IMG/VR virus record: IMGVR_UViG_3300042306_000801
Origin: an uncultured virus (IMG/VR IMGVR_UViG_3300042306_000801)
Lineage: Duplodnaviria > Heunggongvirae > Uroviricota > Caudoviricetes
Reading direction: 5' to 3' (one strand)
Length of the DNA: 64,000 bases
Of this stretch, positions 1-64,000 are shown one piece after another; the first letter of the stretch is position 1; each line of letters starts with the position of its first letter. Position numbers and translations under genes: made by a program. The notes beneath the pieces were generated by a model that worked only from the letters and a program-made list of their open reading frames with translations, had not been told where the DNA came from and searched no databases.

Positions 1-644
1 AAACTTATCTATCTCCGATGTCATTCGGTAGACCTGACCCAATTGTTGAGTTTGCTGACAAACTTAAAAGAATGGGTGATAAGGAAGATTGGAAAGCTGC
101 TAAAAAAATGGAGCCGAAACTTAGAACTTTTGTACCAGTATTGGTAAGAGGTGAAGAAGGTGAAGGTGTAAAATTTTGGGGCTTTGGAAAAACTGTATAT
201 CAAGAGATTCTTGGTTATATGGCAGATCCTGATTACGGTGATATTACTGACCCAAATGAAGGTAGAGATATTACGGTTGAAGTAGTATCAGCTGAAGACA
301 GTGGTACATCTTACCCTGTAACAACAATCCGTGTTAAACCAAAGGAAACTCCGTTGGCAACATCTAAAGAAGATACGGACAAGTATTTAACTTCTCAAAA
401 AGAAATTACTGAACTTTATTCAGAATTAACTTATGCAGAATTGAAAAATGTATTAGAAGGTTGGTTAAATCCATCAGCAACATCAGAAGATGAAAAATCA
501 GCATCAGCTGAAACACTTTCATCAACTGCTAAAAATGATGATGATGAAGCACCATTCGATACAACTCCATCAAAACCGGCGGCAGCACCAGCTAAAAAAT
601 TAGATGATGTAGCAGCAGCATTTGATGACCTTTTCAATTCATAA
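1..644 (+). CDS. T4 gp32-like single-stranded DNA-binding protein (5'-truncated by the window edge)
   Basis: The frame is open upstream of the ATG at 18. It has GVKFWGFGKTVY and YGDITDP..GRDI motifs typical of gp32-like SSBs, an acidic tail (DDVAAAFDDLFNS), and sits directly before recA/uvsX. Confidence 0.8.
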   Translation, partial: TYLSPMSFGRPDPIVEFADKLKRMGDKEDWKAAKKMEPKLRTFVPVLVRGEEGEGVKFWGFGKTVYQEILGYMADPDYGDITDPNEGRDITVEVVSAEDSGTSYPVTTIRVKPKETPLATSKEDTDKYLTSQKEITELYSELTYAELKNVLEGWLNPSATSEDEKSASAETLSSTAKNDDDEAPFDTTPSKPAAAPAKKLDDVAAAFDDLFNS

Positions 645-657
645 AATAAGTTAATAT

Positions 658-1779
658 ATGGCTAAAGCAACTAAGGAAGTAGACTTGGCAGCAGTACTTG
701 CCGAGTCCCTTAACAAACAATCAAAAGACCAAAAGGTAGCATTCTTTTTGGACTCGGATGAAGCTCCCACAAATGTAGAGGGATGGATTTCAACCGGAGC
801 ATCAATGTTAGATGTGGCTATCTCAAATCGCCCGTATGGTGGTTTGCCTGTTGGTAGAATTACCGAAGTGACAGGATTGGAACAAAGCGGTAAATCATTA
901 CTTTCAGCACACTTACTTGCCGAAACACAAAAGTTAGGTGGTATCGCTGTGTTAATTGATACTGAAAATGCCGTAAGTAGAGAGTTCTTGGAAGCCATTG
1001 GAGTAGATACAACCAAATTACTTTATGTAGCAGCTGAAACTGTTGAACAATGTTTTGAATATACTGAAACTATTATTGAGAAAGTGAGAACTAACTCAAA
1101 GGATAAGTATGTAACAATCGTTGTAGATTCAGTAGCAGCAGCATCAACTGAAAAGGAGATGGAAGCTGATTATGGTAAAGATGGTTACGCTACGGATAAA
1201 GCAATTATCATTTCCAAAGCAATGCGTAAAATCACAAACCTTATTGGTAGACAGAAAATCACATTGGTTTTCACAAATCAATTAAGACAGAAAATGAACG
1301 CAATGCCTTTCTCTGACCCTTGGACAACTTCTGGTGGTAAAGCAATTGCTTTCCACGCATCAGTTCGTTTGAGATTAAAGAGTATGGGAACGATTAAAGC
1401 AAAAGAAAATGGTAACGAAAGAATCGTAGGTATTAAAGTTCGTTGTCAAGTAGTAAAAAATCGTATGGGACCACCGTTACGTTCCGCTGATTTTGATATC
1501 TTCTTTGACAGAGGAATTGATAACTATGGTGCTTGGTTAGGACTAATGAAGGATAATGGTATTGTAAAACAATCAGGAGCTTGGTATGAATATATTGATA
1601 TTGATTCAGGCGAAGTGATTAAATTCCAATCCAAAGATTTTCCAACAACATTAGAATCTAATCAGGAAATAAAAGAACAAATCTATAAAAGGATTTGTGA
1701 AGCAACAATTTCACAATACAAAAAAGATTCATTGGATACTGATAGTTTGGTGACAGACTCAGAAGTAATCGGTGATTAA
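658..1779 (+). CDS. recA: RecA/UvsX-like recombinase
   Basis: GGLPVGRITEVTGLEQSGKS Walker A, IDTENA, IVVDSVAA Walker B, FTNQLR, TTSGGKAIAFHASVRL, VKNR. Confidence 0.95.
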   Translation: MAKATKEVDLAAVLAESLNKQSKDQKVAFFLDSDEAPTNVEGWISTGASMLDVAISNRPYGGLPVGRITEVTGLEQSGKSLLSAHLLAETQKLGGIAVLIDTENAVSREFLEAIGVDTTKLLYVAAETVEQCFEYTETIIEKVRTNSKDKYVTIVVDSVAAASTEKEMEADYGKDGYATDKAIIISKAMRKITNLIGRQKITLVFTNQLRQKMNAMPFSDPWTTSGGKAIAFHASVRLRLKSMGTIKAKENGNERIVGIKVRCQVVKNRMGPPLRSADFDIFFDRGIDNYGAWLGLMKDNGIVKQSGAWYEYIDIDSGEVIKFQSKDFPTTLESNQEIKEQIYKRICEATISQYKKDSLDTDSLVTDSEVIGD

Positions 1780-1783
1780 TTAA

Positions 1784-2842
1784 ATGTTACAAAAAAATAT
1801 GAAAGACTTATACAAAAAATTACTCAATGAAGTAGAATCTGAACATGAATCTAATGCCCAAAGGGTAAGGAATGGTAGAGTTCTTATCATAGATGGACTG
1901 AATACCTTCATCCGTAGCTGGACTACCAACCCTATTATGAATGAGGATGGTGACCATACGGGTGGAGTTATTGGTTCATTAAATTCAATCGGATATCAAA
2001 TACGTCAATTCAATCCTACTAGAGTTGTTCTTACCTTTGATGGTAAGGGTGGTTCTAAAGGAAGGAAAGAATTGTTTGAAGGATATAAAGCTGATAGAGG
2101 TAAGAATCGTTTTAGGGTTAATCGTCAATACCCAGAAATGATGTCTCAAGAAGATGAGCAAATTTCAATGAAAAGACAATTTGTGTGGTTAGTAGACTTG
2201 TTAGATAGTTTACCAATTACAACAATGATATATGATGGTATAGAAGCAGATGATGTAATCGGACACATTGCTAAGCATGTGCTTGGCGAAGGAGAAGAAT
2301 GTTATATTGTTTCTACTGATAAAGATTTTCTACAATTAGTAGATGAGAAGACTTTTGTTTTTTCACCAACTAAAAAGAAACTTTATAATAGAGAATTAGT
2401 TAAAGAAGAATGGGGAATATATCCACAAAATCTTTTACTATTCAGAACATTAGACGGTGATAACTCTGATAATGTACCTGGTGTTAAAGGATGTGGTTTA
2501 AAGACTGTACTAAAAAGATTTCCTGAATTATCGGAAGATAGAGAGATAACTTTTGATGAGTTCTTTCAAATATGTGAAGATAGACGGAAGGAAGCTAAAA
2601 TCTATGAAGATATACTTGCAGCTAAAGATGATGTTTTGAGAAATAGGCAAATCATGCAATTGCAAGAACCACATATCAATACAAATACAAAGTTGAAAAT
2701 AAATGATAGATTCGCTGAACCAAACAAAAAGTTTGATAAGATGGAATTTATCAGAGCCGCTATGAAGTATAAAATTCTTCAAAACTGGAAAGATATAAAC
2801 GATTGGCTAAAATCAACATACACGAATATTATAGTAAAATAA
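1784..2842 (+). CDS. 5'-3' exonuclease / flap endonuclease (T4 RNase H / PolA N-terminal type)
   Basis: IIDGLN, FDG, YKADR, EADDVIG, STDKDFLQL and GDNSDNVPGVKGCG (H3TH) motifs. The start could instead be the ATG at 1799. Confidence 0.92.
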   Translation: MLQKNMKDLYKKLLNEVESEHESNAQRVRNGRVLIIDGLNTFIRSWTTNPIMNEDGDHTGGVIGSLNSIGYQIRQFNPTRVVLTFDGKGGSKGRKELFEGYKADRGKNRFRVNRQYPEMMSQEDEQISMKRQFVWLVDLLDSLPITTMIYDGIEADDVIGHIAKHVLGEGEECYIVSTDKDFLQLVDEKTFVFSPTKKKLYNRELVKEEWGIYPQNLLLFRTLDGDNSDNVPGVKGCGLKTVLKRFPELSEDREITFDEFFQICEDRRKEAKIYEDILAAKDDVLRNRQIMQLQEPHINTNTKLKINDRFAEPNKKFDKMEFIRAAMKYKILQNWKDINDWLKSTYTNIIVK

Positions 2843-2874
2843 TTTGGTGGTATCACTAAATTGTTGTATATTTG
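2843..2874 (+). promoter_or_regulatory. Bacteroidota-type sigma promoter (TTTG-N20-TATATTTG)
   Basis: TTTG at 2843-2846 and TATATTTG at 2867-2874, matching the -33/-7 consensus TTTG...TAnnTTTG. Confidence 0.75.
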
Positions 2875-2891
2875 TAAACCAATAAAGATAA

Positions 2892-4286
2892 ATGCAGAGC
2901 GAAGACACACTTTCAAAATACGGACAATCATTTCAAACCAAAGTAATATCTGCTTTGCTTACCGATGATAGAATGATGAATACATTATCCGATGTTATTC
3001 ATAAAAAATTCTTTGAATCGGAAGCGAATAAGTGGATAGTGGATGAGATTGTATCGCATCATAAAGATTACAATAAAGTGCCTTCGTTGGACGTATTCAA
3101 AGTTCAGGTATCTAAAATTGATAATCAATCTTTACAAAAAACAATTGTAGGACAACTTAAAGAAATATATGGACAAATCGGTAATACCGATTTTGAATAT
3201 ATCAAAGATGAGTTTACTTCATTTTGTATTAATCAAAATTTAAAAAATGTAATCGTACAATCTATTGACTTGTTGAAATCAGGTAACTATGATAAAATCA
3301 AAGACTTGGTTGATAAGGCAATGAAGGTTGGTGTTGATGCCGATTTGGGTATGGATTACCTTATTGATTTTGAAAAAAGGTATGATGAAACAAAAAGAGA
3401 TACTGTTGGTACTGATTGGGAATGTATCAATGAACTTATGAATGGTGGATTAGGACCTGGCGAATTGGGGGTTGTAGTTGCACCATCCGGTGTTGGTAAG
3501 ACTTGGGTACTATGTGCTTTGGGAGCTGCAGCTGTAAGAGCTGGAAAGACTGTTGCACATTATTCATTGGAATTATCACAAGAATATGTTGGTTTACGAT
3601 ATGATACTGTATTTTCACACATACCATCACATGAATTGGTTGATAAGAAAGAAGAAGTATTAACATCTCTAAAAAAATTAAGAGGTAAACTTAAAATTAA
3701 ATACTTCCCACCAAAAGGTGCATCTTCAAAAACAATTCAAGCTCATCTAGAAAAGATGATAGCAGCCGGTAATAAGCCCGATTTAGTTATTGTGGATTAC
3801 GCTGATTTGTTATTATCACATTCAAACAAAACCGATAGTACATACGCTGAACAAGGTGGAGTGTACATTGATTTAAGAGGAATGAGTGGTGAGTTGGGAA
3901 TACCAATTTGGACAGCATCACAAACAAATCGTTCAGCAATTGATAGCGAAGTTATTGAAGCTGATAAGATTGCAGATTCATACGCTAAAGTAATGAACGC
4001 TGACTTTATTATGAGTTTGAGTAGAAAAGCTAAAGATAAGTTGAGTAACACTGCAAGAGTACATGTTATGAAAAACCGATTTGGACAGGATGGTATAACA
4101 TTCCCTGCCAAAATGAATACAACCGATGGTACATTGGAAGTATATACAGCATCATCAACCGATGGGGTATTAGCACAAAAGGCTAGTGCAAATGGGAATG
4201 AAATAGAAAGACAACTATTACATAAGAAATATGTTGAAAGTATGCCGGTTGGAAACAAACCGCAACTGGTTACGGGATTAGGATAA
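2892..4286 (+). CDS. Replicative DNA helicase (DnaB / T4 gp41-like)
   Basis: GGLGPGELGVVVAPSGVGKT Walker A, SLEL, IVDYADLL, WTASQTNR, IADS, KNRFG. Confidence 0.93.
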   Translation: MQSEDTLSKYGQSFQTKVISALLTDDRMMNTLSDVIHKKFFESEANKWIVDEIVSHHKDYNKVPSLDVFKVQVSKIDNQSLQKTIVGQLKEIYGQIGNTDFEYIKDEFTSFCINQNLKNVIVQSIDLLKSGNYDKIKDLVDKAMKVGVDADLGMDYLIDFEKRYDETKRDTVGTDWECINELMNGGLGPGELGVVVAPSGVGKTWVLCALGAAAVRAGKTVAHYSLELSQEYVGLRYDTVFSHIPSHELVDKKEEVLTSLKKLRGKLKIKYFPPKGASSKTIQAHLEKMIAAGNKPDLVIVDYADLLLSHSNKTDSTYAEQGGVYIDLRGMSGELGIPIWTASQTNRSAIDSEVIEADKIADSYAKVMNADFIMSLSRKAKDKLSNTARVHVMKNRFGQDGITFPAKMNTTDGTLEVYTASSTDGVLAQKASANGNEIERQLLHKKYVESMPVGNKPQLVTGLG

Positions 4287-4305
4287 CAATTAAAAAACAA
4301 AAACT

Positions 4306-4482
4306 ATGGCAACAAGTCAAGAATTATTTGAGCAAATCAAAGGACATTTTACAACCTTTGAAACAGAACACAATGGTACTAAAAAAGTAAACAAATCAAG
4401 AGCTAGAAAAGCAATTGGTGAGTTGAAAAAATTAGTAACTGCTTATAAGAAAGCTTCAACAGAAGAAGGAAAGGCGGCATAA
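4306..4482 (+). CDS. Small histone H1-like (Hc1-family-like) DNA-binding protein, 58 aa; not in the ORF track
   Basis: Manual translation MATSQELFEQIKGHFTTFETEHNGTKKVNKSRARKAIGELKKLVTAYKKASTEEGKAA. The K..RARK...ELKKL....K.S pattern resembles Hc1-family proteins. Confidence 0.7.
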   Translation: MATSQELFEQIKGHFTTFETEHNGTKKVNKSRARKAIGELKKLVTAYKKASTEEGKAA

Positions 4483-4486
4483 TGAT

Positions 4487-4510
4487 AGGGGAGAGCAACT
4501 CTCCCCTTTC
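4487..4510 (+). terminator. Hairpin / probable intrinsic terminator
   Basis: AGGGGAGAG-CAA-CTCTCCCCT stem followed by a short T-rich tail, immediately after the 4306-4482 ORF. Confidence 0.6.
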
Positions 4511-4670
4511 TATGTTATAATAGACACCTATTTTAACAATTAAAAATATTTTAAAAAAAGTGGATTTTTTATCCACAAACTTGTATTGTTTAGTCAGGCA
4601 CCTCATATTTATCTTTTTAAATTCAGGTTTTCCTGAAAAAATTTACTAAACAATTTAATTTTACAAAACA

Positions 4671-6527
4671 ATGGACATTTCAACACGAATTTTATCAGAC
4701 ATTACGGTGTATATGAAGTACGCTAAGTACCAGCCGGAATTACAAAGAAGAGAAACATGGGAAGAATTGGTTACTCGTAATATGGATATGCATATTAAGA
4801 AGTTTCCAAAATTAGAAAAAGAAATCAGAGAGAACTACAAATTCGTGTATGATAAAAAGGTATTACCTTCAATGCGTTCAATGCAGTTTGCAGGTAAACC
4901 AATTGAAATTTCACCAAATAGAATTTACAACTGTGCATTCGCTCCAGCAGATGATTGGAGAGTGTTTTCAGAAATTATGTTCTTACTATTAGGTGGAACG
5001 GGTGTAGGTTACTCTGTTCAAAAACATCACGTTGATGCTTTACCTGAAATTAGAAAACCAAATGCAGATAAGACAAGAAGATTTCTTATTGGTGATTCTA
5101 TTGAAGGTTGGGCTGATGCGGTATTAGTATTAATGAAAGCATATTTCTTTGGTGGAAGTAAACCACAATTTGATTTCAGAGATATTAGACCAAAGGGTGC
5201 AAGATTAATCACTTCAGGTGGTAAAGCACCTGGACCTCAACCACTTAAAGAGTGTTTGATTAAAGTAGAAGGTATATTAGATGCACACAAAGACGGTGAT
5301 AAATTAGAACCGATTGAAGTACATGATATTATTTGTCATATTGCAGATGCAGTATTGGCAGGTGGTATTCGTAGAGCAGCACTTATTTCACTATTTTCAG
5401 CAACCGATGAAAAAATGATTAGTTGTAAGAGTGGTGCATGGTGGGAAACAAATCCGCAAAGAGGTAGAGCAAATAACTCTGCGGTATTAATGAGACATAA
5501 AATCACGAAAGATTATTTTATGGACTTATGGAAAAGAATTGAAGCAAGTGGAGCCGGTGAACCTGGTATCTATTTAAGTAATGATAAAGATTGGGGAACT
5601 AATCCTTGTTGTGAAATTGCATTAAGACCTTATCAATTCTGTAACTTATGTGAAGTAAATGTAAGTGATATTATAGACCAAACTGATTTGGAAGAAAGAG
5701 TTAAAGCAGCATCGTTCATTGGAACGTTGCAAGCGGGTTATACTGACTTCCATTATTTAAGACCAATTTGGCAAAGAACAACTGAAAAGGATGCGTTGAT
5801 TGGAATATCTATGACCGGTATCGGAAGTGGTGCTATTTTAAAGCATGATATGAAGGCAGCGGCTAAAATTGTTAAAGAAGAAAATAAAAGAGTAGCTGAT
5901 TTAATGGGAATCAACGCTTCGGCAAGATGTACAACTGTAAAGCCTGCCGGAACAACATCATTAACTTTGGGTACATCTTCTGGAATTCACGCTTGGCACA
6001 ATGATTACTACATTCGTAGAGTAAGAGTTGGTAAGAATGAATCAATTTATTCTCATTTAGTATTACATCATCCTGAATTGGTTGAAGATGAATATTTCAG
6101 ACCACATGATACTGCCGTAATTGGTATTCCACAAAAGGCACCAGCAGATGCAATCTTTAGAACTGAATCTCCAATTCAACTATTAGAGAGAGTTAAGAGA
6201 GTGCATAGTGAGTGGGTTAAGCCTGGCCATAGAAGCGGTAACAATACACACAACGTATCTGCAACTGTTTCTATTAGAGAGCATGAGTGGAAAGCAGTTG
6301 GTGAGTGGATGTGGGAAAACAAAGAATTCTATAATGGTCTTTCAGTATTACCGTACGATGGTGGAACTTATATCCAGGCTCCATTTGAAGATTGTACAAA
6401 AGAAAAATACGAAGAACTTATGAAAACATTGCACGATGTTGATTTAAGTAAAGTTATAGAATTAGAAGATACAACTGACTTAAGTGGTGAGTTAGCATGT
6501 GCGGGTGGTGCGTGTGAAGTTAAGTAA
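4671..6527 (+). CDS. nrdJ: Class II (adenosylcobalamin-dependent) ribonucleotide reductase
   Basis: YNCAF, GTGVGYS, AGGIRRAALISL, GEPG, TNPCCEI, QFCNL, TTVKPAGT, and the C-terminal redox pair CAGGAC. Confidence 0.93.
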   Translation: MDISTRILSDITVYMKYAKYQPELQRRETWEELVTRNMDMHIKKFPKLEKEIRENYKFVYDKKVLPSMRSMQFAGKPIEISPNRIYNCAFAPADDWRVFSEIMFLLLGGTGVGYSVQKHHVDALPEIRKPNADKTRRFLIGDSIEGWADAVLVLMKAYFFGGSKPQFDFRDIRPKGARLITSGGKAPGPQPLKECLIKVEGILDAHKDGDKLEPIEVHDIICHIADAVLAGGIRRAALISLFSATDEKMISCKSGAWWETNPQRGRANNSAVLMRHKITKDYFMDLWKRIEASGAGEPGIYLSNDKDWGTNPCCEIALRPYQFCNLCEVNVSDIIDQTDLEERVKAASFIGTLQAGYTDFHYLRPIWQRTTEKDALIGISMTGIGSGAILKHDMKAAAKIVKEENKRVADLMGINASARCTTVKPAGTTSLTLGTSSGIHAWHNDYYIRRVRVGKNESIYSHLVLHHPELVEDEYFRPHDTAVIGIPQKAPADAIFRTESPIQLLERVKRVHSEWVKPGHRSGNNTHNVSATVSIREHEWKAVGEWMWENKEFYNGLSVLPYDGGTYIQAPFEDCTKEKYEELMKTLHDVDLSKVIELEDTTDLSGELACAGGACEVK

Positions 6528-6568
6528 GATGCACGATAACTTGGTACAAAATATAGTAAACGGAATAT

Positions 6569-6769
6569 ATGGCTCGATTCGCGGAAACCGATAAGAACCT
6601 ATATTACTTTGAAGGTAGTAGGGTAGTGTTTACACCAGAATACCACATAGAACGTGGATATTGTTGTGGGAACGGGTGTAGACACTGTCCTTACGAACCT
6701 AAACACATAAAGGGAAATATAGAATTAGAAAAAATATATAAAAAAGAAAACGATGAGCGTAGTAGTTAA
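6569..6769 (+). CDS. Small Cys-rich protein (DUF5522-like)
   Basis: RGYCCGNGCRHCPY motif. Confidence 0.7.
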   Translation: MARFAETDKNLYYFEGSRVVFTPEYHIERGYCCGNGCRHCPYEPKHIKGNIELEKIYKKENDERSS

Positions 6770-7022
6770 AAAATTTGGAGCAGCGTGGTGTGGTCCTTGT
6801 AGAGCATTGGCACCTGTATTAGAGGGGATTAAAAAAGAGTTTGAAGGTAAAGCAACGTTTGTTGAATATGATGTTGATAATTCTCCAGAAGAATCAGAAC
6901 AGTATAATGTTACATCTATTCCATTGGTAATAATTGAAAAAGATGGTGTAGTTTTAGAAAGATTTCAAGGTTTAGCAGCTAAAGTAGCATATATTAATGC
7001 TATTAATGAGGCTATAAAATAA
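6753..7022 (+). CDS. trxA: Thioredoxin
   Basis: WCGPC active site and YNVTSIP cis-Pro loop; downstream of the RNR gene. Confidence 0.93.
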   Translation: MSVVVKKFGAAWCGPCRALAPVLEGIKKEFEGKATFVEYDVDNSPEESEQYNVTSIPLVIIEKDGVVLERFQGLAAKVAYINAINEAIK

Positions 7023-7023
7023 A

Positions 7024-7055
7024 TTTGGTAATATCCAAAAAGTTTCGTAAATTTG
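7024..7055 (+). promoter_or_regulatory. Bacteroidota-type promoter, probably giving a leaderless mRNA
   Basis: TTTG at 7024-7027, N20, TAAATTTG at 7048-7055; the ATG is at 7060. Confidence 0.7.
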
Positions 7056-7059
7056 TTAT

Positions 7060-8517
7060 ATGTGTGGAATAATAGGCGGTAATTGGTTTACTTCTAGTAA
7101 GCAGACCCATACCCATTTACAAAAAATAATTCATAGAGGTAGAGATGCTTCTATTGTAGACGAGATAGACAGTGTCTTTGTTGGGCACAATCGTCTTTCA
7201 ATTCAAGATTTATCTTCAACAGCAAACCAACCAATGTGGAATGGTGATAAGACTGTATGTATTGTATATAATGGAGAGTTGTGGGATAGTAATTACACAA
7301 AAGAATTAAAAGATAAAATTACAATTCCATTTAAAACAAAATCTGATACTGAAATAATTCTTAATGCTTATTGTGAATTTGGAACTGATTCATTCAAAGA
7401 TTTGGATGGGATGTTTTCATTTGCAATAGTTGATACCAAAATTAATAAAATATTTGTAGTTAGAGATTACGTTGGTGAGTTACCTTTATGGTATGCAATT
7501 GATAACGATGGTAAGATGGTATTTTGTTCTGAAAAGAAAGGATTGCCAATATCAGAACTTTATGAAAAGCAAGTAAAGGCAATTTATCCAGGAACTTATT
7601 TAGAATACAACTATAAAACATTAGAACATTCAACACAAACTTATTATAAACTTCCAAATGAAATAATAAATGATGATAGAGAAACTATCGTTACGAATAT
7701 TAGAACAATGTTGGAAGAAGCTGTAAAAGTTAAGATGGTATCAGATGTTCCTATTTGTACTATTCTTAGCGGTGGTATTGATTCCGTTATCACTACATAT
7801 ATTCTTTCTAAAATTAAACCTGATATTGAAGCATTCGTTGTATCAATGGGAGATGGTGATACTAAAAATGATGATATAAAATACGCTAGAATTGCTGCAA
7901 AAGAATTTGGAGTAAAATTGCATGAAATTATTTTAACCGAACAGGATGTTGAAGATGCGGTTAAAGAAACTCTTTATGTTATTGAGCAAGGTAGATGGCA
8001 AAACGTTGGTAGTGCAATTGCACAAATAGCACTATCTAAAAAGATAAATGAGTTAGGATTCAAAGTTGTATTTAGTGGTGACCTATCCGATGAGATATGG
8101 GGTAGTTATGGGCACATTCAAGCGTTCCATTACAAACCCGAAGATTACGATAAGGCCAGAAGAAAATTAGTAGAAGATGTACATAAGACAAACTTCTTAA
8201 CAACAAACCAATCTATTATGTGGGGTGGAACCGTTGAGGTAAGAACTCCGTATAGTTGGAGACCGTTTGTTGAATATACTTTAAATATTCCACCATTATA
8301 TCAAAAAGAAGGTGGACATATGAAACCTCTATTAAGGGCTGCATTCAAAGGTGAGATTTCCGATGAACTATTATATAGACCTAAAGTTTACTTCGCAAAA
8401 GGATGTAGGACAGGTGATATGATGGAAGCTAAAAAAGATATTTTGAAATCTCAATTAAAATCCTTATATTTGTATAAAGACGAACTAAACTTAAATAAAT
8501 TCTTTCAATATGCTTAA
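7060..8517 (+). CDS. Asparagine synthetase B-like glutamine-dependent amidotransferase
   Basis: N-terminal MCGI (Ntn Cys), HRG, GHNRLSIQD, QPM, YNGEL; PP-loop LSGGIDS; SGDLSDEIWGSY; EVRTPY; KPLLR. Confidence 0.9.
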   Translation: MCGIIGGNWFTSSKQTHTHLQKIIHRGRDASIVDEIDSVFVGHNRLSIQDLSSTANQPMWNGDKTVCIVYNGELWDSNYTKELKDKITIPFKTKSDTEIILNAYCEFGTDSFKDLDGMFSFAIVDTKINKIFVVRDYVGELPLWYAIDNDGKMVFCSEKKGLPISELYEKQVKAIYPGTYLEYNYKTLEHSTQTYYKLPNEIINDDRETIVTNIRTMLEEAVKVKMVSDVPICTILSGGIDSVITTYILSKIKPDIEAFVVSMGDGDTKNDDIKYARIAAKEFGVKLHEIILTEQDVEDAVKETLYVIEQGRWQNVGSAIAQIALSKKINELGFKVVFSGDLSDEIWGSYGHIQAFHYKPEDYDKARRKLVEDVHKTNFLTTNQSIMWGGTVEVRTPYSWRPFVEYTLNIPPLYQKEGGHMKPLLRAAFKGEISDELLYRPKVYFAKGCRTGDMMEAKKDILKSQLKSLYLYKDELNLNKFFQYA

Positions 8518-9031
8518 TTTTGTAAAAGCTGAAAAAGGTACAACTGAAATGATTGAAGCTGTAAATCAGGCTTCAACTATTATTGATTTGTATCCTGAAA
8601 TATTTCCACACTTATATAAGCAAGGCTTTAAGTTGGAAAAGTATATTGAAAAAGGTGGTATGATACTGCAAGACGGTGTTGTTATCACTTTTGGAAAATA
8701 TAAATCTCATGGTAGAATGAGTAAAAATGCTACCACATATAAAAAGAAAGGAGATTATATTCTTCATCAAATTGCAACAAATCACTCTAAAACAAATGCT
8801 TCAAAAGAAGTATTAGATGAGTTTGTAGAATATTGTAAATCACAACACGCAGAGAATCTATTCTTAACCGTTAGGGCATTCAATTATAGAGCCGTATTGT
8901 TTTATGAGAGATATGGTTTTGTAAAAGATAGTGATATAACTTGGACTAGTAAAAAAGACGGAGTTATAAATGGTATAGTATTCAGATTGAGATTGGTTGC
9001 AAACAAAAATATAGAAACAGTATGTATTTAG
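8510..9031 (+). CDS. GNAT-family acetyltransferase
   Basis: ILHQIAT and LFLTVRAFNYRAVLFYERYGF (GNAT motif B). It overlaps both neighbouring genes. Confidence 0.8.
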   Translation: MLNFVKAEKGTTEMIEAVNQASTIIDLYPEIFPHLYKQGFKLEKYIEKGGMILQDGVVITFGKYKSHGRMSKNATTYKKKGDYILHQIATNHSKTNASKEVLDEFVEYCKSQHAENLFLTVRAFNYRAVLFYERYGFVKDSDITWTSKKDGVINGIVFRLRLVANKNIETVCI

Positions 9032-10251
9032 AATATTTTGATAAATTTAAAGGTATGCAGCCATACCTATATATAAATTCAGAAGAATGGACTTATATTA
9101 AAAAAACATTTGATGTTAATGATGTTAAAGAATCATTAGCAGAAGTGTGTATGGCATACGAATTGCCTTTTGCTGAAATAAGTGAAGATGATGCTAGAAA
9201 AGAATATCTTGCATTAAAAGGTATTCGTTGGAATGAATTATTTACCGAAGGTGAATGGTTTCCAAGAAAGGCATCAGATTTTAGATACTCTTTAGATTTT
9301 CAAGGTAAACCACAATACATTCGTAGATTAAATACCGGAAATGATGCATCAAATCATTTTCAACAAGCAAATCGTTGGAGTGTAGATGGAACGGTATCAC
9401 CTGGACCTTCTAGAACTTGGGCAAGCAAAGAATTTATGACAACTCTAATGGGTGGGTTATATACTCTTAAATTTGATGAAGTTGGTAGAAACCAATTAAG
9501 AGTGTGTTTAAGTTTGAGAAAATATATTTGTTCTCAATTTAAACCAAATGCAGCAAAAGTATTGTATGATTTTTATGCAGCTAAAAATGTATTAGATATA
9601 TCAGCGGGATGGGGTGATAGATTATGTGGATTCTTTGCATCTGAAAATGGTGAACATTATGTAGGAATAGACCCTAGAAAAGAAAATCATCCAATATATC
9701 GTAAACAGGCCGAATTCTATACTAAACACAATTCATTCTTTGAAACTGAAAAGAAAGCTGATTTTATAGAATCACCGGCGGAAGATGCAGATTTAACTCA
9801 ATATAAAGAGCACTTTGATATTGTATTTAGTTCACCACCGTATTTCAACGTAGAGAGATATTCTTACGATGATACTCAAAGTTGGGTTAGATATAAAAAT
9901 ATTGATGCTTGGAATAAAGAGTTTTTACATAAAACAATTGCAAACGTTTGGCCTACTTTAAAGAAAGGTGGTATCCTCGCAGTTAATATTGCAGATGTAT
10001 ATGCAAGTTCCAAAGGAGATGGTAAAGGTTATAAAGAGATATGTAATCCAATGAATGATTTTATTCAAACATTAGGTGCAGAATACGAAGGATGTTTGGG
10101 AATGGAAATGGCGAAAAGACCTGGTAGTGCTGGAGCGGGTTCTATCATAGAAGGAGATGAGGAAAGATATAGCGAAGAAGCTTTGAAAAAGGCGGAAGAA
10201 GCCGGTGATAAAACATTTTGTGAACCTATTTGGATTTGGAAAAAATTATGA
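9022..10251 (+). CDS. DNA amino-methyltransferase-like protein (SPPY type), paralogue 1
   Basis: VLDISAGWGDR (SAM-binding motif I), GIDP, FSSPPYFNVERY (motif IV), LKKGG..AVNIAD, EPIWIW. Confidence 0.8.
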   Translation: MYLEYFDKFKGMQPYLYINSEEWTYIKKTFDVNDVKESLAEVCMAYELPFAEISEDDARKEYLALKGIRWNELFTEGEWFPRKASDFRYSLDFQGKPQYIRRLNTGNDASNHFQQANRWSVDGTVSPGPSRTWASKEFMTTLMGGLYTLKFDEVGRNQLRVCLSLRKYICSQFKPNAAKVLYDFYAAKNVLDISAGWGDRLCGFFASENGEHYVGIDPRKENHPIYRKQAEFYTKHNSFFETEKKADFIESPAEDADLTQYKEHFDIVFSSPPYFNVERYSYDDTQSWVRYKNIDAWNKEFLHKTIANVWPTLKKGGILAVNIADVYASSKGDGKGYKEICNPMNDFIQTLGAEYEGCLGMEMAKRPGSAGAGSIIEGDEERYSEEALKKAEEAGDKTFCEPIWIWKKL

Positions 10252-11462
10252 TAAAAGAATACTTCAAAAAATTTTATGGGATGGAGCCGTATCTTCGTAT
10301 TGAAAAAGACGAATGGCAAACTATTCTCAAAACTTATACGAAAGAAGAAATCATAGATGAACTTTCAGAAGTATTGCATACATACCCACCACCAATACCA
10401 ACTATCACAGAAGAAGATACGTTAGATGCTTATAAAAAATTAAAAGGAACTTGGTGGCCTGATATTTTAGTAGAAGGTAAATGGTTTCCGCGTAATGAAA
10501 GAGTATCAAAGTATCCATTAACTTATGATGGTTCTGAATATTATTTTAGAAGAACTAATGTAGGTAATAATGCATCCAATCCATTTCATATAGAAAATCG
10601 TTGGAAGGTTGATTGGGTTAGAACACCATCGGGTTGGAAAACTTGGCAAACGGTAGAAGGTATTAAAACAATCGTAAGAGCATACTTTACTTTGGATAAA
10701 ATGTTATTGGATGTAAATTTGGAAACTCTTAAAATGGCAACTACATTAAGAAAGTATGTTGCATCACAATTTAAACCTGTTATTGCAAAAGCATTCTATG
10801 ATAAGTTTCAAAGTAAAAATGTTATGGATTTTTCAGCAGGATGGGGTGACCGTTTAGCTGGATTCTTTGCAGGAGAAACAACAAAGTTTTATTTAGGTAT
10901 TGACCCAAATAGTAGTAATCATCCTAACTATCAAAAACAAATTGAGTTCTATAAAAAACATACAACATTCTTTGAAGAAGATAAAGATGCAAAGATGTTA
11001 CAAGCGGCGGCTGAAGATGTAGATTATTCAGAGTATGAAAACTTCTTTGATACAATCTTTACTTCACCACCGTATTTTAATACGGAAAGATACAGCTTTG
11101 ATGATACTCAAAGTTGGATTAGATATAAAAAGTTTGATGATTGGAACAAAGGGTTCTTTCATACAACATTAGACAAAATTATACCAACCTTAAAAAAAGG
11201 TGGAATACTGGCAATCAATATTGCGGATGTATTTTCTGCACCTGATAAGGGGTATGTGGACATAGTTAATTCTATGAACGATTTCCTTCAATCCAGAGGG
11301 TTAATTTATAAAGGGTGTATTGGTATGGAAATGACAAAAAGACCCAATAGTGGGGGTGCTGGGATGGCTGTATCGGAATATTACTCCGATGAATTGAAGG
11401 AAAAGGCTGAAGAAACAAAAAACCACGCATTTGGAGAACCAATATGGATTTGGGAAAAATAA
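10248..11462 (+). CDS. DNA amino-methyltransferase-like protein (SPPY type), paralogue 2
   Basis: VMDFSAGWGDR, GIDPN, FTSPPYFNTERY, EPIWIW. Collinear with paralogue 1, with an ATGA start/stop overlap at 10248-10251. Confidence 0.8.
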   Translation: MIKEYFKKFYGMEPYLRIEKDEWQTILKTYTKEEIIDELSEVLHTYPPPIPTITEEDTLDAYKKLKGTWWPDILVEGKWFPRNERVSKYPLTYDGSEYYFRRTNVGNNASNPFHIENRWKVDWVRTPSGWKTWQTVEGIKTIVRAYFTLDKMLLDVNLETLKMATTLRKYVASQFKPVIAKAFYDKFQSKNVMDFSAGWGDRLAGFFAGETTKFYLGIDPNSSNHPNYQKQIEFYKKHTTFFEEDKDAKMLQAAAEDVDYSEYENFFDTIFTSPPYFNTERYSFDDTQSWIRYKKFDDWNKGFFHTTLDKIIPTLKKGGILAINIADVFSAPDKGYVDIVNSMNDFLQSRGLIYKGCIGMEMTKRPNSGGAGMAVSEYYSDELKEKAEETKNHAFGEPIWIWEK

Positions 11463-11463
11463 A

Positions 11464-11495
11464 TTTGGTAGATTCAATAAAATATCGTATATTTG
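11464..11495 (+). promoter_or_regulatory. Bacteroidota-type promoter
   Basis: TTTG at 11464-11467, N20, TATATTTG at 11488-11495; identical over 36 nt to the copy at 43770-43805. Confidence 0.75.
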
Positions 11496-11527
11496 TATTC
11501 ACAATTTAAAATTTAAACATAAACAAA

Positions 11528-12247
11528 ATGAACAAAGCAAAATTAACAAGATTTATCCAAAAGTATAGTTTGGGTGGATTAGTAGAATCAGTTGCATGGA
11601 AAACGGAAGATAACAAATTAGTTACTCGTTTCATATCCGATGACAAAACTGTATTGGGTGAAATTCAATTAGATAATTTCACATTTAGTGCACCTGATTT
11701 AGGAGTGTACACAACATCAGCATTATCAAAATTACTTTCGGTAGTTGGTGAAGATATTGAGTTGGAAGCACAAGAAATTGAAGGTAAAGCTGTAAACCTT
11801 TTCGTTAAAAGCGAAAACACAAAGGTTCAGTTTCAATTGGCAGATTTGGCAGTTATTCCAAATGTACCAGATTTGAAAAAACTTCCTGATTTTGATGTTG
11901 ATATTAATTTTGATGGTGCGTTTATTGATAAATTTATCAAAGCTAAAAACGCATTGAGTGATGTTGATACATTTACTATTCTTACTGAAAAGAAAGAATT
12001 AAAAGTTGTATTGGGTTATTCAAATATTAACTCAAATAGAGTTGTGTTCGTAGTTGATAAAGCATATGCAGGTGATGTTAAACCAATTTCTTTCTCAGCA
12101 AAGTATTTGAAAGAAATCTTAACTGCAAATAAAGAGGCAACTGCGGTTGTACTTAAAGTATCAACACAAGGTATTTCGCACGTTGAATTTAAAATTGATG
12201 ATTTCACTGCAAAATATTACCTAGTAGAACAACAATTAACTGCATAA
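11528..12247 (+). CDS. Sliding clamp (T4 gp45 / PCNA-like)
   Basis: 239-aa beta-rich protein with FSAKYLKEIL and C-terminal AKYYLVE, in a replisome context near PolB and the clamp loader. Confidence 0.7.
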   Translation: MNKAKLTRFIQKYSLGGLVESVAWKTEDNKLVTRFISDDKTVLGEIQLDNFTFSAPDLGVYTTSALSKLLSVVGEDIELEAQEIEGKAVNLFVKSENTKVQFQLADLAVIPNVPDLKKLPDFDVDINFDGAFIDKFIKAKNALSDVDTFTILTEKKELKVVLGYSNINSNRVVFVVDKAYAGDVKPISFSAKYLKEILTANKEATAVVLKVSTQGISHVEFKIDDFTAKYYLVEQQLTA

Positions 12248-13818
12248 TGAGTTTTAATTACAAAAAGAAATATTTCTACGAAAAGAATGACTGGTTGTAC
12301 GAACCGGAAGTAAACTTATTATATGAAGATGTTCTTAAAATGCCATTCGCCGATTTTGAAAGGTGGGTGGCATTTTTTAGAGAACTTGCAGTAAGAGTTT
12401 GGAATGAAACCGGAGCACCACCGAGAATCGGTGTTGATGAGGGTGAAATGATTGAACAATTTTCTAAACTACAAACTTACAAAGTAGAAAAGTTTGAAGA
12501 AAAAGATGATGACGGAAACGAAGTCATCTTTAACTTCAATAAGTTTGCAACACCAGTTAATCAATTCTTTCCTGCGATGTATAAGACGGGAATCGGTGGT
12601 TCGGCTTATGATAAGCCAAAACCATCAATCTACGATGTATTCGCAGATGATGCCTATTTGCCAGAATTTGTAAAACAAATGAGAAGATTAACTAGGCAAG
12701 ATGGCATGTATCGTTTTTCTAAAACCTTACATTTAGATAATCCAGAATTTCATAATTCACATATCCAAAGTGGTAAAGAGTGGATTGAAAAATGGGCAGC
12801 GGGTAATAAGAAAGAAGGATATGGATTTTGTTTATCACAAGCGGATAGCAAAGTTCCATCACCGCCAATTACTGCACAAGAAGTTAAAGACCTTTATGCA
12901 GCTGGTATATTGAAGTATGAAAACATATCTTCATTAAAAACTGCGGATTGGGGTGAGAATATTGATAATTTAGTTGATGTTCCAAAACAACCAATTCAGA
13001 TTAAGATATACCCATTAGGACAAAGAATATTTCCTGAAGCAACTGCTGCATTTCGTATCGGTATGGGTACACAGGCGGTTGTAAACTTCCCACCACTTAC
13101 TGCAAAATATCTTTATAAAAGATTTACGGAACATATTAAAGAACAGGATGTAATTAACATCTATGACCCATCAGCGGGTTGGGGTGGTAGGATATTAGGA
13201 GCATTAAGTCTTGATGATAGAAATATTCATTACATAGGAAATGACCCTAATACCGAAAACTATATTTCAGAAATCGGTAAGACTCGTTATGAGTATCTTG
13301 CGGAGTTCTTTAATAATAAAGTACCGGGTGCGGCTAATCCTTTTTGGGGACACGCTAATACATACGAAATCTTTACAACTGGTTCTGAAATTATTAAAGA
13401 TGAACCGAGATTTCAAAAGTATAAAGGTAAATTAGATTTTGCATTTACTTCTCCACCATACTTTGATAGAGAAAGATATTCTGATGATGATACACAATCA
13501 TTTAAGAAATTTGGTAACTATGAAAGTTGGAGAGATGGATTTTTAAGACCAACATTAGAAACTATATATGAGTATCTTCGTAATGACCGTTATGTATGTT
13601 GGAATATTGCTGATATTAAAGTTGGTCCTGATAAGTTTTATCCATTGGAGCAAGATAGTATTGATATACTTACTCAATTAGGATGTGAGTATAAAGGCAA
13701 ATTAAGAATGACAATGAGTCCAATGACAGGAATGGATTTATCTAAAGCGAAAAATTGTATGCAGATTGAAGGGCAATTTTATAAGTACGAACCAATTTTT
13801 ATATTTTATAAACCATAA
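12247..13818 (+). CDS. DNA amino-methyltransferase-like protein (SPPY type), paralogue 3 (longer N-terminus)
   Basis: IYDPSAGWGGR, GNDPN, FTSPPYFDRERY, WNIAD, EPIFIF. Located between the clamp and polymerase genes. Confidence 0.8.
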   Translation: MSFNYKKKYFYEKNDWLYEPEVNLLYEDVLKMPFADFERWVAFFRELAVRVWNETGAPPRIGVDEGEMIEQFSKLQTYKVEKFEEKDDDGNEVIFNFNKFATPVNQFFPAMYKTGIGGSAYDKPKPSIYDVFADDAYLPEFVKQMRRLTRQDGMYRFSKTLHLDNPEFHNSHIQSGKEWIEKWAAGNKKEGYGFCLSQADSKVPSPPITAQEVKDLYAAGILKYENISSLKTADWGENIDNLVDVPKQPIQIKIYPLGQRIFPEATAAFRIGMGTQAVVNFPPLTAKYLYKRFTEHIKEQDVINIYDPSAGWGGRILGALSLDDRNIHYIGNDPNTENYISEIGKTRYEYLAEFFNNKVPGAANPFWGHANTYEIFTTGSEIIKDEPRFQKYKGKLDFAFTSPPYFDRERYSDDDTQSFKKFGNYESWRDGFLRPTLETIYEYLRNDRYVCWNIADIKVGPDKFYPLEQDSIDILTQLGCEYKGKLRMTMSPMTGMDLSKAKNCMQIEGQFYKYEPIFIFYKP

Positions 13819-13826
13819 CATAATAG

Positions 13827-16379
13827 ATGTATCAAAACATTTTCTTTGAAAGAAATAGAAACTTAATTCATTTGTGGGATGACACTTTAGGGTATCGCAC
13901 ATTTCCATATAAAAAATATGCATATGTTAAAGACCCAAATGGGGAATATCAATCTATGCATGGTGACCGTTTAAGTAAAGTATTTAAATGGGAAAAGGAT
14001 AGTGGTGAGGAATTATTTGAATCAGATGTACCGGAAACCACCAGAGTATTAGTAGACCTATATGGGGATGATACTCCATCTAAAGGTCATATTGTTTTAA
14101 CTTTTGACATTGAGGTAGAAATGATAACAGGACTTCCAAACATTGAAAAAGCCGAAAACGAAATTACTTCAATAGCAGCGTATGATGATGCCACAAAAGA
14201 GTATCATGTATTCGTTGTAGATAAAAAAGGTAAGGTAAACGGTAAATCGTTTCAAAAAGACGGTAGAGATGTGCATGTTCATATCTTTGGTAGTGAGCGT
14301 GAATTGTTGATGAAATACTTAACTTATGTTGAAAGTGTAAACGCAACGATTTGGACGGGATGGAATATTGATTTCTTTGACGTTCCATATCTTTATAATC
14401 GTATTAAGAATGTATGTGGCGAAAATCAAGCCAATCGTTTATCTTGTATAGGTAAAACATATTGGTCACCTTATCGTAATCGTTATAGTATTGCGGGTGT
14501 GAGTATTATGGACTATATCGGTTTGTATAAACGATACAACTTTGGTTTAGAGAGTTCATATACTCTTAATCATATCGCTATGAAAGAATTGGGTAGAGGT
14601 AAGGTTGAATATGAGGGAAGTTTGGATGACTTATTTGAGGATGATTTAGAAAAGTTTATTGAATATAACATTACTGACGTTGAGTTGGTGGTATCAATGG
14701 ATACCAAACTTCAGTTTATTGAATTAAGTAGAGCGATTTGTCATTCTGGATTTACACCATATGAAGATTATATTTTCTCATCAAAGTATTTGGAAGGAGC
14801 TTGTTTAGCTTATCTTAAAAAGAAAGGATTGGTAGCACCTAATAAGCCAAAGAATCACAAAGATAAACTTGCAGAACAGGCTGAAGCTGGTGAAGAAAAA
14901 TTTATTGGGGCATATGTTAAAGAACCAATTGTTGGTAAGTATGATTGGATTTATGACTTGGACTTAACATCTCTATATCCATCAATCATTATGACCTTAA
15001 ATATCTCACCTGAAACAAAGGTTGGTAAGATTTCAAATTGGGATCCTGAATCTTGGGTTAGGGGTGAAGATAGACAATATACGATTGTTGGTAAAACAAA
15101 AGAGTTTACATATAATAGAAAAGAATTAGAAGAAGTAATTAGAGATAATCAATTAGGTGTTGCTGCAAATGGTGTGTTATATACACAAAAGAAACCTGGT
15201 TTGATTGCAGATATTTTAGATACTTGGTTTAAACAAAGGGTTGAGTTCAGAAAGTTGGAGAAGAAGTATGGTGAGGCGGGTGATACTGAAAAATATGAAT
15301 TCTATGGTAAGAGGCAGTTGGTACAAAAGATTCTTTTGAACTCAATGTATGGTGTGTTAGGACTTGTTGCATTTAGATTCTATGATATTGATAATGCAGA
15401 AGCAGTAACGATTACCGGTCAAACTGTAATTAAGAAAACTGCCGAAATGGCAAATCTTAAATACCAAAAAGAGTTGGGTACAAAAGACGATTATAATGTT
15501 TACATTGATACCGATTCAATTTATATGATGGCAGAACCTTTGGTTAAATTTAGGTATCCTGAATATAAAACATTTGACCAAACTAGAATGGCATCTGAAG
15601 TTAATATCGTTGCAGAAGAAACTCAAGCATTCTTAAATTCATTTTATAACTTACTAGCGGAAAGATTCTTTTGTATTCCAAAAGAGAAACACCGCTTTGA
15701 GATTAAGAAAGAGTATATCAGTAAAGCAGGATTTTGGGTAGCAAAGAAACGATACGCACAATGGATGATTTTGAAAAATGGAATTCCGTGTGATAAGTTG
15801 GATGTTAAAGGATTGGATGTAGTTCGTTCATCATTCCCAAAAGCATTTCAGGAGTTTATGGCTAAAATGTTGAAAGATATTTTAATGGGTAAAACCAACG
15901 AAGAAATAAATGAATCACTTTTGGAATTTAAAAAGAGTATCTATACACTTCCGATAAATAAAATCGCAAAAGGTGGAGCTATTAAAGAATTGAGTAAATA
16001 CGATAAAGGTAAGTGGAGAAAAGATAGTGGATTGGCGATTGCTAATTTTGAGAAAGGAACACCTGCACACGTTAAGGCTGGAATTGCGTATAATAGATTA
16101 CTTAAATTCTTTGAATGTCCGTTTAAACATGAACCTATTAGAGATGGTGAAAAAGTTAAATGGGTATATCTTAAAAGTAATCCATTGGGAATAGATACTT
16201 TGGCATTCAAAGATTATAATGACCCAAAGGATGTATTGGATTTCATTGATAAGTACATAGATAGAGATGAAATATATAAAGCAGAATTAGAAAATAAACT
16301 AAATGACTTCTTCGGTGCTCTCAAATGGGAAATGGCATCGGTAGAATCACAAAACGCAAAAAAGTTTTTTGAATTCTAA
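13827..16379 (+). CDS. Family B DNA polymerase
   Basis: Exo I FDIE, Exo II GWNIDFFD, Exo III YNITD; DLTSLYPS, KILLNSMYG, YIDTDS, KKRY, KGLDVVRSS; C-terminal KKFFEF. Confidence 0.96.
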   Translation: MYQNIFFERNRNLIHLWDDTLGYRTFPYKKYAYVKDPNGEYQSMHGDRLSKVFKWEKDSGEELFESDVPETTRVLVDLYGDDTPSKGHIVLTFDIEVEMITGLPNIEKAENEITSIAAYDDATKEYHVFVVDKKGKVNGKSFQKDGRDVHVHIFGSERELLMKYLTYVESVNATIWTGWNIDFFDVPYLYNRIKNVCGENQANRLSCIGKTYWSPYRNRYSIAGVSIMDYIGLYKRYNFGLESSYTLNHIAMKELGRGKVEYEGSLDDLFEDDLEKFIEYNITDVELVVSMDTKLQFIELSRAICHSGFTPYEDYIFSSKYLEGACLAYLKKKGLVAPNKPKNHKDKLAEQAEAGEEKFIGAYVKEPIVGKYDWIYDLDLTSLYPSIIMTLNISPETKVGKISNWDPESWVRGEDRQYTIVGKTKEFTYNRKELEEVIRDNQLGVAANGVLYTQKKPGLIADILDTWFKQRVEFRKLEKKYGEAGDTEKYEFYGKRQLVQKILLNSMYGVLGLVAFRFYDIDNAEAVTITGQTVIKKTAEMANLKYQKELGTKDDYNVYIDTDSIYMMAEPLVKFRYPEYKTFDQTRMASEVNIVAEETQAFLNSFYNLLAERFFCIPKEKHRFEIKKEYISKAGFWVAKKRYAQWMILKNGIPCDKLDVKGLDVVRSSFPKAFQEFMAKMLKDILMGKTNEEINESLLEFKKSIYTLPINKIAKGGAIKELSKYDKGKWRKDSGLAIANFEKGTPAHVKAGIAYNRLLKFFECPFKHEPIRDGEKVKWVYLKSNPLGIDTLAFKDYNDPKDVLDFIDKYIDRDEIYKAELENKLNDFFGALKWEMASVESQNAKKFFEF

Positions 16380-16398
16380 ACTTTTTTTCGTATATTTG
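16368..16398 (+). promoter_or_regulatory. Bacteroidota-type promoter
   Basis: TTTG at 16368-16371, N19, TATATTTG at 16391-16398. Confidence 0.65.
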
Positions 16399-16417
16399 TA
16401 AAACAAAATAAAATAAT

Positions 16418-16810
16418 ATGGCAAAGGCTAAAAAAACAAAAAAAGAAGAAGTAGTTGAACTAGAGCCGATTGGTGAAGTTAAACTAGAACAAAAAAAATA
16501 TGAAGATTGTGAATGGTGTTTCCAATTTGACGAAGATGAACCACAAGTGTTTGCTTGGACTGATCCTGAAATTAGTGCAGATGAGAATCCTAAAATCATT
16601 TTTGAAATAACTAATGGGGAAAATTCATATATCACATTCACAAACGGTAAATCAGGAAAAACATTTAAAATTTACGCTAGAGAAATTTCAGATGCTGGAA
16701 AAGAAATGAGAGAAGCTCAAAGACAGGCATTTAAAAACTCTCAAGCTGATTTAGAAAACTTTGATAAAAACATGGAAGATTATGCAAGTGAAAATAAAGA
16801 AACTGAATAG
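16418..16810 (+). CDS. Hypothetical protein
   Basis: 130-aa ORF following a promoter; no recognisable motif. Confidence 0.6.
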   Translation: MAKAKKTKKEEVVELEPIGEVKLEQKKYEDCEWCFQFDEDEPQVFAWTDPEISADENPKIIFEITNGENSYITFTNGKSGKTFKIYAREISDAGKEMREAQRQAFKNSQADLENFDKNMEDYASENKETE

Positions 16811-17246
16811 TAACGCAGTAATTCCAACATACGCAAAAGATGGCGATGCTGGAATGGATTTAGTAGCAACTGAAATCCTTAAAGATACACCTGAACAAAT
16901 CACATATGGAACAGGATTGGCAATGGAAATTCCTAAAGGATTTGTAGGATTAGTATTTCCTCGTTCATCAATCAGAAAAACTGGTTTACAATTAAGTAAT
17001 TCGGTTGGTGTAATTGATAGTGGGTATAGAGGTGAACTACAAGCTACCTTTAATAAAATATTTGGTGGTGAAGGGTTTTATGATGAAACGGTAGAAACTA
17101 AAGTTCCTGTTAATGACTTTTATAAAGTAGGAGACCGTATCGCACAAATTATGATTATTCCACATCCTGAAATTGAGTTTAATGAAGTAGATGAATTATC
17201 AAATACAGAAAGAGGTGAAGGTGGATTCGGCTCAACTGGAAATTAA
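16782..17246 (+). CDS. dut: Trimeric dUTPase
   Basis: AGMDL, PRSS, GVIDSGYRGE, GDRIAQ, RGEGGFGSTG; ATG at 16782. Confidence 0.96.
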   Translation: MQVKIKKLNSNAVIPTYAKDGDAGMDLVATEILKDTPEQITYGTGLAMEIPKGFVGLVFPRSSIRKTGLQLSNSVGVIDSGYRGELQATFNKIFGGEGFYDETVETKVPVNDFYKVGDRIAQIMIIPHPEIEFNEVDELSNTERGEGGFGSTGN

Positions 17247-17257
17247 AAAATAAAAAT

Positions 17258-18199
17258 ATGTTTGAATTTAAAGAAGAAGAACAAATAAATCATTCACTTT
17301 GGGTAGAAAAATATCGCCCATCTAAATTGGATGATTATGTTGGTAATGAACATTTGAAAAATAAAGTAGCAGGTTATATAGAAACCGAAGATGTACCACA
17401 TCTTTTGTTCTTTGGAAAAGCCGGTACTGGTAAAACAACATTGGCGAAATTGATTATCAAATCAATTGATTGTGATTATATGATTCTAAACGCATCAGAT
17501 GAAAACAACGTTGAAACTGTAAGAACCAAAGTAAAGAATTTTGCATCATCTATGGGATTCAAAAAGTATAAAATTATTATACTTGATGAGTTTGATTATA
17601 TGACTCCAAACGCACAAGCGATTTTGAGAAACTTAATGGAAACATTTAGTAAACATTGTAGATTCATTTTGACGTGTAACTATGTTGAAAAAATTATTGA
17701 ACCTATTCAAAGCCGTTGTCAAACTTTTCAAATAACTCCACCTACTAAAAAAGATGTAGCTATTCAGATGAGTAAGATTTTAAGAGCAGAAGATGTTCAG
17801 TTTGACCCAAAAGATTTAGTTCCGATTATTGATTCTTCTTATCCCGATATTCGTAAGATTATTAATACTTGTCAATTAAACTCTCTTAAAGGTAAATTGC
17901 AAGTAGATGTTCAAAATCTTTTAGAGAATGATTACAAAATGAAAGTTTTGGAAATTCTTAAATCAAAAGATGATAAGAGAAACAAATATATGAATGTTAG
18001 ACAAGCTATTTTAGATTCAAAGGCAACTGATTTTTCTGACCTTTATACATTACTATATGATAAGGTTGACGAATATGCGGGAGAAAATACAGCAAACGTT
18101 ATTCTTGTATTAGGAGATGGAGTAGCTAAATCAGCAGTAGCAATTGATAAAGAAATTATTGCAGCGGCAACATTAATTCAAATTTTAAATTTAATATAA
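17258..18199 (+). CDS. Clamp loader ATPase subunit (gp44 / RFC small subunit-like)
   Basis: WVEKYRP, GKAGTGKT, LNASD, ILDEFD, QSRC. Confidence 0.93.
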   Translation: MFEFKEEEQINHSLWVEKYRPSKLDDYVGNEHLKNKVAGYIETEDVPHLLFFGKAGTGKTTLAKLIIKSIDCDYMILNASDENNVETVRTKVKNFASSMGFKKYKIIILDEFDYMTPNAQAILRNLMETFSKHCRFILTCNYVEKIIEPIQSRCQTFQITPPTKKDVAIQMSKILRAEDVQFDPKDLVPIIDSSYPDIRKIINTCQLNSLKGKLQVDVQNLLENDYKMKVLEILKSKDDKRNKYMNVRQAILDSKATDFSDLYTLLYDKVDEYAGENTANVILVLGDGVAKSAVAIDKEIIAAATLIQILNLI

Positions 18200-18200
18200 T

Positions 18201-18512
18201 ATGGCAAACATTATTGGACAAGGTGAAATTCCACAAATGCCAGGAGGACAACCTAAAGTAGATATTTCACAATCGTTACCTATGGTATGTGAAAGTTGTG
18301 GTTATGATAAATTCATATCAACTGTAAAAGTTAGAAGATTATCAAAGTTATCATTTGGTGGAGCACAAGATATGGTTATTCCATTTGATTTATTCATATG
18401 TGGAAGTTGTGGTGAAGAATTTGAACCACTAAAACCAATTGAATTAAGAGCATTGGAAGCAAAAGATAAATTATCATCTCAACCAAAAATAGATTTAGAT
18501 ACAAATGCCTAA
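18201..18512 (+). CDS. Zinc-ribbon protein
   Basis: CESCG...CGSCG. Confidence 0.6.
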   Translation: MANIIGQGEIPQMPGGQPKVDISQSLPMVCESCGYDKFISTVKVRRLSKLSFGGAQDMVIPFDLFICGSCGEEFEPLKPIELRALEAKDKLSSQPKIDLDTNA

Positions 18513-18954
18513 AGGATTATTTGACCATATCAACGCAATTACAAAAGACCAGGACCCAAAGTATTGGGATAAGCTAGATGATGCGGATAAAAAGACTTGG
18601 AGTAACTGGTTAATTCTTCGCTATATGTCTATGAATCCTGATTGGATAGAGATGATAGCAGAGATACAACCCTATATTCAAGAAGCACCACCAAAAGCAG
18701 TTTATAAAGCACTTATTGGTGTTATACCAAAGGGTAAAACTTATCTTCGTTATATGAAGGGCAAATCGGTAAAAGATTATGAACAATGGATTATTGATTT
18801 GGTAGCTAAATGGTACGAAGTTTCTACAAAAGAAGCATCTGAATATCTTGATATATTATATGAAAGTACCACCGGTAGAGAGGAAATCAAAAGAATTGCC
18901 GAAGCATATGGTACAGAACCCAAGTTAATTACCAAGTTAAAACTCAAAGTTTAA
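18505..18954 (+). CDS. Probable clamp loader small subunit (gp62-like)
   Basis: LFDHINAI, RYMSM and YEVSTKEASEYLDIL patterns; close to the clamp-loader ATPase gene. Confidence 0.6.
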   Translation: MPKGLFDHINAITKDQDPKYWDKLDDADKKTWSNWLILRYMSMNPDWIEMIAEIQPYIQEAPPKAVYKALIGVIPKGKTYLRYMKGKSVKDYEQWIIDLVAKWYEVSTKEASEYLDILYESTTGREEIKRIAEAYGTEPKLITKLKLKV

Positions 18955-18986
18955 TTTGGTAATATCACCATTTTTTCGTATCTTTA
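18955..18986 (+). promoter_or_regulatory. Bacteroidota-type promoter (TATCTTTA variant)
   Basis: TTTG at 18955-18958, N20, TATCTTTA at 18979-18986. Confidence 0.65.
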
Positions 18987-19000
18987 TATAAATCAAACAA

Positions 19001-19867
19001 ATGGCAAAAGTATCATTTTCGCAGTACTCAATGTGGAGTAGCTGCCCTCAACAATATAAGTTAAATTACATAGATAAATTAGGTGAAAGTTCTGGTAACA
19101 TTCACACAATCTTCGGTACAGGAATGCATGAAACAATTCAACATTACCTTTCAGTTATGTATGGTGTTTCTAAAAAACAAGCTGATGAGATTAATTTAGA
19201 TAAACTTCTTTTAGAAAAAATGAAAGATGCTTTTACTAAAGAAAAAGAATCTCTTACTGAAGGTACACCTTGTACTCAAATAGAATTAGAAGAATTCTAT
19301 GGAGATGGTAGAAGAATATTAACTTGGTTTAAAAAATATTGTAGTAAATTTTATTCTAAAAGTGGATATGAATTAGTTGGTATTGAAATTCCTTTAAATG
19401 CAACTATTAAAAACGGTGTACACTTTATTGGATTCATTGATATTGTATTGAGAGATTTAGCGGAAAACTCAATTATAATTGTTGACCTTAAAACTTCAAC
19501 AATGGGATGGAATCAATATCAAAAGGCTGATAAATTGAAAAACTCTCAAATCCTTTTGTATAAAAAATATTATTCAGAATTGTTTAATATTCCAATGACT
19601 AAAATCAAAGTGGAATATCAAATTATGAGAAGAAAACTTCCTGAAGATTCTGCATTTCCAATTCCTTACATATCAAAACATATTCCGCCAAATGGAACAC
19701 CATCGGTAAACAAAGTGTATGATGAATTTATGGAATTTATTAATACCGTTTTTGATGATGATGGAAACTTCAAAGATATCCCATTCCCAAAAGTACCTGG
19801 CAATAACAAAAAGAATTGTAAATGGTGTGAATTTATGAATAGAGGGATATGTGATGGTAAACCTTAA
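19001..19867 (+). CDS. PD-(D/E)xK (Cas4/AddB-like) exonuclease
   Basis: SFSQ...CP, GTGMHE, E..., GFIDIV, VDLKT, Q..LY, C-terminal CKWC....C Fe-S-type cysteines. Confidence 0.85.
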   Translation: MAKVSFSQYSMWSSCPQQYKLNYIDKLGESSGNIHTIFGTGMHETIQHYLSVMYGVSKKQADEINLDKLLLEKMKDAFTKEKESLTEGTPCTQIELEEFYGDGRRILTWFKKYCSKFYSKSGYELVGIEIPLNATIKNGVHFIGFIDIVLRDLAENSIIIVDLKTSTMGWNQYQKADKLKNSQILLYKKYYSELFNIPMTKIKVEYQIMRRKLPEDSAFPIPYISKHIPPNGTPSVNKVYDEFMEFINTVFDDDGNFKDIPFPKVPGNNKKNCKWCEFMNRGICDGKP

Positions 19868-19925
19868 TTTTCGTTTTTTTATTTTCTATATACTTATATA
19901 TACAAATATATAAAACGATATTACA

Positions 19926-20126
19926 ATGAATCAAGAAAACACAAAGCTAACAACTGTGAAAATCTTGAAAGATGTATATTCATCATTTAAAAAAGTATCT
20001 TTTGATTCCGATGTTACCCTTCAAAAATTGGTAAACCGAACTGTTGAAAGATATGTTTCTGACGAAGAATTTAGAAAAGAAATGAACGAATACTTAAAAT
20101 TACAAATTTCAGGTTCACAATTTTAA
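19926..20126 (+). CDS. Small putative DNA-binding protein (ribbon-helix-helix-like)
   Basis: 66 aa with a beta-alpha-alpha pattern: LTTVKI..DVY..FK...TLQKLVNR. Confidence 0.5.
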   Translation: MNQENTKLTTVKILKDVYSSFKKVSFDSDVTLQKLVNRTVERYVSDEEFRKEMNEYLKLQISGSQF

Positions 20127-20140
20127 TGAAAAAATAAGTT

Positions 20141-21526
20141 ATGGCAAAAAAGAAAAAAATCCTATTACTTTCGGATGATTTAAGAATGGCAAGTGGTATA
20201 GCCACAATGTCAAAAGAATTCGTATTGGGTACGATACACAAATACGATTGGTATCAAGTTGGAGCGGCAATTAACCATCCTGAACAAGGTAAGGTTTTGG
20301 ATGTTAGCGAAGATATACAAAAAAATTATGGAGTAGCAGATGCTAGTTTAAAAATACTTCCTTGGAATGGGTATGGAAATGCTGATTTGTTAAGGCAGAT
20401 TATTAATTCAGAAAACCCAGATGCAATCTTACACTTTACTGACCCTCGTTATTGGACATGGTTGTATGATATCGAACACGAAATCAGACAAAATATTCCA
20501 ATTTTTTTCTACGCAATTTGGGATGATTTACCAGACCCAATGTATAATAGAGATTATTATGAAAGTTGTGATTGGATTGGATGTATATCAAGACAAACAT
20601 ATGGTATTATAAAAAGAATTACTTCTAGAACCGATAAAGTAACATGGAGACCTCTAAAAGATTGGCAAGTAAAGTATGTACCACATGGTATTAATACTGA
20701 TATCTACAAACCAACCGAAGTACCTGCGGAATATCGTAATGAAATTTTAGGTGGTAAAGAATATGATTTTGTATTGTATTGGAGTAATAGAAATATCCGC
20801 AGAAAACAACCGGCCGATGTAATAATGGCATATAAAAGATTTTGTGAGATTATTGGTAAAGATAAAGCGGATAAATGTCTTTTATTAATGCATACACAAC
20901 CTGTTGATGAAAATGGAACTGACTTGTATGCTGTAATTGAAGAACTTGCACCTGGTATTAATATCCGTTTTTCTGAAAAAAGAAGAGTTCAACAAGAATT
21001 GAATTGGAACTATAATATAGCAGATGTAACAATCAATATTGCTAACAACGAAGGATTTGGATTAGCAACCGCAGAATCGGTAATGGCTGGAACACCAATC
21101 ATTGTAAACGTAACCGGTGGATTGCAAGACCAATGTGGATTTAAAGTTGAAGGTAATGTATTGGTTGCAGATGATTATATTAAGATTGGTTCTTTACATG
21201 AATGGAGAAAATGGGAAGGTAAAGCAGAACCTGGTCCTTGGGCGTATCCTGTATGGAGTAGAGCACAAGCATTAGCAGGTTCAGTGCCAACACCGTATAT
21301 TTGGGATGATAGAGTTGATATAGAAGATGTTGCACAAGCAATTGCTAAATCATACAATACACCAAAAGAAGAAAGAAAAGCAAACGCATTAATTGGTAGA
21401 GAGTTTTTTATTAATGAAGCGGGATTAACACATACCAATATGGCCCAACAATTAATAGATGGGATTGAAGATGTGTTTGAGAATTGGAAACCAAGAAAAA
21501 GATTTGAAGTGTTCAAAATTAAATAA
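20141..21526 (+). CDS. Glycosyltransferase, GT4 / GT-B fold
   Basis: YVPHGI, NRNIRRK, NEGFGLATAESVMAGTPII. Confidence 0.88.
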   Translation: MAKKKKILLLSDDLRMASGIATMSKEFVLGTIHKYDWYQVGAAINHPEQGKVLDVSEDIQKNYGVADASLKILPWNGYGNADLLRQIINSENPDAILHFTDPRYWTWLYDIEHEIRQNIPIFFYAIWDDLPDPMYNRDYYESCDWIGCISRQTYGIIKRITSRTDKVTWRPLKDWQVKYVPHGINTDIYKPTEVPAEYRNEILGGKEYDFVLYWSNRNIRRKQPADVIMAYKRFCEIIGKDKADKCLLLMHTQPVDENGTDLYAVIEELAPGINIRFSEKRRVQQELNWNYNIADVTINIANNEGFGLATAESVMAGTPIIVNVTGGLQDQCGFKVEGNVLVADDYIKIGSLHEWRKWEGKAEPGPWAYPVWSRAQALAGSVPTPYIWDDRVDIEDVAQAIAKSYNTPKEERKANALIGREFFINEAGLTHTNMAQQLIDGIEDVFENWKPRKRFEVFKIK

Positions 21527-21529
21527 GTT

Positions 21530-22834
21530 ATGAGTAAACCAACATTAGTATTTCAGGGACCTATTTTTACGAGAAGTGGATATGGGGACCATTGTAGAGA
21601 TTTGATGAAATCACTACGCAAAATGGATAAATATGATATTAAGATTATCCCACTTCGTTGGGGTAACACTCCACAAAATCAAGTAACTGACCAAGATGAA
21701 TTTGGTAGATGGATGCTTGAAAGAGTTGTAGGAGTAGTAGAACAAAAGCCGGATGTATTTATGCAAGTTTCGGTAGCAAATGAATTTGAACCAAAAGGAC
21801 ACTATAATATTGGTATAACTGCCGGTGTTGAAACTACAATTGCTCCAAAAGATTTCATTGATGGTTCTAACAAAATGGATTTGATATTAGTACCATCTCA
21901 TTTCACAAGACAAAATTTAGGTGGAACTGTTTATCAACAAAAAAATCAACAAACTGATGAAATAGTTGGTGAAATTAGGGTTGTAAAGCCAATTGAAGTG
22001 CTTTTTGAAGGAGTTGATACCGATATATTTGAATCATCCGTACCATCTAAAACAAATACTGATATTTTAGAAAATATAAAAGAAGATTTTTGTTTTTTAG
22101 TTGTTGGACATTGGCTGAAAGGAGATTTGGGACAAGATAGAAAAGATATTGGTATGGCAATTAAAACATTTGCAACCGTATTCCAATATACCAAAGAAAA
22201 CAAACCAGCTCTTATCATAAAGACATCGCATGCCGGATTTAGTGTAATGGATAGAGAAGCTACTAGAAAGAAAATTGAAGAAGTTATAAAGAGTTTTGGT
22301 GATAAGTGTCCACCTATTTATTTACTTCATGGTGATATGGAAGAAAGTGATATGAGTAATTTATACCACCATCCAAAAGTTAAAGCAATGGTATCATTTG
22401 CTAAAGGTGAAGGATATGGTAGACCAATGGCTGAATTTAGTTTGACTGGTAAACCAATTATAGCAAGTGGTTGGAGTGGACATACTGACTTTTTACCAAA
22501 AGAACATGCAGTTTTATTAGAGGGTTCGTTGACAAATGTACATGAATCGGCGGCAGACCAATTTTGTATGAAAGAAGCTCAATGGTTTACTGTAAATTAT
22601 TCAAATGCAGCAAATAAATTATATGATGTGTATAAAAACTACAATACATACAAAACTCAATCGGTTGGTTTAAAAGATAATACTCTTAAACATTTTACTT
22701 TGGATAAAATGACGGAAAGATTTGAACAAATACTTGATACTTATGTAAAGAGAGCACCGCAAGTAGTTCCATTCAATGTTCCAAAAGTAAACAGTCAAAA
22801 GATAGAATTACCAAAACTTAAAAAAATAGGTTAA
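21530..22834 (+). CDS. Glycosyltransferase, GT4 / GT-B fold
   Basis: RSGYG, DRKDIG, GEGYGRPMAEFSLTGKPII. Confidence 0.88.
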   Translation: MSKPTLVFQGPIFTRSGYGDHCRDLMKSLRKMDKYDIKIIPLRWGNTPQNQVTDQDEFGRWMLERVVGVVEQKPDVFMQVSVANEFEPKGHYNIGITAGVETTIAPKDFIDGSNKMDLILVPSHFTRQNLGGTVYQQKNQQTDEIVGEIRVVKPIEVLFEGVDTDIFESSVPSKTNTDILENIKEDFCFLVVGHWLKGDLGQDRKDIGMAIKTFATVFQYTKENKPALIIKTSHAGFSVMDREATRKKIEEVIKSFGDKCPPIYLLHGDMEESDMSNLYHHPKVKAMVSFAKGEGYGRPMAEFSLTGKPIIASGWSGHTDFLPKEHAVLLEGSLTNVHESAADQFCMKEAQWFTVNYSNAANKLYDVYKNYNTYKTQSVGLKDNTLKHFTLDKMTERFEQILDTYVKRAPQVVPFNVPKVNSQKIELPKLKKIG

Positions 22835-23352
22835 TGTCATACGGAACCTTATATAATAGAATAATAGAAAAAGAAACCATAGTTCCTAAATCAAAACTAG
22901 AAGCAAGAAGAGTTTATAAAATAGTTTCGTATGAGTATGTTGGTGGAAAACTTACTTCGTTTAGTGGGCCTGAAAGTGCTATTATTTTTTTAATTAGTAT
23001 TACACCTGATAAAATATTACATTGTATAAAGATAAGTGAAGCGCGACCTAATAAATTCTTTGATTGGTTAAAGTTAAATTTAAAAAGGGGATTGAAATAC
23101 GATGCGATTAGAGAAATTGCAGAAAAAAATACTTTAGATGAGTTATTACCGGCCGATAATAGAACTGGTTCTAAAACATTTATGAATTTAAAAAGACATG
23201 GGATATATGAACATCAACCTGGTACATATAGAACTTATCTACTTAATAATGTGAAATCCATAAAGGAAGTTAAGTTTAATACCGATGAATTTTTAAAGTT
23301 TCTAAAGATACAAAAACCCACTCAACCGCCCACTAAATCGGAAAATCCTTAA
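22834..23352 (+). CDS. Hypothetical protein
   Basis: 172-aa ORF translationally coupled to the upstream GT gene. Confidence 0.6.
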   Translation: MSYGTLYNRIIEKETIVPKSKLEARRVYKIVSYEYVGGKLTSFSGPESAIIFLISITPDKILHCIKISEARPNKFFDWLKLNLKRGLKYDAIREIAEKNTLDELLPADNRTGSKTFMNLKRHGIYEHQPGTYRTYLLNNVKSIKEVKFNTDEFLKFLKIQKPTQPPTKSENP

Positions 23353-23416
23353 AAGTGTTTATTTCTTCCATTTATTTATATTTATTTGTGTAATTACACA
23401 CAAGTAGAATAAAACC

Positions 23417-26400
23417 ATGGCAATAATAAAAAGAATACCAAAGGGTAGTCCCTTAACGGCGGCAGAAATGGATGCCAACTTGACGATTTTAGAAAACGTA
23501 TCAAGTTCCGTAAATACATTATATACAACAACTGATAATTTAAATTCAACATTAACATCAGTATCTTCATCCGTATCGAATCTATCAACTTTAAGTGGAC
23601 AATTAAGCGGACAATTTACTGGTAGTGTTTTAATTTCTGGTAGTTTAAGATTTGATAATATTTCAACCGATGCTGTTGCAAGTGAAGTATTAGTTTACAA
23701 TAGTTCTACAAAAACAATAGGAAAAACAACTTCAATAGCTACTGGACCAGCAGGAAGTGATGGTTCATCTGGTACATCTGGTAAAGATGGTACAGCGGGA
23801 AGTTCAGGTACATCTGGCTCATCTGGTACATCTGGTAAAGATGGCACGTCAGGAAGTAGTGGTAGTTCTGGAACTTCTGGAAGCTCAGGTTCATCTGGAA
23901 CTTCTGGAGAGAGTGGTACTTCCGGTTCATCTGGAACATCTGGTAGTAGCGGTTCATCTGGTACATCTGGTAAAGATGGTACATCTGGTTCATCGGGTTC
24001 ATCTGGAACTTCTGGACAAAATGGTGATAGATTTTCATCAACATCAAGTACTTCAAACGATATAAGCACTGGTTCTAAAAATTTCACAATAGGAACTGGA
24101 TTACAATGGACTCCTGGACAGGCTATTATTATTTCTGAAAATGCATCAAATGTATTAGAAGGAACTGTAACATCTTACAATAGTGGTACAGGTGATTTAG
24201 TGGTTAATATAACAACTACATCAGGTAGTGGTACTGGTATAACTTCATGGTATATAAATACGGCAGGTGCACCTGGTCAAAGTGGTTCATCTGGAACTTC
24301 TGGAAGCTCTGGTTCATCTGGAACTTCTGGTTCATCTGGTACATCTGGAAGTAGTGGTAGTTCTGGAACATCTGGTTCAAGTGGGTCTTCTGGTACATCT
24401 GGAAAAGATGGTACAACCGGTTTAGATGGTACAAGTGGTTCATCAGGAACTTCTGGAAGCTCTGGTTCATCTGGAACTTCTGGTTCATCTGGTTCATCTG
24501 GAATAAGTGGAACTGCAGGAACATCCGGTTTAACAACAACCGTATTTCCTTATACCGGTTCTGCACTTATTAGTGGTTCTTTGCATATGACCGGTTCTAT
24601 AAAAATTGGTAAAACACAATATGGTGGTGCATTATATGGACCCACAATTCAGTTTTTAGATTTAGGTTCTGATTCAAGAGGAGTAGATGAAGTTACATCA
24701 TTTTTATGGTGGACTGATAAGAATGGTAATAATAAAGGTGAATTAGAAACAACTGCGGGGGCTACTGGGTTTCATAAGTTGGCTATTAAAGAATTTGAAG
24801 AAATAAAGTTGAGTCCTAGTGATGCAATTACAATGACGAAATCGGTTGGTATTACTGGTTCTTTATTTGTAAGTACATCTTTGAGTGCATCTTTAAGAGA
24901 AGGATATGCTTGGGTAGGTGGTCCTAATAATAGAACAATTTTAGTAGCAACATCTTCATTTGGTAGTGCTGGTAGTGGTACTGGAATATTTGCGGCAACC
25001 GGTTCGGTATTCGCGACAACAAATAATATACAAATTACAGGTTCTCTACAAGTAAGTGGACCTTTATCTGCTTCACTTCCACAAGGATATGCTTGGGTTG
25101 GTGGAGTTAATGATATATCTAGAATAATAGCTACATCTTCATTTGGAGCGATAACAGTATCTCAACAAGGTGGTAGTTCTTTTGGTTCAGTTCGTACAAT
25201 ACGATTCAATGGAGCCGTTGTTGCAGATGATGGTGGCGGACAAGTAACTATAACAACCGGTGGCGGTGGTGGTGGACTTACAATTAATAGTGGTTCATTC
25301 TCCGCAGCTGCAACAACCACATTAACATTGGATAATACAATCCGTGCTACGAATAGTGGTGGCGGTACCGTTGCACTTACTGTAGCCGGTGGCGTAGGTG
25401 GCGGGGGTTCAAATGGTACTTCCGGTACATCTGGTAAAGATGGTGGCGGTGGAACTTCTGGTTCATCTGGAACCGCAGGAGTAAGTGGAAGTGGCGGTAC
25501 ATCCGGTACATCTGGTAAAGATGGTTCATCTGGAACATCTGGACTTAATGGTATTGGGGCACCTGGTACCGATGGTACTTCTGGTACTTCTGGAGTTTCG
25601 GGTGGTGGAGGAACATCTGGTTCATCTGGTACATCGGGTTCATCTGGTTCATCTATTGCATTAACAATAAATGATGATGTTGGACCTACATCTATTAGTG
25701 GTGTAAATCAAATAACATTTACCGGTGGTGCGGTTATAACCGATTCACCTGGTAGTGGACATATAACAATCACCGCGGGAACGGGTGGTGGTGCTGGTAG
25801 TGCCGGTTCATCTGGTAAAGATGGTACATCTGGAACATCCGGTAAAGATGGTACATTTGTTGGTTCATCCGGTACATCTGGTTCATCTGGATTTGGTAAA
25901 GATGGAACATCTGGTGTAAATGGTTCAAATGGTACTTCCGGTACATCTGGCATATCTGGATTTTTTGGTTCATCTGGTACATCTGGTTTAGATGGAACAT
26001 TTATTGGTTCATCTGGAACATCTGGTTTAACCGGTGCAAATGGTACTATGGGCACATCTGGTAGTTCTGGTACATCCGGTACAAGTGGTTTAACTGCTGC
26101 AGGAGCAACTGCAGGAAGTGGTGGTACATCTGGTACAAATGGTGCACCTGGTGCAAATGGTTCTGATGGTACATCTGGTTCATCTGGCAAAAATGGGTTG
26201 GATGGTACTGCATTTGGTTCATCCGGTACATCTGGTTTAACTGGTACGAGTGGTGTAAACGGTACAAATGGCACGAATGGTACATCTGGAACTTCTGGAG
26301 TTGCATCTTTATTAGCGGTAACCGGAAGTGTAAATAATGGTATAGTTAGATACGAAAATGCACCTGAAAGATTGTTTGTAAGTAACACTCTTACATTTGA

Positions 26401-26683
26401 TGGAGCTGAATTAAAACTAACAGGCTCTATGTTTGTTAGTGGTGCGATAAGTGCATCTGGATTTAACATATATGCAACCGGTACACCTGAAATAACATCA
26501 GCAACTAACTTAAACTTAACAGCTGGTACTGCGGTAATTGTAACACAATCACCGATGAGAATGGCAACATTCACCGATGTACAAACTGGAAGTTTGACTC
26601 CTGCAAATGGAGATATGATTTATAATTCAACCACTCATAAATTTATGGGATACGCTAATGGAGCGTGGGTAGCATTACATTAA
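23417..26683 (+). CDS. Virion fibre / decoration-like protein with collagen-like (G-S/T-S)n repeats
   Basis: N-terminal KGSPLTAAEMDAN, four blocks of GSSGTS / GKDGTS Gly-X-Y repeats, repeated (I)TGSL / ISGSL beta motifs, C-terminal NGDMIYNSTT..FMGY...W. Confidence 0.75.
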   Translation: MAIIKRIPKGSPLTAAEMDANLTILENVSSSVNTLYTTTDNLNSTLTSVSSSVSNLSTLSGQLSGQFTGSVLISGSLRFDNISTDAVASEVLVYNSSTKTIGKTTSIATGPAGSDGSSGTSGKDGTAGSSGTSGSSGTSGKDGTSGSSGSSGTSGSSGSSGTSGESGTSGSSGTSGSSGSSGTSGKDGTSGSSGSSGTSGQNGDRFSSTSSTSNDISTGSKNFTIGTGLQWTPGQAIIISENASNVLEGTVTSYNSGTGDLVVNITTTSGSGTGITSWYINTAGAPGQSGSSGTSGSSGSSGTSGSSGTSGSSGSSGTSGSSGSSGTSGKDGTTGLDGTSGSSGTSGSSGSSGTSGSSGSSGISGTAGTSGLTTTVFPYTGSALISGSLHMTGSIKIGKTQYGGALYGPTIQFLDLGSDSRGVDEVTSFLWWTDKNGNNKGELETTAGATGFHKLAIKEFEEIKLSPSDAITMTKSVGITGSLFVSTSLSASLREGYAWVGGPNNRTILVATSSFGSAGSGTGIFAATGSVFATTNNIQITGSLQVSGPLSASLPQGYAWVGGVNDISRIIATSSFGAITVSQQGGSSFGSVRTIRFNGAVVADDGGGQVTITTGGGGGGLTINSGSFSAAATTTLTLDNTIRATNSGGGTVALTVAGGVGGGGSNGTSGTSGKDGGGGTSGSSGTAGVSGSGGTSGTSGKDGSSGTSGLNGIGAPGTDGTSGTSGVSGGGGTSGSSGTSGSSGSSIALTINDDVGPTSISGVNQITFTGGAVITDSPGSGHITITAGTGGGAGSAGSSGKDGTSGTSGKDGTFVGSSGTSGSSGFGKDGTSGVNGSNGTSGTSGISGFFGSSGTSGLDGTFIGSSGTSGLTGANGTMGTSGSSGTSGTSGLTAAGATAGSGGTSGTNGAPGANGSDGTSGSSGKNGLDGTAFGSSGTSGLTGTSGVNGTNGTNGTSGTSGVASLLAVTGSVNNGIVRYENAPERLFVSNTLTFDGAELKLTGSMFVSGAISASGFNIYATGTPEITSATNLNLTAGTAVIVTQSPMRMATFTDVQTGSLTPANGDMIYNSTTHKFMGYANGAWVALH
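23745..26300 (+). repeat. Coding tandem repeats (GGTTCATCTGGTACATCT-like 9/18-bp units) in four blocks
   Basis: Approximate blocks at 23745-24020, 24270-24530, 25410-25650 and 25790-26300, encoding GSS/GTS triplets. Confidence 0.85.
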
Positions 26684-26689
26684 TAAAAT

Positions 26690-28255
26690 ATGAGAGAATA
26701 TAACGTTATCTTAAAAAAAGATGTAGATTACGATGGGTTTTGGAATGATATAGAAAGTGATACCGATGGTGGTAATCTTTACATTCCAAATCGTAGAGTA
26801 GAGTTTACAAATGAAAGACCTACATCTTTACGTCAATGTTGGTACTTGCTGACAGATGAAGAAGCTGAGCAATTAAAATTGGATGATAGAGTACTTGGTG
26901 TAGAGATTCCACCTGAACATAGAACTGATATTCAAATAGGACATCGTGCAATTCAACCAGGAGATTATACAAAAACAACATCCGATAGCGGTGTATTTTT
27001 AAATTGGGGATTAATACGTTGTAATTCTACTTCAAATGTATATGGTAGTGGGACAACTACTAATTTAAAATATAACTACACATTAACGGGTGACGGAGTA
27101 GATGTAGTAATTCAGGATAGTGGATTACAAGTAGACCATCCTGAATTTCAAGATGAAAATGGAGTAACTAGAGTACAACAAATCAACTGGTCAACTGCAA
27201 GTGGTGTTTCGTTTACACAAAACGCAAATCATTATAGAGATTACGATGGACATGGTACACATTGTGCCGGTATAGCTGCGGGTAAAACATATGGTTGGGC
27301 TAAAAAAGCTAAAATATATTCTCAAAAATTAGATGGATTAGAAGGTAGTGGAGATAGTGGTACTGGTATTTCTATAACATATGCATTTGATGCAATCAAA
27401 GGTTGGCACAATAATAAATCATTAAATCCATTGACAGGGGTAAAAAGACCAACCGTAGTTAATATGAGTTGGGGATATTACACTTCATTTGGAGCATTAA
27501 CCGAAATTAATTATAGAGGAACATCATATACAGGAGCATCTATTGATACGAGTACCGAAAGAATAAATAATTTTGGAATAATGTCAGCGGCATCATCTAT
27601 ATCAAATGTAAGAATTGCATCGGTTGATACCGATATTCAGGAAATGATTGATGCTGGAATAATAGTATGTGTAGCAGCCGGTAATCGTTCTCATAAAATT
27701 GATGTTCCAAGTGGAACTGATTATAATAATTACTATAACGATGGTACTGGTGCAACTTATTATCATAGAGGTTCTTCTCCGTTCGATGATGAAGCGTTTA
27801 TAGTTGGTAACATTGATAGTACGGTTTATGATACAAATAATGACCAAAAATCAACATCATCGGAAACAGGTCCAGGTGTAACAATATATGCACCGGGTAC
27901 TGATATTATGAGTGCATGTTCAAATACAAATAGATTTAGTGGACAATCTTATTACTTAAACTCATCATATAAACAATGTAATATTAGTGGTACATCTATG
28001 GCATCTCCACAAGTAGCAGGTGTATGTGCTTTGTTTTTAGAAGCAAATCCTAGATTAACACCCGCACAATTAAAATCGGCAATATTAGCAAATGCAGGTA
28101 CTGCGATATACGATACTGGTGTGAATAATGATTGGACAAATTATAGAAGTTTAAAAGGTGGTAGTTTAAAGGTATTATACAATAAGTTTAATTCCGAAAA
28201 AACATTTTCAGCTACAAACATATCATTTTCAGGTATTGGGTTTAAAATAAGATAA
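26690..28255 (+). CDS. S8 (subtilisin-like) serine peptidase
   Basis: Catalytic triad VVIQDSG / DGHGTHCAG / SGTSMASPQVAG, oxyanion AAGN, VVNMSWG. Confidence 0.93.
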   Translation: MREYNVILKKDVDYDGFWNDIESDTDGGNLYIPNRRVEFTNERPTSLRQCWYLLTDEEAEQLKLDDRVLGVEIPPEHRTDIQIGHRAIQPGDYTKTTSDSGVFLNWGLIRCNSTSNVYGSGTTTNLKYNYTLTGDGVDVVIQDSGLQVDHPEFQDENGVTRVQQINWSTASGVSFTQNANHYRDYDGHGTHCAGIAAGKTYGWAKKAKIYSQKLDGLEGSGDSGTGISITYAFDAIKGWHNNKSLNPLTGVKRPTVVNMSWGYYTSFGALTEINYRGTSYTGASIDTSTERINNFGIMSAASSISNVRIASVDTDIQEMIDAGIIVCVAAGNRSHKIDVPSGTDYNNYYNDGTGATYYHRGSSPFDDEAFIVGNIDSTVYDTNNDQKSTSSETGPGVTIYAPGTDIMSACSNTNRFSGQSYYLNSSYKQCNISGTSMASPQVAGVCALFLEANPRLTPAQLKSAILANAGTAIYDTGVNNDWTNYRSLKGGSLKVLYNKFNSEKTFSATNISFSGIGFKIR

Positions 28256-28316
28256 TTTTTTATCGTTTTCTACTTTTACTTTATATTTATATATACAAAT
28301 ATATTACCAAAATAGA

Positions 28317-28348
28317 TTTGGTAATGTAGAAAAAAATTGTTATATTTG
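28317..28348 (+). promoter_or_regulatory. Bacteroidota-type promoter, near-leaderless
   Basis: TTTG at 28317-28320, N20, TATATTTG at 28341-28348; ATG at 28354. Confidence 0.7.
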
Positions 28349-28353
28349 TATCT

Positions 28354-28983
28354 ATGATAAATGTTACATATGCCATTACAGTTTGTAATGAAATAAATGA
28401 AATCACAACTTTAGTTGATTTTTTACAACCGAGGATAAAATCCGAAGATGAAATATTGGTTCAATATGATTCGGATTCTGCAACATCGCAGATAAAAGAT
28501 TATTTAAATATAATCTCACAAATACACAGAAATATAAGAGTAATTTCATTTCCTCTTAATAAAGATTTTGCATCATTTAAAAATAATCTAAAAAATAATG
28601 CAAATGGTATTTTTATTTTTCAAATTGATGCAGATGAAATGCCATCTGAATATTTGGTTGAAAATATACATACTTTTTTAGAATATAATAAAGATGTAGA
28701 CCTTTTCTTCGTACCTAGAATTAATACGGTCAATGGTCTAACTGCCGAACATATTAAGAAATGGGGATGGAAAGTTAATGAAAAAGGTTGGGTAAACTTT
28801 CCCGATTATCAAACTCGTATTTATAGAAGAACTTCAGAAATAGAATGGAGTGGTAAGGTACATGAAAGAATAGCGGGATATAATACCTTATCAATTTTAC
28901 CTCAAGAAGAAATCTATTGTCTGTATCATCATAAGCAAATTGAAAGACAAGAAAAACAAAACGCTTTATATGATACAATCTAA
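28354..28983 (+). CDS. Glycosyltransferase, GT2-like
   Basis: ITVCNE, FQIDADE, PDYQTR, W.GKVHE. Confidence 0.85.
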   Translation: MINVTYAITVCNEINEITTLVDFLQPRIKSEDEILVQYDSDSATSQIKDYLNIISQIHRNIRVISFPLNKDFASFKNNLKNNANGIFIFQIDADEMPSEYLVENIHTFLEYNKDVDLFFVPRINTVNGLTAEHIKKWGWKVNEKGWVNFPDYQTRIYRRTSEIEWSGKVHERIAGYNTLSILPQEEIYCLYHHKQIERQEKQNALYDTI

Positions 28984-29971
28984 AATAGCTTTCCTTACTG
29001 AAATGGGATTTGTTGGTAAAATACCGGCTCATCATCCAAATATGAGAACCGAATTTGCTTGGATGCACGCTTTAGATGCAGACCATTATAATATTCATCT
29101 ATTTGGTGCGGACAAACATTTGATTAATTATGACCACGTGTTTATCATATTTCCAAAAGGCAAAGTATTTTTAAGTGCAGAGGGAAGTAAAATTATAGAT
29201 GGTATTAATCCATTTTCAGAATTATTACAACAAGATATAGTTGGTAAATTGAAGGAAAGAGGTAATAAGAAAGTCCATTATATTCAAGAAGGACCGCATT
29301 GGTGGTATAATGATTATACTATATCAGACCAAATCTATTTCTTTAATTTCTTACAATCATGTGATTCAATCTTTACGCACAATGATTCGGATATATATTA
29401 TTATAAGGGATTGTTTCCTAATAAAAAAGTAAGACCTATTGGTACACTAATGATTGATACTCTAATCAAAGATATAGTACCTACAAAAGAAGATAAAGCA
29501 ATTATAGGTGGTAATTTCGCAAGATGGTATGGTGGGTTTGAAAGTTATATGATAGCTGGTAACTTTGATGTTCCTATTTGGGCACAAACATCTCATGCTA
29601 TGAGAGAGAATGAAAATGTAATTGATAACTTAACTCACTTACCAAGATTAATGTGGAGTGAATGGATGACCGTATTATCAACATTCAAATACGCAGTTCA
29701 TATGATGCCAACGGTAGCAGCTGGTACGTTTGCCCTAAATTGTGCATACTTTGGTATCCCTTGTATTGGAAATCAAGATGTAGATACTCAATTACTTTGT
29801 CACCCATCCTTATCGGTAGCTGTAAATGATTTAGAAAGTGCAAGAGAATTGGCAATAAGATTGAGAGATGACAAACAATTTTACAATGAGTGTTCAGAAA
29901 TGGCAAAGGCTAATTATGAAGCTTGTTTTTCAAAAGAACTTTGGTTAAAAAGAATAATGACGGAATTATGA
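28970..29971 (+). CDS. Putative GT-B-fold glycosyltransferase
   Basis: AAGTFALNCAYFGIPCIG resembles the GT-B C-terminal motif, and the gene lies in a GT cluster. Confidence 0.55.
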   Translation: MIQSKIAFLTEMGFVGKIPAHHPNMRTEFAWMHALDADHYNIHLFGADKHLINYDHVFIIFPKGKVFLSAEGSKIIDGINPFSELLQQDIVGKLKERGNKKVHYIQEGPHWWYNDYTISDQIYFFNFLQSCDSIFTHNDSDIYYYKGLFPNKKVRPIGTLMIDTLIKDIVPTKEDKAIIGGNFARWYGGFESYMIAGNFDVPIWAQTSHAMRENENVIDNLTHLPRLMWSEWMTVLSTFKYAVHMMPTVAAGTFALNCAYFGIPCIGNQDVDTQLLCHPSLSVAVNDLESARELAIRLRDDKQFYNECSEMAKANYEACFSKELWLKRIMTEL

Positions 29972-30738
29972 TAACAGTTATATTAAATGGTTACAAAAGA
30001 GCGGAAAATCTTAATGAACAATTAGAGGCATTAAGAAACCAAACGGTTCAGCCGGATGAAATACTTTTTTGGTATAATAATCCTGGTGATAATGACCTGA
30101 TTAATTACGATATTGGTACTGAAATAGCGGGTGCATATTGCAACTATAACTTTGGTGTATGGGCACGATTTGCTTTTGCATTTATGGCTAAAAATCCATA
30201 TGTTTGTATTTTTGATGATGATACTATACCTGGTTCAAAATGGTTAGAGAATTGCATGAATACAATGAAAACGAATGAAGGACTATTGGGTACGGTTGGG
30301 TTAATTTATCCACAACCACTTCCACCGGAACAATCATCATACTATGAACCATATGCTAGAGTTGGTTGGCCTGAAGGTGGGAATAATGAACATACATTAG
30401 AAGTTGATTTAGTTGGACATAGTTGGTTCTTTAAAAAGGAATGGTTATCTCATATGTGGAGAGAACAACCTGAATCTAAATATAATACCTGTGGTGAAGA
30501 TATGCACTTCTCATATATGTTGCAGAAGTATGCGGGAATTAAAACATTTGTACCACCACATCCAAAGAATGATAAACAAATGTGGGGAAGTATAAAAGGA
30601 GCACAATATGGTGGCGATGCTAATTCACTATGGGAATCAAATCAGAGAAGTGTGGAAGGTGTACCATTTAGAGCATTGATGAATGAATATTTTCATAACC
30701 AAAGAATGAAAGGTTGGAAACTTGTATATGAAAAATAA
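29968..30738 (+). CDS. Putative GT-A glycosyltransferase
   Basis: ITVILNGYKR, QTVQP, IFDDDT, GEDMHFS. Confidence 0.75.
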   Translation: MITVILNGYKRAENLNEQLEALRNQTVQPDEILFWYNNPGDNDLINYDIGTEIAGAYCNYNFGVWARFAFAFMAKNPYVCIFDDDTIPGSKWLENCMNTMKTNEGLLGTVGLIYPQPLPPEQSSYYEPYARVGWPEGGNNEHTLEVDLVGHSWFFKKEWLSHMWREQPESKYNTCGEDMHFSYMLQKYAGIKTFVPPHPKNDKQMWGSIKGAQYGGDANSLWESNQRSVEGVPFRALMNEYFHNQRMKGWKLVYEK

Positions 30739-30740
30739 AC

Positions 30741-31337
30741 ATGAAAACGGCAATTGTTATACAAGGTAGCACTATTTGTGATAATATAGAAAAATTGAAA
30801 AATGATTGGAAACCATTTCCTATTATTTTTTCAACATGGGAAGGCGAGCCAACCTATTGTTATCCGGATAAAAACGATGTAGTTGTATATAGTCCTAGAC
30901 CAGAAATAGTTGGAGTTGGTAATTTAAATTTACAAAGAGTATCATCTTTAAATGGATTTATAAAGGCAAAAGAACTGGGATACGATAGAGTTGTAAAGTG
31001 GAGATATGATTTGTTCCCAATCAATTGTGAAGAAATATTTAAATCGTTTAAAAGTGATTGTTTAAATTTTCTAGCATATCACCAACATAATGCCGGATAT
31101 TTGGTAGATTATTTATCGGAAGGAAATGTTGATGATATGATTCAATTATTTACATTTTCAGATTTTAATGTACCACATGCAGAAGTTGCATTTACAAATA
31201 GATTGTTTGAGCTGGGATTTGATAAAAAAATCAATTTCATTCTCAAAAATTTAGAAAAAGATAGAGTTGACATTTATTGGCAAAAATATAACAATTATTT
31301 GAGTCATTATAAAAACATAGAGGCATTTAAAACGTAA
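30741..31337 (+). CDS. WavE-like polysaccharide-modification protein
   Basis: AIVIQG, IIFSTW, NLNLQ..SSLNG, VVKWRYD; a paralogue of 46189-46962. Confidence 0.55.
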   Translation: MKTAIVIQGSTICDNIEKLKNDWKPFPIIFSTWEGEPTYCYPDKNDVVVYSPRPEIVGVGNLNLQRVSSLNGFIKAKELGYDRVVKWRYDLFPINCEEIFKSFKSDCLNFLAYHQHNAGYLVDYLSEGNVDDMIQLFTFSDFNVPHAEVAFTNRLFELGFDKKINFILKNLEKDRVDIYWQKYNNYLSHYKNIEAFKT

Positions 31338-31340
31338 CAA

Positions 31341-32066
31341 ATGAGTAAAGTTAATGTAATAATACCAATGGCCGGTGCTGGTAAACGATTCTCCGATGTG
31401 GGATACGATGTTCCAAAACCATATATACCTGTTAATGGAAAACCAATGGTTCAATCGGTTGTTGAAAATTTGAATATAGATAGTAGACACATTTTTATTA
31501 TTCAAAAACAACATGCGGTTGATAATGACTTACAACTTTTTTTAGAATCAATAAAACCTGGTTGTGTAGTTATTGAAGTTGATGAATTGACAGAGGGACC
31601 TGCGTGTACGGCATTATTGGCAGAAGAATATATTGATGATAGTCCTTTAATCATCGTTAATTGTGACCAAATGATACATGATTTCGATGTTAATAAACTT
31701 TTGGAATTTTGTGATAAAAACGAAGCAGACGGAATATTAGGTGCATTTATTTCATCTTCAAAGAAAAATTCATATATGAAGTTAGACCCTCAAGGAGAGG
31801 TTACCGAAGTGAAAGAAAAGATTGTAATCAGTAATATTGCAACTAATGGACTTCATTTTTGGAAAAATGGAAAAAATTTCGTATCTTCGGTGAAAGAAAT
31901 GATAAAAGTTGGGGAAAGATATAATAATGAATTTTATATAGCACCATCGTACAATTATTTAATCAAAGATGGTAAAAAAATATTACCATTCTTTTATAAT
32001 TTACATTGGCCTATTGGTGTACCTGACGATTTAAACAAATACAAACAATTATATGGATATTCTTAA
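31341..32066 (+). CDS. Sugar-phosphate nucleotidyltransferase (BcbE-like capsule family)
   Basis: IIPMAGAGKRF, PKPYI.VNGKPM, TEGPACT, NCDQ, EK..IS, NNEFYIAP, GVPDDL. Confidence 0.85.
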   Translation: MSKVNVIIPMAGAGKRFSDVGYDVPKPYIPVNGKPMVQSVVENLNIDSRHIFIIQKQHAVDNDLQLFLESIKPGCVVIEVDELTEGPACTALLAEEYIDDSPLIIVNCDQMIHDFDVNKLLEFCDKNEADGILGAFISSSKKNSYMKLDPQGEVTEVKEKIVISNIATNGLHFWKNGKNFVSSVKEMIKVGERYNNEFYIAPSYNYLIKDGKKILPFFYNLHWPIGVPDDLNKYKQLYGYS

Positions 32067-32376
32067 AATGAAAGACATGAAAGGTGGGTGGTTTATTGGA
32101 AACTTTGAACCAACTGCTTTTAAAACAGACCAATTTGAGGTTTGCTATAAACACCACACAAAAGGTGAAAAATGGGATACGCATTATCACAAAGCCGGGA
32201 CTGAAATAAACTATTTAGTTAGTGGAAAAATGACAATACAAAATAAAGAATTGAATGAAGGTGATATTTTTATTTTAAATCCATACGAAATTGCTGACCC
32301 AATATTTTTAGAAGATTGTACGGTACTAATCGTTAAAACACCTTCGATACCTGGTGATAAATTTCTTATTAATTAA
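32053..32376 (+). CDS. Cupin-domain protein
   Basis: GWFIGNFEP, HYHK..TE..Y..SG, GDIF...PYE. Confidence 0.75.
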   Translation: MDILKMKDMKGGWFIGNFEPTAFKTDQFEVCYKHHTKGEKWDTHYHKAGTEINYLVSGKMTIQNKELNEGDIFILNPYEIADPIFLEDCTVLIVKTPSIPGDKFLIN

Positions 32377-32386
32377 AACACAAATT

Positions 32387-33616
32387 ATGATAAACATTTT
32401 TACAAAAGACATTAATATAAACAACTATTTTATAGTTACATATTTTTTAGAGGCAAAAACTTCTTTAAGAGAAGCGGCGTGGAATTTAGCAATTGGACAA
32501 AGTATAGGAAATCCAAACAATAGAAGTATTTGGGAAACCGAAGAAATGTTTATGGAGCATAGCTGTTTCATACTCGCCGAAGAAGATTATTTAAAATCGG
32601 TAAAAGAAGGCATTGTTAAAATTGCATTCCCGTTATCCAATATAAATTTAGAAGAAGACGGTGTATCTCAAATTTTATGTCACGTAGCAGGTGGACAAGT
32701 GGATATTTTAGAAATTCAAAAATGTCACGTGTTGGATATAGAACTTCCTGAAGAAATTGAAAACTCTTTTAGATTAAAACCAGCATACGGTATAGATGGA
32801 TTTAGAAAATTCAATGGAGTTAATCAGAAACCATTTTTTGGTGGAATTATAAAACCAAAAGTAGGAATGTCTCCTGAAGTATTATTAGAAGCGGTTAAAG
32901 AGATGGTTGCCGGTGGAGTTAATTTTATCAAAGAAGATGAATTACTTGCAAACCCAGAACATTGTCCACTTGAAAAGAGAGTTCCTTTAGTAGTTAATTG
33001 GTTAAAAGAAAACGCACCAGATGTAATCTATTGTTTTTGCATTAATGGAGATAGTCCATATGCATTACAAAGAGCAAAATTTGTAGCCGATAATGGTGGT
33101 AATGGTATTCACATTAACGTTTGGAGTGGATTAGGAGTTTATAGAGCAATACGAAAAGAAAATCCAAATTTATGGATACATTTCCAAAAAAGTGGAGATA
33201 AATTTTTCACCGATACAAGAGCTCCGTTCCACATTTATTGGCCTGTAATTTGTAAAATAGCAGGATGGTCTGGTTCAGATTCTATTCACGCCGGAATGAT
33301 AGGTGGATATATGAATCAGGATGAAAAAGAATTAAGTGATGCATTAAAAGTATTATGGCATTATAATATCGTTCCTGCGCTTAGTTGTGGTATGCATCCT
33401 GGTTTAGTGGAATATATAAATGAATTATTAAATAGTTTTGATTGGATGGCTAATGTTGGTGGAGCAATGCATGGACATCCGATGGGAACTTTAGCCGGTG
33501 GATTAGCTATGAAACAGGCTATTAATAAAGAGTTCGATTCGGTTGAATACAAAGTAGCAATAGAAAAGTGGGGAAATAAAGAATTTAACCCAGATTTGGC
33601 ATATAGATTTTTTTAA
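32387..33616 (+). CDS. RuBisCO-like protein (form IV, RLP)
   Basis: GIIKPKVG, GGVNFIKEDE (carbamylation motif), DSIHAG, PALSCGMHPG, VGGAMHGHPMG. Several carboxylase-specific residues are substituted. Confidence 0.9.
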   Translation: MINIFTKDININNYFIVTYFLEAKTSLREAAWNLAIGQSIGNPNNRSIWETEEMFMEHSCFILAEEDYLKSVKEGIVKIAFPLSNINLEEDGVSQILCHVAGGQVDILEIQKCHVLDIELPEEIENSFRLKPAYGIDGFRKFNGVNQKPFFGGIIKPKVGMSPEVLLEAVKEMVAGGVNFIKEDELLANPEHCPLEKRVPLVVNWLKENAPDVIYCFCINGDSPYALQRAKFVADNGGNGIHINVWSGLGVYRAIRKENPNLWIHFQKSGDKFFTDTRAPFHIYWPVICKIAGWSGSDSIHAGMIGGYMNQDEKELSDALKVLWHYNIVPALSCGMHPGLVEYINELLNSFDWMANVGGAMHGHPMGTLAGGLAMKQAINKEFDSVEYKVAIEKWGNKEFNPDLAYRFF

Positions 33617-33617
33617 A

Positions 33618-34622
33618 ATGAATAAAAAAGACCCAATATTAATATGTTTTGGTACTAGACCAGAATGGTTGAAAGTAAAACCATTGATTGATATCATGGA
33701 TAAGAAAGAATATAAACTCTTATTCACAGGTCAACATGAAGATTTACTTTCGGATGTAAAAGTTGATTTTAGAGTTAATATAGAAGAATCCTTTCGTCAT
33801 ACTAGATTAGATTCTATTATGATTGGTTGTATGGAATATTTTCCAAATTACAAATTTAGAGGTGTGTTAGTGCAAGGTGATACGGCTTCCGCTTTTGCAT
33901 GTGCATTAGCAGCTTATCATAGAGGTATTAAGATATATTATATGGAAGCTGGGTTAAGGAGTTACGATTTAGAAAACCCATATCCTGAAGAAGGATATAG
34001 ACAGATGATAGCTCGTTTAGCAGATATTAATTTTGCACCAACACAACTTTCTGCTGAAAATTTAGATGCGGAAAGAGTAAAAGGAGATATCCATATAGTT
34101 GGGAATACTGTATTGGATAATCTTATGAAGTATGATAAAGGTAGCTATGGTGATACTATTCTAGTAACAATGCATCGTAGAGAAAATCATCATTGGTTAG
34201 ATGAATGGTTTAATGTAATTAATCAGTTAGCAATTGATTATCCACAATACAAATTTGTATTACCGATTCATCCAAATCCAAACGTACAAAAGCATAAGAA
34301 TTTACTAACAAATATTAATATCGTAGAACCTTTAACGCACAATGAAACAATTAATATTCTTAAAGATTGTAAGTTGGTAGTTACCGATAGTGGTGGATTG
34401 CAAGAAGAAGGTTCTTTTTTTAATAAGAAAGTAATTGTATGTAGAAAAACAACGGAAAGACCTGAAGGTATAAAAACCGGTCATCTTTATATGTGCGAAG
34501 AACCAACTAAACTTAAAGAATTATTTGGTGAGTTGGAAAAGAATTCGTATATTTGTAAACCTTGTCCATATGGAGACGGTAGAGCAGCGGAAAAAATTAA
34601 AAAGATATTAGATGCAGAATAA
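33618..34622 (+). CDS. wecB: UDP-N-acetylglucosamine 2-epimerase (non-hydrolysing)
   Basis: FGTRPE, TGQH, VQGDT, EAGLRS, PEE..R, HRREN, HPNP, TDSGGLQEE, TERPE, PYGDG.AA. Confidence 0.93.
   Translation: MNKKDPILICFGTRPEWLKVKPLIDIMDKKEYKLLFTGQHEDLLSDVKVDFRVNIEESFRHTRLDSIMIGCMEYFPNYKFRGVLVQGDTASAFACALAAYHRGIKIYYMEAGLRSYDLENPYPEEGYRQMIARLADINFAPTQLSAENLDAERVKGDIHIVGNTVLDNLMKYDKGSYGDTILVTMHRRENHHWLDEWFNVINQLAIDYPQYKFVLPIHPNPNVQKHKNLLTNINIVEPLTHNETINILKDCKLVVTDSGGLQEEGSFFNKKVIVCRKTTERPEGIKTGHLYMCEEPTKLKELFGELEKNSYICKPCPYGDGRAAEKIKKILDAE
34524..34555 (+). promoter_or_regulatory. Bacteroidota-type promoter embedded in the 3' end of wecB
   Basis: TTTG at 34524-34527 (followed by GT), N20, and TCG-TATATTTG with TATATTTG at 34548-34555, the same context as the intergenic copies. 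Confidence 0.6.
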
Positions 34623-35334
34623 ATTTCAAACAGATTTTGAATACTACACCAATCTTATAAAATCGGATACAAATTTTGCTTATGCAAGATATGCTGACGG
34701 TGAAGTTGGTTTGATGAAAGGTAATGCAATTGGTACTAATTCACAAGCATTTGCAGTTGATAGATGGACTACTCCAATTGGATTAAATAAAGTTGGTGAA
34801 GGGTTATTAAAATCATTGGAACATACCGAAACCAATTACCATTATGCAATATCAGCTCATTCGGATAGCATTGATGATTATACTTTCTTATCAGATAGAA
34901 TTCAAAACTCAAATAAAACTTTTGCAAATCTTTGGATAAATTCAAATTATCAAAAGATGTATGAGTTTTATAAAACATTGGATAAGAGTGTATATGTTAT
35001 ATGTAATCATAGAGCTAGGAAAGAAAATTTTCCATTTAAAGTAAATGAAATATTTCCATTTCCAGATGATTGTATAAGATATTGGTTAGATTATGGTGAG
35101 GACTATATTACACAGCTAATTGAATATGTATCCCAATTAGAGAATCAAACATTTTTTGTATCTGCGGGTCCTGTTTCTGAAATACTAATAGATGAAATGT
35201 ATAGAGCTAATCCAAATAACCAATATGTAGATGTTGGTTCTTCTATTGATGAATTTACACATGGTAGAAAAACAAGACCTTACATGGACCCATATTCTCA
35301 ATACTCAAAAGAAATATCTTATTTTTATGAATAA
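34612..35334 (+). CDS. Putative GT-D-fold (DUF1792-like) glycosyltransferase
   Basis: ARYADGE, SAGP, YVDVGS motifs. Confidence 0.55.
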   Translation: MQNKFQTDFEYYTNLIKSDTNFAYARYADGEVGLMKGNAIGTNSQAFAVDRWTTPIGLNKVGEGLLKSLEHTETNYHYAISAHSDSIDDYTFLSDRIQNSNKTFANLWINSNYQKMYEFYKTLDKSVYVICNHRARKENFPFKVNEIFPFPDDCIRYWLDYGEDYITQLIEYVSQLENQTFFVSAGPVSEILIDEMYRANPNNQYVDVGSSIDEFTHGRKTRPYMDPYSQYSKEISYFYE

Positions 35335-36022
35335 ACTACCGTTAGTAATATACACGCATACGGATATGAAAGATGTATGGCCATCTTTTTTTGGGCAATT
35401 AAATAAATTTATGCCTGATTATAAACTCTATGTATGTGTTAATGAAATTGATAAGGCACTTCCAGAAAATTGCTTACAAATCACATATGATGATTCTAAA
35501 AAATATACAAATCGTATTTTAGAATGTTTGGATAAAATAAATGAAGATGTGATATTATTTTTTCACGAAGATATGATTTTATATTCCAATCCACTTCACA
35601 TATATTTAGAAAAATATTATGAATATATTTTAACCGATAAAGCTAATAGTATAAAATTATTATATGCTGGTTCGGGTGGAACAAAATCGGAATTTGAAGA
35701 TACTTTGGTTCAAAATGATTTATCTAAATTTTCAATACAACCAACTATTATTAAAACTAAAACATTTAAGGAGTTAATAGAAAATCATTTAGAATTAACA
35801 ATTTATGAATTTGAAGATTCTATAAAGTTGAATGAAAAAGATTTTTCAGCAACGAATGGTATTGAGAAAAAAAGAGGAATATTCCATTATGATAGTTTTG
35901 TATTTCCATACATAGCAACTGCGATTAATAAAGGTAAATGGAATTTAACAGAATATCAAACCGAATTAAATCCTATTTTTGAAGAATATAATATAAACCC
36001 GTTTGATAGAGGAATTTGGTAA
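35327..36022 (+). CDS. Putative glycosyltransferase-like protein
   Basis: ILFFHEDM, FSIQPTI, AINKGKW; ATG at 35327; located in the GT cluster. Confidence 0.5.
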   Translation: MNKLPLVIYTHTDMKDVWPSFFGQLNKFMPDYKLYVCVNEIDKALPENCLQITYDDSKKYTNRILECLDKINEDVILFFHEDMILYSNPLHIYLEKYYEYILTDKANSIKLLYAGSGGTKSEFEDTLVQNDLSKFSIQPTIIKTKTFKELIENHLELTIYEFEDSIKLNEKDFSATNGIEKKRGIFHYDSFVFPYIATAINKGKWNLTEYQTELNPIFEEYNINPFDRGIW

Positions 36023-36023
36023 T

Positions 36024-37400
36024 ATGACAAAATTAATTATCTTTGACTTAGATGGTGTACTAGTTGAAGCAAAAGAAATACACTACAATACATTAAACCA
36101 GGCATTGAGAGAAATCGAAATTCTAACTGGTAATTCTTATGTAATTACCGAAGCTGAACATCTATCAATATACGATGGATTAAAGACAACTCAAAAGCTT
36201 GAAATGCTTACTAAAAATAAAGGGTTACATACCGATTTCTATGATGAAATTTGGTATAGAAAACAACACTTAACTATTGAGGCAATATCCCAATTACAAA
36301 CTAATCATGTATTGGTTTCAGTATTCAAAGAGTTGAGAGATAGAGGTTATCAATTAGCATGTGCTTCAAATTCAATTAGAAGGTCTGTATTGGTTATGTT
36401 ATCAAAGATAGGACTTATTGAGTATATGGATTTAATCCTTTCTAATGAGGATGTAAAGAACTCTAAACCACATCCTGAAATGTATTGGAAGGCTATGAGT
36501 ATGATGGGTGTATTACCGGAAGAAACGTTAATTGTAGAAGATTCACCACCCGGTTTGTTAGCTGCGAGTAGAAGTAGAGCAAATGTTTTGAGAGTAGATA
36601 ATCCACATGATTTGACATTAGAAAAAATAGTAAACAAATTAAACGAAAAGAAAGTTATGAGTAAACCAAAATGGCAAGGTGGTAAGATGAACGTACTTAT
36701 CCCAATGGCAGGTGCAGGAACTAGATTTCAACAAGCCGGATATACGTTCCCTAAACCACTAATTGATGTGGAAGGTAAACCAATGATTCAGGTTGTAGTT
36801 GATAACCTAAACATAGATGCTACATTTATCTATGTAGTTCAGAAATCACATAGAGAGAAGTATAACTTGGATACCCTTTTAAACTTAATTACGCCTAATT
36901 GTAAGATTGTGGAAGTTGATGGATTGACAGAAGGTGCAGCATGTACTACTCTATTGGCAAAAGAATTGATTGATTCCGATGCACCTTTATTGATGGCAAA
37001 CTCTGACCAATTTATAGAGTGGGATTCAAATGAGTTTATGTATAAGATGATTGAACAAAAAGTTGATGGTGGTATCCTTTCATTTCATTCAACTCATCCT
37101 AAATGGTCATTTGCTAAAGTGGATGAGTATGGTTATGTAACCGAAGTACAAGAGAAGAATCCAATTTCAGATATAGCAACTGTTGGTGTTTACTATTGGG
37201 CTAAAGGTTCTGATTATGTAAAGTATGCAGAACAAATGATTAATAAAAATATAAGAGTAAATAATGAATTCTATGTTTGTCCTGTTTTCAATGAAGCAAT
37301 TGGTGATGGTAAAAAAATAAAAACATTCAATATTGAAAAAATGTGGGGATTAGGTACACCTGAAGATTTAAAATATTACCTAGAAAATTACAATAAATAA
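36024..37400 (+). CDS. HAD phosphatase fused to a BcbE-like nucleotidyltransferase
   Basis: N-domain FDLDGVL, ASNS, KPHPE, VEDS..G; C-domain IPMAGAGTRF, PKPLIDV.GKPMI, TEGAACT, NSDQ, GLGTPEDL. Confidence 0.88.
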   Translation: MTKLIIFDLDGVLVEAKEIHYNTLNQALREIEILTGNSYVITEAEHLSIYDGLKTTQKLEMLTKNKGLHTDFYDEIWYRKQHLTIEAISQLQTNHVLVSVFKELRDRGYQLACASNSIRRSVLVMLSKIGLIEYMDLILSNEDVKNSKPHPEMYWKAMSMMGVLPEETLIVEDSPPGLLAASRSRANVLRVDNPHDLTLEKIVNKLNEKKVMSKPKWQGGKMNVLIPMAGAGTRFQQAGYTFPKPLIDVEGKPMIQVVVDNLNIDATFIYVVQKSHREKYNLDTLLNLITPNCKIVEVDGLTEGAACTTLLAKELIDSDAPLLMANSDQFIEWDSNEFMYKMIEQKVDGGILSFHSTHPKWSFAKVDEYGYVTEVQEKNPISDIATVGVYYWAKGSDYVKYAEQMINKNIRVNNEFYVCPVFNEAIGDGKKIKTFNIEKMWGLGTPEDLKYYLENYNK

Positions 37401-37411
37401 ACTTATAAACT

Positions 37412-38104
37412 ATGATGTTAGATTTTAACCAATTGTTAGAAAAATACAATATTAAAATAAATGGTGTTCTACACGTTGGGGCACATGAAGGCGGTGAAAC
37501 ATTAGCTTATGTAAAAGCTGGTATAAAAGATGTGATACTCGTTGAAGCAAATCCATTTAGATTCAGCAATTTAAGCGAATCATTAAATACCGGTAGATAT
37601 GTTACTTGGTGTTCACCACTTACATATTCTTATTTTAACGATAGTGAAGCCCAAATTCTAAAAGGATACAAAGCATATAACTACGCAGTTAGCGATAAAG
37701 AAGATGGTGTTATTACTTTTAATTTGAGTAACTACGATGGTGGTACTGATTCTATTTTTAAAATCAATGAGTGGGGTAGAGATTCATCTTGGGTACCGTA
37801 TGAACATATTGCTGAAATTGAAGTACCAACCATTACATTAGATAAATTGGTTGAAAATAAAAATACTTACAATTTCTTAAATATGGATGTTGAAGGAGCT
37901 GAGTTGATTGTTTTAAGTGGAGCTACCGAAGTATTAAAGCATTTAGATTGTATTATGTTAGAAACACAGGATAAAATAAGATTTGAAGGTTCTTGCACTA
38001 GAGAACAATTGACTGAATTTTTAAAACCACATGGATTTGAACTTAAAGAGTATCATGATACTGGTAAAGAGTGGGGTGATTGTCTTTTTTTAAAAAATAA
38101 ATAA
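37412..38104 (+). CDS. FkbM-family methyltransferase
   Basis: LHVGAHEG, VEANP, ITLD, NMDVEGAEL.VL.GA, WGDCLF. Confidence 0.85.
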   Translation: MMLDFNQLLEKYNIKINGVLHVGAHEGGETLAYVKAGIKDVILVEANPFRFSNLSESLNTGRYVTWCSPLTYSYFNDSEAQILKGYKAYNYAVSDKEDGVITFNLSNYDGGTDSIFKINEWGRDSSWVPYEHIAEIEVPTITLDKLVENKNTYNFLNMDVEGAELIVLSGATEVLKHLDCIMLETQDKIRFEGSCTREQLTEFLKPHGFELKEYHDTGKEWGDCLFLKNK

Positions 38105-39264
38105 TGAATAGAAAAATTACATTTTGCATACCATCTAAAAACAATCTTCGTTATCTTAAAAATAGTATTCAATCTATTAAAGCAAATAGTTTACATCAAA
38201 ACGAAATTATAGTATATGTGGATGCGGATAACGATGGTACAAAAGAATGGTTAGATGAAAATCGTATAAAGTATTTGGTTAATGATACCGATACACCGAA
38301 GGGAATTGCATATGGATACAATAGATGTATTGAAGCAGCAACTACACCAATCGTATGTATGTTCCATGCCGATATGTACATGGGGCAGTGGTTTGATGAT
38401 GCTATATTAAAACATCTAAAACCACTTTCGGTAGTTAGTGGTACTCGTATAGAACCACCACTACATCCAAAGGGATTAGAAAAGATTGTAGAAGATTTTG
38501 GTATGTATCCAGAAGATTTCAAAAAAGCAGAATTTGATAAGTTTGTTTATGAGATGAGATATGTGTATGAAGGAAAAACAACTAAAGGAATATTTGCACC
38601 TTGGGCAATATATAAAGAAGATATTACTTCAATTGGTATGCATGATGAGAGATTTCATTCTTATCACGAAGACTCTGATATGTTTAATCGTTTTATTTTA
38701 AATGGATATGAAATAATTCAAACATGGGAAGCATTAGTATATCATTTGACATGTAGAGGCGGACAATTTCAAGATGGAATTGAGCAGGTAACCAAAGATG
38801 AAGCATTTCATAAAATGAAAAATAGTGCATTTAAAAACTATATTAGAAAATGGGGACATTTTGTTAAAAACGATGAATACCAACATCCGATTATACCACA
38901 TAAATACAATATATGTTTTAACATAAAAAACACAAAAATAGAAGCATTGGATTTTTTAGAACCTTGGTGTTCAAATATCAAAACAGATTTATCACAAGAA
39001 AAAATAAATGAGTTCATCTCAAAACAACAAGATGGATGTATTGTACCATTGATTGATAAAATAAATAACGCAAATGAAAGTGATATTGAAATTGAATTTG
39101 ATATAAATCAAATTACACAAGAAGCAATAAATTTTATAGTTGATTTGAGTTTAATTTTAGATGATAATCAATTAGAAAAAGGAGAATATCAGTTTGGTAT
39201 TTTCAAATTCAAAGTAAATAGAATTTATCATATGGAAACCGAACTAATAAAATATAATATCTAA
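38104..39264 (+). CDS. Glycosyltransferase, GT2-like
   Basis: FCIPS, D...DGT, HADM, DERF...EDSD, VYH. Confidence 0.8.
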   Translation: MNRKITFCIPSKNNLRYLKNSIQSIKANSLHQNEIIVYVDADNDGTKEWLDENRIKYLVNDTDTPKGIAYGYNRCIEAATTPIVCMFHADMYMGQWFDDAILKHLKPLSVVSGTRIEPPLHPKGLEKIVEDFGMYPEDFKKAEFDKFVYEMRYVYEGKTTKGIFAPWAIYKEDITSIGMHDERFHSYHEDSDMFNRFILNGYEIIQTWEALVYHLTCRGGQFQDGIEQVTKDEAFHKMKNSAFKNYIRKWGHFVKNDEYQHPIIPHKYNICFNIKNTKIEALDFLEPWCSNIKTDLSQEKINEFISKQQDGCIVPLIDKINNANESDIEIEFDINQITQEAINFIVDLSLILDDNQLEKGEYQFGIFKFKVNRIYHMETELIKYNI

Positions 39265-40142
39265 TGAAGACTACTTTATTTTGTATGCATGTGATGCCAC
39301 ATGAAATTGAAATGCTTGAAAGATTTATGGTACAATATCGTAAGGCTCTTTCTTATTTAGATGCAAATGACAACTTTACAATGAAAGTTAGTCTTAATTT
39401 AAATCCAGAATTAACTGATTGGGAAGCTAGTGAATTAAAACAAGATTATTTTATTGAAAAATTTAATACACTATTTGATGGTATAAAAAATATAAATGAA
39501 ATAATCACCGATAATTCATTGTGGGGAACTACTCAACAAAAAAGAGAAAGTATCAAATTATATTATGACCAATTTATATTCTGCGATGCGGATATACTTT
39601 TACATGAACATTTATTGAAACACCAATTAAATTTATCATATCAGTTAAATAATATGTATATAGTATCACCATCCATTCCTCGTTGGTGGGATGATAGTTG
39701 GGATGTAATTGTGCATAAAAATTTATTAAATACAGGATTAGGATATGCACATAGTGAAGATGCTGTAAAAAATGCATATACACAGGATGTAAGTGATATA
39801 TCGGTTAGAATTGTTCCATCTGCAAAATTTGGATGTGGTATGCATACTTTATATTCAAGAAGTTTTTGGAATTTCACAGGAATTCCTGATTCATTTGGTG
39901 GTTATGGTCCAGAAGATACATACGCTATGAATTGTACTGATGTTGCACGTAAATATGGACATGAGATAGTTCAGGTTCTTCTTGATGGTATATACATAAC
40001 CGAAGACTATATTAATAATAAACCTTCTTTTATAGATAAGATTGTAAGAATTGATAAGAAGAAAGAGTTTTATGACAAGGCGTTTGCTCTAGGTAGGGAC
40101 GAATTATTAGTATTTGCAAAAAGGATATTGAATTTAGGGTAA
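39264..40142 (+). CDS. Putative GT-A glycosyltransferase
   Basis: FIFCDADI, F.GYGPEDT. Confidence 0.65.
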   Translation: MKTTLFCMHVMPHEIEMLERFMVQYRKALSYLDANDNFTMKVSLNLNPELTDWEASELKQDYFIEKFNTLFDGIKNINEIITDNSLWGTTQQKRESIKLYYDQFIFCDADILLHEHLLKHQLNLSYQLNNMYIVSPSIPRWWDDSWDVIVHKNLLNTGLGYAHSEDAVKNAYTQDVSDISVRIVPSAKFGCGMHTLYSRSFWNFTGIPDSFGGYGPEDTYAMNCTDVARKYGHEIVQVLLDGIYITEDYINNKPSFIDKIVRIDKKKEFYDKAFALGRDELLVFAKRILNLG

Positions 40143-40183
40143 TTCTTTAAAAAGTATATTTATATCTATAATTTTAGGTAAAA

Positions 40184-40531
40184 ATGGCAAACATTAAAGA
40201 TATAATTAGAAAAATCATAAGAGAAAATTTCATACAGGAGATGGGCAAGAATGATATGCATCTTAAAGCTATTATGAAATACTATGATAAAGGTACTCCA
40301 TCTACAAAAAAACAAGTAGCAATTGTAGTATCCGCTAATAAAAATGCAAATAGAGGTATGATTCTAAATGACCTTATGGATATGGACTATCATGAAATAC
40401 TTGATGTGGAAAAGAAATTAAAGTATGTAAAAGAATACTTTGATAAAAAGGGAAATGAAAGAGTTGCAGTAGCGTTACCTCAAACGGAAGAAGAACCTGT
40501 AAACGAATCAAACGATTGTGGATGTAAATAA
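40184..40531 (+). CDS. Hypothetical (possibly virion-associated) protein
   Basis: N-terminal IRKIIRE; preceded by the ATATTTAT motif. Confidence 0.55.
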   Translation: MANIKDIIRKIIRENFIQEMGKNDMHLKAIMKYYDKGTPSTKKQVAIVVSANKNANRGMILNDLMDMDYHEILDVEKKLKYVKEYFDKKGNERVAVALPQTEEEPVNESNDCGCK

Positions 40532-40656
40532 TCAATTGGATTATGGATATTCAAACATTCAGAACACCTATTCTGGAAGTGCTTCGGAAATAATGTTTTT
40601 TGCAACTGGTAGTACGGAATGGGTTTTAAAGTGGTTTGAAGAAAAAAAGTAAAAAA

Positions 40657-40971
40657 ATGGAAAACATTTATTCAGTAATAATAACAGCAATTACGGTATT
40701 AGGCGGAACAACTGCATTCCGATTCTATGAAAAAAGGGCGTTGAAAAAAGAAAGAGATGAGGATTTTATCAAAACTGATTGTAGAGACCGTATTTCTAAA
40801 TTAGAAGCCCTATTAGTACAATCATCTAAAGAAAAAGATGACCTTCGTAAAATGCTAATTGAAATGACTGCAAAAATTGCTGAATTAACTGTTAGGGTTG
40901 ATTATCTAACTAAAGAGAATGAGAAGTTGGAAAAGATAGTACCAAAACCTAAAAGACAAATTAACGGATAG
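40657..40971 (+). CDS. Membrane-anchored coiled-coil protein
   Basis: N-terminal hydrophobic segment followed by heptad repeats; ATG at 40657. Confidence 0.55.
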   Translation: MENIYSVIITAITVLGGTTAFRFYEKRALKKERDEDFIKTDCRDRISKLEALLVQSSKEKDDLRKMLIEMTAKIAELTVRVDYLTKENEKLEKIVPKPKRQING

Positions 40972-40972
40972 G

Positions 40973-41506
40973 ATGCCAATAGCAAGAACATTATTTATGG
41001 AAAGTAAAAAACTTCGTATTTTTGATTTTGATGATACTCTTGTCAAAACAACTTCCTTTATATATGTAACTCATAAAGACGGAAAAAAATCAACACTAAC
41101 TCCTGGTGAATACGCAGTTTACAAAGAAAGACCAGGTGATGAATTTGATTATTCCGATTTCCAAAAAGTAACCGAACCTAAACTTATTAAAGGGTACTTT
41201 GAATTATTAAAGAGAATGTCAGCTGCCGAAAGTGGTAGAACGGTTTACATATTAACTGCACGCGCTGCATATAGACCGGTACATGAGTTTATTAGAGATT
41301 TAGGTATTAGAAATGTAGAGGTTGTTGCATTGGGTGATGCAAACCCTGAAAAGAAAGCGGATTGGATAGAAGCAAAAGTAAAAGATGAAGGATATGATGA
41401 TGTTTTCTTTGTAGATGATTCTCTTAAAAACGTGGAAGCAGTTAGAAAGAGATTGAAAGCATATCCAAACGTAAAACAAAAAATACAACACATAAAACAT
41501 TCATAA
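40973..41506 (+). CDS. HAD-superfamily phosphatase
   Basis: IFDFDDTL, ILTAR, K, FVDDS..N. Confidence 0.8.
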   Translation: MPIARTLFMESKKLRIFDFDDTLVKTTSFIYVTHKDGKKSTLTPGEYAVYKERPGDEFDYSDFQKVTEPKLIKGYFELLKRMSAAESGRTVYILTARAAYRPVHEFIRDLGIRNVEVVALGDANPEKKADWIEAKVKDEGYDDVFFVDDSLKNVEAVRKRLKAYPNVKQKIQHIKHS

Positions 41507-41509
41507 TAT

Positions 41510-41776
41510 ATGGGCGTAGCAATCGTTATAGTAGACTGTACAAAACAGGATATCAATAAGGCTCTAAAGGAATTCAAAAGAAAGGTAATCAAATCCGGTC
41601 ACATAATGGAATTGAGAGACCGAAAAGAATATACAAAACCCACAACTGAAAAAAGGGAACAAAAACAAAAAGCTATTAGAAGGAGCCAGAGAGATGTTAT
41701 ATTAGATAAAATAGCTGCCGGAATTTTACCATCATCTGCATTAAGCGGAAAGACAAAAAAATCAAATAATTTTTAA
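41510..41776 (+). CDS. rpsU: Ribosomal protein bS21
   Basis: DINKALKEFKRKV..SG...ELRDRKEYTKPT..KR pattern. Confidence 0.85.
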   Translation: MGVAIVIVDCTKQDINKALKEFKRKVIKSGHIMELRDRKEYTKPTTEKREQKQKAIRRSQRDVILDKIAAGILPSSALSGKTKKSNNF

Positions 41777-41804
41777 TCAATATACTTATTTCTAAAAGGA
41801 AGTT

Positions 41805-42275
41805 ATGATATATTGGTTTACAGGACAACCGGGTGCCGGAAAAACTATTCAGGCTACAAAACTTAGAGAATTTCTTCAAACTGAAAAACGTAATTGGAGA
41901 AAAGATGTATTTCACATTGACGGTGATGATTTGAGAGAATTGACACTTAACAAAGATTATTCAGAAACAGGTAGAGTGCAAAATATAAAGAATGCACAAT
42001 TACTTGCTTTTTTCTTAAACGCAAAAGGATGTGATGTTGTTGTATCGTTGGTATCGCCGTATAGGGAATTGAGAGAAGAATTTAAAACGGAATGTGGAGA
42101 GAGTATTGTTGAAATATATGTACACACAACCCGTAAAAGAGGTAGAGAAGAATTCAAAGTACAGGAGTATGAAGCACCTGAAGTAAATTTCTTTGATATG
42201 AATACTACATCGGAAACTCCAATACAATCATTTACCAAATTAATTCATCATCTTAAAAATATTGATAAAATATGA
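41805..42275 (+). CDS. cysC: Adenylylsulfate (APS) kinase-like protein
   Basis: IYWFTGQPGAGKT, IDGDDLR, DYS..GR..N, VSLVSPY...R, EIYV, YEAP. Confidence 0.8.
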   Translation: MIYWFTGQPGAGKTIQATKLREFLQTEKRNWRKDVFHIDGDDLRELTLNKDYSETGRVQNIKNAQLLAFFLNAKGCDVVVSLVSPYRELREEFKTECGESIVEIYVHTTRKRGREEFKVQEYEAPEVNFFDMNTTSETPIQSFTKLIHHLKNIDKI

Positions 42276-42571
42276 ACAAAATAGTTGAAATATTTAAAGC
42301 ATGGGGTATCGCTTTTAATCCAGATGACAGGCAAGTTGATTTAGCTGCCAAACGAATGGAAATTTGTGATGGATGTGAAAATAAAAGAACCTCACCTGTA
42401 ATTCATTGTGCACATTGTGGTTGTGGATTAAAAGGAAAAATATATTCACCCGTAAATGGTGCATGTCCAGTTGGAAAATGGAATCGTGTAGATAATGAGT
42501 ATTTTCAAGCTAGATATCAATACGAAAGAGCGAAAAAATTAGAACAAGAACAAAATAATTCAAATAAATAG
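42272..42571 (+). CDS. Cys-rich small protein
   Basis: R..ICDGC...C.HCGC....K......CP.GKW. Confidence 0.6.
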   Translation: MNKIVEIFKAWGIAFNPDDRQVDLAAKRMEICDGCENKRTSPVIHCAHCGCGLKGKIYSPVNGACPVGKWNRVDNEYFQARYQYERAKKLEQEQNNSNK

Positions 42572-42573
42572 TT

Positions 42574-42981
42574 ATGAAAAAATATGCATTATTCATCGGA
42601 AGATGGCAGACATGGCATAAAGGGCATGAGTGGTTAATTAATCAACAATTAACAAAAGGTAAAAATGTTTGGGTAGCAATTAGAGATGTTGAAACCGATG
42701 AGAAAAATCCAAAATCAGCCCATAGAGTTATGATGGATTTAATGGAAGAACCATTCTTTCAAGAAAACATAGATAGAATCCTAATCAGTATTATTCCTGA
42801 TATTGAAAGTGTAAACTATGGCAGAGGTGTAGGGTATGAAGTTATATATCACCAACCACCAACTGATATTGAAGCTATAAGTGGTACTGGTATTAGACAA
42901 GGGTATATAGATACAAATGGTGATATAATTGTTTACAACGTAGATAAAAATGATAGTACAGCGAAAGAGACACATAGCTAA
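42574..42981 (+). CDS. HiGH-superfamily nucleotidyltransferase (cytidylyltransferase-like)
   Basis: FIGRWQTWHKGH, YGRGVGY, ISGTGIR. Confidence 0.75.
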   Translation: MKKYALFIGRWQTWHKGHEWLINQQLTKGKNVWVAIRDVETDEKNPKSAHRVMMDLMEEPFFQENIDRILISIIPDIESVNYGRGVGYEVIYHQPPTDIEAISGTGIRQGYIDTNGDIIVYNVDKNDSTAKETHS

Positions 42982-43159
42982 AACCATCTCATATCGTATT
43001 TTAAGTACTTTAATTGGGTTTATTATAATGTGGTGGGTAAGTGGTTCAATTAAAATTGGCGCCGCATTTGGGGTAGCAGAATTGATTTACAAACCTATTC
43101 AGTATTACATCCATGAAAGAATTTGGTATAAATGGATAAAATACGGTCTGAAAAAATAA
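42950..43159 (+). CDS. DUF2061-like small membrane protein
   Basis: KTISYR, YYIHERIW. Confidence 0.7.
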   Translation: MIVQRKRHIAKTISYRILSTLIGFIIMWWVSGSIKIGAAFGVAELIYKPIQYYIHERIWYKWIKYGLKK

Positions 43160-43207
43160 AATTGATATACTTATATAAAGAAATTAAATTAGTATATCAA
43201 AATTGTT

Positions 43208-43771
43208 ATGGAAGAACAAAAAGAATTTAAGGAGTTTACAAACTTTGACCCTACAAAGGATTTATCATTAGCTCCCCAAAGAAGAACAAAGAGAGGATTA
43301 GGTGCAAGACCATTGTTAGAGTCTGAAATTAGGGATATACAAAAGAAAGCACGTTCAGCAGCTGAAGCTGCAAAATTATTAGGGGTATCTTACAATACCT
43401 ATAAAAAATACGCAAAAGAATATAAAGTATTTGAGGATTTGAAAAATCCACATGGCATAGGAATTCGTAAAGGGTCTCAAAGTGTGCATGGGTATCATTC
43501 GTTGGATGATATTATTGCGGGAAAATACCCAAAATATCCAGTATGGAAATTAAAAAGAAGATTATTGCTTAGTGGGTATATGGAAGAAAAATGCTGTAAT
43601 TGTGGATTTGAAGAAAGAAGGATTACTGACCATAGAGTTCCATTAGTACTTGATTTTATAGATGGTGATAAAAAGAACCATAAATACGATAATTTAAGGA
43701 TGTTATGCTTCAATTGTTCGTTCCTAATTAACGGAAACCTATCAGGTCCTAAAAAAGAATATGAATATTAA
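43208..43771 (+). CDS. HTH plus degenerate HNH-like zinc domain protein
   Basis: SAAEAAKLLGVSYNTYKKY helix-turn-helix; CCNCG...LDFIDGD..N....NLRMLCFNC. Confidence 0.7.
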   Translation: MEEQKEFKEFTNFDPTKDLSLAPQRRTKRGLGARPLLESEIRDIQKKARSAAEAAKLLGVSYNTYKKYAKEYKVFEDLKNPHGIGIRKGSQSVHGYHSLDDIIAGKYPKYPVWKLKRRLLLSGYMEEKCCNCGFEERRITDHRVPLVLDFIDGDKKNHKYDNLRMLCFNCSFLINGNLSGPKKEYEY

Positions 43772-43803
43772 TTTGGTAGATTCAATAAAATATCGTATAT
43801 TTG
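43772..43803 (+). promoter_or_regulatory. Bacteroidota-type promoter
   Basis: TTTG at 43772-43775, N20, TATATTTG at 43796-43803. Confidence 0.75.
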
Positions 43804-43828
43804 TAATTAAACATTAAAAACATAAATT

Positions 43829-44050
43829 ATGGCAAAGTATTTTGAAGTTACAGTGACCGTACAACACGAAGTAGACGGTGGCAAAGGTGGTACAAAAATT
43901 AAGAAAGTAAAGGAAAACTATTTAGTAGATGCTATGACAGTTACTGAAGCAGAAGCTAGAGTGGTTAAAGAATTTGAAGATGCTGGTATCCAATTGGATT
44001 ACGAAGTAACATCTGCAAAAGAATCTAAAATTTTACAAGTTATCAAGTAA
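43829..44050 (+). CDS. DUF4494-like protein
   Basis: YFEV.V...KKVKENYLVDAMTVTEAEARV, resembling a family associated with Bacteroidota. Confidence 0.65.
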   Translation: MAKYFEVTVTVQHEVDGGKGGTKIKKVKENYLVDAMTVTEAEARVVKEFEDAGIQLDYEVTSAKESKILQVIK

Positions 44051-44307
44051 TGGCATTTGAAACTAAAATAGAAGAAATTAAAGAAGTTGTATTAAAGAGA
44101 GTTCCACCGGGTGACAGATGGCAACCAGTGGATTCTCCTTCTACAATTTTGGAATCTCTAACCGATGGGTTGGAGTATCATTTCCAACAAACTGGACAAA
44201 CCGAATTCTTCCTATCAGCTCGTAAAGGGACGGTAGAAGTAATCTATAAAGAGGAAGTAAAGGTAGAAAAACCTATTACAAAATACTCTTTATATGGTGA
44301 AGATTAA
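44050..44307 (+). CDS. Hypothetical protein
   Basis: 85-aa ORF coupled to the upstream gene (TAATG). Confidence 0.6.
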   Translation: MAFETKIEEIKEVVLKRVPPGDRWQPVDSPSTILESLTDGLEYHFQQTGQTEFFLSARKGTVEVIYKEEVKVEKPITKYSLYGED

Positions 44308-44360
44308 CGTTTGTTTACAAAAAAACTATATATTTATACATAAACCTTAAAACAAAAATT

Positions 44361-44618
44361 ATGACTACATTTTTAATTATTGTGGCAGTTCTAGCAATCG
44401 GTGGAACATTTGCATACTTTGGTATGAAATCTGGTAAGATTGAAGATAAGAACAACAATAACATTCCTGACGTTATCGAAGAAAAAATCGAAGAAGTAAA
44501 GGAAGTTGCAGTTAAAGTAAAGAAAGTAGCTGATAAAGCTAAAAAAGTTGCTAAAACTGTTGTTGTTGAAAAGAAAAAGCCAGCAGCTAAGAAACCAGCA
44601 GCTAAGAAGATTAAGTAA
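44361..44618 (+). CDS. Small membrane protein with a Lys/Ala-rich tail
   Basis: N-terminal TM segment, DKNNNNIPD, KKPAAKKPAAKK. Confidence 0.6.
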   Translation: MTTFLIIVAVLAIGGTFAYFGMKSGKIEDKNNNNIPDVIEEKIEEVKEVAVKVKKVADKAKKVAKTVVVEKKKPAAKKPAAKKIK

Positions 44619-44621
44619 TCA

Positions 44622-45413
44622 ATGAAGAACCTTATATCCGAACTATCTACTATCCAAAAAGAGATTAAGGAAATCAGAAACAAACTATTCGCTGAAATAA
44701 TCACCGAAGGAGTTGATGATCCTGGTATCCTTAAATGTGTCTTTTTGGCTGGTGGACCGGGTAGTGGTAAATCCTATACTGCAAAGGAAATCTTTGGTGT
44801 AGGTAAGGGTGATATTGAAACCGTATCGGCGGGTGGGTTAAAACTCATCAGTTCAGATATGGCATTTGAACAAGCTCTTAAAAAGAATGGTATTAATCCA
44901 AAAGATTTAGCGGATATAGAAAAGAATGACCCTAACTTCTGGGCTTATATAGCCGGAGAAGAAGGTGATTCAATTCGTAACAAAGCTAAAGCCGTTACAC
45001 AAAAACAACAAGCATTTTACGAGGCAGGGAGATTGGGAATGATAATCGACGGAACGGGAGATGAAATTCTTAAAATCCGTAACAAAAAAGAAAAAGCTGA
45101 AAAGCTTGGGTATGATTGTTATATGGTATTCGTAAACACTTCGTTGGAAGTTGCGATTAAAAGAAATGCTGAAAGAAGTAGAAGTCTACCTGAATCATTG
45201 GTAAGAGAAGTATGGTCTAAATGCCAAGAGAATATGGGTAAGTTTCAGGGAATATTCCACAACAATTTTATCATAGTAGATAATACGGAATATCAACCAG
45301 TTTCTAAATCAGTACAAAAACAAGTGGATGCGTTTTTAAGAAAACCAATTGAAAACCCAATAGGAAAAAAATGGATATTGGGAGCTAGATTAATTAAGAA
45401 GCATTTTAAATAG
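44622..45413 (+). CDS. P-loop kinase (zeta-toxin / AAA_33-like)
   Basis: FLAGGPGSGKS, IIDGTG, GYDCYMVFVNTSLEVA..RN..R.R. Confidence 0.75.
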   Translation: MKNLISELSTIQKEIKEIRNKLFAEIITEGVDDPGILKCVFLAGGPGSGKSYTAKEIFGVGKGDIETVSAGGLKLISSDMAFEQALKKNGINPKDLADIEKNDPNFWAYIAGEEGDSIRNKAKAVTQKQQAFYEAGRLGMIIDGTGDEILKIRNKKEKAEKLGYDCYMVFVNTSLEVAIKRNAERSRSLPESLVREVWSKCQENMGKFQGIFHNNFIIVDNTEYQPVSKSVQKQVDAFLRKPIENPIGKKWILGARLIKKHFK

Positions 45414-45449
45414 GTTACGTTACAATTTACAACAAAAATGTAACAACAA

Positions 45450-45575
45450 ATGGCAAAGTCAGTAGGTTCGGCAAACAAAGTATCTTTTGGTAAAAGAAAG
45501 AGCAATCCTAATGGTAAGAAATCGTATGGTCCTAAAGCGCAAGCACCTAAAAAATATAGAGGACAGGGTAGATAA
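45450..45575 (+). CDS. 41-aa basic peptide ending in KKYRGQGR; not in the ORF track
   Basis: Manual translation MAKSVGSANKVSFGKRKSNPNGKKSYGPKAQAPKKYRGQGR, with an A-rich leader. Confidence 0.6.
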   Translation: MAKSVGSANKVSFGKRKSNPNGKKSYGPKAQAPKKYRGQGR

Positions 45576-45584
45576 AATGGGTTT

Positions 45585-45746
45585 ATGAAAAACGAAAAGG
45601 CTTATCTGAAAAAGTTTGTGTATAATGAAATTGATGAAGAAGAATTATACATAAAAGAGAAAGGCAAGGTTAAGAAACTAAAACCAAAGAAGAAAGATTC
45701 TAAACCGGTAAAAGGTAAAAAGAGTTTTTCGGAAGATTGGGATTAA
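45585..45746 (+). CDS. Small Lys-rich hypothetical protein (53 aa)
   Basis: Manual translation MKNEKAYLKKFVYNEIDEEE...KKSFSEDWD; fills the gap between genes. Confidence 0.45.
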   Translation: MKNEKAYLKKFVYNEIDEEELYIKEKGKVKKLKPKKKDSKPVKGKKSFSEDWD

Positions 45747-45757
45747 AATATAGAGTT

Positions 45758-46171
45758 ATGAATAAATGGTTATGGAGAGCGCTCGGCTTACTTTTTGTAG
45801 GTTGTGCGTACATAGGAGCTATTGTACCAGGTATACCTATGACAACCTTTGTGGTACTAGCAGCGTGGGCATTTGCTAAAAGCTCACCGGCATTAAATCA
45901 TTGGCTACACACACATCCAACATTTTCACCACACTTAATAAGATGGGAAACTAAAAGTATTTATCCAACAAAAGTAAAATGGATAATGGCTATCACTATG
46001 ATAGTTAGTTACACTATTCTATTATTCACACTTTCACACAAACCATTTGCACTTATTGGTATTGGTTGCTTTATGTTATTTTGGTTAGTATGGGCTTGGA
46101 GATATCCAGGTTCGGAAGAAGAATATGAACGTAGAGTAAAAGCTGGAGAAAAAATTGGATGGAGAAAATAA
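45758..46171 (+). CDS. YbaN / DUF454-like inner-membrane protein
   Basis: IGAIVPGIPMTTFVVLAAWAFAKSSP.L..WL..HP.F. Confidence 0.8.
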   Translation: MNKWLWRALGLLFVGCAYIGAIVPGIPMTTFVVLAAWAFAKSSPALNHWLHTHPTFSPHLIRWETKSIYPTKVKWIMAITMIVSYTILLFTLSHKPFALIGIGCFMLFWLVWAWRYPGSEEEYERRVKAGEKIGWRK

Positions 46172-46188
46172 TATAATGTATAGTTATA

Positions 46189-46962
46189 GTGATGGAAGAT
46201 GTTACGGTTATTATTCAAGGAAGATTACTACCTGAATGTTATGAATTTTGGATAAAGAATTATAAAGATTGTCCTGTCATACTTTCAACTTGGGTAGATA
46301 CTGAAATAGATTTTAAAAATTTACCTGAAAACTTTACCGTATTACTCAGTCCATATCCTTTTGATTTTGGTGCACAAAATCTCAACCTTCAACTAATATC
46401 AACTCTAACTGCACTAAAACGGGTTGAAACAAAATATGTTATAAAATTGAGAGGAGATGAGTATTACTCCAATTTGCAATATATTAGAAATTCTATATTA
46501 GTTGAACCACACAAAATACACACATCACCTATATTTTTTAGAGCATGGGAATATGCGGAATACCACATATCAGACCATATTGTTGCGGGAACTTTGGAAA
46601 ATATGTTAGTTATGTTTGGTGAAACTAAATATAATTTTGACACTGGTAAAGTAAATATCTCTAAATGGAAAGTGGATGGTAAATTTCATAAATGGGTTAC
46701 CACACATGCACCGGAAGAAAGAATTACTAAATCATATTTAAATGCAAAAGAACCATTTAGATTTGAGAAAGTTGATGGTAGAATTATAATGATGGAGCAT
46801 TTTAATATTTTAGATATTGAATTACTTCATCCTTATAAAATTAAAGCAAATCTATTTAGAAAAGAATGGACGAGTGGATTTATACCCGAAAGAAACTTTA
46901 GCATATCTAGAATAGAACAACTATTTGCAGATGACCCTTATAAACGAAATGACGAAAAATGA
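46189..46962 (+). CDS. WavE-like protein
   Basis: VTVIIQG, ILSTW, NLNLQLIST..AL, YVIKLRGD, HISDH...G. Confidence 0.6.
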   Translation: MMEDVTVIIQGRLLPECYEFWIKNYKDCPVILSTWVDTEIDFKNLPENFTVLLSPYPFDFGAQNLNLQLISTLTALKRVETKYVIKLRGDEYYSNLQYIRNSILVEPHKIHTSPIFFRAWEYAEYHISDHIVAGTLENMLVMFGETKYNFDTGKVNISKWKVDGKFHKWVTTHAPEERITKSYLNAKEPFRFEKVDGRIIMMEHFNILDIELLHPYKIKANLFRKEWTSGFIPERNFSISRIEQLFADDPYKRNDEK

Positions 46963-47426
46963 TTTACATATCACATAGAGGAAATATAAACGGAAGAATA
47001 GAAGAAGCTGAAAATAAGCCAGAGTATATTGATGATACACTTCAAATGGGATTTGATGTTGAGATTGATGTTTGGTATATTGATGGTAAATGGTGGCTAG
47101 GCCACGATGGCCCACAATACGAAATAGATTTTAATTGGATAGATGATAGAAGTGCTAGATTATGGGTACATTGTAAAAATAAGCAAGCGGTTGAATACTT
47201 TACTGAAAACGATTATGAGGCGGCTAATATTAATTGGTTTTGGCATGAGGAAGATACAATGACTTTGACATCGTTCAATTACGTTTGGGTATATCCAGGT
47301 AAACAACCGATTAAGAAAAGTATAGCCGTAATGCCTGAAATATATAATGATGATATTTCCAAATGTAGTGGAATTTGTTCAGATGTAATTGAAAAATATA
47401 AAAATGAAAATATATCCACCAACTAA
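46959..47426 (+). CDS. PLC / glycerophosphodiester phosphodiesterase-like protein
   Basis: ISHRGN, EN.P.YI, GFDVEIDVW, LGHD, WVHCKN, GICSD. Confidence 0.75.
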   Translation: MIYISHRGNINGRIEEAENKPEYIDDTLQMGFDVEIDVWYIDGKWWLGHDGPQYEIDFNWIDDRSARLWVHCKNKQAVEYFTENDYEAANINWFWHEEDTMTLTSFNYVWVYPGKQPIKKSIAVMPEIYNDDISKCSGICSDVIEKYKNENISTN

Positions 47427-47805
47427 AATATATATAGGAAAAAGTTCCGTTCATGGGTATGGTGTGTTTGCAAATGAAGCAATAGAGGCCGGAGAAATCA
47501 TAGAAGAATGTCCTATATATGATTTGAAAATTGAAAAAGGAGAAATGAGTTCTCTAATGAACGATTATCGTTTTAACTGGCCACAAGGAGCTGGTTCGGA
47601 ATGGGAAAGGCAAGTTTTATCATGGGGGTATGGTTGTTTGTATAATCATTCTGAAAGTGCAAATGCATATTGGCGTTCTAATTTAGAAAAAGAAACGTTT
47701 GAATTCGTTTCTAACAGGCGAATTGAAAAAGATGAAGAAATATTTGTTTGGTATGGTGGGGTATCATATTGGCAAGACGGTAGAACTAATACAAATGTAA
47801 TATGA
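47404..47805 (+). CDS. SET-domain lysine methyltransferase
   Basis: S.VHGYGVFA, GEIIEE, LYNHS...N, I..DEEIF..YG..YW. Confidence 0.88.
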   Translation: MKIYPPTKIYIGKSSVHGYGVFANEAIEAGEIIEECPIYDLKIEKGEMSSLMNDYRFNWPQGAGSEWERQVLSWGYGCLYNHSESANAYWRSNLEKETFEFVSNRRIEKDEEIFVWYGGVSYWQDGRTNTNVI

Positions 47806-48617
47806 AAGTAGCGTTATGTTTTTCAGGTCATATGAGAGACCTAAATGAAACTAAAAATTTTTGGACAGAGCTTATTAAGAAGTATGATATAGACGTATAT
47901 GCTTCTTTTTGGGATATTGAAAATCCTGAATTAGGCGATACTATAAAAGAATTTGAAAAAGTATATACTCCTAAACGTTTGGAAGTAGAAAGTTATGATA
48001 TCTTCAAACAAACCACACAGGATTTCGCATCCATGCACATACAATCGCCAACAAATATAGATTTACTTTTTCAGAATACAACTAAAGCGTTTGGGCAACT
48101 ATCTATGTACTATAAAGTATGGAGAGCAAATATGTTATCAAAACAATTAGGAATTGAATATGATATTGTTATACGAACTCGTATTGATATTGTATTAGAT
48201 GAAAATTTTGAACTTCAATTAAATGATTATTTAAACGTACCTATGGGTAGGGTACAATCTTATACTTGGTCAAATAATTTTGGAATCAATGATTGTTTTG
48301 CATATGGTAGGCCAAAAATAATGGATTATTATTCTTTTATATTCTTACAAATGATGGAATACTTAAAACAAGGACATTACGCATTTCCACCAGAACATTT
48401 TTTATCGGTACATTTTAGTAAGATAAAAATAGAAATAAGAGAATTTCCAAATTATATGATTATAACTAGGATATCCAAAGGAACTCAACATGAAGTGTAT
48501 AACAAATTTATATCACCACCTAGAGAAGAAATTCTATGGAGTGATAGGACTGAATTTTTACCGGACCCAAATGGTAGTTTTAAAAAGAGTTCTATAAAAG
48601 ATGATTTTAACGTTTAA
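47802..48617 (+). CDS. Putative glycosyltransferase-like protein
   Basis: MKVALCFSGHMR, SMYYK, YDIVIRTRID, NDCFAYG, PE..L. Confidence 0.6.
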   Translation: MKVALCFSGHMRDLNETKNFWTELIKKYDIDVYASFWDIENPELGDTIKEFEKVYTPKRLEVESYDIFKQTTQDFASMHIQSPTNIDLLFQNTTKAFGQLSMYYKVWRANMLSKQLGIEYDIVIRTRIDIVLDENFELQLNDYLNVPMGRVQSYTWSNNFGINDCFAYGRPKIMDYYSFIFLQMMEYLKQGHYAFPPEHFLSVHFSKIKIEIREFPNYMIITRISKGTQHEVYNKFISPPREEILWSDRTEFLPDPNGSFKKSSIKDDFNV

Positions 48618-48652
48618 TTCAACAATGATATATTTAATCAAAATATAGTATT

Positions 48653-48820
48653 ATGAATATGGAAAATAAAATTAAAGACATAATAGAAATGCTAGAAGAT
48701 GCTATTTCATTTGAAGATTGGCGTAGAGTGGAAGATGCTAGAAAAGAATTAACATTTTTGTTTGAAGAAATTGAGTCATCATTTCCAATGGATGAATGGG
48801 ATAATGAAGAACTTGATTAA
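48653..48820 (+). CDS. Small acidic hypothetical protein (55 aa)
   Basis: Manual translation MNMENKIKDIIEMLEDAISFEDWRRVEDARKEL... Confidence 0.5.
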   Translation: MNMENKIKDIIEMLEDAISFEDWRRVEDARKELTFLFEEIESSFPMDEWDNEELD

Positions 48821-48831
48821 TACATAAAATT

Positions 48832-49578
48832 TTGAAAAAAACAAAAATATTAGTTACAGGCTTTCCACATACTGGTACATCTATTCTTAAATCTAAATTG
48901 GGAGAATGTTCCAATTTATATGAAGTGCCTTTTGAAACCCCATTTGTAAGACCAGAAGATATACATTATTCTGGTGATAGAGAAAACATTTTAATTAAAC
49001 ATCCTGTATTACCGGTTGATATTCGTGCTGGTGGTATAGCCTATACACGTCATCCTGATTCTAGATATTATGATTATAAAATTATTATGGTGATTAGAAA
49101 TCCGTGGAACGTATATACTGGATTAATTAAAGGTGGAGTAAACCCATTGACTAATTTAACAGTTGATGGGGGTAATCCAGCATACCATACAAAAGTTCAA
49201 GAATATTTAGTTACTGCTGATTTTTTCAGACAAGTTAGAGATAACAACTATCCAAATATATACGCAATTAGATATGAGGATTTTTTTCCTAATAACTTTG
49301 AAAAATTACGCGAACTTATGGATACGTTAGAGTTAGATTATACGGAAGAAATTTTTACAAATCGTACAAAAGATTATATCCATTGGCCTAATAAGCATTA
49401 TGCTAATATAAAAGATGATGAAACCTATAAATCCGATAGGTACGCATATAGAACTTGGCAGATAAACCAACCGTTTCAAAATATGAATAGTGAAGTTGAT
49501 ATTCCAGAAGAACTTAATAAAATTCTAACGGAATCCGATATAATAAAGGAGCTGGGATATTCGGACCCGCGTAACTAA
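48832..49578 (+). CDS. Sulfotransferase-family protein
   Basis: VTGFPHTGTS (5'-PSB loop), IRNP...Y.G (3'-PB), IRYEDF, ELGY; TTG start. Confidence 0.75.
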   Translation: MKKTKILVTGFPHTGTSILKSKLGECSNLYEVPFETPFVRPEDIHYSGDRENILIKHPVLPVDIRAGGIAYTRHPDSRYYDYKIIMVIRNPWNVYTGLIKGGVNPLTNLTVDGGNPAYHTKVQEYLVTADFFRQVRDNNYPNIYAIRYEDFFPNNFEKLRELMDTLELDYTEEIFTNRTKDYIHWPNKHYANIKDDETYKSDRYAYRTWQINQPFQNMNSEVDIPEELNKILTESDIIKELGYSDPRN

Positions 49579-49648
49579 TTGATTTTCAATGACTTATGTA
49601 ACTCATTGATTTCCAACGTATTATAACTTATTGATTTCCAATGACTTA
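49572..49648. repeat. Three tandem 25-bp imperfect palindromes TAA-N4-TTGA-N3-YCAA-N4-TTA
   Basis: Units at 49572-49596, 49599-49623 and 49624-49648. Confidence 0.9.
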
Positions 49649-49667
49649 AAAAATATTTCAAAAAATA

Positions 49668-49699
49668 TTTGGTGGTCTGAAAACTTCTTTGTATATTTG
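49668..49699 (+). promoter_or_regulatory. Bacteroidota-type promoter
   Basis: TTTG at 49668-49671, N20, TATATTTG at 49692-49699. Confidence 0.7.
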
Positions 49700-49730
49700 G
49701 GTATATTCATTCAAAATTAAACCCCTTTAT

Positions 49731-51935
49731 ATGAGTTGGTACACAGATTTTAAGACAGGTACAAAAGACCACATCGCTAGTGGCAAATCTAAAAAAAGTA
49801 AATCATATAGTTCTTATGGTAAATCTTCTTGGTGGATGGATGATTGGGATTATTCTGCTCCAGTATATTCATCTTATTCCACAAAGGAATTGGCTACAAA
49901 GAACTTGTATAAGTTAGCTGCACATCGTAGAGCGATTGCTAACTTCGTTTCTATTGTAACAGGTCAATCTATACCTGTTAAGTTTTCTACCAAAGGTGAT
50001 TCTTATACCGATGGTAAGGTAGTAACTATTTCCGCTAACATCGCAGAACCAAAAGAGTTTGACCCGGCGGTGGGTTTGGCACTTCACGAAGGTTCACACA
50101 TCAAACTTTCCAATTTCGATATATTGAGAGATTTGGATATTGTAATTCATAGAATTGTTGGTACGGAAGAATTCAAACGTTTAGAAGAAATTTCAACCCA
50201 AAAGGGTGTTACATATTTCGGTGGTGTTGTGAAAGACATATTGAACTATGTAGAAGATAGAAGGATTGATAACTTCATCTACAAATCAGCACCCGGTTAT
50301 AGAGATTACTATCGTTCAATGTACGATAAGTACTTCAATGACCCTGCTATTGATAAGGGTATGAAATCGGATGAGTTCACCGAAGAAAACTTTGAATCAT
50401 ATATGTTCCGTTTGATTAACTTACATTCAAAGTTTAGTAAACCAAACGCGTTGAAACGTATGCCAGAAATTGCTAGGATTATTAAACTTAATGAGATTAG
50501 TAGATTGAAAACAACCGAAGATGCACTTAAAATTGCATTAGAAGTTTACGCTATTCTTATTGACGCAATCGAACCACTTACTCCACAACAACAACAAAAT
50601 GGACAGGGTAAGGGTAGTGGTAATGGGCAAGCTGGTGAAGGTGAGCAAGAGGCCGGTGAAGATGATATTGAAGTTGATATGAGTGGTGATGATGGTGATA
50701 GTGAGAATGGTAGTGGTGATGGTGGTGATAGTGATATGAGTGGAGATGGTAACGAACCTGCCGAAGATGGTAAAGGTGTGAAGGGTAAGATTGTTATTAA
50801 ACCTGGTAAAGGTAATGGTAAGCCAGCGGAAGGACGTTTATCTCAAAGACAGATTGATATTATTCGTAAGAAGATAGAAAAACAAAAAGAGTTCTTACGT
50901 GGTAAGATTAAGAAAACCAAAGTATCATCAACCGAAGCAAAACAATTGGAATCAATTGAAGAAGCTGGTGCAGAGATGAAAGTTGTAGCACAAGATTATT
51001 ATGGTAATGGTAATTCATTCAAAGGTATTGAGTGTGTTGTGGTTAAGAAGATGACTCGTAACTTAATGGAGCAAGAAAACTTCCCACTTACATCTAAACG
51101 TTATAATAAGACTGAAGATACGATGTATGACCAATACTCTAAAGAAGTTGCCGAAGGTATTCGTATCGGCACATTGTTGGGTAAGAAAATGCAAGTTAGA
51201 GGTGAGAGTAGAGAAACTATCTTTAACCGTCAGCTTGTAGGTAAGATGGATAAGAGAATGGTATCATCGTTGGGTTATGGTAATGAGCACGTATTCTATA
51301 CTAGAGAGGTTGATATGTTTAAAAAAGCTAACCTACATATTTCGGTAGATGCGAGTGGTTCAATGGGTGGTGAGAAGTGGAGAAAAACTATGACTAACAT
51401 CGTAGCATTGGCTAAGGCAGTGGATATGATTCCTAACCTTAATATTCAGATTAGTTTCCGTACAACAACCGGTGAGTTACCTTACATTGTATTGGCTTAC
51501 GATAGTAGAGTTGATAAGTTTATGAAGGTTAAACAATTGTTTGGTTACTTACATCCAAACGGAACTACACCTGAAGGATTGTGTTTTGAGGCAGTGATGA
51601 AACAAATGGTAGGTAGTAATGGTGAAGTTGATTCATACTTCCTAAACATATCGGATGGTGAACCTTACTTTCATGGAAAGGGTATGAGTTATAGTGGTAG
51701 TAATGCGGCTAAACATACTCGTAAGATGATGAAATCAATCGAAGGTATGGGTATCAAAGTATTGAGTTATTTCGTTAGTGATAGTAGTTACGAAATGGAT
51801 GAAAATAGTAGTGGTTCAGCCAGAACATTCAAAGAGTGTTATGGACCTGCTGCTAGTTATATTAACGTAACAAATGTTAATGAGGTAGCACGTACAATGA
51901 ACCGATTATTTATGAGCAAACCACAAAATTCATAA
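49731..51935 (+). CDS. VWA-domain protein with an N-terminal HExxH (CobT-like) domain
   Basis: ALHEGSH, NYVEDRRID, an acidic Gly-rich linker, MIDAS DASGSM, GTTPE, ISDGEP. The ATG at 49731 follows the promoter. Confidence 0.85.
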   Translation: MSWYTDFKTGTKDHIASGKSKKSKSYSSYGKSSWWMDDWDYSAPVYSSYSTKELATKNLYKLAAHRRAIANFVSIVTGQSIPVKFSTKGDSYTDGKVVTISANIAEPKEFDPAVGLALHEGSHIKLSNFDILRDLDIVIHRIVGTEEFKRLEEISTQKGVTYFGGVVKDILNYVEDRRIDNFIYKSAPGYRDYYRSMYDKYFNDPAIDKGMKSDEFTEENFESYMFRLINLHSKFSKPNALKRMPEIARIIKLNEISRLKTTEDALKIALEVYAILIDAIEPLTPQQQQNGQGKGSGNGQAGEGEQEAGEDDIEVDMSGDDGDSENGSGDGGDSDMSGDGNEPAEDGKGVKGKIVIKPGKGNGKPAEGRLSQRQIDIIRKKIEKQKEFLRGKIKKTKVSSTEAKQLESIEEAGAEMKVVAQDYYGNGNSFKGIECVVVKKMTRNLMEQENFPLTSKRYNKTEDTMYDQYSKEVAEGIRIGTLLGKKMQVRGESRETIFNRQLVGKMDKRMVSSLGYGNEHVFYTREVDMFKKANLHISVDASGSMGGEKWRKTMTNIVALAKAVDMIPNLNIQISFRTTTGELPYIVLAYDSRVDKFMKVKQLFGYLHPNGTTPEGLCFEAVMKQMVGSNGEVDSYFLNISDGEPYFHGKGMSYSGSNAAKHTRKMMKSIEGMGIKVLSYFVSDSSYEMDENSSGSARTFKECYGPAASYINVTNVNEVARTMNRLFMSKPQNS

Positions 51936-51995
51936 CTGATTGATTATCAACGAGTTACGAAAATCACTCCTAACTCGTTGATTTTCAACCACTTA
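51933..51995. repeat. Two 25-bp palindromic units of the same family as 49572-49648
   Basis: TAACTGATTGATTATCAACGAGTTA at 51933-51957 and TAACTCGTTGATTTTCAACCACTTA at 51971-51995. Confidence 0.9.
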
Positions 51996-52011
51996 TAACC
52001 CCAAAAATAAA

Positions 52012-52043
52012 TTTGGTAGATTCGAAAATATTTCGTATCTTTA
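52012..52043 (+). promoter_or_regulatory. Bacteroidota-type promoter (TATCTTTA variant)
   Basis: TTTG at 52012-52015, N20, TATCTTTA at 52036-52043. Confidence 0.7.
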
Positions 52044-52100
52044 CATAGTAAGATTGATAAGAAAGAAACATTTATTATTATATATTAAAACCCCTTAATT

Positions 52101-53306
52101 ATGGCAAAGCCTAATGTAGACAAAATGAGTAAACAAATCTTTAAAGTTGTAAAGATTGGCTCACATTTCAAACTAGCAAATACTGCTGGTAAAATAGTAG
52201 GTACACAAGGAATTGGTACTCCTACTCGTAAAAAAGCTTATGAAGCAGGTAAAGCACTTCGTAAGGTAGTTGGTAGTGGTGGTAAGATTCAATACCGCTT
52301 AACCGATATGACTGAATTTGATAACTTGGTTGCTCCATTGAAAAGTAACGCCGAAGTTAATGTAGAGAAGTTGGATAATCATAAAGAGATTACCGATTTT
52401 ATCCATAACGAATCGGTTAAACTTAAACCTGAAGGATTGGTTATTTCTGACTTAAAGTGGAAATACCTTATTCGTTCAGCTGTTAGAGCTAAGAATATTA
52501 TGATGACAGGACCGGCTGGTTGTGGTAAGACATTAGCGGCTAAAGCACTTACCAAAGGATTAAAGAGACCTGATTTCTATTTCAACCTTGGTGCAACGCA
52601 AGATGCGAGAGCAACCCTAATTGGTAACACGCACTTTGATAGTAAGAAAGGTACATTCTTTGCTGAATCTGCTTTCGTAAAAGCAATTAGTACTCCAAAC
52701 GCTGTTATCCTATTGGATGAGTTGAGTAGAGCACATCCTGACGCTTGGAATATCCTAATGACTGTATTGGATTTGGGACAACGTTACCTTCGTTTAGATG
52801 AGGCTGTTGATTCTCCAATTGTTAAAGTAGCTGATGGTGTTACTTTTATCGCTACCGCTAACATTGGTGGTGAATATACTTCAACTAGAGTATTGGATAG
52901 AGCGATATTAGACCGTTTCACTACAATTGAAATGGATGTGTTGAATGATGAGCAAGAATTGAACTTGTTAAAGTATATGTATCCTTCGGTTAATGAAGAA
53001 GATTTGAAAGCGGTTGCTGAAATTGCTACTCACACTCGTGATATTGCAAAGACAGGTGATGGTAAACTTTCAACCGGTGTTTCAACTCGTGCTAGTGTAG
53101 AAACTGCTGGGTTGTTGTACGATGGTTTCAGTTTGTTTGAAGCAGCTGAAATTAGTATGTTCCCATTCTTCTCTAACGATGGTGGTGTAGATAGTGAAAG
53201 AACGTATGTGAAGCAGTTGGTTCAAAAGTATATTAAGGATGATAAAGCTGATGAAGCATTATTCACCGAACCAACCGAAGATGATAGTGAGAAGATTGTT
53301 TGGTAA
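52101..53306 (+). CDS. MoxR / CbbQ-NorQ-like AAA+ ATPase
   Basis: GPAGCGKT, LLDELSRA, FIATAN, LDRAILDRF, STR; adjacent to its VWA partner. Confidence 0.9.
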   Translation: MAKPNVDKMSKQIFKVVKIGSHFKLANTAGKIVGTQGIGTPTRKKAYEAGKALRKVVGSGGKIQYRLTDMTEFDNLVAPLKSNAEVNVEKLDNHKEITDFIHNESVKLKPEGLVISDLKWKYLIRSAVRAKNIMMTGPAGCGKTLAAKALTKGLKRPDFYFNLGATQDARATLIGNTHFDSKKGTFFAESAFVKAISTPNAVILLDELSRAHPDAWNILMTVLDLGQRYLRLDEAVDSPIVKVADGVTFIATANIGGEYTSTRVLDRAILDRFTTIEMDVLNDEQELNLLKYMYPSVNEEDLKAVAEIATHTRDIAKTGDGKLSTGVSTRASVETAGLLYDGFSLFEAAEISMFPFFSNDGGVDSERTYVKQLVQKYIKDDKADEALFTEPTEDDSEKIVW

Positions 53307-53331
53307 TTTAAGGGGTTAAATCCAGACATAA

Positions 53332-53362
53332 GGTGGGTGGCTTCGGCCATCCACCATTTTTT
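53332..53362 (+). terminator. Intrinsic terminator with a cUUCGg loop
   Basis: GGTGGGTGGC-TTCG-GCCATCCACC followed by ATTTTTT. Confidence 0.85.
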
Positions 53363-53383
53363 GTAAATCCCAAACCCAAAAAA

Positions 53384-53539
53384 ATGGAAAAGATTATATT
53401 AGCAGATATGGAAAGTAATGGAATTTATTTTTCAGATGAAATTAAAAAAGAATTAGAAAAAGAAAGAGAGGAAATGTATTGTGAATACAGTGGATTACTT
53501 TCAGTTAAAGCATACGAATATGTTAAAGAAGGCAAATGA
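53384..53539 (+). CDS. Small hypothetical protein
   Basis: ATG after the terminator: MEKIILADMESNG...CEYSGLLSV..Y. Confidence 0.5.
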   Translation: MEKIILADMESNGIYFSDEIKKELEKEREEMYCEYSGLLSVKAYEYVKEGK

Positions 53540-54146
53540 AAATGAGGTAGTTGATTCCTTTGAGAAAAAGAAAAGGATTAGAGATGCCGCTAAATACTAT
53601 GGCTTATTTTTAGAATCATTGGGATTCGATTATGAGGCTGACCCACAAACAATAGAAACTCCTTTGAGGGTAGCTAAAGCTTGGGTAGATGATTTGGTAA
53701 AAGGTAGTATGACTGAAGCACCGAATATAACTACATTTCCAAATGAAGAAGGATATGATGGTATTGTTATTCAGACGGGTATCAAAGTGAACTCAATGTG
53801 TGCACATCATAACTTACCGTTCTATGGTTATGCAGCTGTGGCTTATCTTCCTGAAAAGAATGTGATTGGATTGAGTAAATTGAATAGGGTTGTTGATTGG
53901 TTTAGTAGAAGGCCACAAATGCAAGAATCACTAACTGCACAAATACATAAGTTCTTAACTGATAAGTTAGAGTGTGAAAGTGTGGCCGTATCAATTAGTG
54001 GACATCACCTTTGTTGTGGTATGAGAGGTATTCAACATCCTGATTCTTTAATGACTACAAACAAATTTAGTGGAAGATTTTTAGATAGTGATAACTTGAT
54101 TAGAGAAGAATTTATGAACGCAATTAAAATGAATAATTTAAAGTAA
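53520..54146 (+). CDS. folE: GTP cyclohydrolase I
   Basis: ETPLRVAK, SMCAHHNLPF.G, GLSKLNR, RRPQMQE, HLCCGMRG. Confidence 0.93.
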   Translation: MLKKANENEVVDSFEKKKRIRDAAKYYGLFLESLGFDYEADPQTIETPLRVAKAWVDDLVKGSMTEAPNITTFPNEEGYDGIVIQTGIKVNSMCAHHNLPFYGYAAVAYLPEKNVIGLSKLNRVVDWFSRRPQMQESLTAQIHKFLTDKLECESVAVSISGHHLCCGMRGIQHPDSLMTTNKFSGRFLDSDNLIREEFMNAIKMNNLK

Positions 54147-54150
54147 TAAT

Positions 54151-54393
54151 ATGAAAGTAAATTTAAGCTTACTTAGCAAGATGAGGTCATTCATCGGATT
54201 TGAAATTGGACATAGTGGTTATTTAAAGAAAAACGATGAGGGGCATCCTGTATTAGTAAGAACCATTGAATTCAGTTTGGGATTTCTATTCGGATGGGTA
54301 TCGTTTGAATTTAATAGCGGAAGGCAAATTGATTTAGATGAAATAAATCAACAATTAAGAGAACAAGTATTAAAAGGTAAAAAAATCGGATAA
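54151..54393 (+). CDS. Hypothetical protein
   Basis: 80-aa ORF in a co-directional run. Confidence 0.55.
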   Translation: MKVNLSLLSKMRSFIGFEIGHSGYLKKNDEGHPVLVRTIEFSLGFLFGWVSFEFNSGRQIDLDEINQQLREQVLKGKKIG

Positions 54394-54394
54394 T

Positions 54395-54559
54395 ATGAAT
54401 AAGGATACAACAAAAGATTGGATGGATAAGTTAGTGAAAAATTATCGCATACCAGAAGAACAGCCAAAAGAAAAGAAAGAACCTGTAAAGTTACTCAAAG
54501 AGTCCCAACTTCGTATCATTATGGAGAGGGATAAAAAAGATTTGGTTAATAAGAAATAA
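54395..54559 (+). CDS. Small hypothetical protein (54 aa)
   Basis: Manual translation MNKDTTKDWMDKLVKNYRIP... Confidence 0.45.
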   Translation: MNKDTTKDWMDKLVKNYRIPEEQPKEKKEPVKLLKESQLRIIMERDKKDLVNKK

Positions 54560-54572
54560 TTTCGTATATTTG
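54541..54572 (+). promoter_or_regulatory. Bacteroidota-type promoter
   Basis: TTTG at 54541-54544, N20, TATATTTG at 54565-54572. Confidence 0.7.
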
Positions 54573-54587
54573 TATAAATTGATTAAG

Positions 54588-54851
54588 ATGAAAACATTTA
54601 AAGATTTGGAATTTAATCCGCACCCTAATCACTTGGGTGGTGTTCAAGCTCGTATCTATTTTGATAATGGGTATGGTGCTAGTGTTGTTAAAACTCCATA
54701 TACCTACGGTGGTGATATGGGATTGTATGAGTTAGCTGTGTTTGGTAAGGATGGGCACATAGCATATGATACACCAGTTACTAATGATGTGGAAGGTTAT
54801 TTGAGTGAAGATGATGTAACAAAAATATTGGAACAAATTCAAGAACTATAA
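54588..54851 (+). CDS. Phage hypothetical protein
   Basis: FDNGYGASVV....YGG..GLYELAV and YDTPVT.DV.GYL patterns; ATG at 54588. Confidence 0.65.
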   Translation: MKTFKDLEFNPHPNHLGGVQARIYFDNGYGASVVKTPYTYGGDMGLYELAVFGKDGHIAYDTPVTNDVEGYLSEDDVTKILEQIQEL

Positions 54852-54852
54852 A

Positions 54853-55269
54853 ATGAAGTTATACAACAATAGTGATATGAGATTTGCAGGAACTAAAAGA
54901 CAACAATATACATCGGAGAGAGTTCGTAAAATGAGAATGGAACGAGCACTTGTTAAGGCTAAAAAAGATGGTGTGAGTGATTCACAAGTACAAACCTATT
55001 TGGGTAAGTTACAAGCTGCCGGACATATGAAAGTGAGTGGTTTTAAGAAAATGAGTATTGATAGTAAACCGATGGGTATAGGTGTTCAACCTGATACGGC
55101 ATATCTTAAAACTATGAATGTAGAATTTGAGATGTATAATCAGCAGGGTATGAACGATAGACCACATTTTGCAGGTTATCTTCGTTCAGCATCAGAATCA
55201 GATAAACAATATCAATTAAAAGGATGGTTCAATGAAGATGGTACAATCAGAATTGAACTTGTAAACTAA
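54853..55269 (+). CDS. Hypothetical protein
   Basis: 138-aa ORF. Confidence 0.55.
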   Translation: MKLYNNSDMRFAGTKRQQYTSERVRKMRMERALVKAKKDGVSDSQVQTYLGKLQAAGHMKVSGFKKMSIDSKPMGIGVQPDTAYLKTMNVEFEMYNQQGMNDRPHFAGYLRSASESDKQYQLKGWFNEDGTIRIELVN

Positions 55270-55274
55270 TAGTT

Positions 55275-55766
55275 ATGGGATATAATCCGTATAGATGGTG
55301 GACTAAGGGTAGAACTAATAAACCACTAAAAGCTGAAGCACCACTGCTATTGAAAATTAGAAATGGTGATTTTGATTATTCGTACATGTTTGGTGAAGCT
55401 AAAGAGATGAGAGATAATTCTCAAAAAACATACGAACAGGCTTACAAAAATTATGGTGGTACTGACGAAAAGAATAGAGAACAGGCCGCATTAGAAGCGA
55501 GTAGAATGAAACGTATCAAATCTATTAAGTTAGAGTTGGAAGCTGCTAGAGATGAGGAAATGATATTGTGGAAGTTGAGGATGGAATTAAAGAAGGAATT
55601 CGGAAAGGATTTGTGGGATAAGGCAATGGAGAGAAGTAGAGGGAAGGGAACGTTGGAAGATTTATACGAATGGTATCGTAAGAATAGCAGAGTAAAGAAC
55701 CCGCAATCAATACAGGATATTCAGTTGAGAAAACCGAATACCAAAGGATTGGAATATTTATTCTAA
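55275..55766 (+). CDS. Hypothetical protein
   Basis: 163-aa ORF. Confidence 0.6.
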   Translation: MGYNPYRWWTKGRTNKPLKAEAPLLLKIRNGDFDYSYMFGEAKEMRDNSQKTYEQAYKNYGGTDEKNREQAALEASRMKRIKSIKLELEAARDEEMILWKLRMELKKEFGKDLWDKAMERSRGKGTLEDLYEWYRKNSRVKNPQSIQDIQLRKPNTKGLEYLF

Positions 55767-55779
55767 ATGAAACGTTAAT

Positions 55780-55980
55780 ATGAAAAATTTGATAAAACTA
55801 GATTCAATTAATGTATGGGCCGGAACGTTGGGTATTATGAATTGCGATGATAACGGCTTACCAATATTAGAAGAATCAAAAAGTTGGGATAATATAGAAC
55901 CGGAATGGTTTCAACAATTATCTAACGAAGATAAAGAAAAAATAAACACAATTATTAATAACAAAAACAACAAAGACTAG
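55780..55980 (+). CDS. Hypothetical protein
   Basis: 66-aa ORF. Confidence 0.5.
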   Translation: MKNLIKLDSINVWAGTLGIMNCDDNGLPILEESKSWDNIEPEWFQQLSNEDKEKINTIINNKNNKD

Positions 55981-55982
55981 TT

Positions 55983-56261
55983 ATGGAAATCACAAAGAGC
56001 AGATTCGGACAGGAAAGAAGTATTGAAAGAATCAATCTAAACAAAGTGAGAGTTTTAGGTGAATCACAATTTGTTCGTAAATCAACAAATAAAAATGGTG
56101 ATGTAACCCTATTTGATTTTGAAGGTGGACCTGCTTACACATTAGGCGGTAAGTTATCATTTGAAAAAATGTTATGGAAAATCAATGGAATTGAACCAAT
56201 GGAAAGTGGTTATAAAGACTTGTATGAAGTGAACCTTCATATAGAACCAATTTGGAGATAA
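55983..56261 (+). CDS. Hypothetical protein
   Basis: 92-aa ORF containing DFEGGP. Confidence 0.55.
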   Translation: MEITKSRFGQERSIERINLNKVRVLGESQFVRKSTNKNGDVTLFDFEGGPAYTLGGKLSFEKMLWKINGIEPMESGYKDLYEVNLHIEPIWR

Positions 56262-56262
56262 T

Positions 56263-56454
56263 ATGGAATTAGACCCGATACAACAAGCGGAGTTGGACAG
56301 ATTAAACAAAGCATTGGCTAATCAATCCATTCAGCCCGAAGATAAGAAGAAACTTACCCAAAAGAAATTCAATCCTAAAACAGGTGAATTGCAACTATTT
56401 GTTGATAATGGTAAGGGTGGTGTAAAGATGGCATCGGTGAATATCTTCGAATAA
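56263..56454 (+). CDS. Hypothetical protein
   Basis: 63-aa ORF. Confidence 0.5.
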   Translation: MELDPIQQAELDRLNKALANQSIQPEDKKKLTQKKFNPKTGELQLFVDNGKGGVKMASVNIFE

Positions 56455-56628
56455 CGAAATCCGAAGGATGAGTCGTAAGGGGAAAAATTTTTGATAGTTC
56501 ATACTTATTGGTATGAAACTATTACTACTAAAGATTGAAGCAGCCTTAATTACGTTTGGAATAGCGATGTATGAGTATTTCAAAGGTGGTAACAGGCCTT
56601 GGTATTAAGAAACTAAAAATACAATAAT

Positions 56629-57039
56629 ATGGCATACGGAGAAAAGGTAATAGACCATTACCAAAACCCGCGCAATGTTGGTACGTTGGATAAAAGTAAA
56701 TCAACGGTGGGGACAGGGTTAGTTGGAGCACCTGAATGTGGTGATGTGATGAGACTCCAAATAGAGATTGAAGATGGAATCATAACCGATGCGAAATTTA
56801 AAACGTTTGGATGTGGTTCGGCAATTGCTGCATCTTCCCTAGCAACTGAATGGTTAAAGGGTAAGAGTGTGGATGAGGCGGCAAAGTTAGATAATATGGA
56901 TTTGGTTGAGGAATTAGCTCTACCACCTGTTAAGATACATTGTTCGGTTCTTGCTCAAGATGCGGTTCAAGCTGCTATTAACGATTATAGAACAAAGAAT
57001 GGGTTAGAGCCATTACAATTTGAAGAAAAACTACACTAA
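56629..57039 (+). CDS. iscU: Fe-S cluster scaffold protein IscU
   Basis: DHYQNPRNVG, GAPECGDVM, FKTFGCGSAIA, LPPVKIHCS. Confidence 0.96.
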   Translation: MAYGEKVIDHYQNPRNVGTLDKSKSTVGTGLVGAPECGDVMRLQIEIEDGIITDAKFKTFGCGSAIAASSLATEWLKGKSVDEAAKLDNMDLVEELALPPVKIHCSVLAQDAVQAAINDYRTKNGLEPLQFEEKLH

Positions 57040-57227
57040 TGAGAAGATTGTTTAGAAGCCGTTATGAGAAGAAGATAGCTGGAATATGTGGTGGGTTGGC
57101 ACTTTATACGAATAGTGACCCATCGGTTTGGAGAATCATTTTTCTAACCCTAATATTTGCGCCTGTACCTGTTATTATGTTTTACTTTATAGCTTGGGCG
57201 ATAATACCTAAACATCACGCATTATAA
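57039..57227 (+). CDS. pspC: PspC-domain membrane protein
   Basis: RLFRS...KKIAGICGGLA.Y, R, YFIAWAIIP. Confidence 0.88.
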   Translation: MRRLFRSRYEKKIAGICGGLALYTNSDPSVWRIIFLTLIFAPVPVIMFYFIAWAIIPKHHAL

Positions 57228-57237
57228 AATAAGAGAT

Positions 57238-57537
57238 ATGAAAGAGTTTATTCAAAAATACCAAAAGGCAATCGTTGGAACTGGTGCTGTGGCAGTTTTG
57301 GTACTATGTTACTTCCAACAAAAAGAACTGGCTAAATTAAGAAGTGAGCATGTAGAGGTATCAACCGTTCCATATGTGATTGATTCTATACAACACGTAG
57401 TAGATAGTTTGGAAGATGAATTATTTATTAAACACATTACAAACGGAAGATACGAATTAACATTTGAGCACCTAAAAGAAGTGAACCCAAAAATCGGTAA
57501 AGAAATGGAAGATTGGATGGGTCAAAATACTGAATAA
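57238..57537 (+). CDS. Membrane-anchored hypothetical protein
   Basis: N-terminal hydrophobic segment. Confidence 0.55.
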
Positions 57538-57539
57538 TT

Positions 57540-57872
57540 ATGGTAACACTACAACCTAAAGCATTAGAGCATGTAATTGAATTAATGGTGGAAGGTGGTT
57601 TAACACCGGATACGCATAACTTACGAGTTGGTGTGAAGGGTGGTGGATGTAGTGGATTATCTTACACAATGGATTTTGATGATAAGATAGAACCAACCGA
57701 TGAAGTAGTTCAGGTGGATGGTGGATTGAAAGTAGTAATTGATAGAAAGAGTTTATTATACCTTTATGGTACTCAATTAACATATTCAGATGGATTAAAT
57801 GGTAAAGGATTCCAATGGGAAAATCCAAACGCAAGTAGAACGTGTGGATGTGGTGAATCATTCTCTTTATGA
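57540..57872 (+). CDS. iscA: A-type Fe-S carrier (IscA / HesB family)
   Basis: [27 protein letters not shown]. Confidence 0.95.
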
Positions 57873-57971
57873 TAAAACAAATACTATATCTAATATTAGG
57901 AGTTGGTTTTACTTTCTTATTTGCATTTGGTATAGTGTATTTAGCTATTAAATTAAACGATTGGTTGCAGA

Positions 57972-58163
57972 ATGAAAAAATGGATTCCTAAAATATTAGC
58001 CATTATAGTTATGATACCGGTATTTTTTATTGGTATTACGGTAGGTATTATCTGGAATCTATACCTGATTGCAAATTACATATCGTTTAGATTAAAAAGA
58101 AAGTGGAAAGCGGGTATAAAAGAGGTTAAAAAACACCACCAAGAACCCAAAAATAAGGGGTAA
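57972..58163 (+). CDS. Small membrane protein
   Basis: Hydrophobic N-terminal half and a basic tail. Confidence 0.45.
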   Translation: MKKWIPKILAIIVMIPVFFIGITVGIIWNLYLIANYISFRLKRKWKAGIKEVKKHHQEPKNKG

Positions 58164-58263
58164 TTTGAGGGAAGTCTCCTAAACCCTATAAAGATATCCA
58201 AAACCTTGCATGCCATCCAAGAAACCACCACGAAATCGTTCTGGTGGGATTAAAAAACACCCA

Positions 58264-58313
58264 TAACCCATTGAAAATCAACTGATTATAAGTCATTGAA
58301 AATCAATGGGTTA
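58264..58313. repeat. Two tandem 25-bp palindromic units of the same family
   Basis: TAACCCATTGAAAATCAACTGATTA at 58264-58288 and TAAGTCATTGAAAATCAATGGGTTA at 58289-58313. Confidence 0.9.
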
Positions 58314-58317
58314 TTTA

Positions 58318-58349
58318 TTTGGTAGAATGAGCAAAATTTCGTATATTTG
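58318..58349 (+). promoter_or_regulatory. Bacteroidota-type promoter
   Basis: TTTG at 58318-58321, N20, TATATTTG at 58342-58349. Confidence 0.7.
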
Positions 58350-58366
58350 TATATTAATAAAAAGTT

Positions 58367-58885
58367 ATGAGACGTAAGATTATTTTCATTGATGTAGATG
58401 GACCGTTGGCATGGGGAACGTGGGGCGATGGTAGAGTTACTTTGAATGAAGCAACTAAAACTTTTACGATACCATACCCTTGGGTTCAAGACGATTGTCA
58501 AGCACTTGAAAAGATTTGTAATGAAACAAATGCAAGTTTGGTAGTAAGTTCTGATTGGAAAAAACATTTTAGTTTTATTCAGTTAAAGCGTATATTTCAA
58601 TACTATGGAATTACTGCACCAATTGTGGATATAACTACACATCAAGACCTATGGATGAAGATGAGTAGACCGGGAGCTGAATGGGAAAGAGCTGCTGAAA
58701 TTAAAAAGTGGGCTAAAGATAATAAGATTTCTAATTGGATTGCGATTGATGATATGAGGTTGAATCAACAATTCAAATGGATGAAAGTTCCACAATGGAG
58801 ACATGTGCAGGTTGATGGTGATTTTGGAGTTGGTGGACGATTGAGAGATAAAATTGATGAATGTATTAATAAACTAAACCGATAA
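58367..58885 (+). CDS. HAD-domain protein (Swiss-army-knife RNA-repair type)
   Basis: IFIDVDGPL, VVSSDWK, R..EI..W, WIAIDD. Confidence 0.75.
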   Translation: MRRKIIFIDVDGPLAWGTWGDGRVTLNEATKTFTIPYPWVQDDCQALEKICNETNASLVVSSDWKKHFSFIQLKRIFQYYGITAPIVDITTHQDLWMKMSRPGAEWERAAEIKKWAKDNKISNWIAIDDMRLNQQFKWMKVPQWRHVQVDGDFGVGGRLRDKIDECINKLNR

Positions 58886-58887
58886 AA

Positions 58888-60168
58888 ATGAGTAAAAGAC
58901 AGCAAGTTTTAGAAAATGAAAGAAAACTTATTGAGAAGTTGCAAAGTAATATGTTGGATGAATTGGATTTGGAATTGGATGGAGATATGCCTGAAGAACT
59001 TCTTGAAGCAATTAGAAATGCTCACGATGAGACGGTTGGTAATGGTGGTAGTGCTACTAATGAAGTAACAACCGGTCAACCATATCGTTTGAGCGATTCG
59101 GATGATTTTCCATTTGGTACTTATGTTCAAAACCAAACAGGTAGGATTGTAACAAAACACTTCCGAATTAGTGATGAGTATCAAATCAAACAGACTCCGT
59201 TTCTTGCTATGGTTAAGGATATGGGTTTTAATAAAATTTATGTTAGAGAATACTATGGGCACAACAATTATGGAGCAACGGAAGTGTGGGAAAAAAGAAC
59301 AGGTGGTTCGGTTACATTGATTAATGTATCCAATGTAATTCGTAAGTGGACGGCCAAAGTTAAGAAATCATTCAAAGATAGTATTGGTGTAGATGTTCAA
59401 GTATTTTCAAATGATGAATCTCAATTATATACCGAATTGGTTGAGAAGATTATCGGTTTAGGTAAGAAACGAAAGCACGAAAGTAATAATATCGCATTGG
59501 TTATCCAAACTCCAAGAGGATATGATACAACATCGTTTGAATTACCTGACCAGAAGTTGGATATTGAGCTGGGATATGGTAAGGCATTTAAACCAATCCA
59601 CGAAAAGATTATCAACACTCTTAATAAGAAGAATGGTAAAGGGTTGGTTCTATTGCATGGAACACCGGGTACTGGTAAGACTCACTACTTAAAGTATATT
59701 GCAAGTAAGATTAAGGATAAGAGAGTACTATTCATTCCACCATACTTGGCAGACTTCATCACATCACCGGAGATGACACCTTTCCTAATTCAAAATAGTA
59801 ATTCAATTCTATTCATTGAAGATGCGGAGAGAGTAATTACGGATAGAAATAATGGTGGAGCAAATGGGGTATCAAACATCCTTAACATCACCGATGGTAT
59901 ATTAAGTGATATCTTAAAGATTCAGATTGTAGCAACATTCAATATGGATAAAGCTAAGATTGATTCGGCACTATTAAGAAAGGGTAGATTGATTGCAGAA
60001 CATAAGTTTGATGCCCTACCAATTGATGATGCCAATAACCTAATTAAGCATTTAGGTAAAGACCACGTGGCAACTAAACCAATGACCTTAACTGAAATAT
60101 ATAATTTAGATGAGGCAGAATACAAATCAGAGGACAAGTATTCACCAATAGGATTTAATAGATATTAA
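58888..60168 (+). CDS. AAA+ ATPase
   Basis: LLHGTPGTGKT, FIEDAE, ILNITDG, ATFN, IDSALLRKGRL. Confidence 0.88.
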   Translation: MSKRQQVLENERKLIEKLQSNMLDELDLELDGDMPEELLEAIRNAHDETVGNGGSATNEVTTGQPYRLSDSDDFPFGTYVQNQTGRIVTKHFRISDEYQIKQTPFLAMVKDMGFNKIYVREYYGHNNYGATEVWEKRTGGSVTLINVSNVIRKWTAKVKKSFKDSIGVDVQVFSNDESQLYTELVEKIIGLGKKRKHESNNIALVIQTPRGYDTTSFELPDQKLDIELGYGKAFKPIHEKIINTLNKKNGKGLVLLHGTPGTGKTHYLKYIASKIKDKRVLFIPPYLADFITSPEMTPFLIQNSNSILFIEDAERVITDRNNGGANGVSNILNITDGILSDILKIQIVATFNMDKAKIDSALLRKGRLIAEHKFDALPIDDANNLIKHLGKDHVATKPMTLTEIYNLDEAEYKSEDKYSPIGFNRY

Positions 60169-60169
60169 T

Positions 60170-60514
60170 ATGAATTGGATTAAAACATATAAAATACATT
60201 TACTACTTGTGATAGCTACATTGGCTTTCTTTTCAACAATGGTTCATTATTTTAATTTAGTAGATGAAAACTACGAGTTAAAAGAACGAATAATTACGTT
60301 GGAAGAAAAAGTTAATTTATTAGATAGTTATCCATACGAACATTCAAAAATAGAAAACAATGACAGAGTTACTGATTTTCCTAAACATAATGATTTTGGA
60401 AATTGTACTGAGCATAGACAATGCTGCTGTACTGGCTGCGATGGTAAAGGAACTACCAAAAGACCAACAAAAGAAAGCACTAACATACGGTATAGCAGGA
60501 GCTTACCTTTTTAG
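60170..60514 (+). CDS. Membrane-anchored hypothetical protein (3' part overlaps the TerC gene)
   Basis: TM segment plus coiled coil at the N-terminus; the last 155 nt overlap the next gene. Confidence 0.4.
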   Translation: MNWIKTYKIHLLLVIATLAFFSTMVHYFNLVDENYELKERIITLEEKVNLLDSYPYEHSKIENNDRVTDFPKHNDFGNCTEHRQCCCTGCDGKGTTKRPTKESTNIRYSRSLPF

Positions 60515-61010
60515 AGGATTGGCCTTACTATTTGCATCGGTTCTTATCAAATTGGTATGGTTAAAAGTAGCAGGTGGCTTATATCTTATGTATTTAGCAT
60601 ATAACGCCCTATCATCAAAAGTTGAAACGGATGGTGGTAGTAAGATGACAATTAAGATACCATTCTTATCAGCATTATGGTCTACAATCGTAGCAATTGA
60701 GATTATGGATTTAGTATTCAGTATTGATAATGTATTTGCTGCCGTTGCATTCACACCAAATTTATGGTTGATATATGGTGGAGTGTTTATTGGTATTCTT
60801 GCTATGAGATTCGCAACAACAAAGTTTGTGAAAGTATTAGAGAAGAATCCTATATTAGAGAAAGTGGCATATTGGGTAATTGGGGCATTGGGATTGAAGT
60901 TAGTATCATCATATTGGTTACATGATTTGAATACTGAAAGCATTGACGCAGTATTTTCAATCTTAACCTTATTAGCATTTATAATACCTTTAATAATAAA
61001 AAAGAAATAA
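60360..61010 (+). CDS. TerC-family integral membrane protein
   Basis: LEIVLSIDNA, ALTYGI.GA..FR, DLVFSIDNVFAA, GILAMRF. Confidence 0.9.
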   Translation: MTELLIFLNIMILEIVLSIDNAAVLAAMVKELPKDQQKKALTYGIAGAYLFRGLALLFASVLIKLVWLKVAGGLYLMYLAYNALSSKVETDGGSKMTIKIPFLSALWSTIVAIEIMDLVFSIDNVFAAVAFTPNLWLIYGGVFIGILAMRFATTKFVKVLEKNPILEKVAYWVIGALGLKLVSSYWLHDLNTESIDAVFSILTLLAFIIPLIIKKK

Positions 61011-61013
61011 GTT

Positions 61014-61253
61014 ATGCATAACCCCTTTTGTTATATCGGTTGTCACAACTGGGAATACCGAAAAGAAAAACATCAATGCACTAATCATCCACAAGGTAGA
61101 GATGTGATTAGAGTAGTGGTTAGAGAATGTAAATGGTGCGGACATAGAGAGCATCACACTTTACCCAGAGTTGGGAAAAAATTTACTCAATGGAAATCAT
61201 TTGATGATATTGGTAAAGAAGATTGTGTAGATATTAAAAGAGTTTACGAATGA
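61014..61253 (+). CDS. Small Zn-binding-like hypothetical protein
   Basis: C...CHNW ... RECKWCG. Confidence 0.55.
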   Translation: MHNPFCYIGCHNWEYRKEKHQCTNHPQGRDVIRVVVRECKWCGHREHHTLPRVGKKFTQWKSFDDIGKEDCVDIKRVYE

Positions 61254-61642
61254 TATTCAGAACGAGAAAATTAATTAAACCAGGTGACCTAAATGCTAGA
61301 GGTACACTATTTGGTGGACAGGTATTAAAATGGATTGATGAAGAAGCATCCATATTTACAATTTGCCAATTAGGTGAACGTAGTATTGTTACAAAGGCAA
61401 TGAGTGAAATCAACTTTGTATCATCTGCCAAAACCGGTGATATTATTGAGATAGGATGTGAGTTAGTACAATTTGGTACAACATCGGTAACAATAAGTTG
61501 CGAAGTACGAAACAAAGATACAAAACAAACAATTATTAAAATTGATAAAATTGTATTTGTTGCAGTAGATGAAAACGGAAGACCAAAGCCACACAACAAA
61601 CCATCCGATGAAGATGATTTAAGATTTGAAACATATAATTAA
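61250..61642 (+). CDS. Hotdog-fold acyl-CoA thioesterase
   Basis: DLNARGTLFGG..LKWIDE, FVAVDENGRP. Confidence 0.88.
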   Translation: MIFRTRKLIKPGDLNARGTLFGGQVLKWIDEEASIFTICQLGERSIVTKAMSEINFVSSAKTGDIIEIGCELVQFGTTSVTISCEVRNKDTKQTIIKIDKIVFVAVDENGRPKPHNKPSDEDDLRFETYN

Positions 61643-61644
61643 TA

Positions 61645-62202
61645 ATGAAAAAAGAATGGGTATGTAGTAAATGTGGCCAATCAACTTTGGATGTTGATAT
61701 AGATTATCTTATAGGATATGACCATATTTCATGTCTATTAAAAGCGGGGTTGCCTAAATTACAAAATTGGAATAAGTTAGAAGGGCAAGAATTTGATGTA
61801 ATGGGAGTCTCTATGAGAATGCAAAATGCCGAAGTTGATATTGAGATTGATAGATACACAGTTTGGTTAATTGATAAGGAAGTAACAACCGAACCACTAA
61901 TGAGAGTTGATATGTATTTGGCTGATAAAGAAATTGATATTAAAACATTCAGACCAGATACAATTTCACCACCATTTCATACTCGTAAGCAAATAACCAA
62001 AGACCATATTAAAGACCCATCTATCTTTATGCAAACAATTGGAATGATGATGATGGGTGACCCTGAGATAAGAAAGGTTTTGGATTATCTATCGGAAATG
62101 AATGGTAATGTTGGTGCAAGAAGTGGAATGAGAGGTGGAATTGTGAATCACGTACTAAATGGTGGAAATACTAAAACATTTGGTTCAGCAAGTCTTTGGT
62201 AA
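61645..62202 (+). CDS. Hypothetical protein
   Basis: 185-aa ORF with N-terminal CSKCG...H..C. Confidence 0.55.
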   Translation: MKKEWVCSKCGQSTLDVDIDYLIGYDHISCLLKAGLPKLQNWNKLEGQEFDVMGVSMRMQNAEVDIEIDRYTVWLIDKEVTTEPLMRVDMYLADKEIDIKTFRPDTISPPFHTRKQITKDHIKDPSIFMQTIGMMMMGDPEIRKVLDYLSEMNGNVGARSGMRGGIVNHVLNGGNTKTFGSASLW

Positions 62203-62226
62203 TATCAATAATTTTTCGTATCTTTA
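62195..62226 (+). promoter_or_regulatory. Bacteroidota-type promoter, near-leaderless
   Basis: TTTG at 62195-62198, N20, TATCTTTA at 62219-62226; ATG at 62231. Confidence 0.65.
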
Positions 62227-62230
62227 CATT

Positions 62231-62572
62231 ATGAATTTATTAATAGGGTTTCTTTATGGATTAGTGGCACAGGTATTAACCTTTTTGCAATTACAAGGTA
62301 GTATCAAATATGGTTGGTATGCAAAATACCCAATCATAATAATTTTAGCATCCATTCCATCGGGTTGGTTGTTCCTAAAATCAGTACAACATTTTGTATT
62401 AGCGTTTAGTGGTGAAATATGGCCATCTCGTCTTTTAGGATATGGTATTGGTGTTATAGTATTTACTTTAATGAGTTGGCAATTATTTGGTGAACATCTA
62501 AATACTAAAACATTAGTTTGTTTGGGATTGAGTGTAGCGATAATATTGATTCAAATACTTTGGAAATCATAA
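62231..62572 (+). CDS. Small 4-TM membrane protein (DMT-like)
   Basis: Four hydrophobic segments and FGE.LNTKTLVCL. Confidence 0.6.
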   Translation: MNLLIGFLYGLVAQVLTFLQLQGSIKYGWYAKYPIIIILASIPSGWLFLKSVQHFVLAFSGEIWPSRLLGYGIGVIVFTLMSWQLFGEHLNTKTLVCLGLSVAIILIQILWKS

Positions 62573-62593
62573 TAGATATAAAAATAAATTAGT

Positions 62594-63442
62594 ATGAATA
62601 TATTAGTAACAGGTGGAGTTGGGTTTGTAGGAACTAACTTGGTAAATAGATTAAAAGAAGAAGGACATAAAGTAATTGTTATAGATGATTACTCAATTGG
62701 TAAAGTTGAAAACCAAATTCAAGGTGTTAGATATCTACCAATGAATGTAGAACAAATTGAATATATCAAAGGTGATGAAGTAGACTTATGTTTTCATTTA
62801 GCGGGATTGAGTAGAATACAACCATCATTTGAAACCCCATCCGAGTTCTTTAGAGTTAATACTTCAGGTACCGAAGCAGTATGTGAGTGGGCTAGAAAAT
62901 GGAATGTGAAAGTTGTATATTCAGGTTCATCTTCACAATGGCATGACCCATTTCAATCGCCATATGCGATGTATAAAAAGTTAGGTGAGGATGTGTGTAA
63001 AATGTATAGAAAGGTATTTGGTACTAACATTGAGATAGCTCGTTTTTATAATGTTTACGGTCCACATGAAATTACCGATGGTAAATGGGCGGCTGTAATT
63101 GGATTATGGAGAGGACAGGTTGCGGAAGGTAACCCAATTACAATTGTTGGTGATGGTGAACAAAGGAGAGATTTTACACATGTTGATGATATTGTGGATG
63201 GGTTAATCAAAATCGGGTTTGGAACTGAAACACACGAAGATGCTTGGGAATTGGGAACTGGATTTAATTATTCAATTAATGAAGTAGCTGATATCTTTGT
63301 TGAAAAGTTTGGATGTGAAAAACTTTATATAGATAACCAAAAAGGAAATTATAAAGAAACACGTAGAGAGAATGATGATGCTATTAACCGATTGGGATGG
63401 CAACCAAAAGATGTATTAAAAGGTTATATTGAAAATTTATAA
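62594..63442 (+). CDS. NAD-dependent epimerase/dehydratase (extended SDR)
   Basis: VTGGVGFVG, HLAG, SSS, SPYAMYK (YxxxK), RFYNVYGP, GDGEQRRDFTHVDD. Confidence 0.92.
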   Translation: MNILVTGGVGFVGTNLVNRLKEEGHKVIVIDDYSIGKVENQIQGVRYLPMNVEQIEYIKGDEVDLCFHLAGLSRIQPSFETPSEFFRVNTSGTEAVCEWARKWNVKVVYSGSSSQWHDPFQSPYAMYKKLGEDVCKMYRKVFGTNIEIARFYNVYGPHEITDGKWAAVIGLWRGQVAEGNPITIVGDGEQRRDFTHVDDIVDGLIKIGFGTETHEDAWELGTGFNYSINEVADIFVEKFGCEKLYIDNQKGNYKETRRENDDAINRLGWQPKDVLKGYIENL

Positions 63443-63453
63443 AAACAATAATT

Positions 63454-63606
63454 ATGAGTGCAATCGAAATTATCGGACTTTCTATGATAGCTAGTGGGTT
63501 GTTCATCGCTTACCATATGTGGAAAGCTCCAATGATGGATGAGAAAACTGGAAGGATTATAAAAGAAGGTAACAAATTATCAGACCTCTTTAAGAAAAAG
63601 AAATAA
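63454..63606 (+). CDS. Small membrane protein (50 aa)
   Basis: Manual translation MSAIEIIGLSMIASGLFIAYHMWKAPMMDE... Confidence 0.45.
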   Translation: MSAIEIIGLSMIASGLFIAYHMWKAPMMDEKTGRIIKEGNKLSDLFKKKK

Positions 63607-63609
63607 GTT

Positions 63610-64000
63610 ATGAAAGTAGAATTTAAAGACTCATTCTTTGAGAGCTTAGAGAAATTGGTATGGTATGATACGAACCTATGGAAAGTTTGGTCTGCTATAA
63701 GATATGATATCCCATTGTTCTTTAAGAATATATGGAGATTCAGAAAGGAGTTATATAGTCATCAATGGTGGGACTATCGTTTCCATTTAGAAATGATGTA
63801 TCGCTCTTTGAGTATTATGGAGAGGGGAATGAGTGAAAAAGGAATAGAAGTTGCTGAAACCCGAAATGTAAAGTTAATAAAGATGCGTAGAGCATTGGAG
63901 TTACTGAAACATAAGTTGGATGATGATTATATTGAGAGAGCAGAGGCTGAGTTGGGTAAGATAAATCATAGTGAATTTGAGTTTGAGAAAACCGAAGAAG
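63610..64000 (+). CDS. Hypothetical protein (3'-truncated)
   Basis: MKVEFKDSFFESLEKL...KNIWRFRKELYSHQWWDY, open to the window end. Confidence 0.6.
   Translation, partial: MKVEFKDSFFESLEKLVWYDTNLWKVWSAIRYDIPLFFKNIWRFRKELYSHQWWDYRFHLEMMYRSLSIMERGMSEKGIEVAETRNVKLIKMRRALELLKHKLDDDYIERAEAELGKINHSEFEFEKTEE

Follow-up and report, generated by a model that had tools for sequence, protein, structure and literature searches.

A set of five genes lying among the replication genes of a phage travels together in many phages, which suggests that the products jointly decorate DNA bases in a manner not yet described. The genes are read here as an "install and tailor" module for phage DNA base modification, a reading given about an even chance of being right. 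All five occupy the plus strand of the window, the 64,000-nucleotide stretch of DNA that was analysed. They encode an AsnB-like glutamine-dependent amidotransferase of 485 aa (7060..8517), a small GNAT acetyltransferase of 173 aa (8510..9031), and three SAM-dependent transferases: MT1, of the SPPY/GWGDR type with 409 aa (9022..10251; phrog_12517, function unknown), its tandem paralogue MT2 (10230..11462, starting at TTG 10230 or ATG 10248), and MT3, a longer paralogue of the GWGGR type with 523 aa (12247..13818). As described in the initial annotation, the first four overlap head to tail in the order AsnB, GNAT, MT1, MT2, by 8, 10, and 22 nt, respectively (the last overlap shrinks to 4 nt if MT2 starts at ATG 10248), and the third paralogue lies between the sliding clamp (11528..12247, plus strand; a weak PCNA_C match, phrog_12062) and PolB (13827-16379). 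Directly 5′ of the AsnB-like gene are a DUF5522 protein and a thioredoxin (Trx) (6569..7022, plus strand), preceded by a class II RNR (4671-6527). The single promoter that had been placed ahead of the block was not recovered: the Trx-AsnB spacer has only 37 nt, a sigma-70-type scan placed no site in it, and over 4200-17500 the same scan counted 44 promoter-like sites, fewer than the mean of 64 for shuffled sequence. Upstream of the module, the best candidate for a terminator-like hairpin is at 4487-4507, ahead of the RNR gene.

Conservation of the gene neighbourhood, earlier named as a check on the module, is borne out by related loci. The order AsnB, GNAT, MT1 is contiguous in all 35 loci fetched with AsnB that have enough downstream DNA and in 36 of the 80 fetched with MT1, and it occurs in two flank arrangements, Trx-AsnB and RFC-AsnB. 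The segment 7060-11464, exactly AsnB to MT2, aligns colinearly with locus L023 at 74.9% nucleotide identity, while the remaining replisome genes are rearranged and 66-71% identical; the AsnB-GNAT-MT1-MT2 block has been inherited or moved as a unit. Among the 80 related loci, MT1 is present in all by construction and always among replisome genes, an MT2 orthologue (at least 60% identity) is found in 30, and full-length MT3 relatives are found in 31; the sliding clamp keeps its position beside PolB and RFC in relatives. An AsnB-like gene is absent within up to 10 kb in 32/80 close loci, a few of them short-flanked, and within 7 kb in 77/80 distant transferase loci. These tests support a functional module, on loci that are phylogenetically non-independent and in many cases drawn from a few phage clades. 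Family members have PolB, DnaB, UvsX, and clamp-loader genes around them; in 12 of 77 distant loci the gene next door encodes a canonical DNA methylase, either PF01555 or MT-A70. The source phage is uncultured and comes from lake water, and the module was not found in any cultured phage.

The GNAT exceeds the cut-offs of PF13673 (25.7 bits against 23.6) and PF00583 (22.1 against 20.7), and PF00583 is matched by all six aligned members of its subfamily. A gene of the transferase family lies within 600 bp of the GNAT in 52 of the 80 GNAT-subfamily loci fetched with the GNAT alignment; 29 of these 52 belong to the 39 loci without AsnB, where GNAT identity to the present protein is 32-44%. The adjacent transferases span three subfamilies, including MT3-type and SCGWGDR-type, in both gene orders, and the usual neighbours of distant GNAT-subfamily members are MT3-type genes. 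The GNAT subfamily is thus tied to the SPPY transferase family across deep divergence. Conversely, the GNAT is present in only 4 of 80 distant transferase loci: the dependence runs from GNAT to transferase, not the reverse. Mom of phage Mu (PF25680), to which the initial annotation had likened the GNAT, has an acyltransferase fold and modifies N6 of adenine in DNA. Since six GNAT members leave PF25680 unmatched at E≤1 and hhalign gives a probability of 0.2%, no relation between the GNAT and Mom proteins is detectable, and the analogy fails.

MT1, MT2, and MT3 retain intact catalytic motifs and, as proposed, carry motif I followed by motif IV. The three-way alignment keeps D192, S194, A195, G196, W197, G198, and R200 invariant in motif I, and F269, S271, P272, P273, Y274, and F275 in motif IV. 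MT1 and MT2 share 51% identity from end to end, whereas MT3 is 29% identical and matches only over the C-terminal 219 residues (BLASTP 3e-25); its N-terminal region is therefore different, in keeping with the variable N-terminus noted before. The family is very large, confined to viruses, and uncharacterised. Of the best 150 of 6050 family representatives, 146 carry SPP[YF] and 145 carry G[WYF]G[DG]R, so that the SPPY/GWGDR motifs are far beyond chance. PF01555 scores 24.8 bits for MT1, 27.6 for MT2, and 19.1 for MT3 (gathering cut-off 26.7), and the match is confined to positions 2-61 of the 221 in the profile. By sequence, the best relative with a solved structure is 2zie, a "putative modification methylase", aligned across motif IV. 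Beta-class N4/N6 methylases (PF01555, 2zie) share with these proteins the SAM-binding class I fold and the (T/S)SPPY motif IV followed by Y...W...GG..-.N..D. Beta-class amino-methyltransferases have motif IV before motif I; the present proteins, unlike them, place motif I first, with a unique G-W-G-(D/G)-R form, and add an N-terminal domain unmatched in fold.

In the AF2 model of MT1 (pLDDT 93.8), a class I Rossmann domain makes up the C-terminal part, and a structure search gave no detectable fold match for the N-terminal domain of ~170 aa (best Z 3.6). The nearest structures are the Trm11/TrmN m2G methyltransferases (Z 15.7-15.8), on a par with generic class I enzymes. Against Trm11/TrmN/Trm14 (5e72, 6zxv, 3tma, 3tlj), which are tRNA m2G methyltransferases acting on exocyclic amines, the catalytic domain gives Z 14.9-15.8 and rmsd 2.6-3.0 over 175-180 residues; identity is 15-21%, no THUMP-like N-domain was detected in MT1, and the context here is DNA replication. 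By fold the family is class I SAM, closest to methyltransferases of exocyclic amines, and its motif IV region is like that of N4/N6 DNA methylases. The ligand-free model and the sequences hold no feature that separates methyl from aminocarboxypropyl transfer, and the invariant Arg after motif I could be a simple anchor for the SAM carboxylate in a normal methyl-transfer pose.

The AsnB-like protein combines a class II Ntn glutaminase domain with a PP-loop AMP-forming synthetase domain (PF00733 at 3.2e-47, GATase_7 at 1.2e-29 in the profile search). It has an MCGIIGG N-terminus and an LSGGIDS PP-loop, with Cys2 and SGGIDS retained; the glutaminase Cys and the PP-loop are thus kept, as is the catalytic Lys (K466, human numbering). 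It matches E. coli AsnB 1ct9 at 3e-48 and scores 283.7 bits against TIGR01536 (cut-off 267.1), 285.9 against PRK09431 AsnB (under its cut-off of 499), and 176.9 against TIGR03104 (cut-off 570.1). The motif change first noticed in it holds on comparison: SGDLSDE stands in place of the SGEGSDE of the E. coli and human enzymes. The substitutions E364D, G365L, D400N, and R403T (human numbering) alter the pocket that holds the alpha-amino and alpha-carboxylate ends of aspartate.

Other cassettes occupy the same place in relatives. In sister phages, the slot beside MT1 holds a thymidylate-synthase-like gene, an AsnB-like gene (34% identity), and a PLP-like gene in 10 loci, and a PLP-like gene alone in 3. 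Elsewhere the neighbours include Mom-family, AdoMet decarboxylase, Asp/Arg-hydroxylase-like, and 2OG oxygenase genes; in L199 the gene immediately 3′ of a family member is of the Mom family, a position taken by the GNAT in L146 and L179.

In the install-and-tailor reading, the three transferases would descend from N4/N6 DNA amino-methyltransferases and would act in phage DNA, as it is replicated or shortly afterwards, on an exocyclic amine of cytosine or adenine, their differing N-terminal regions probably selecting different sequence contexts. The GNAT and the AsnB-like enzyme would tailor the group so placed. Within this reading, the specific mechanism considered most likely is put forward only tentatively: the transferases would donate the 3-amino-3-carboxypropyl part of SAM, not its methyl, the GNAT would acetylate the new alpha-amine, and the AsnB-like protein, with ATP and glutamine-derived ammonia, would convert the alpha-carboxylate to an amide, giving a capped side chain that is neutral and resembles an amino acid. 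The gene layout, the complete catalytic motifs, the placement in the family at the level of fold, and the linkage are observed; the DNA target, the transferred group, the order of the steps, and the product are what we infer. The elaborated base first suggested for this module keeps its support in a conserved, contiguous block, in the altered aspartate pocket of AsnB, and in the published CmoY precedent, and loses the promoter, the Mom analogy, and the CmoA-dependent carboxymethyl variant.

Published precedents bear on this scheme. As described in PMC4872110, Tyw2 (Trm12/Taw2) of wybutosine synthesis has the Rossmann fold of a class I methyltransferase but transfers 3-amino-3-carboxypropyl in place of methyl, in its case to a tRNA carbon atom. 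Tyw2 is absent among the best 50 structural matches of MT1 listed. Thymidine hypermodification in phages M6, ViI, and PaMx11 shares the install-and-tailor logic, starting from 5-hydroxymethyl-dU made by a thymidylate-synthase homologue, and its clustered tailoring enzymes vary (PLP, acetyltransferase, oxygenases), as outlined by Lee et al. 2021 (PMC8989533); the present phage, unlike these, has only a canonical ThyA, distant from the module. In AsnO-Ngg, the partner of an AsnB-like amidotransferase is an enzyme that contains a GNAT; there, according to PMC8070244, peptide N-acetylation and C-amidation yield N-acetylglutaminylglutamine amide, a product capped at both ends. Ngg also makes the peptide bond and the pair serves osmoprotection, whereas the present genes include no ligase and belong to a replisome. 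Ngg is, moreover, far larger than 173 aa.

It is possible, though doubtful, that the SPPY genes are ordinary orphan m4C/m6A methyltransferases directed against restriction, and that AsnB, for asparagine supply, and a GNAT of other function are unrelated metabolic genes that landed 5′ of MT1 in a permissive slot. The motif IV region does match N4/N6 DNA methylases (PF01555), and family members are annotated automatically as "N4 cytosine methylase". Since most of the family stands without AsnB or GNAT, the transferases have an independent function, possibly plain methylation, which fits the family equally well because the catalytic motifs of MT1 are alike in phages with and without AsnB-GNAT. 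AsnB passes TIGR01536 and is conserved in the manner of metabolic genes such as RNR (90% in relatives, against 56% for PolB and 48% for GNAT). The genome is rich in auxiliary metabolic genes (dozens), so that insertions might simply accumulate in this slot as a hot spot. It also encodes a canonical ThyA and, separately, a canonical methylase of PF01555. However, this leaves unexplained the GNAT-transferase adjacency, with its three subfamilies and both orders, the movement of the four-gene block, and the alternative cassettes at the same place. TIGR01536 is not specific for true asparagine synthases, because the AsnB-like protein of the thymidylate-synthase-like cassette also passes it (282.4 bits), and the altered aspartate pocket likewise speaks against asparagine supply. 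It is unlikely that the target of the SAM-fold proteins is RNA, protein, or a small molecule, with a product for packaging or host takeover, for example through aminopropyl transfer of the polyamine type, in which the GNAT would acetylate polyamines or amino acids and AsnB would synthesise an amide. The nearest solved folds, Trm11, TrmN, Trm14, and METTL5, are indeed tRNA/rRNA amino-methyltransferases, and the GNAT finds its closest solved relatives, with weak E-values (1e-3 to 1e-2), among N-alpha and polyamine acetyltransferases. AdoMet decarboxylase neighbours family members or the GNAT in 8/160 loci, and the near-identical genome G002 carries speD and an MTA/SAH-nucleosidase-like gene. Yet generic class I enzymes rank equally in the structural comparison (Z 13-16), SPPY and the subsequent ERY...W block are of the DNA amino-methylase type, and the placement is constantly in the replisome, beside canonical DNA methylases and a Mom-family gene. 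In this case speD is not adjacent to the module, and it is a common phage auxiliary gene.

Very improbable is a CmoX/CmoY-type route, in which the SPPY enzymes would use host carboxy-SAM to place carboxymethyl on N4-C or N6-A and AsnB would turn it into carbamoylmethyl. Carbamoylmethyl is the group made by Mom on adenine. Among published systems the nearest is CmoA-CmoX-CmoY, from Synechococcus phage S-B43, for which a variant with a glutamine-amidase-bearing ligase is also described (Yang et al., Nat Commun 2025, PMC12783734); CmoY is an AsnB homologue beside a methyltransferase homologue and amidates a DNA carboxylate (PMC12783734). The gene order here resembles it: a replication-module operon of overlapping genes near a (gluta/thio)redoxin gene, in which a methyltransferase homologue would install a handle and the adjacent AsnB homologue would form the amide. 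The best cultured-phage match of AsnB is TurkishDelight gp124 (30% identity, 2e-48), which lies between a C5-methylase homologue and a CmoA-like gene. But in the near-identical complete 274-kb genome neither CmoA (at E≤0.01) nor the C5-methylase was found, whereas the CmoA-like gene is readily found in TurkishDelight (2.6e-25), which leaves the carboxymethyl variant of the initial annotation unsupported. The authors of PMC12783734 report that no N4/N6 carboxymethyltransferase candidates turned up with CmoA. The transferases are SPPY amino-methyltransferase-like and not of the SPPC/R350 type seen in Cmo, AsnB is only 21% identical to SpCmoY (E 2e-5), and the GNAT, a constant partner here, would be left without a role. 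A thioredoxin or redoxin gene also stands directly 5′ of family members in several other lineages.

The five genes of interest form a real, recurrent and previously uncharacterised module, and their linkage is well supported. They lie within the first 20 kb of the window, a T4-type replication module which encodes, all on the + strand, a gp32-like SSB, UvsX, a 5'-3' exonuclease, a DnaB-like helicase, a class II RNR, a DUF5522 protein and thioredoxin. After thioredoxin come the AsnB-like amidotransferase (7060-8517), the GNAT (8510-9031) and the SPPY transferase paralogues MT1 (9022-10251), MT2 (10230-11462) and MT3 (12247-13818), interleaved with the sliding clamp (11528-12247) and followed by PolB (13827-16379), dUTPase, the clamp loader and a PD-(D/E)XK nuclease. 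The five ORFs, their overlaps and their motifs are as first described, including the SGDLSDE of the AsnB-like protein, where the E. coli and human enzymes have SGEGSDE. The promoter that the initial annotation placed before the AsnB-like gene was not recovered: a consensus scan finds no sigma-70-type site there, and the spacer is only 37 nt long. The other genes of the window are also on the + strand (GC content about 33%) and include many auxiliary genes, among them glycosyltransferases and sugar-nucleotide enzymes. A near-identical genome, G002 (273,997 bp, CheckV 100% complete), serves as a stand-in for the whole genome. Over a 21-kb fetched stretch of it (L012, window 1 to about 20,200) protein identity is 96-100%, with one small ORF at 84%. 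Twenty metagenome runs, which belong to 16 studies and are of lake, freshwater, crustacean-associated or unlabelled origin, contain near-identical DNA.

MT1 and MT2 are full-length paralogues (51% identity), and MT3 has only the catalytic half in common with them (32% over 219 residues, 3e-25). PF01555 (N6_N4_Mtase) matches MT1, MT2 and MT3 with 24.8, 27.6 and 19.1 bits against a cut-off of 26.7, and over positions 2-61 of 221 only; the SPPY transferases of the window also match PHROG 12517, whose function is not annotated. All three proteins carry SSPPYF or TSPPYF and SAGWG(D/G)R without exception, and thereby have the (D/S/N)PP(Y/F) catalytic motif and the SAM-binding glycine loop of N6_N4 methylases. 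The AlphaFold model of MT1 (pLDDT 93.8) has a catalytic domain with the class I SAM fold. Its top structural matches are the Trm11/TrmN m2G tRNA methyltransferases (Z 15.7-15.8, rmsd 2.6-3.0, about 177 residues), with unrelated class I enzymes only 1-2 Z units below them. No solved relative was found by the MT1 sequence alone, and the sole solved relative of the family profile is 2zie, a "putative modification methylase" (E 0.0089, across motif IV). The N-terminal 170 residues of MT1, folded alone (pLDDT 85.5), gave no match among 48,161 chains (best Z 3.6), which is not proof of a new fold. From these results taken together, MT1, MT2 and MT3 (the 'METHYLTRANSFERASES') are predicted to be SAM-dependent transferases derived from DNA amino-methylases.

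The family of SPPY/GWG(D/G)R transferases has thousands of members. A profile search recovered 6050 clusters (50% identity) at E<=1e-3, of which 626 also reach E<=1e-30. Of the best 150 of the 6050 representatives, 146 contain SPP[YF] and 145 contain G[WYF]G[DG]R. They fall into two types: shorter proteins with GDR (about 370-430 aa), to which MT1 and MT2 correspond, and longer ones with GGR (about 510-560 aa), which resemble MT3. The closest protein-atlas clusters are 77-100% viral and the best three 94-100%. Cultured phages yielded no full-length transferase relative. A blastn search of phage genomes with window 7000-14000 gave a single 59-nt match, and tblastn with MT1, MT3 and the GNAT gave either nothing or catalytic-domain matches only (Vibrio, Bacteroides DAC/SJC and Twort-like Staphylococcus phages).

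The grouping of AsnB, GNAT and methyltransferase genes that had been pointed out in the window recurs in related phages. When 37 IMG/VR loci were fetched with the AsnB-like protein (82-100% identity), two ended too early to score and all the others (35/35) had the order AsnB>GNAT>MT1, with AsnB one small gene upstream of MT1. The flanks of these loci follow two arrangements, with either thioredoxin or PolB-clamp-RFC upstream. In a nucleotide alignment with the related locus L023, AsnB to MT2 and nothing more (window 7060-11464) forms a single block of 74.9% identity, and the replisome genes around that block are rearranged and 66-71% identical. In 80 loci fetched with MT1 (58-100% identity), MT1 always lies among replisome genes (80/80). 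The AsnB orthologue, GNAT and MT1 are contiguous in 36 of them, another AsnB-like gene (34-45% identity) lies 2-6 kb off in 12, and no AsnB-like gene is present in 32, a few of which have short flanks. The motif variants of MT1 (SSPPY vs TSPPY) do not correlate with the presence of AsnB and GNAT. In two loci with AsnB and GNAT at 65-67% AsnB identity, an ORF of 497-525 aa and no Pfam match lies between GNAT and MT1 (L233:5881-7374, L244:5578-7155).

Other genes can occupy the same slot. A three-gene cassette flanks MT1 or MT1-MT2 in L015-L019, L056, L048-L049, L070 and L073 (for example L016:12465-15500 and L073:4572-8248). It encodes a thymidylate-synthase-like protein of 232 aa (PF00303 1e-4; TIGR03283 2e-17, far under the cut-off), an AsnB-like protein of 501 aa and a weakly PLP-like protein of 279 aa. 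A MazG-like pyrophosphatase is also present in some of these loci, and in L032, L054 and L067 the PLP-like gene stands alone between RFC and MT1. The cassette looks like a nucleotide-level route of pyrimidine modification.

A further 80 loci were fetched with a more distant, SCGWGDR-type subfamily (25-34% identical to MT1). These transferases again lie among genes for PolB, DnaB, UvsX, the clamp loader, dUTPase and redoxins. The 134 immediate neighbours scanned in 77 of these loci include seven canonical PF01555 methylases, five MT-A70 methylases, one Mom-family protein (2e-46), two AdoMet decarboxylases, two 2OG oxygenases, two Asp/Arg-hydroxylase-like proteins, one PLP-dependent enzyme and one thymidylate-synthase-like protein. 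An AsnB-like gene is found within 7 kb in only three of the 80 loci, in one on the opposite strand. In four there is a full-length GNAT homologue (29-33% identity), which follows the transferase immediately or after one intervening gene, with overlaps of 4 nt. The Mom-family neighbour belongs to a run of three DNA-modification genes (L199:103-2605), in which an MT-A70 methylase, an SPPY-family transferase and the Mom-family protein (PF25680, 2e-46) follow one another with 4-nt overlaps.

The reciprocal search gave a different picture of the GNAT. In 80 loci fetched with a GNAT alignment, a family transferase lies less than 600 bp away in 52, at 0.6-3.7 kb in 14 and nowhere in 14, five of the latter having less than 410 bp of downstream DNA. 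AsnB is directly upstream of the GNAT in 41/80. In 29 of the 39 loci that lack it, where the GNAT is 32-44% identical, a transferase, mostly of the MT3 type, lies within 66 bp, and the GNAT may be upstream or downstream of it. L267 and L288 have the order gp47-gp46-peptide deformylase-(hydroxylase-like)-GNAT-MT3-type, and L264 has ThyX...PNP-MT3-type-GNAT-hydroxylase-like-EcoRI-like-Dam-like. At L264:2469-3170, DUF5522 and a PNP_UDP_1 phosphorylase-family domain form one fused gene immediately upstream of an MT3-type transferase; in the window DUF5522 is a separate small gene (6569-6769). The exceptions L279 and L281-L283 have dUTPase-AdoMet decarboxylase-GNAT without a transferase, and L276 has a TGT-like gene nearby. 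The GNAT is therefore usually accompanied by a transferase, whereas the transferase is usually without a GNAT, although these counts are made over loci that are not phylogenetically independent. Such an imbalance would be expected of a transferase that installs a group and a GNAT that tailors it.

By sequence, the GNAT itself is a weak but real member of its superfamily, with 25.7 bits for PF13673 (cut-off 23.6) and 22.1 bits for PF00583 (cut-off 20.7), the latter matched by 6/6 members of the subfamily. At the Q/RxxGxG/A loop motif of GNATs the window copy reads SKTNAS and its relatives GNG. The analogy with Mom that had been drawn for this protein does not extend to family membership by sequence: PF25680 (Mom family) matches none of the six GNAT members at E<=1, and comparison with the Mom-family protein of L199 by hhalign gives a probability of 0.2%.

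The AsnB-like protein has both domains intact and matches E. coli AsnB (3e-48) and human ASNS. Its N-terminus is MCGIIGG, with the class II glutaminase Cys2 invariant in seven aligned phage homologues. Alignment to 1ct9 and human ASNS shows that the PP-loop LSGGIDS and the catalytic Lys (human Lys-466; RPKVYF) are kept. The protein scores 283.7 bits for TIGR01536 (cut-off 267.1) and 285.9 for the PRK09431 AsnB equivalog, below the 499 of that model. The TIGR01536 cut-off does not discriminate here, because the AsnB-like gene of the thymidylate-synthase-like cassette, taken as a control, also passes it (282.4 bits). In human ASNS, the E364A, E364Q and D367A variants are inactive, Asp-400 completes the aspartate pocket and Lys-466 binds phosphate (PMC6748925). 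In human numbering, the phage protein has Asp for Glu-364 and Asn for Asp-400, keeps Asp-367 and Lys-466, and has Leu for Gly-365 and Thr for Arg-403. The alpha-amino/alpha-carboxylate pocket of housekeeping AsnB (Glu-364, Asp-367, Asp-400) is thus not retained in full. At the Asp-400 position the type-B AsnB-like proteins and gp124 of TurkishDelight, the closest cultured-phage match, likewise have Asn. These changes suggest, without proving it, that the acyl compound on which the protein acts is not free aspartate. The AsnB-like protein is 90% identical to the copies of L020-L028, against 56% for PolB, 58% for the clamp and 48% for the adjoining GNAT, which suggests either that this gene is under strong constraint or that phages have recently exchanged it without its neighbours. 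In a one-pattern genome scan, bacterial relatives were found at 14 loci, mostly of actinomycetes (29-34% identity).

No published description of an AsnB-GNAT-SPPY module was found within a limited literature collection. To our knowledge, the sole published pathway that pairs a methyltransferase homologue with an asparagine-synthetase homologue, CmoA/CmoX/CmoY, acts at cytosine C5 and requires carboxy-SAM. In its description, 5-carboxymethylcytosine formation and glycine ligation are shown, ammonia is predicted for the glutaminase-bearing ligases, and the authors found no N4/N6 carboxymethyltransferase candidates with CmoA (PMC12783734). Both systems have an AsnB-homologous AMP-forming ligase near the transferase, in the window one small gene upstream of MT1. 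In the Synechococcus phage S-B43 the three genes stand as CmoA>CmoY>CmoX near glutaredoxin, within a replication module, whereas TurkishDelight has two ParB genes, a C5-methylase homologue, an AsnB-like gene with a glutaminase domain and a CmoA-like gene. The AsnB-like protein of the window is 30% identical to TurkishDelight gp124 and 21% to SpCmoY. CmoX is a C5-methylase homologue with SPPC and Arg-350, while the window transferases are SPPY proteins of amino-methyltransferase type. A CmoA search (TIGR00740) gave no match at E<=0.01 in G002 and none in the window, the positive control being TurkishDelight gp125 (2.6e-25), and G002 gave no match to the C5-cytosine methyltransferase model (PF00145). 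Since G002 has neither CmoA nor a C5-methylase, the system of the window shares with CmoA/X/Y the logic and not membership.

An AsnB-type enzyme requires a carboxylate and a GNAT requires an amine, and the only SAM-derived group known to us that carries both is 3-amino-3-carboxypropyl. The partner enzymes found elsewhere (hydroxylase-like, PLP, AdoMet decarboxylase) act on amino-acid-like groups or on SAM. Tyw2 is a Rossmann methyltransferase fold that transfers 3-amino-3-carboxypropyl (PMC4872110), and the AsnO-Ngg pathway performs N-acetyl and C-amide capping by GNAT-containing and AsnB-like enzymes (PMC8070244). By analogy with these systems, a transferase of the module would put the 3-amino-3-carboxypropyl group of SAM on the exocyclic amino group of a DNA base, and the side chain would be acetylated by the GNAT and amidated by the AsnB-like enzyme. 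The product in the window phage would be an N-acetylated, C-amidated aminocarboxypropyl base. This sequence of reactions is the favoured one, although taken by itself it is less likely than not. That the five genes act jointly as a DNA-modification module has about an even chance. The wider proposal, in which the family comprises phage DNA alkyltransferases (aminocarboxypropyl, or aminopropyl where AdoMet decarboxylase adjoins) with interchangeable GNAT, AsnB-like, hydroxylase-like and PLP tailoring enzymes, is rather unlikely. It is likewise rather unlikely that these methylase-like transferases perform plain methylation, with the AsnB-like protein and the GNAT as unrelated passengers; in that case what is left would be a common methylase family of unusual permutation, and the constancy of its GNAT partner would be a puzzle.

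The putative module would be an install-and-tailor type of phage DNA hypermodification which differs from the known ones. Hypermodifications of phage DNA defeat restriction and CRISPR-type defences and are a source of DNA-labelling enzymes. If the aminocarboxypropyl mechanism is true, the module makes a new kind of DNA base, a hypermodification unknown from any organism. If the family at large installs a non-methyl group, much of the DNA of aquatic phages contains a base not yet known. Besides being a source of new chemistry, such a base would skew sequencing and the inference of host range.

Elsewhere in the genome, speD (S-adenosylmethionine decarboxylase, 7e-14) lies about 2.5 kb past the window end in G002. 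Together with a purine nucleoside phosphorylase (348 bits) and a divergent MTA/SAH-nucleosidase-like gene, all outside the window (G002:95054-95335 and G002:83317-85773), it points to handling of SAM by-products by the phage. On the - strand, far from the module and outside the window (G002:233898-234347; L304:760-2094), lies the gene of a fourth DNA methylase, of 444 aa. This one is a canonical PF01555 protein (48.4 bits) and has a weak sigma-70 region 4-like stretch at its C-terminus. The one ThyA of G002 is canonical (320.9 bits) and remote from the module, and ThyX is absent, so thymine is probably made normally. The window has no divergent thymidylate-synthase homologue (hydroxymethylase) such as marks 5-hydroxymethylpyrimidine-based hypermodification; sister phages do carry a divergent one next to MT1. 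The window also encodes FolE (GTP cyclohydrolase I, 53481-54146, 6.4e-51). A role for it in a 7-deazaguanine DNA pathway was considered and rejected as improbable, because G002 has no TGT/DpdA and no true QueC, the sole match of the QueC search being the PP-loop of the AsnB-like protein itself.

Several other auxiliary genes of the window deserve mention. A RuBisCO large-subunit-like gene (32354-33616; PF00016 1.4e-30) lies inside the sugar-nucleotide/glycosyltransferase cluster, and a CbbQ/NorQ-type AAA+ ATPase (52101-53306) follows 19 kb past it. A collagen-repeat protein (1088 aa) and then a subtilase-family protease are encoded at 23417-28255. Genes for ribosomal protein S21, APS kinase, a SET-domain protein and a sulfotransferase-like protein are found at 41510-41776, 41805-42275, 47389-47805 and 48832-49578, and those for NifU-like and IscA-like proteins of iron-sulfur assembly and a TerC-family membrane protein at 56629-57039, 57540-57872 and 60360-61010.

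Follow-up and report, generated by a model that had tools for sequence, protein, structure and literature searches.

The RuBisCO-like protein (RLP) encoded in a 64,000-nucleotide stretch of DNA (hereafter the window) from a T4-like jumbo phage of lake water is probably an isomerase or epimerase without carboxylase activity, whose product enters a nucleotide-activated glycan precursor. Family membership, a fixed active-site signature, gene linkage, natural fusions and cassette exchange were demonstrated computationally. Genes for UvsX, a DnaB-like helicase, RNR, a family B polymerase, a clamp loader and a tail fibre confirm that the window is from a phage, and its nearest available record (G001; 273,997 bp, CheckV 100% complete) carries a T4 Gp23 capsid gene. 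The RLP gene lies in a glycan operon whose upstream end (28354..30738) comes directly after a collagen-like tail fibre and an S8 peptidase, and a second glycan block is found downstream:

28354-28983, + strand: GT2 (Glycos_transf_2; the upstream GT2 pair scores 1.2e-6 and 6.3e-8)
28940-29971, + strand: ORF without an assigned family, upstream end of the operon
29923-30738, + strand: GT2, second of the upstream pair (Glycos_transf_2)
30741..31337, + strand: 198-aa ORF, possibly a truncated WavE/DUF7796-like transferase (hhalign against a c4/DUF7796-type profile)
31341..32066, + strand: nucleotidyltransferase (NTase) of the uncharacterised 4evw type (Pfam NTP_transferase 2.6e-14; phrog_3980 1.7e-57)
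32053..32376, + strand: small metal-binding cupin, 107 aa (Cupin_7 3e-4; phrog_24762 1.3e-35)
32387..33616, + strand: RLP, 409 aa (Pfam RuBisCO_large 1.4e-30, RuBisCO_large_N 5.5e-5)
33618..34622, + strand: WecB-type non-hydrolysing UDP-GlcNAc 2-epimerase (TIGR00236 231.7 bits, cut-off 210.15)
34612-35334 and 35231-36022, + strand: two overlapping ORFs of 240 and 263 aa, no family match
36003..37400, + strand: HAD-NTase fusion (HAD_2 1.2e-29; NTP_transferase 1.3e-10)
37412-38104, + strand: FkbM methyltransferase (Methyltransf_21 1.6e-15)
38104-39264, + strand: GT2 glycosyltransferase (Glycos_transf_2 4.6e-12)
39264-40142, + strand: ORF without an assigned family, downstream end of the operon
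46189..46962, + strand: WavE-family LPS-synthesis-like protein, second glycan block (Pfam WavE 2.2e-10)
46959..47426, + strand: mini-GDPD phosphodiesterase c3, 155 aa (60% identity to cluster-3 members)
47802..48617, + strand: GT-A fold transferase c4, DUF7796-like, 271 aa (42% identity to cluster-4 members; phrog_13607)

The presence of the RLP, the gene order and the tight packing from 30741 to 37400 are as the initial annotation described them. The RLP is a full-length RuBisCO large-subunit homologue (107 bits against the Pfam RuBisCO_large cut-off of 30.1). Its start may be a GTG at 32354 or an ATG at 32387, and the latter is probably correct because the database homologues are 409 aa long; P0002, of that length, matches the window protein with 100% identity and coverage. 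Active-site residues were read from HMMER alignments to PDB form III structures and, with MAFFT, from an alignment that included form III sequences verified by NCBIfam; what we take to be their spinach RuBisCO numbers were assigned by motif. The protein retains IKPKVG (K175/K177), KEDE (K201/D203/E204), H327, S379 and G403/G404 and carries the substitutions E60G, N123G, H294Q and K334Y; all residue calls made earlier, retained and lost, thus hold. Across 87 clade sequences (viral or representative), K175, K177, K201, D203 and E204 are retained without exception, while E60 is replaced by G in 86, N123 by G in 86, H294 by Q in 87 and K334 by Y in 86. All 44 cellular members of full length, some with identity as low as 34%, share the same 20-site signature, with variation only at H292, R295, H298 and, once, G404. 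Such near-invariance among the viral or representative and the cellular sequences is the pattern of purifying selection on a distinct catalytic site. With the CO2-handling residues lost, the RLP is most likely a non-carboxylating enzyme, which supports the earlier view that it does not fix CO2, and it is predicted to be a Mg2+/carbamate-dependent enolising isomerase or epimerase.

These residues also bear on the idea that the RLP is an AMG rewiring host carbon metabolism, either as a form III-like carboxylase (AMP/nucleotide pathway) or as an OiaX-like decarboxylase (acid-sugar catabolism), amid coincidental neighbours. Its top single matches in PDB (2cwx, 5.8e-36) and NCBIfam (rubisco_III, 158.8 bits) are indeed form III, K177 is retained as in true RuBisCOs, and a CbbQ_C-containing AAA+ gene lies 18 kb off. 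This is nevertheless very improbable, given that the whole clade has other residues in place of E60, N123, H294 and K334, that every NCBIfam equivalog score is far under its cut-off, that fusions to IF-2B/R15P isomerase sit in another RLP clade at 32-34% identity, and that the NTase linkage and fusion described below recur much too consistently to have arisen by chance.

The RLP belongs to a distinct phage/SAR11/DPANN/Legionella "form IV-like" clade. In a tree of the 150 best representatives from a quick search, a sample from which forms I and IV-Photo are absent, a branch with SH-aLRT 99 separates a group made up of the window RLP, P0158 and 17 of its near representatives from the form III/II, MtnW-like and OiaX-like groups. 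The clade is not nested inside the MtnW group, and the window RLP scores 117 and 95 bits against NCBIfam MtnW models with cut-offs of 409 and 514; the clustering with MtnW-type enolases that would have contradicted the initial annotation is thus not seen. Its presentation of a virus-encoded RLP as a novelty was overstated, as about 80 non-redundant phage RLPs, with no function assigned in the portion of the article available, had been published (Jaffe et al. 2019, PMC6389311). No account of the function and gene context of phage RLPs was found in the literature searched.

The same placement speaks to a phage copy of methionine salvage, in which RLP and cupin would be MtnW with an MtnD-type dioxygenase, or a DeepYkr MTRu-1-P isomerase with a cupin methylsulfurylase. 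An adjacent RLP-cupin pair is the hallmark of the MTA-isoprenoid shunt (PMC5893883, in part), and MtnW, MtnX and MtnD are, respectively, an RLP, a HAD protein and a cupin (PMC3698126, in part). Against this stand the position outside the MtnW group, the low MtnW scores and a constant NTase partner that has no place in these pathways, and the idea appears barely credible. No IF-2B/MtnA family was detected among the window ORFs scanned. A genuine DeepYkr pair (L172) was compared with the phage proteins and rejected as a counterpart of either: its cupin, the Rru_A2000 orthologue (PDB 3jzv, 3.2e-58), does not resemble the profile of the phage cupins in hhalign (probability 0.05%, E 0.79), and its RLP, with 23% identity over 157 aa, reads KPQ and KDDH where the window RLP reads KPK and KEDE.

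The NTase is the constant partner of the RLP. Of 80 viral loci, which come from related phages and are not independent samples, 77 have a homologue of it in the fetched flanks (L006, L007 and L057 being the exceptions), and 41 of the 46 cellular loci have one next to the RLP. The five cellular exceptions comprise four contigs of at most 4.1 kb and one long locus (L082, 17 kb) whose flanks show no NTase. Natural fusions were also identified, namely RLP-NTase (P0123) and RLP-NTase-cupin (P0272 and P0273, 2/2 matches in a search for longer proteins; C-terminal domain of P0272 a cupin by hhalign, probability 99.9%). Synteny and fusions together support a functional tie between RLP and NTase in glycan loci, in agreement with the association proposed earlier. 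The cupin family, with invariant H44, H46 and E51 (alignment A3) and profile matches in PDB to quercetinase (3e-6) and small Cupin_2 proteins (4e-5), is near the RLP in 76/80 viral loci, where NTase and cupin are mostly directly upstream. It was detected in 13/46 cellular loci, leaving 33 RLP-NTase loci without a detectable cupin, and two of three cupin-bearing alphaproteobacterial genomes (G061, G294) have cupin and NTase without any RLP. Hence, NTase, cupin and RLP are not an obligate trio.

The NTase family profile matches PDB 4evw over its full length (1.8e-34), and among characterised proteins the NTase is closest to enzymes that act on sugar-1-phosphates (GDP-Man PPase 1e-13, RmlA 1e-10). 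Known RuBisCO-family substrates carry non-anomeric phosphates, so a direct hand-off from RLP to NTase would require that the NTase has an uncommon specificity or that a mutase has gone unseen. The RLP could instead act after the NTase on an NDP-keto-sugar (e.g. NDP-4-keto-6-deoxyhexose) in a deoxy-/amino-sugar pathway, as an epimerase or ketoisomerase of a new kind alongside an FdtA/RmlC-like cupin. Besides the NTase kinship, this would suit the SDR dehydratase/epimerase genes in 24/80 and DegT aminotransferases in 10/80 viral loci, the sugar methyltransferases in many of them, an SDR at 62594-63442 in the window, and the ketoisomerase and epimerase roles that cupins have in pathways of this type. 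However, most viral loci are without SDR and DegT genes, no SDR dehydratase accompanies LicD, RLP and NTase in the minimal Legionella loci, neither of the Pfam models for FdtA and RmlC picks up the cupin, and the P1 phosphate glycines of the RLP are retained as for a simple phosphate ester (MAFFT alignment); such an order of steps is judged unlikely.

The setting of the RLP is one of glycan building, with three GT2s, WecB, FkbM and the HAD-NTase fusion in the window operon. The label "WavE-like" for 30741-31337 was not sustained: hhalign relates this ORF weakly to the c4/DUF7796-type profile (probability 11%, E 0.0027), and Pfam (E<=0.1), PHROGs and NCBIfam give no family match, with homologues upstream of the NTase in 10/80 viral loci. 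Nor could the two ORFs called GT-like be matched in Pfam, PHROGs, NCBIfam or to the c4 profile; their homologues occur in 9/80 (240 aa) and 8/80 (263 aa) viral loci. WecB, present in 11/80, is a variable passenger. The HAD-NTase fusion, also seen in a Pelagibacter locus (L089), contains a second 4evw-type NTase (tblastn, 48% identity to the stand-alone NTase gene, row L001) and a HAD part scoring 94 bits against the PGMB family, under the NCBIfam cut-off of 153; it is probably a parallel branch from sugar phosphate to NDP-sugar with a bPGM-like HAD. In the initial annotation, the RLP made a branched or acidic sugar phosphate, which HAD and cupin trimmed and both NTases activated. Support for a branched or acidic product was not found, and with HAD in 16/80 viral and 1/46 cellular loci, the cupin as sparse in cells as noted above and the second NTase fused to its own HAD, neither the trimming nor the double activation is upheld; what stands of that biosynthetic reading is a non-carboxylase tied to an NTase in glycan loci.

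In the second block, c3 shows the motifs HRG..EN..ExD..HD (alignment A1), a profile match to the PDB GDPD 7e0v (7.9e-5) and an AF2 model (pLDDT 94) whose top Foldseek matches are GDPDs, though weak (best E 8e-3). It is near the RLP in 62/80 related phage loci, usually directly downstream, whereas the window copy sits 13 kb away. The c4 model (pLDDT 77) resembles GT6 glycosyltransferases (Foldseek 7e-7, TM about 0.45), and c4 follows c3 in 41/80. Methyltransferases are further frequent partners. Among cellular loci, LicD is beside RLP-NTase in 4/4 Legionellaceae, a Pelagibacter chromosome has GT9, HAD-NTase and CTP_transf_3, and a woesearchaeote has GDPD and DUF7796.

A different destination for the product would be phage DNA: the sugar donor made by the cassette would then serve hypermodification, of the kind known from arabosylated cytosine phages, and not a glycan of the surface or virion. 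The cassette is beside gp32 and other replication genes in 19/80 loci, 10 loci have a DUF1599 "nucleotide modification" gene, and phage NDP-pentose pathways for DNA exist (PMC13326640, in part; PMC12838424). Yet the RLP-NTase pair occurs in cellular LPS/capsule-type loci with LicD, GT9, WavE and GT25, the window cassette is embedded among GT2, WecB and FkbM genes beside a tail fibre, and neither RuBisCO nor cupin occurs in the available text of those two papers. The thymidylate-synthase of G001 is a strong full-length family match (320.9 bits), so it gives no sign of a pyrimidine hydroxylase/hydroxymethylase. DNA as the target is considered quite doubtful.

For the preferred reading, in which the RLP feeds a nucleotide-activated glycan precursor, we infer the chemistry (enolisation without carboxylation), the step order and the glycan target. 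A carbamylated lysine with Mg2+ (K201, D203, E204) and the K175/K177 pair would bring about enolisation of a keto-sugar phosphate, for which a mono- or bisphosphate of a pentulose or hexulose is most likely, and the RLP would reprotonate it to an isomer or epimer. The product would pass straight to the 4evw-type NTase and, in most phages, the small metal cupin would act before or after that step. Two versions are about equally likely: the NTase may form an NDP-sugar for glycosyl transfer, or a CDP-type activated alcohol phosphate to be installed as a phosphodiester substituent. The activated compound would be consumed by GT-A/WavE/DUF7796-type transferases, with LicD or GDPD-type phosphodiester enzymes involved in other lineages, on a glycan that may belong to the LPS or capsule of the host, or to the virion fibre whose gene is adjacent. 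A precedent is described in the accessible part of PMC13326640, where a phage pathway converts Ru5P to NDP-pentose via a 1,5-bisphosphate, a HAD phosphatase and an NTase.

The cassette is also exchanged between phages. Nucleotide identity of the window to a related locus (L050) is 95-100% up to 31399 and 97-100% again from 33650; in between, it falls to 75-93% over the NTase and cupin genes and to 53-71% over the RLP gene. In lake run X19, the window RLP allele has a depth of 5.7 against 35-44 for its flanks, and the dominant contig departs from the window at 32362. The RLP allele has thus been swapped, with both alleles in one lake run. This swap is new, as are the link to LicD and the RLP-less versions of the module. 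Given the loss of the CO2-handling residues and the linkage and fusion to the NTase, the most likely task of the RLP is to remodel a sugar phosphate that goes into an unusual building block for glycans.

The gene order that the initial annotation had given for the block around the RuBisCO-like protein (RLP) was borne out by ORF calls and by Pfam, PHROGs and NCBIfam annotation, with the genes placed in the window as follows.

Genes of the RLP block
30741-31337, + strand: unknown ORF, first in the tight block
31341-32066, + strand: nucleotidyltransferase (NTase)
32053-32376, + strand: cupin
32387-33616, + strand: RLP, both RuBisCO Pfam domains above threshold
33618-34622, + strand: WecB, above the NCBIfam cut-off
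34612-36022, + strand: two unknown ORFs
36003-37400, + strand: HAD-NTase fusion

GT2 genes border the block upstream; on its downstream side are an FkbM methyltransferase gene and a GT2. The label 'WavE-like' proposed for the first ORF is weakly supported, and the two ORFs at 34612-36022, which had been called glycosyltransferase-like, belong to no detectable family. NCBIfam gave no match for the cupin, for ORFs of the c3 type (a putative mini-GDPD phosphodiesterase) or for several of the operon ORFs.

The RLP carries the N-terminal α/β domain and the C-terminal TIM-barrel domain of the RuBisCO large-subunit superfamily, with Pfam scores of 107 bits for PF00016 (cut-off 30.1) and 23.8 bits for PF02788 (cut-off 20.7). 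At E ≤ 1e-3 it is matched by 99 RuBisCO and RLP sequences of the PDB. The best of these is the form III enzyme 2cwx (5.8e-36), from the archaeal AMP pathway of P. horikoshii, which has the same two-domain architecture; other RuBisCOs and RLPs follow. None of the PHROGs families matches the RLP, and its NCBIfam scores are below the cut-offs for form III (rubisco_III, 158.8 bits vs 497; NF003252, 135.4 vs 438), form II (93.9 vs 489), MtnW (NF007095, 117 vs 409; TIGR03332, 95 vs 513.6) and OiaX (115.4 vs 700).

The active site was examined in an alignment of the window RLP with 86 other non-identical sequences of its clade and with NCBIfam-verified form III enzymes, using spinach RuBisCO numbers, which we take to be correctly assigned by motif. 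All 87 clade sequences have K175, K177, K201, D203 and E204, the residues of enolisation and metal binding (KPK and KEDE), of which K175 is the general acid/base, K201 the lysine that can be carbamylated, and K201, D203 and E204 the Mg2+ ligands; the P1 phosphate glycines and H327 are retained. At the positions of CO2 addition and hydration, E60, N123, H294 and K334, the window RLP has G, G, Q and Y; the same replacements occur in 86, 86, 87 and 86 of the 87 sequences, respectively. These results agree with the residues that the initial annotation had listed as kept and as lost. Further changes in the clade are T65 to N, R295 to K, H298 to D (74/87) and G380 to C (85/87). Compared with form III enzymes, the RLP shares K175, K177, K201, D203, E204, H327, S379, G381 and G403/404; it differs in E60, N123, H294, R295, H298 and K334, and it has no R15P isomerase or AMP phosphorylase as a partner. 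The signature is kept in all 44 full-length cellular members, including Legionella proteins that are only 34-36% identical overall. An active site that is so divergent and yet so fixed points to one conserved activity in the clade, which would be non-carboxylating.

A maximum-likelihood tree of 80 rows, drawn from the 150 best representatives of a quick search and built without form I and IV-Photo sequences, placed the window RLP together with 17 close representatives and protein P0158, and a branch of SH-aLRT 99 separated them from the form III/II (99), OiaX-like (100) and MtnW-like (98) groups and the remaining RLPs. The replaced E60, N123, H294 and K334, together with the sub-cut-off NCBIfam scores, speak against a bona fide RuBisCO of forms I-III. 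The enolase MtnW/YkrW, acting on DK-MTP-1-P, is ruled out by scores, by tree placement and by gene context, there being no IF-2B, ARD or Aldolase_II families of methionine salvage among the window ORFs scanned, where the RLP adjoins an NTase and glycan genes; the early view that the protein is not an MtnW thus stands. The OiaX score and the loss of K334 likewise speak against an RLP of the OiaX/OiaT apiose pathway; K334 is present in the OiaX-like representatives, which make up a clade of their own.

Phage RLPs have been reported before. About 80 non-redundant sequences were described, some from Myoviridae, together with a single curated phage genome some 200 kb long (Jaffe, Castelle, Dupont and Banfield 2019, Mol Biol Evol; PMC6389311). 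In the text available, these 'form IV-like' proteins grouped with Beckwithbacteria sequences as an outgroup to other RLPs, with key residues unlike those of form IV, and their function was left open; for the phage clade, the main text mentions neither nucleotidyltransferases nor glycosyl genes nor synteny (PMC6389311). The window RLP has in common with them a large myovirus-type phage (about 200 kb or more), strong divergence with the loss of several catalytic residues, and a Beckwithbacteria relative (51% identical to the window RLP, locus L092). Judged by these described features, the two clades are very probably the same. What goes beyond the earlier report is the constant linkage to NTase and cupin, the fusions, the SAR11, Legionella and DPANN members, and the exchange of the cassette formed by NTase, cupin and RLP. 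The literature searched, with subscription journals mostly outside its range, yielded no link of RLPs to NTases, LicD, cytidylyltransferases or nucleotide sugars, and no account of RuBisCO-like proteins as viral auxiliary metabolic genes.

The coupling to the NTase, which had been proposed from the window only, was supported by synteny. IMG/VR contains 122 RLP relatives; among the best 80 loci, tblastn with the window proteins showed an NTase homologue in 77 and a cupin in 76, usually at about -1040 bp and -320 bp from the RLP start. The three loci with no NTase in their flanks are L006, L007 and L057. In L006 and L007, where the flanks have no cupin either, the gene before the RLP encodes a protein of 638 aa resembling RNA ligases and HIGH-motif cytidylyltransferases (cluster 10); in 15 other loci it lies some 8.7 kb downstream. 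The rest of the window operon is variable in the best 80 loci (WecB in 11, GT2b in 10, FkbM in 6).

Further partners were sought by de novo clustering of the ORFs in the same 80 loci. The protein c3 (about 149 aa) was found in 62 of them, mostly immediately 3' of the RLP, and c4 (about 260 aa), a putative DUF7796-like GT-A transferase, in 41; in the window the two lie 13 kb downstream of the RLP (46959-47426 and 47802-48617) and are not adjacent to it. Sugar-type methyltransferases (CmcI-like in 22, FkbM in 13, TylF in 11), SDR enzymes (24) and DegT aminotransferases (10) also occur in these loci. In c3 the residues HRG..EN..ExD..HD are invariant in 21 of 21 sequences. Its profile matches the GDPD 7e0v at 7.9e-5 over the first 52 positions only, its length is about 60% of that of a normal GDPD, and its model (pLDDT 94) has GDPDs as top Foldseek matches, weak at E 8e-3 or weaker. 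The c4 profile had a chance-level match only among PDB sequences (E 0.041); its model (pLDDT 77) matches GT6 enzymes in Foldseek at 7e-7, with a TM of only about 0.45, and R127 and D129 are invariant in its alignment.

The window c3 and c4 belong to a second glycan-type block (46189-49578), which also contains a WavE gene and a sulfotransferase-like ORF; a SET-domain protein (2.5e-14) is wedged between c3 and c4. An APS kinase gene lies 4 kb upstream of this block (41805-42275), and the combination may point to a glycan that carries sulfate or some other decoration.

With one genome scanned per prokaryotic species, 46 cellular RLP loci were found. Among the carriers are SAR11 (a complete Pelagibacter chromosome, L089, 52%, and many single-cell genomes), Woesearchaeota, Nanoarchaeia and Micrarchaeota, Beckwithbacteria and Saccharibacteria, a Verrucomicrobiae chromosome, Azospirillum oleiclasticum, and three Legionella species together with a Tatlockia genome. 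Phage DNA may account for some of the short single-cell contigs, but not for the complete chromosomes or the isolates. The NTase adjoins the RLP in 41 of the 46 loci and is missing from L082 (17 kb) and four contigs 1.5-4.1 kb long; a cupin could be detected in 13 loci and c3 in 21. The Azospirillum locus (L118, high-GC) was excluded from the Pfam context scan, its naive ORF calls being unreliable. The cellular contexts are glycan-building. In Legionella nautarum a LicD gene (1e-42) is divergent from RLP-NTase; the Pelagibacter locus encodes HAD-NTase, a GT9 heptosyltransferase, NTase, RLP and CTP_transf_3; and in a woesearchaeote RLP-NTase is accompanied by a DUF7796 protein and a full-length GDPD (5e-23). 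LicD is present in all four Legionellaceae loci, which have neither c3 nor GDPD, and in no other cellular locus and none of the best 80 viral loci. A further 10 cellular loci encode a full-length GDPD.

The partners are also found joined in one chain. RLP and NTase are fused in the protein P0123 (667 aa; 53% identity to the window RLP), and P0272 (813 aa) and P0273 (817 aa), both matches of a search limited to longer proteins, combine RLP, NTase and cupin. The cupin domain of P0272 matches the family profile with an hhalign probability of 99.9%; a mini-GDPD domain was sought in both proteins and was not found. Fusions of an IF-2B isomerase with a form III-like domain belong to another clade, at 32-34% identity. 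Outside the RLP clade, fusions of a TIR domain with an RLP (P0222, 583 aa) and of an RLP with an APH-type kinase (P0241, 1265 aa) were also observed. A complex prediction for RLP and NTase scored 0.00, which bears neither way on binding.

The NTase family profile aligns over its full length (positions 3-234) with the uncharacterised PDB entry 4evw (1.8e-34), for which no published function was found in the literature searched. In its nucleotide loop, G-x-G-x-R, G12, G14 and R16 are invariant. The family is nearer to sugar-1-phosphate NTases (1e-13 to 1e-10, with GDP-Man pyrophosphorylases at 1e-13) than to LicC, IspD and TarI (5e-5 to 3e-4). In LicC/LicD, TarI/TarJ and IspD-type systems, an NTase activates a phosphomonoester, and the LicD family installs the phosphodiester. 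The RLP loci resemble LicC/LicD in the LicD genes that flank RLP-NTase in Legionellaceae, and differ in the closer kinship of the NTase to GDP-Man pyrophosphorylases and in the lack of LicD in the viral loci.

An ESM Atlas search with the cupin returned unnamed clusters only, mostly viral. The cupin family is strong in three of 401 alphaproteobacterial genomes (G002, G061 and G294) and adjoins the NTase in each. Pfam and clade-profile searches showed that G061 and G294 have no RuBisCO-family gene; their loci (L174 and L175) combine a bPGM-like HAD with NTase and cupin, and that of G294 also holds WavE (2e-38), capsule-synthesis, GT10, DUF7796 and GT25 genes. The cupin of L175 forms the C-terminal portion of a longer protein (357 aa). 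Six further alphaproteobacterial genomes with weak cupin-profile matches (E 2e-5 to 8e-4) have no RuBisCO-family neighbour at the match and were left out of account. Since cupin, NTase and HAD occur together without an RLP, the wider unit is a nucleotide-sugar-type module of NTase, cupin, HAD and WavE/DUF7796 transferases, to which the RLP is a frequent, non-obligatory feeder.

The literature holds one established pair of adjacent RLP and cupin genes, as far as the available text goes. This is in the MTA-isoprenoid shunt of R. rubrum and R. palustris, where the DeepYkr RLP, a 5-methylthioribulose-1-P 1,3-isomerase, adjoins a cupin methylsulfurylase (PMC5893883). As in the window, a protein of RuBisCO fold is encoded beside a small cupin; DeepYkr is an enolising isomerase and offers the best mechanistic parallel to the possible action of the window RLP, a proton-transfer isomerisation of a pentulose phosphate. 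The shunt has no NTase and serves salvage, not glycan biosynthesis. In a genuine DeepYkr pair (locus L172 of genome G307), the cupin is the orthologue of Rru_A2000 (PDB 3jzv, 3.2e-58), which we take to be the locus tag of the cupin methylsulfurylase. Set against the phage cupin profile, this cupin shows no similarity (hhalign probability 0.05%). The RLP of the pair is 23% identical to the window RLP over 157 aa (BLASTP, E 6e-11) and reads KPQ and KDDH (K177 to Q, E204 to H), where the window RLP reads KPK and KEDE. Hence, identity with the MTA-isoprenoid shunt was rejected, as the cupins are unrelated beyond their fold, the RLPs are distant and the lysine motifs differ.

Comparison with the closest loci showed that the cassette is exchanged between phages. 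Loci L050 and L051, the latter in G001, the database record nearest to the window, are 95-100% identical to the window at the nucleotide level on either side of the cassette. The identity is 75-93% at 31400-32299 (NTase and cupin) and 53-71% at 32300-33649 (RLP), and returns sharply to 97-100% from 33650, right after the RLP stop. The stretch 31400-33649 is thus a recombination mosaic. In the lake sequencing run X19, flank contigs have depths of 35-44; the RLP allele of the window is minor (depth 5.7), and the dominant contig (depth 32) leaves the window sequence at 32362, shortly ahead of the RLP start. Otherwise near-identical phages therefore carry two RLP alleles whose proteins are about 54% identical, and both alleles occur in X19. 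The sharp swap, and the co-occurrence of the alleles in a single lake run, suggest that diversifying exchange acts on the cassette, as would be expected if it shapes a surface structure of phage-host recognition. The cassette sequence was present in 19 DNA runs labelled lake water metagenome. From RNA, a single 207-nt contig of a metatranscriptome library lies inside the RLP gene at depth 2.7, which is too little for a claim of transcription.

All genes in the window are on the + strand, and its G+C is about 0.33. PHROG matches include a UvsX-like recombinase, a DnaB-like helicase, ribonucleotide reductase, a clamp loader, a collagen-like tail fibre and a family B DNA polymerase (1.6e-183), by which Microcystis phage Mel-JY01 is the closest named phage (47.7%). 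G001 (273,997 bp; CheckV 100% complete) has a T4-type Gp23 capsid gene (8.4e-75); psbA was not found in it, and so it shows no cyanophage marker. No match to the window RLP was found by tblastn in 50,697 phage records. Three tandem paralogues (409, 410 and 523 aa; 9022-13818) are encoded shortly upstream of the DNA polymerase, a 239-aa ORF separating the second from the third; they have weak matches to N6_N4 DNA methylase and phrog_12517. Auxiliary genes in the window encode asparagine synthase, GNAT, GTP cyclohydrolase I, TerC, a 4HBT thioesterase, and NifU and IscA-type Fe-S assembly proteins; they lie in the stretches 7060-9031, 53481-54146, 56629-57872 and 60360-61642. A 748-aa protein (49689-51935) precedes a CobS-like MoxR-type AAA+ ATPase (52101-53306) with a CbbQ/NirQ/NorQ C-terminal domain (5.7e-6) and a match to phrog_249, 'porphyrin biosynthesis'; the former may be its CobT/CbbO-like partner. 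In some bacteria, CbbQ/CbbO are RuBisCO activases, and a tie of this ATPase to the RLP is speculative.

The residues that the RLP retains are those that, in the RuBisCO family, abstract the proton beside the Mg2+-bound carbonyl, and those it has lost serve there to add CO2 and water. From this we infer enolisation followed by reprotonation, by which a phosphorylated ketose would be epimerised or have its carbonyl shifted (1,2 or 1,3). Both the fusions and the minimal locus of Legionella suggest that the product would pass straight to the NTase. For the step after that, two versions can be put forward. The NTase might form an NDP-sugar donor for glycosyl transfer, as suggested by its sequence kinship, by the putative GT-A protein c4 and by the bPGM-like HAD fused to a paralogous NTase. 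Alternatively, a phospho-substituent might be transferred from a CDP-type donor, as suggested by LicD, by the GDPD-type partners and by the substrates of the RuBisCO family, which typically bear non-anomeric phosphates.

That phages build pathways of this kind is seen from a phage route to NDP-arabinofuranose, in which Ru5P is converted to a pentose-1,5-bisphosphate and then handled by a HAD phosphatase and an NTase, the enzymes being arabinose-5-P isomerase, the kinase/NTase AfhE and the HAD phosphatase AfhF (PMC13326640). The likeness is one of enzyme type: a phage isomerase, HAD and NTase take a ketose phosphate to an activated pentose. The route differs in its SIS-type isomerase, in having no RLP or cupin, and in its target, DNA cytosine; in their available portions, neither PMC13326640 nor PMC12838424 mentions RuBisCO or cupin. 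DNA as the target of the cassette product is less likely than a glycan, and the thymidylate synthase of G001, a strong full-length match to its family, lends no support to DNA hypermodification. The glycan acceptor would be host LPS or capsule, or the collagen-like fibre just upstream of the operon. The stretch 23417-28255 encodes this fibre, a collagen-like protein of 1088 aa with internal repeats, and after it a subtilase (Peptidase_S8, 2.2e-37); the fibre is a possible target of glycosylation.

The core of the initial annotation, a biosynthetic, NTase-coupled role other than that of MtnW, was right; its chemical details are conjectural. The presence of RLPs in phages is already published, and the functional reading given here is a prediction. 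Tentatively, and with rather less than even confidence, it is proposed that the RuBisCO superfamily would have its first anabolic branch in this clade, in which a pentulose (bis)phosphate is turned into a rare phospho-sugar or phospho-polyol, activated in CDP form and installed as a decoration by a pathway common to all carriers. A single RLP step would lead from the common pentulose (bis)phosphate to the rare product, which a dedicated 4evw-type NTase would activate directly, without a mutase. LicD, GDPD-like or GT-A transferases would then decorate LPS, capsule or virion fibres through phosphodiester or glycosyl bonds. Phages, SAR11, DPANN archaea, CPR bacteria and Legionella would share this pathway, and phages would vary the decoration by exchanging RLP alleles.

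To our knowledge, the characterised RLPs all act in salvage or catabolism, namely in methionine salvage, the MTA shunt and the breakdown of apiose or acid sugars (in part PMC6389311). If the proposal is true, nucleotide-activated glycan synthesis would be a new functional class in one of the best-studied enzyme folds, and there would be a testable answer to the role of the abundant phage RLPs reported in 2019. The family is common: 2634 proteins match at E ≤ 1e-10, the best 120 listed clusters are all at least 80% identical, with contigs of up to 334 kb, and the carriers range from jumbo phages to SAR11, DPANN, CPR and Legionella. Given this breadth, the surfaces of aquatic microbes and viruses may widely bear an RLP-dependent sugar or phospho-substituent.
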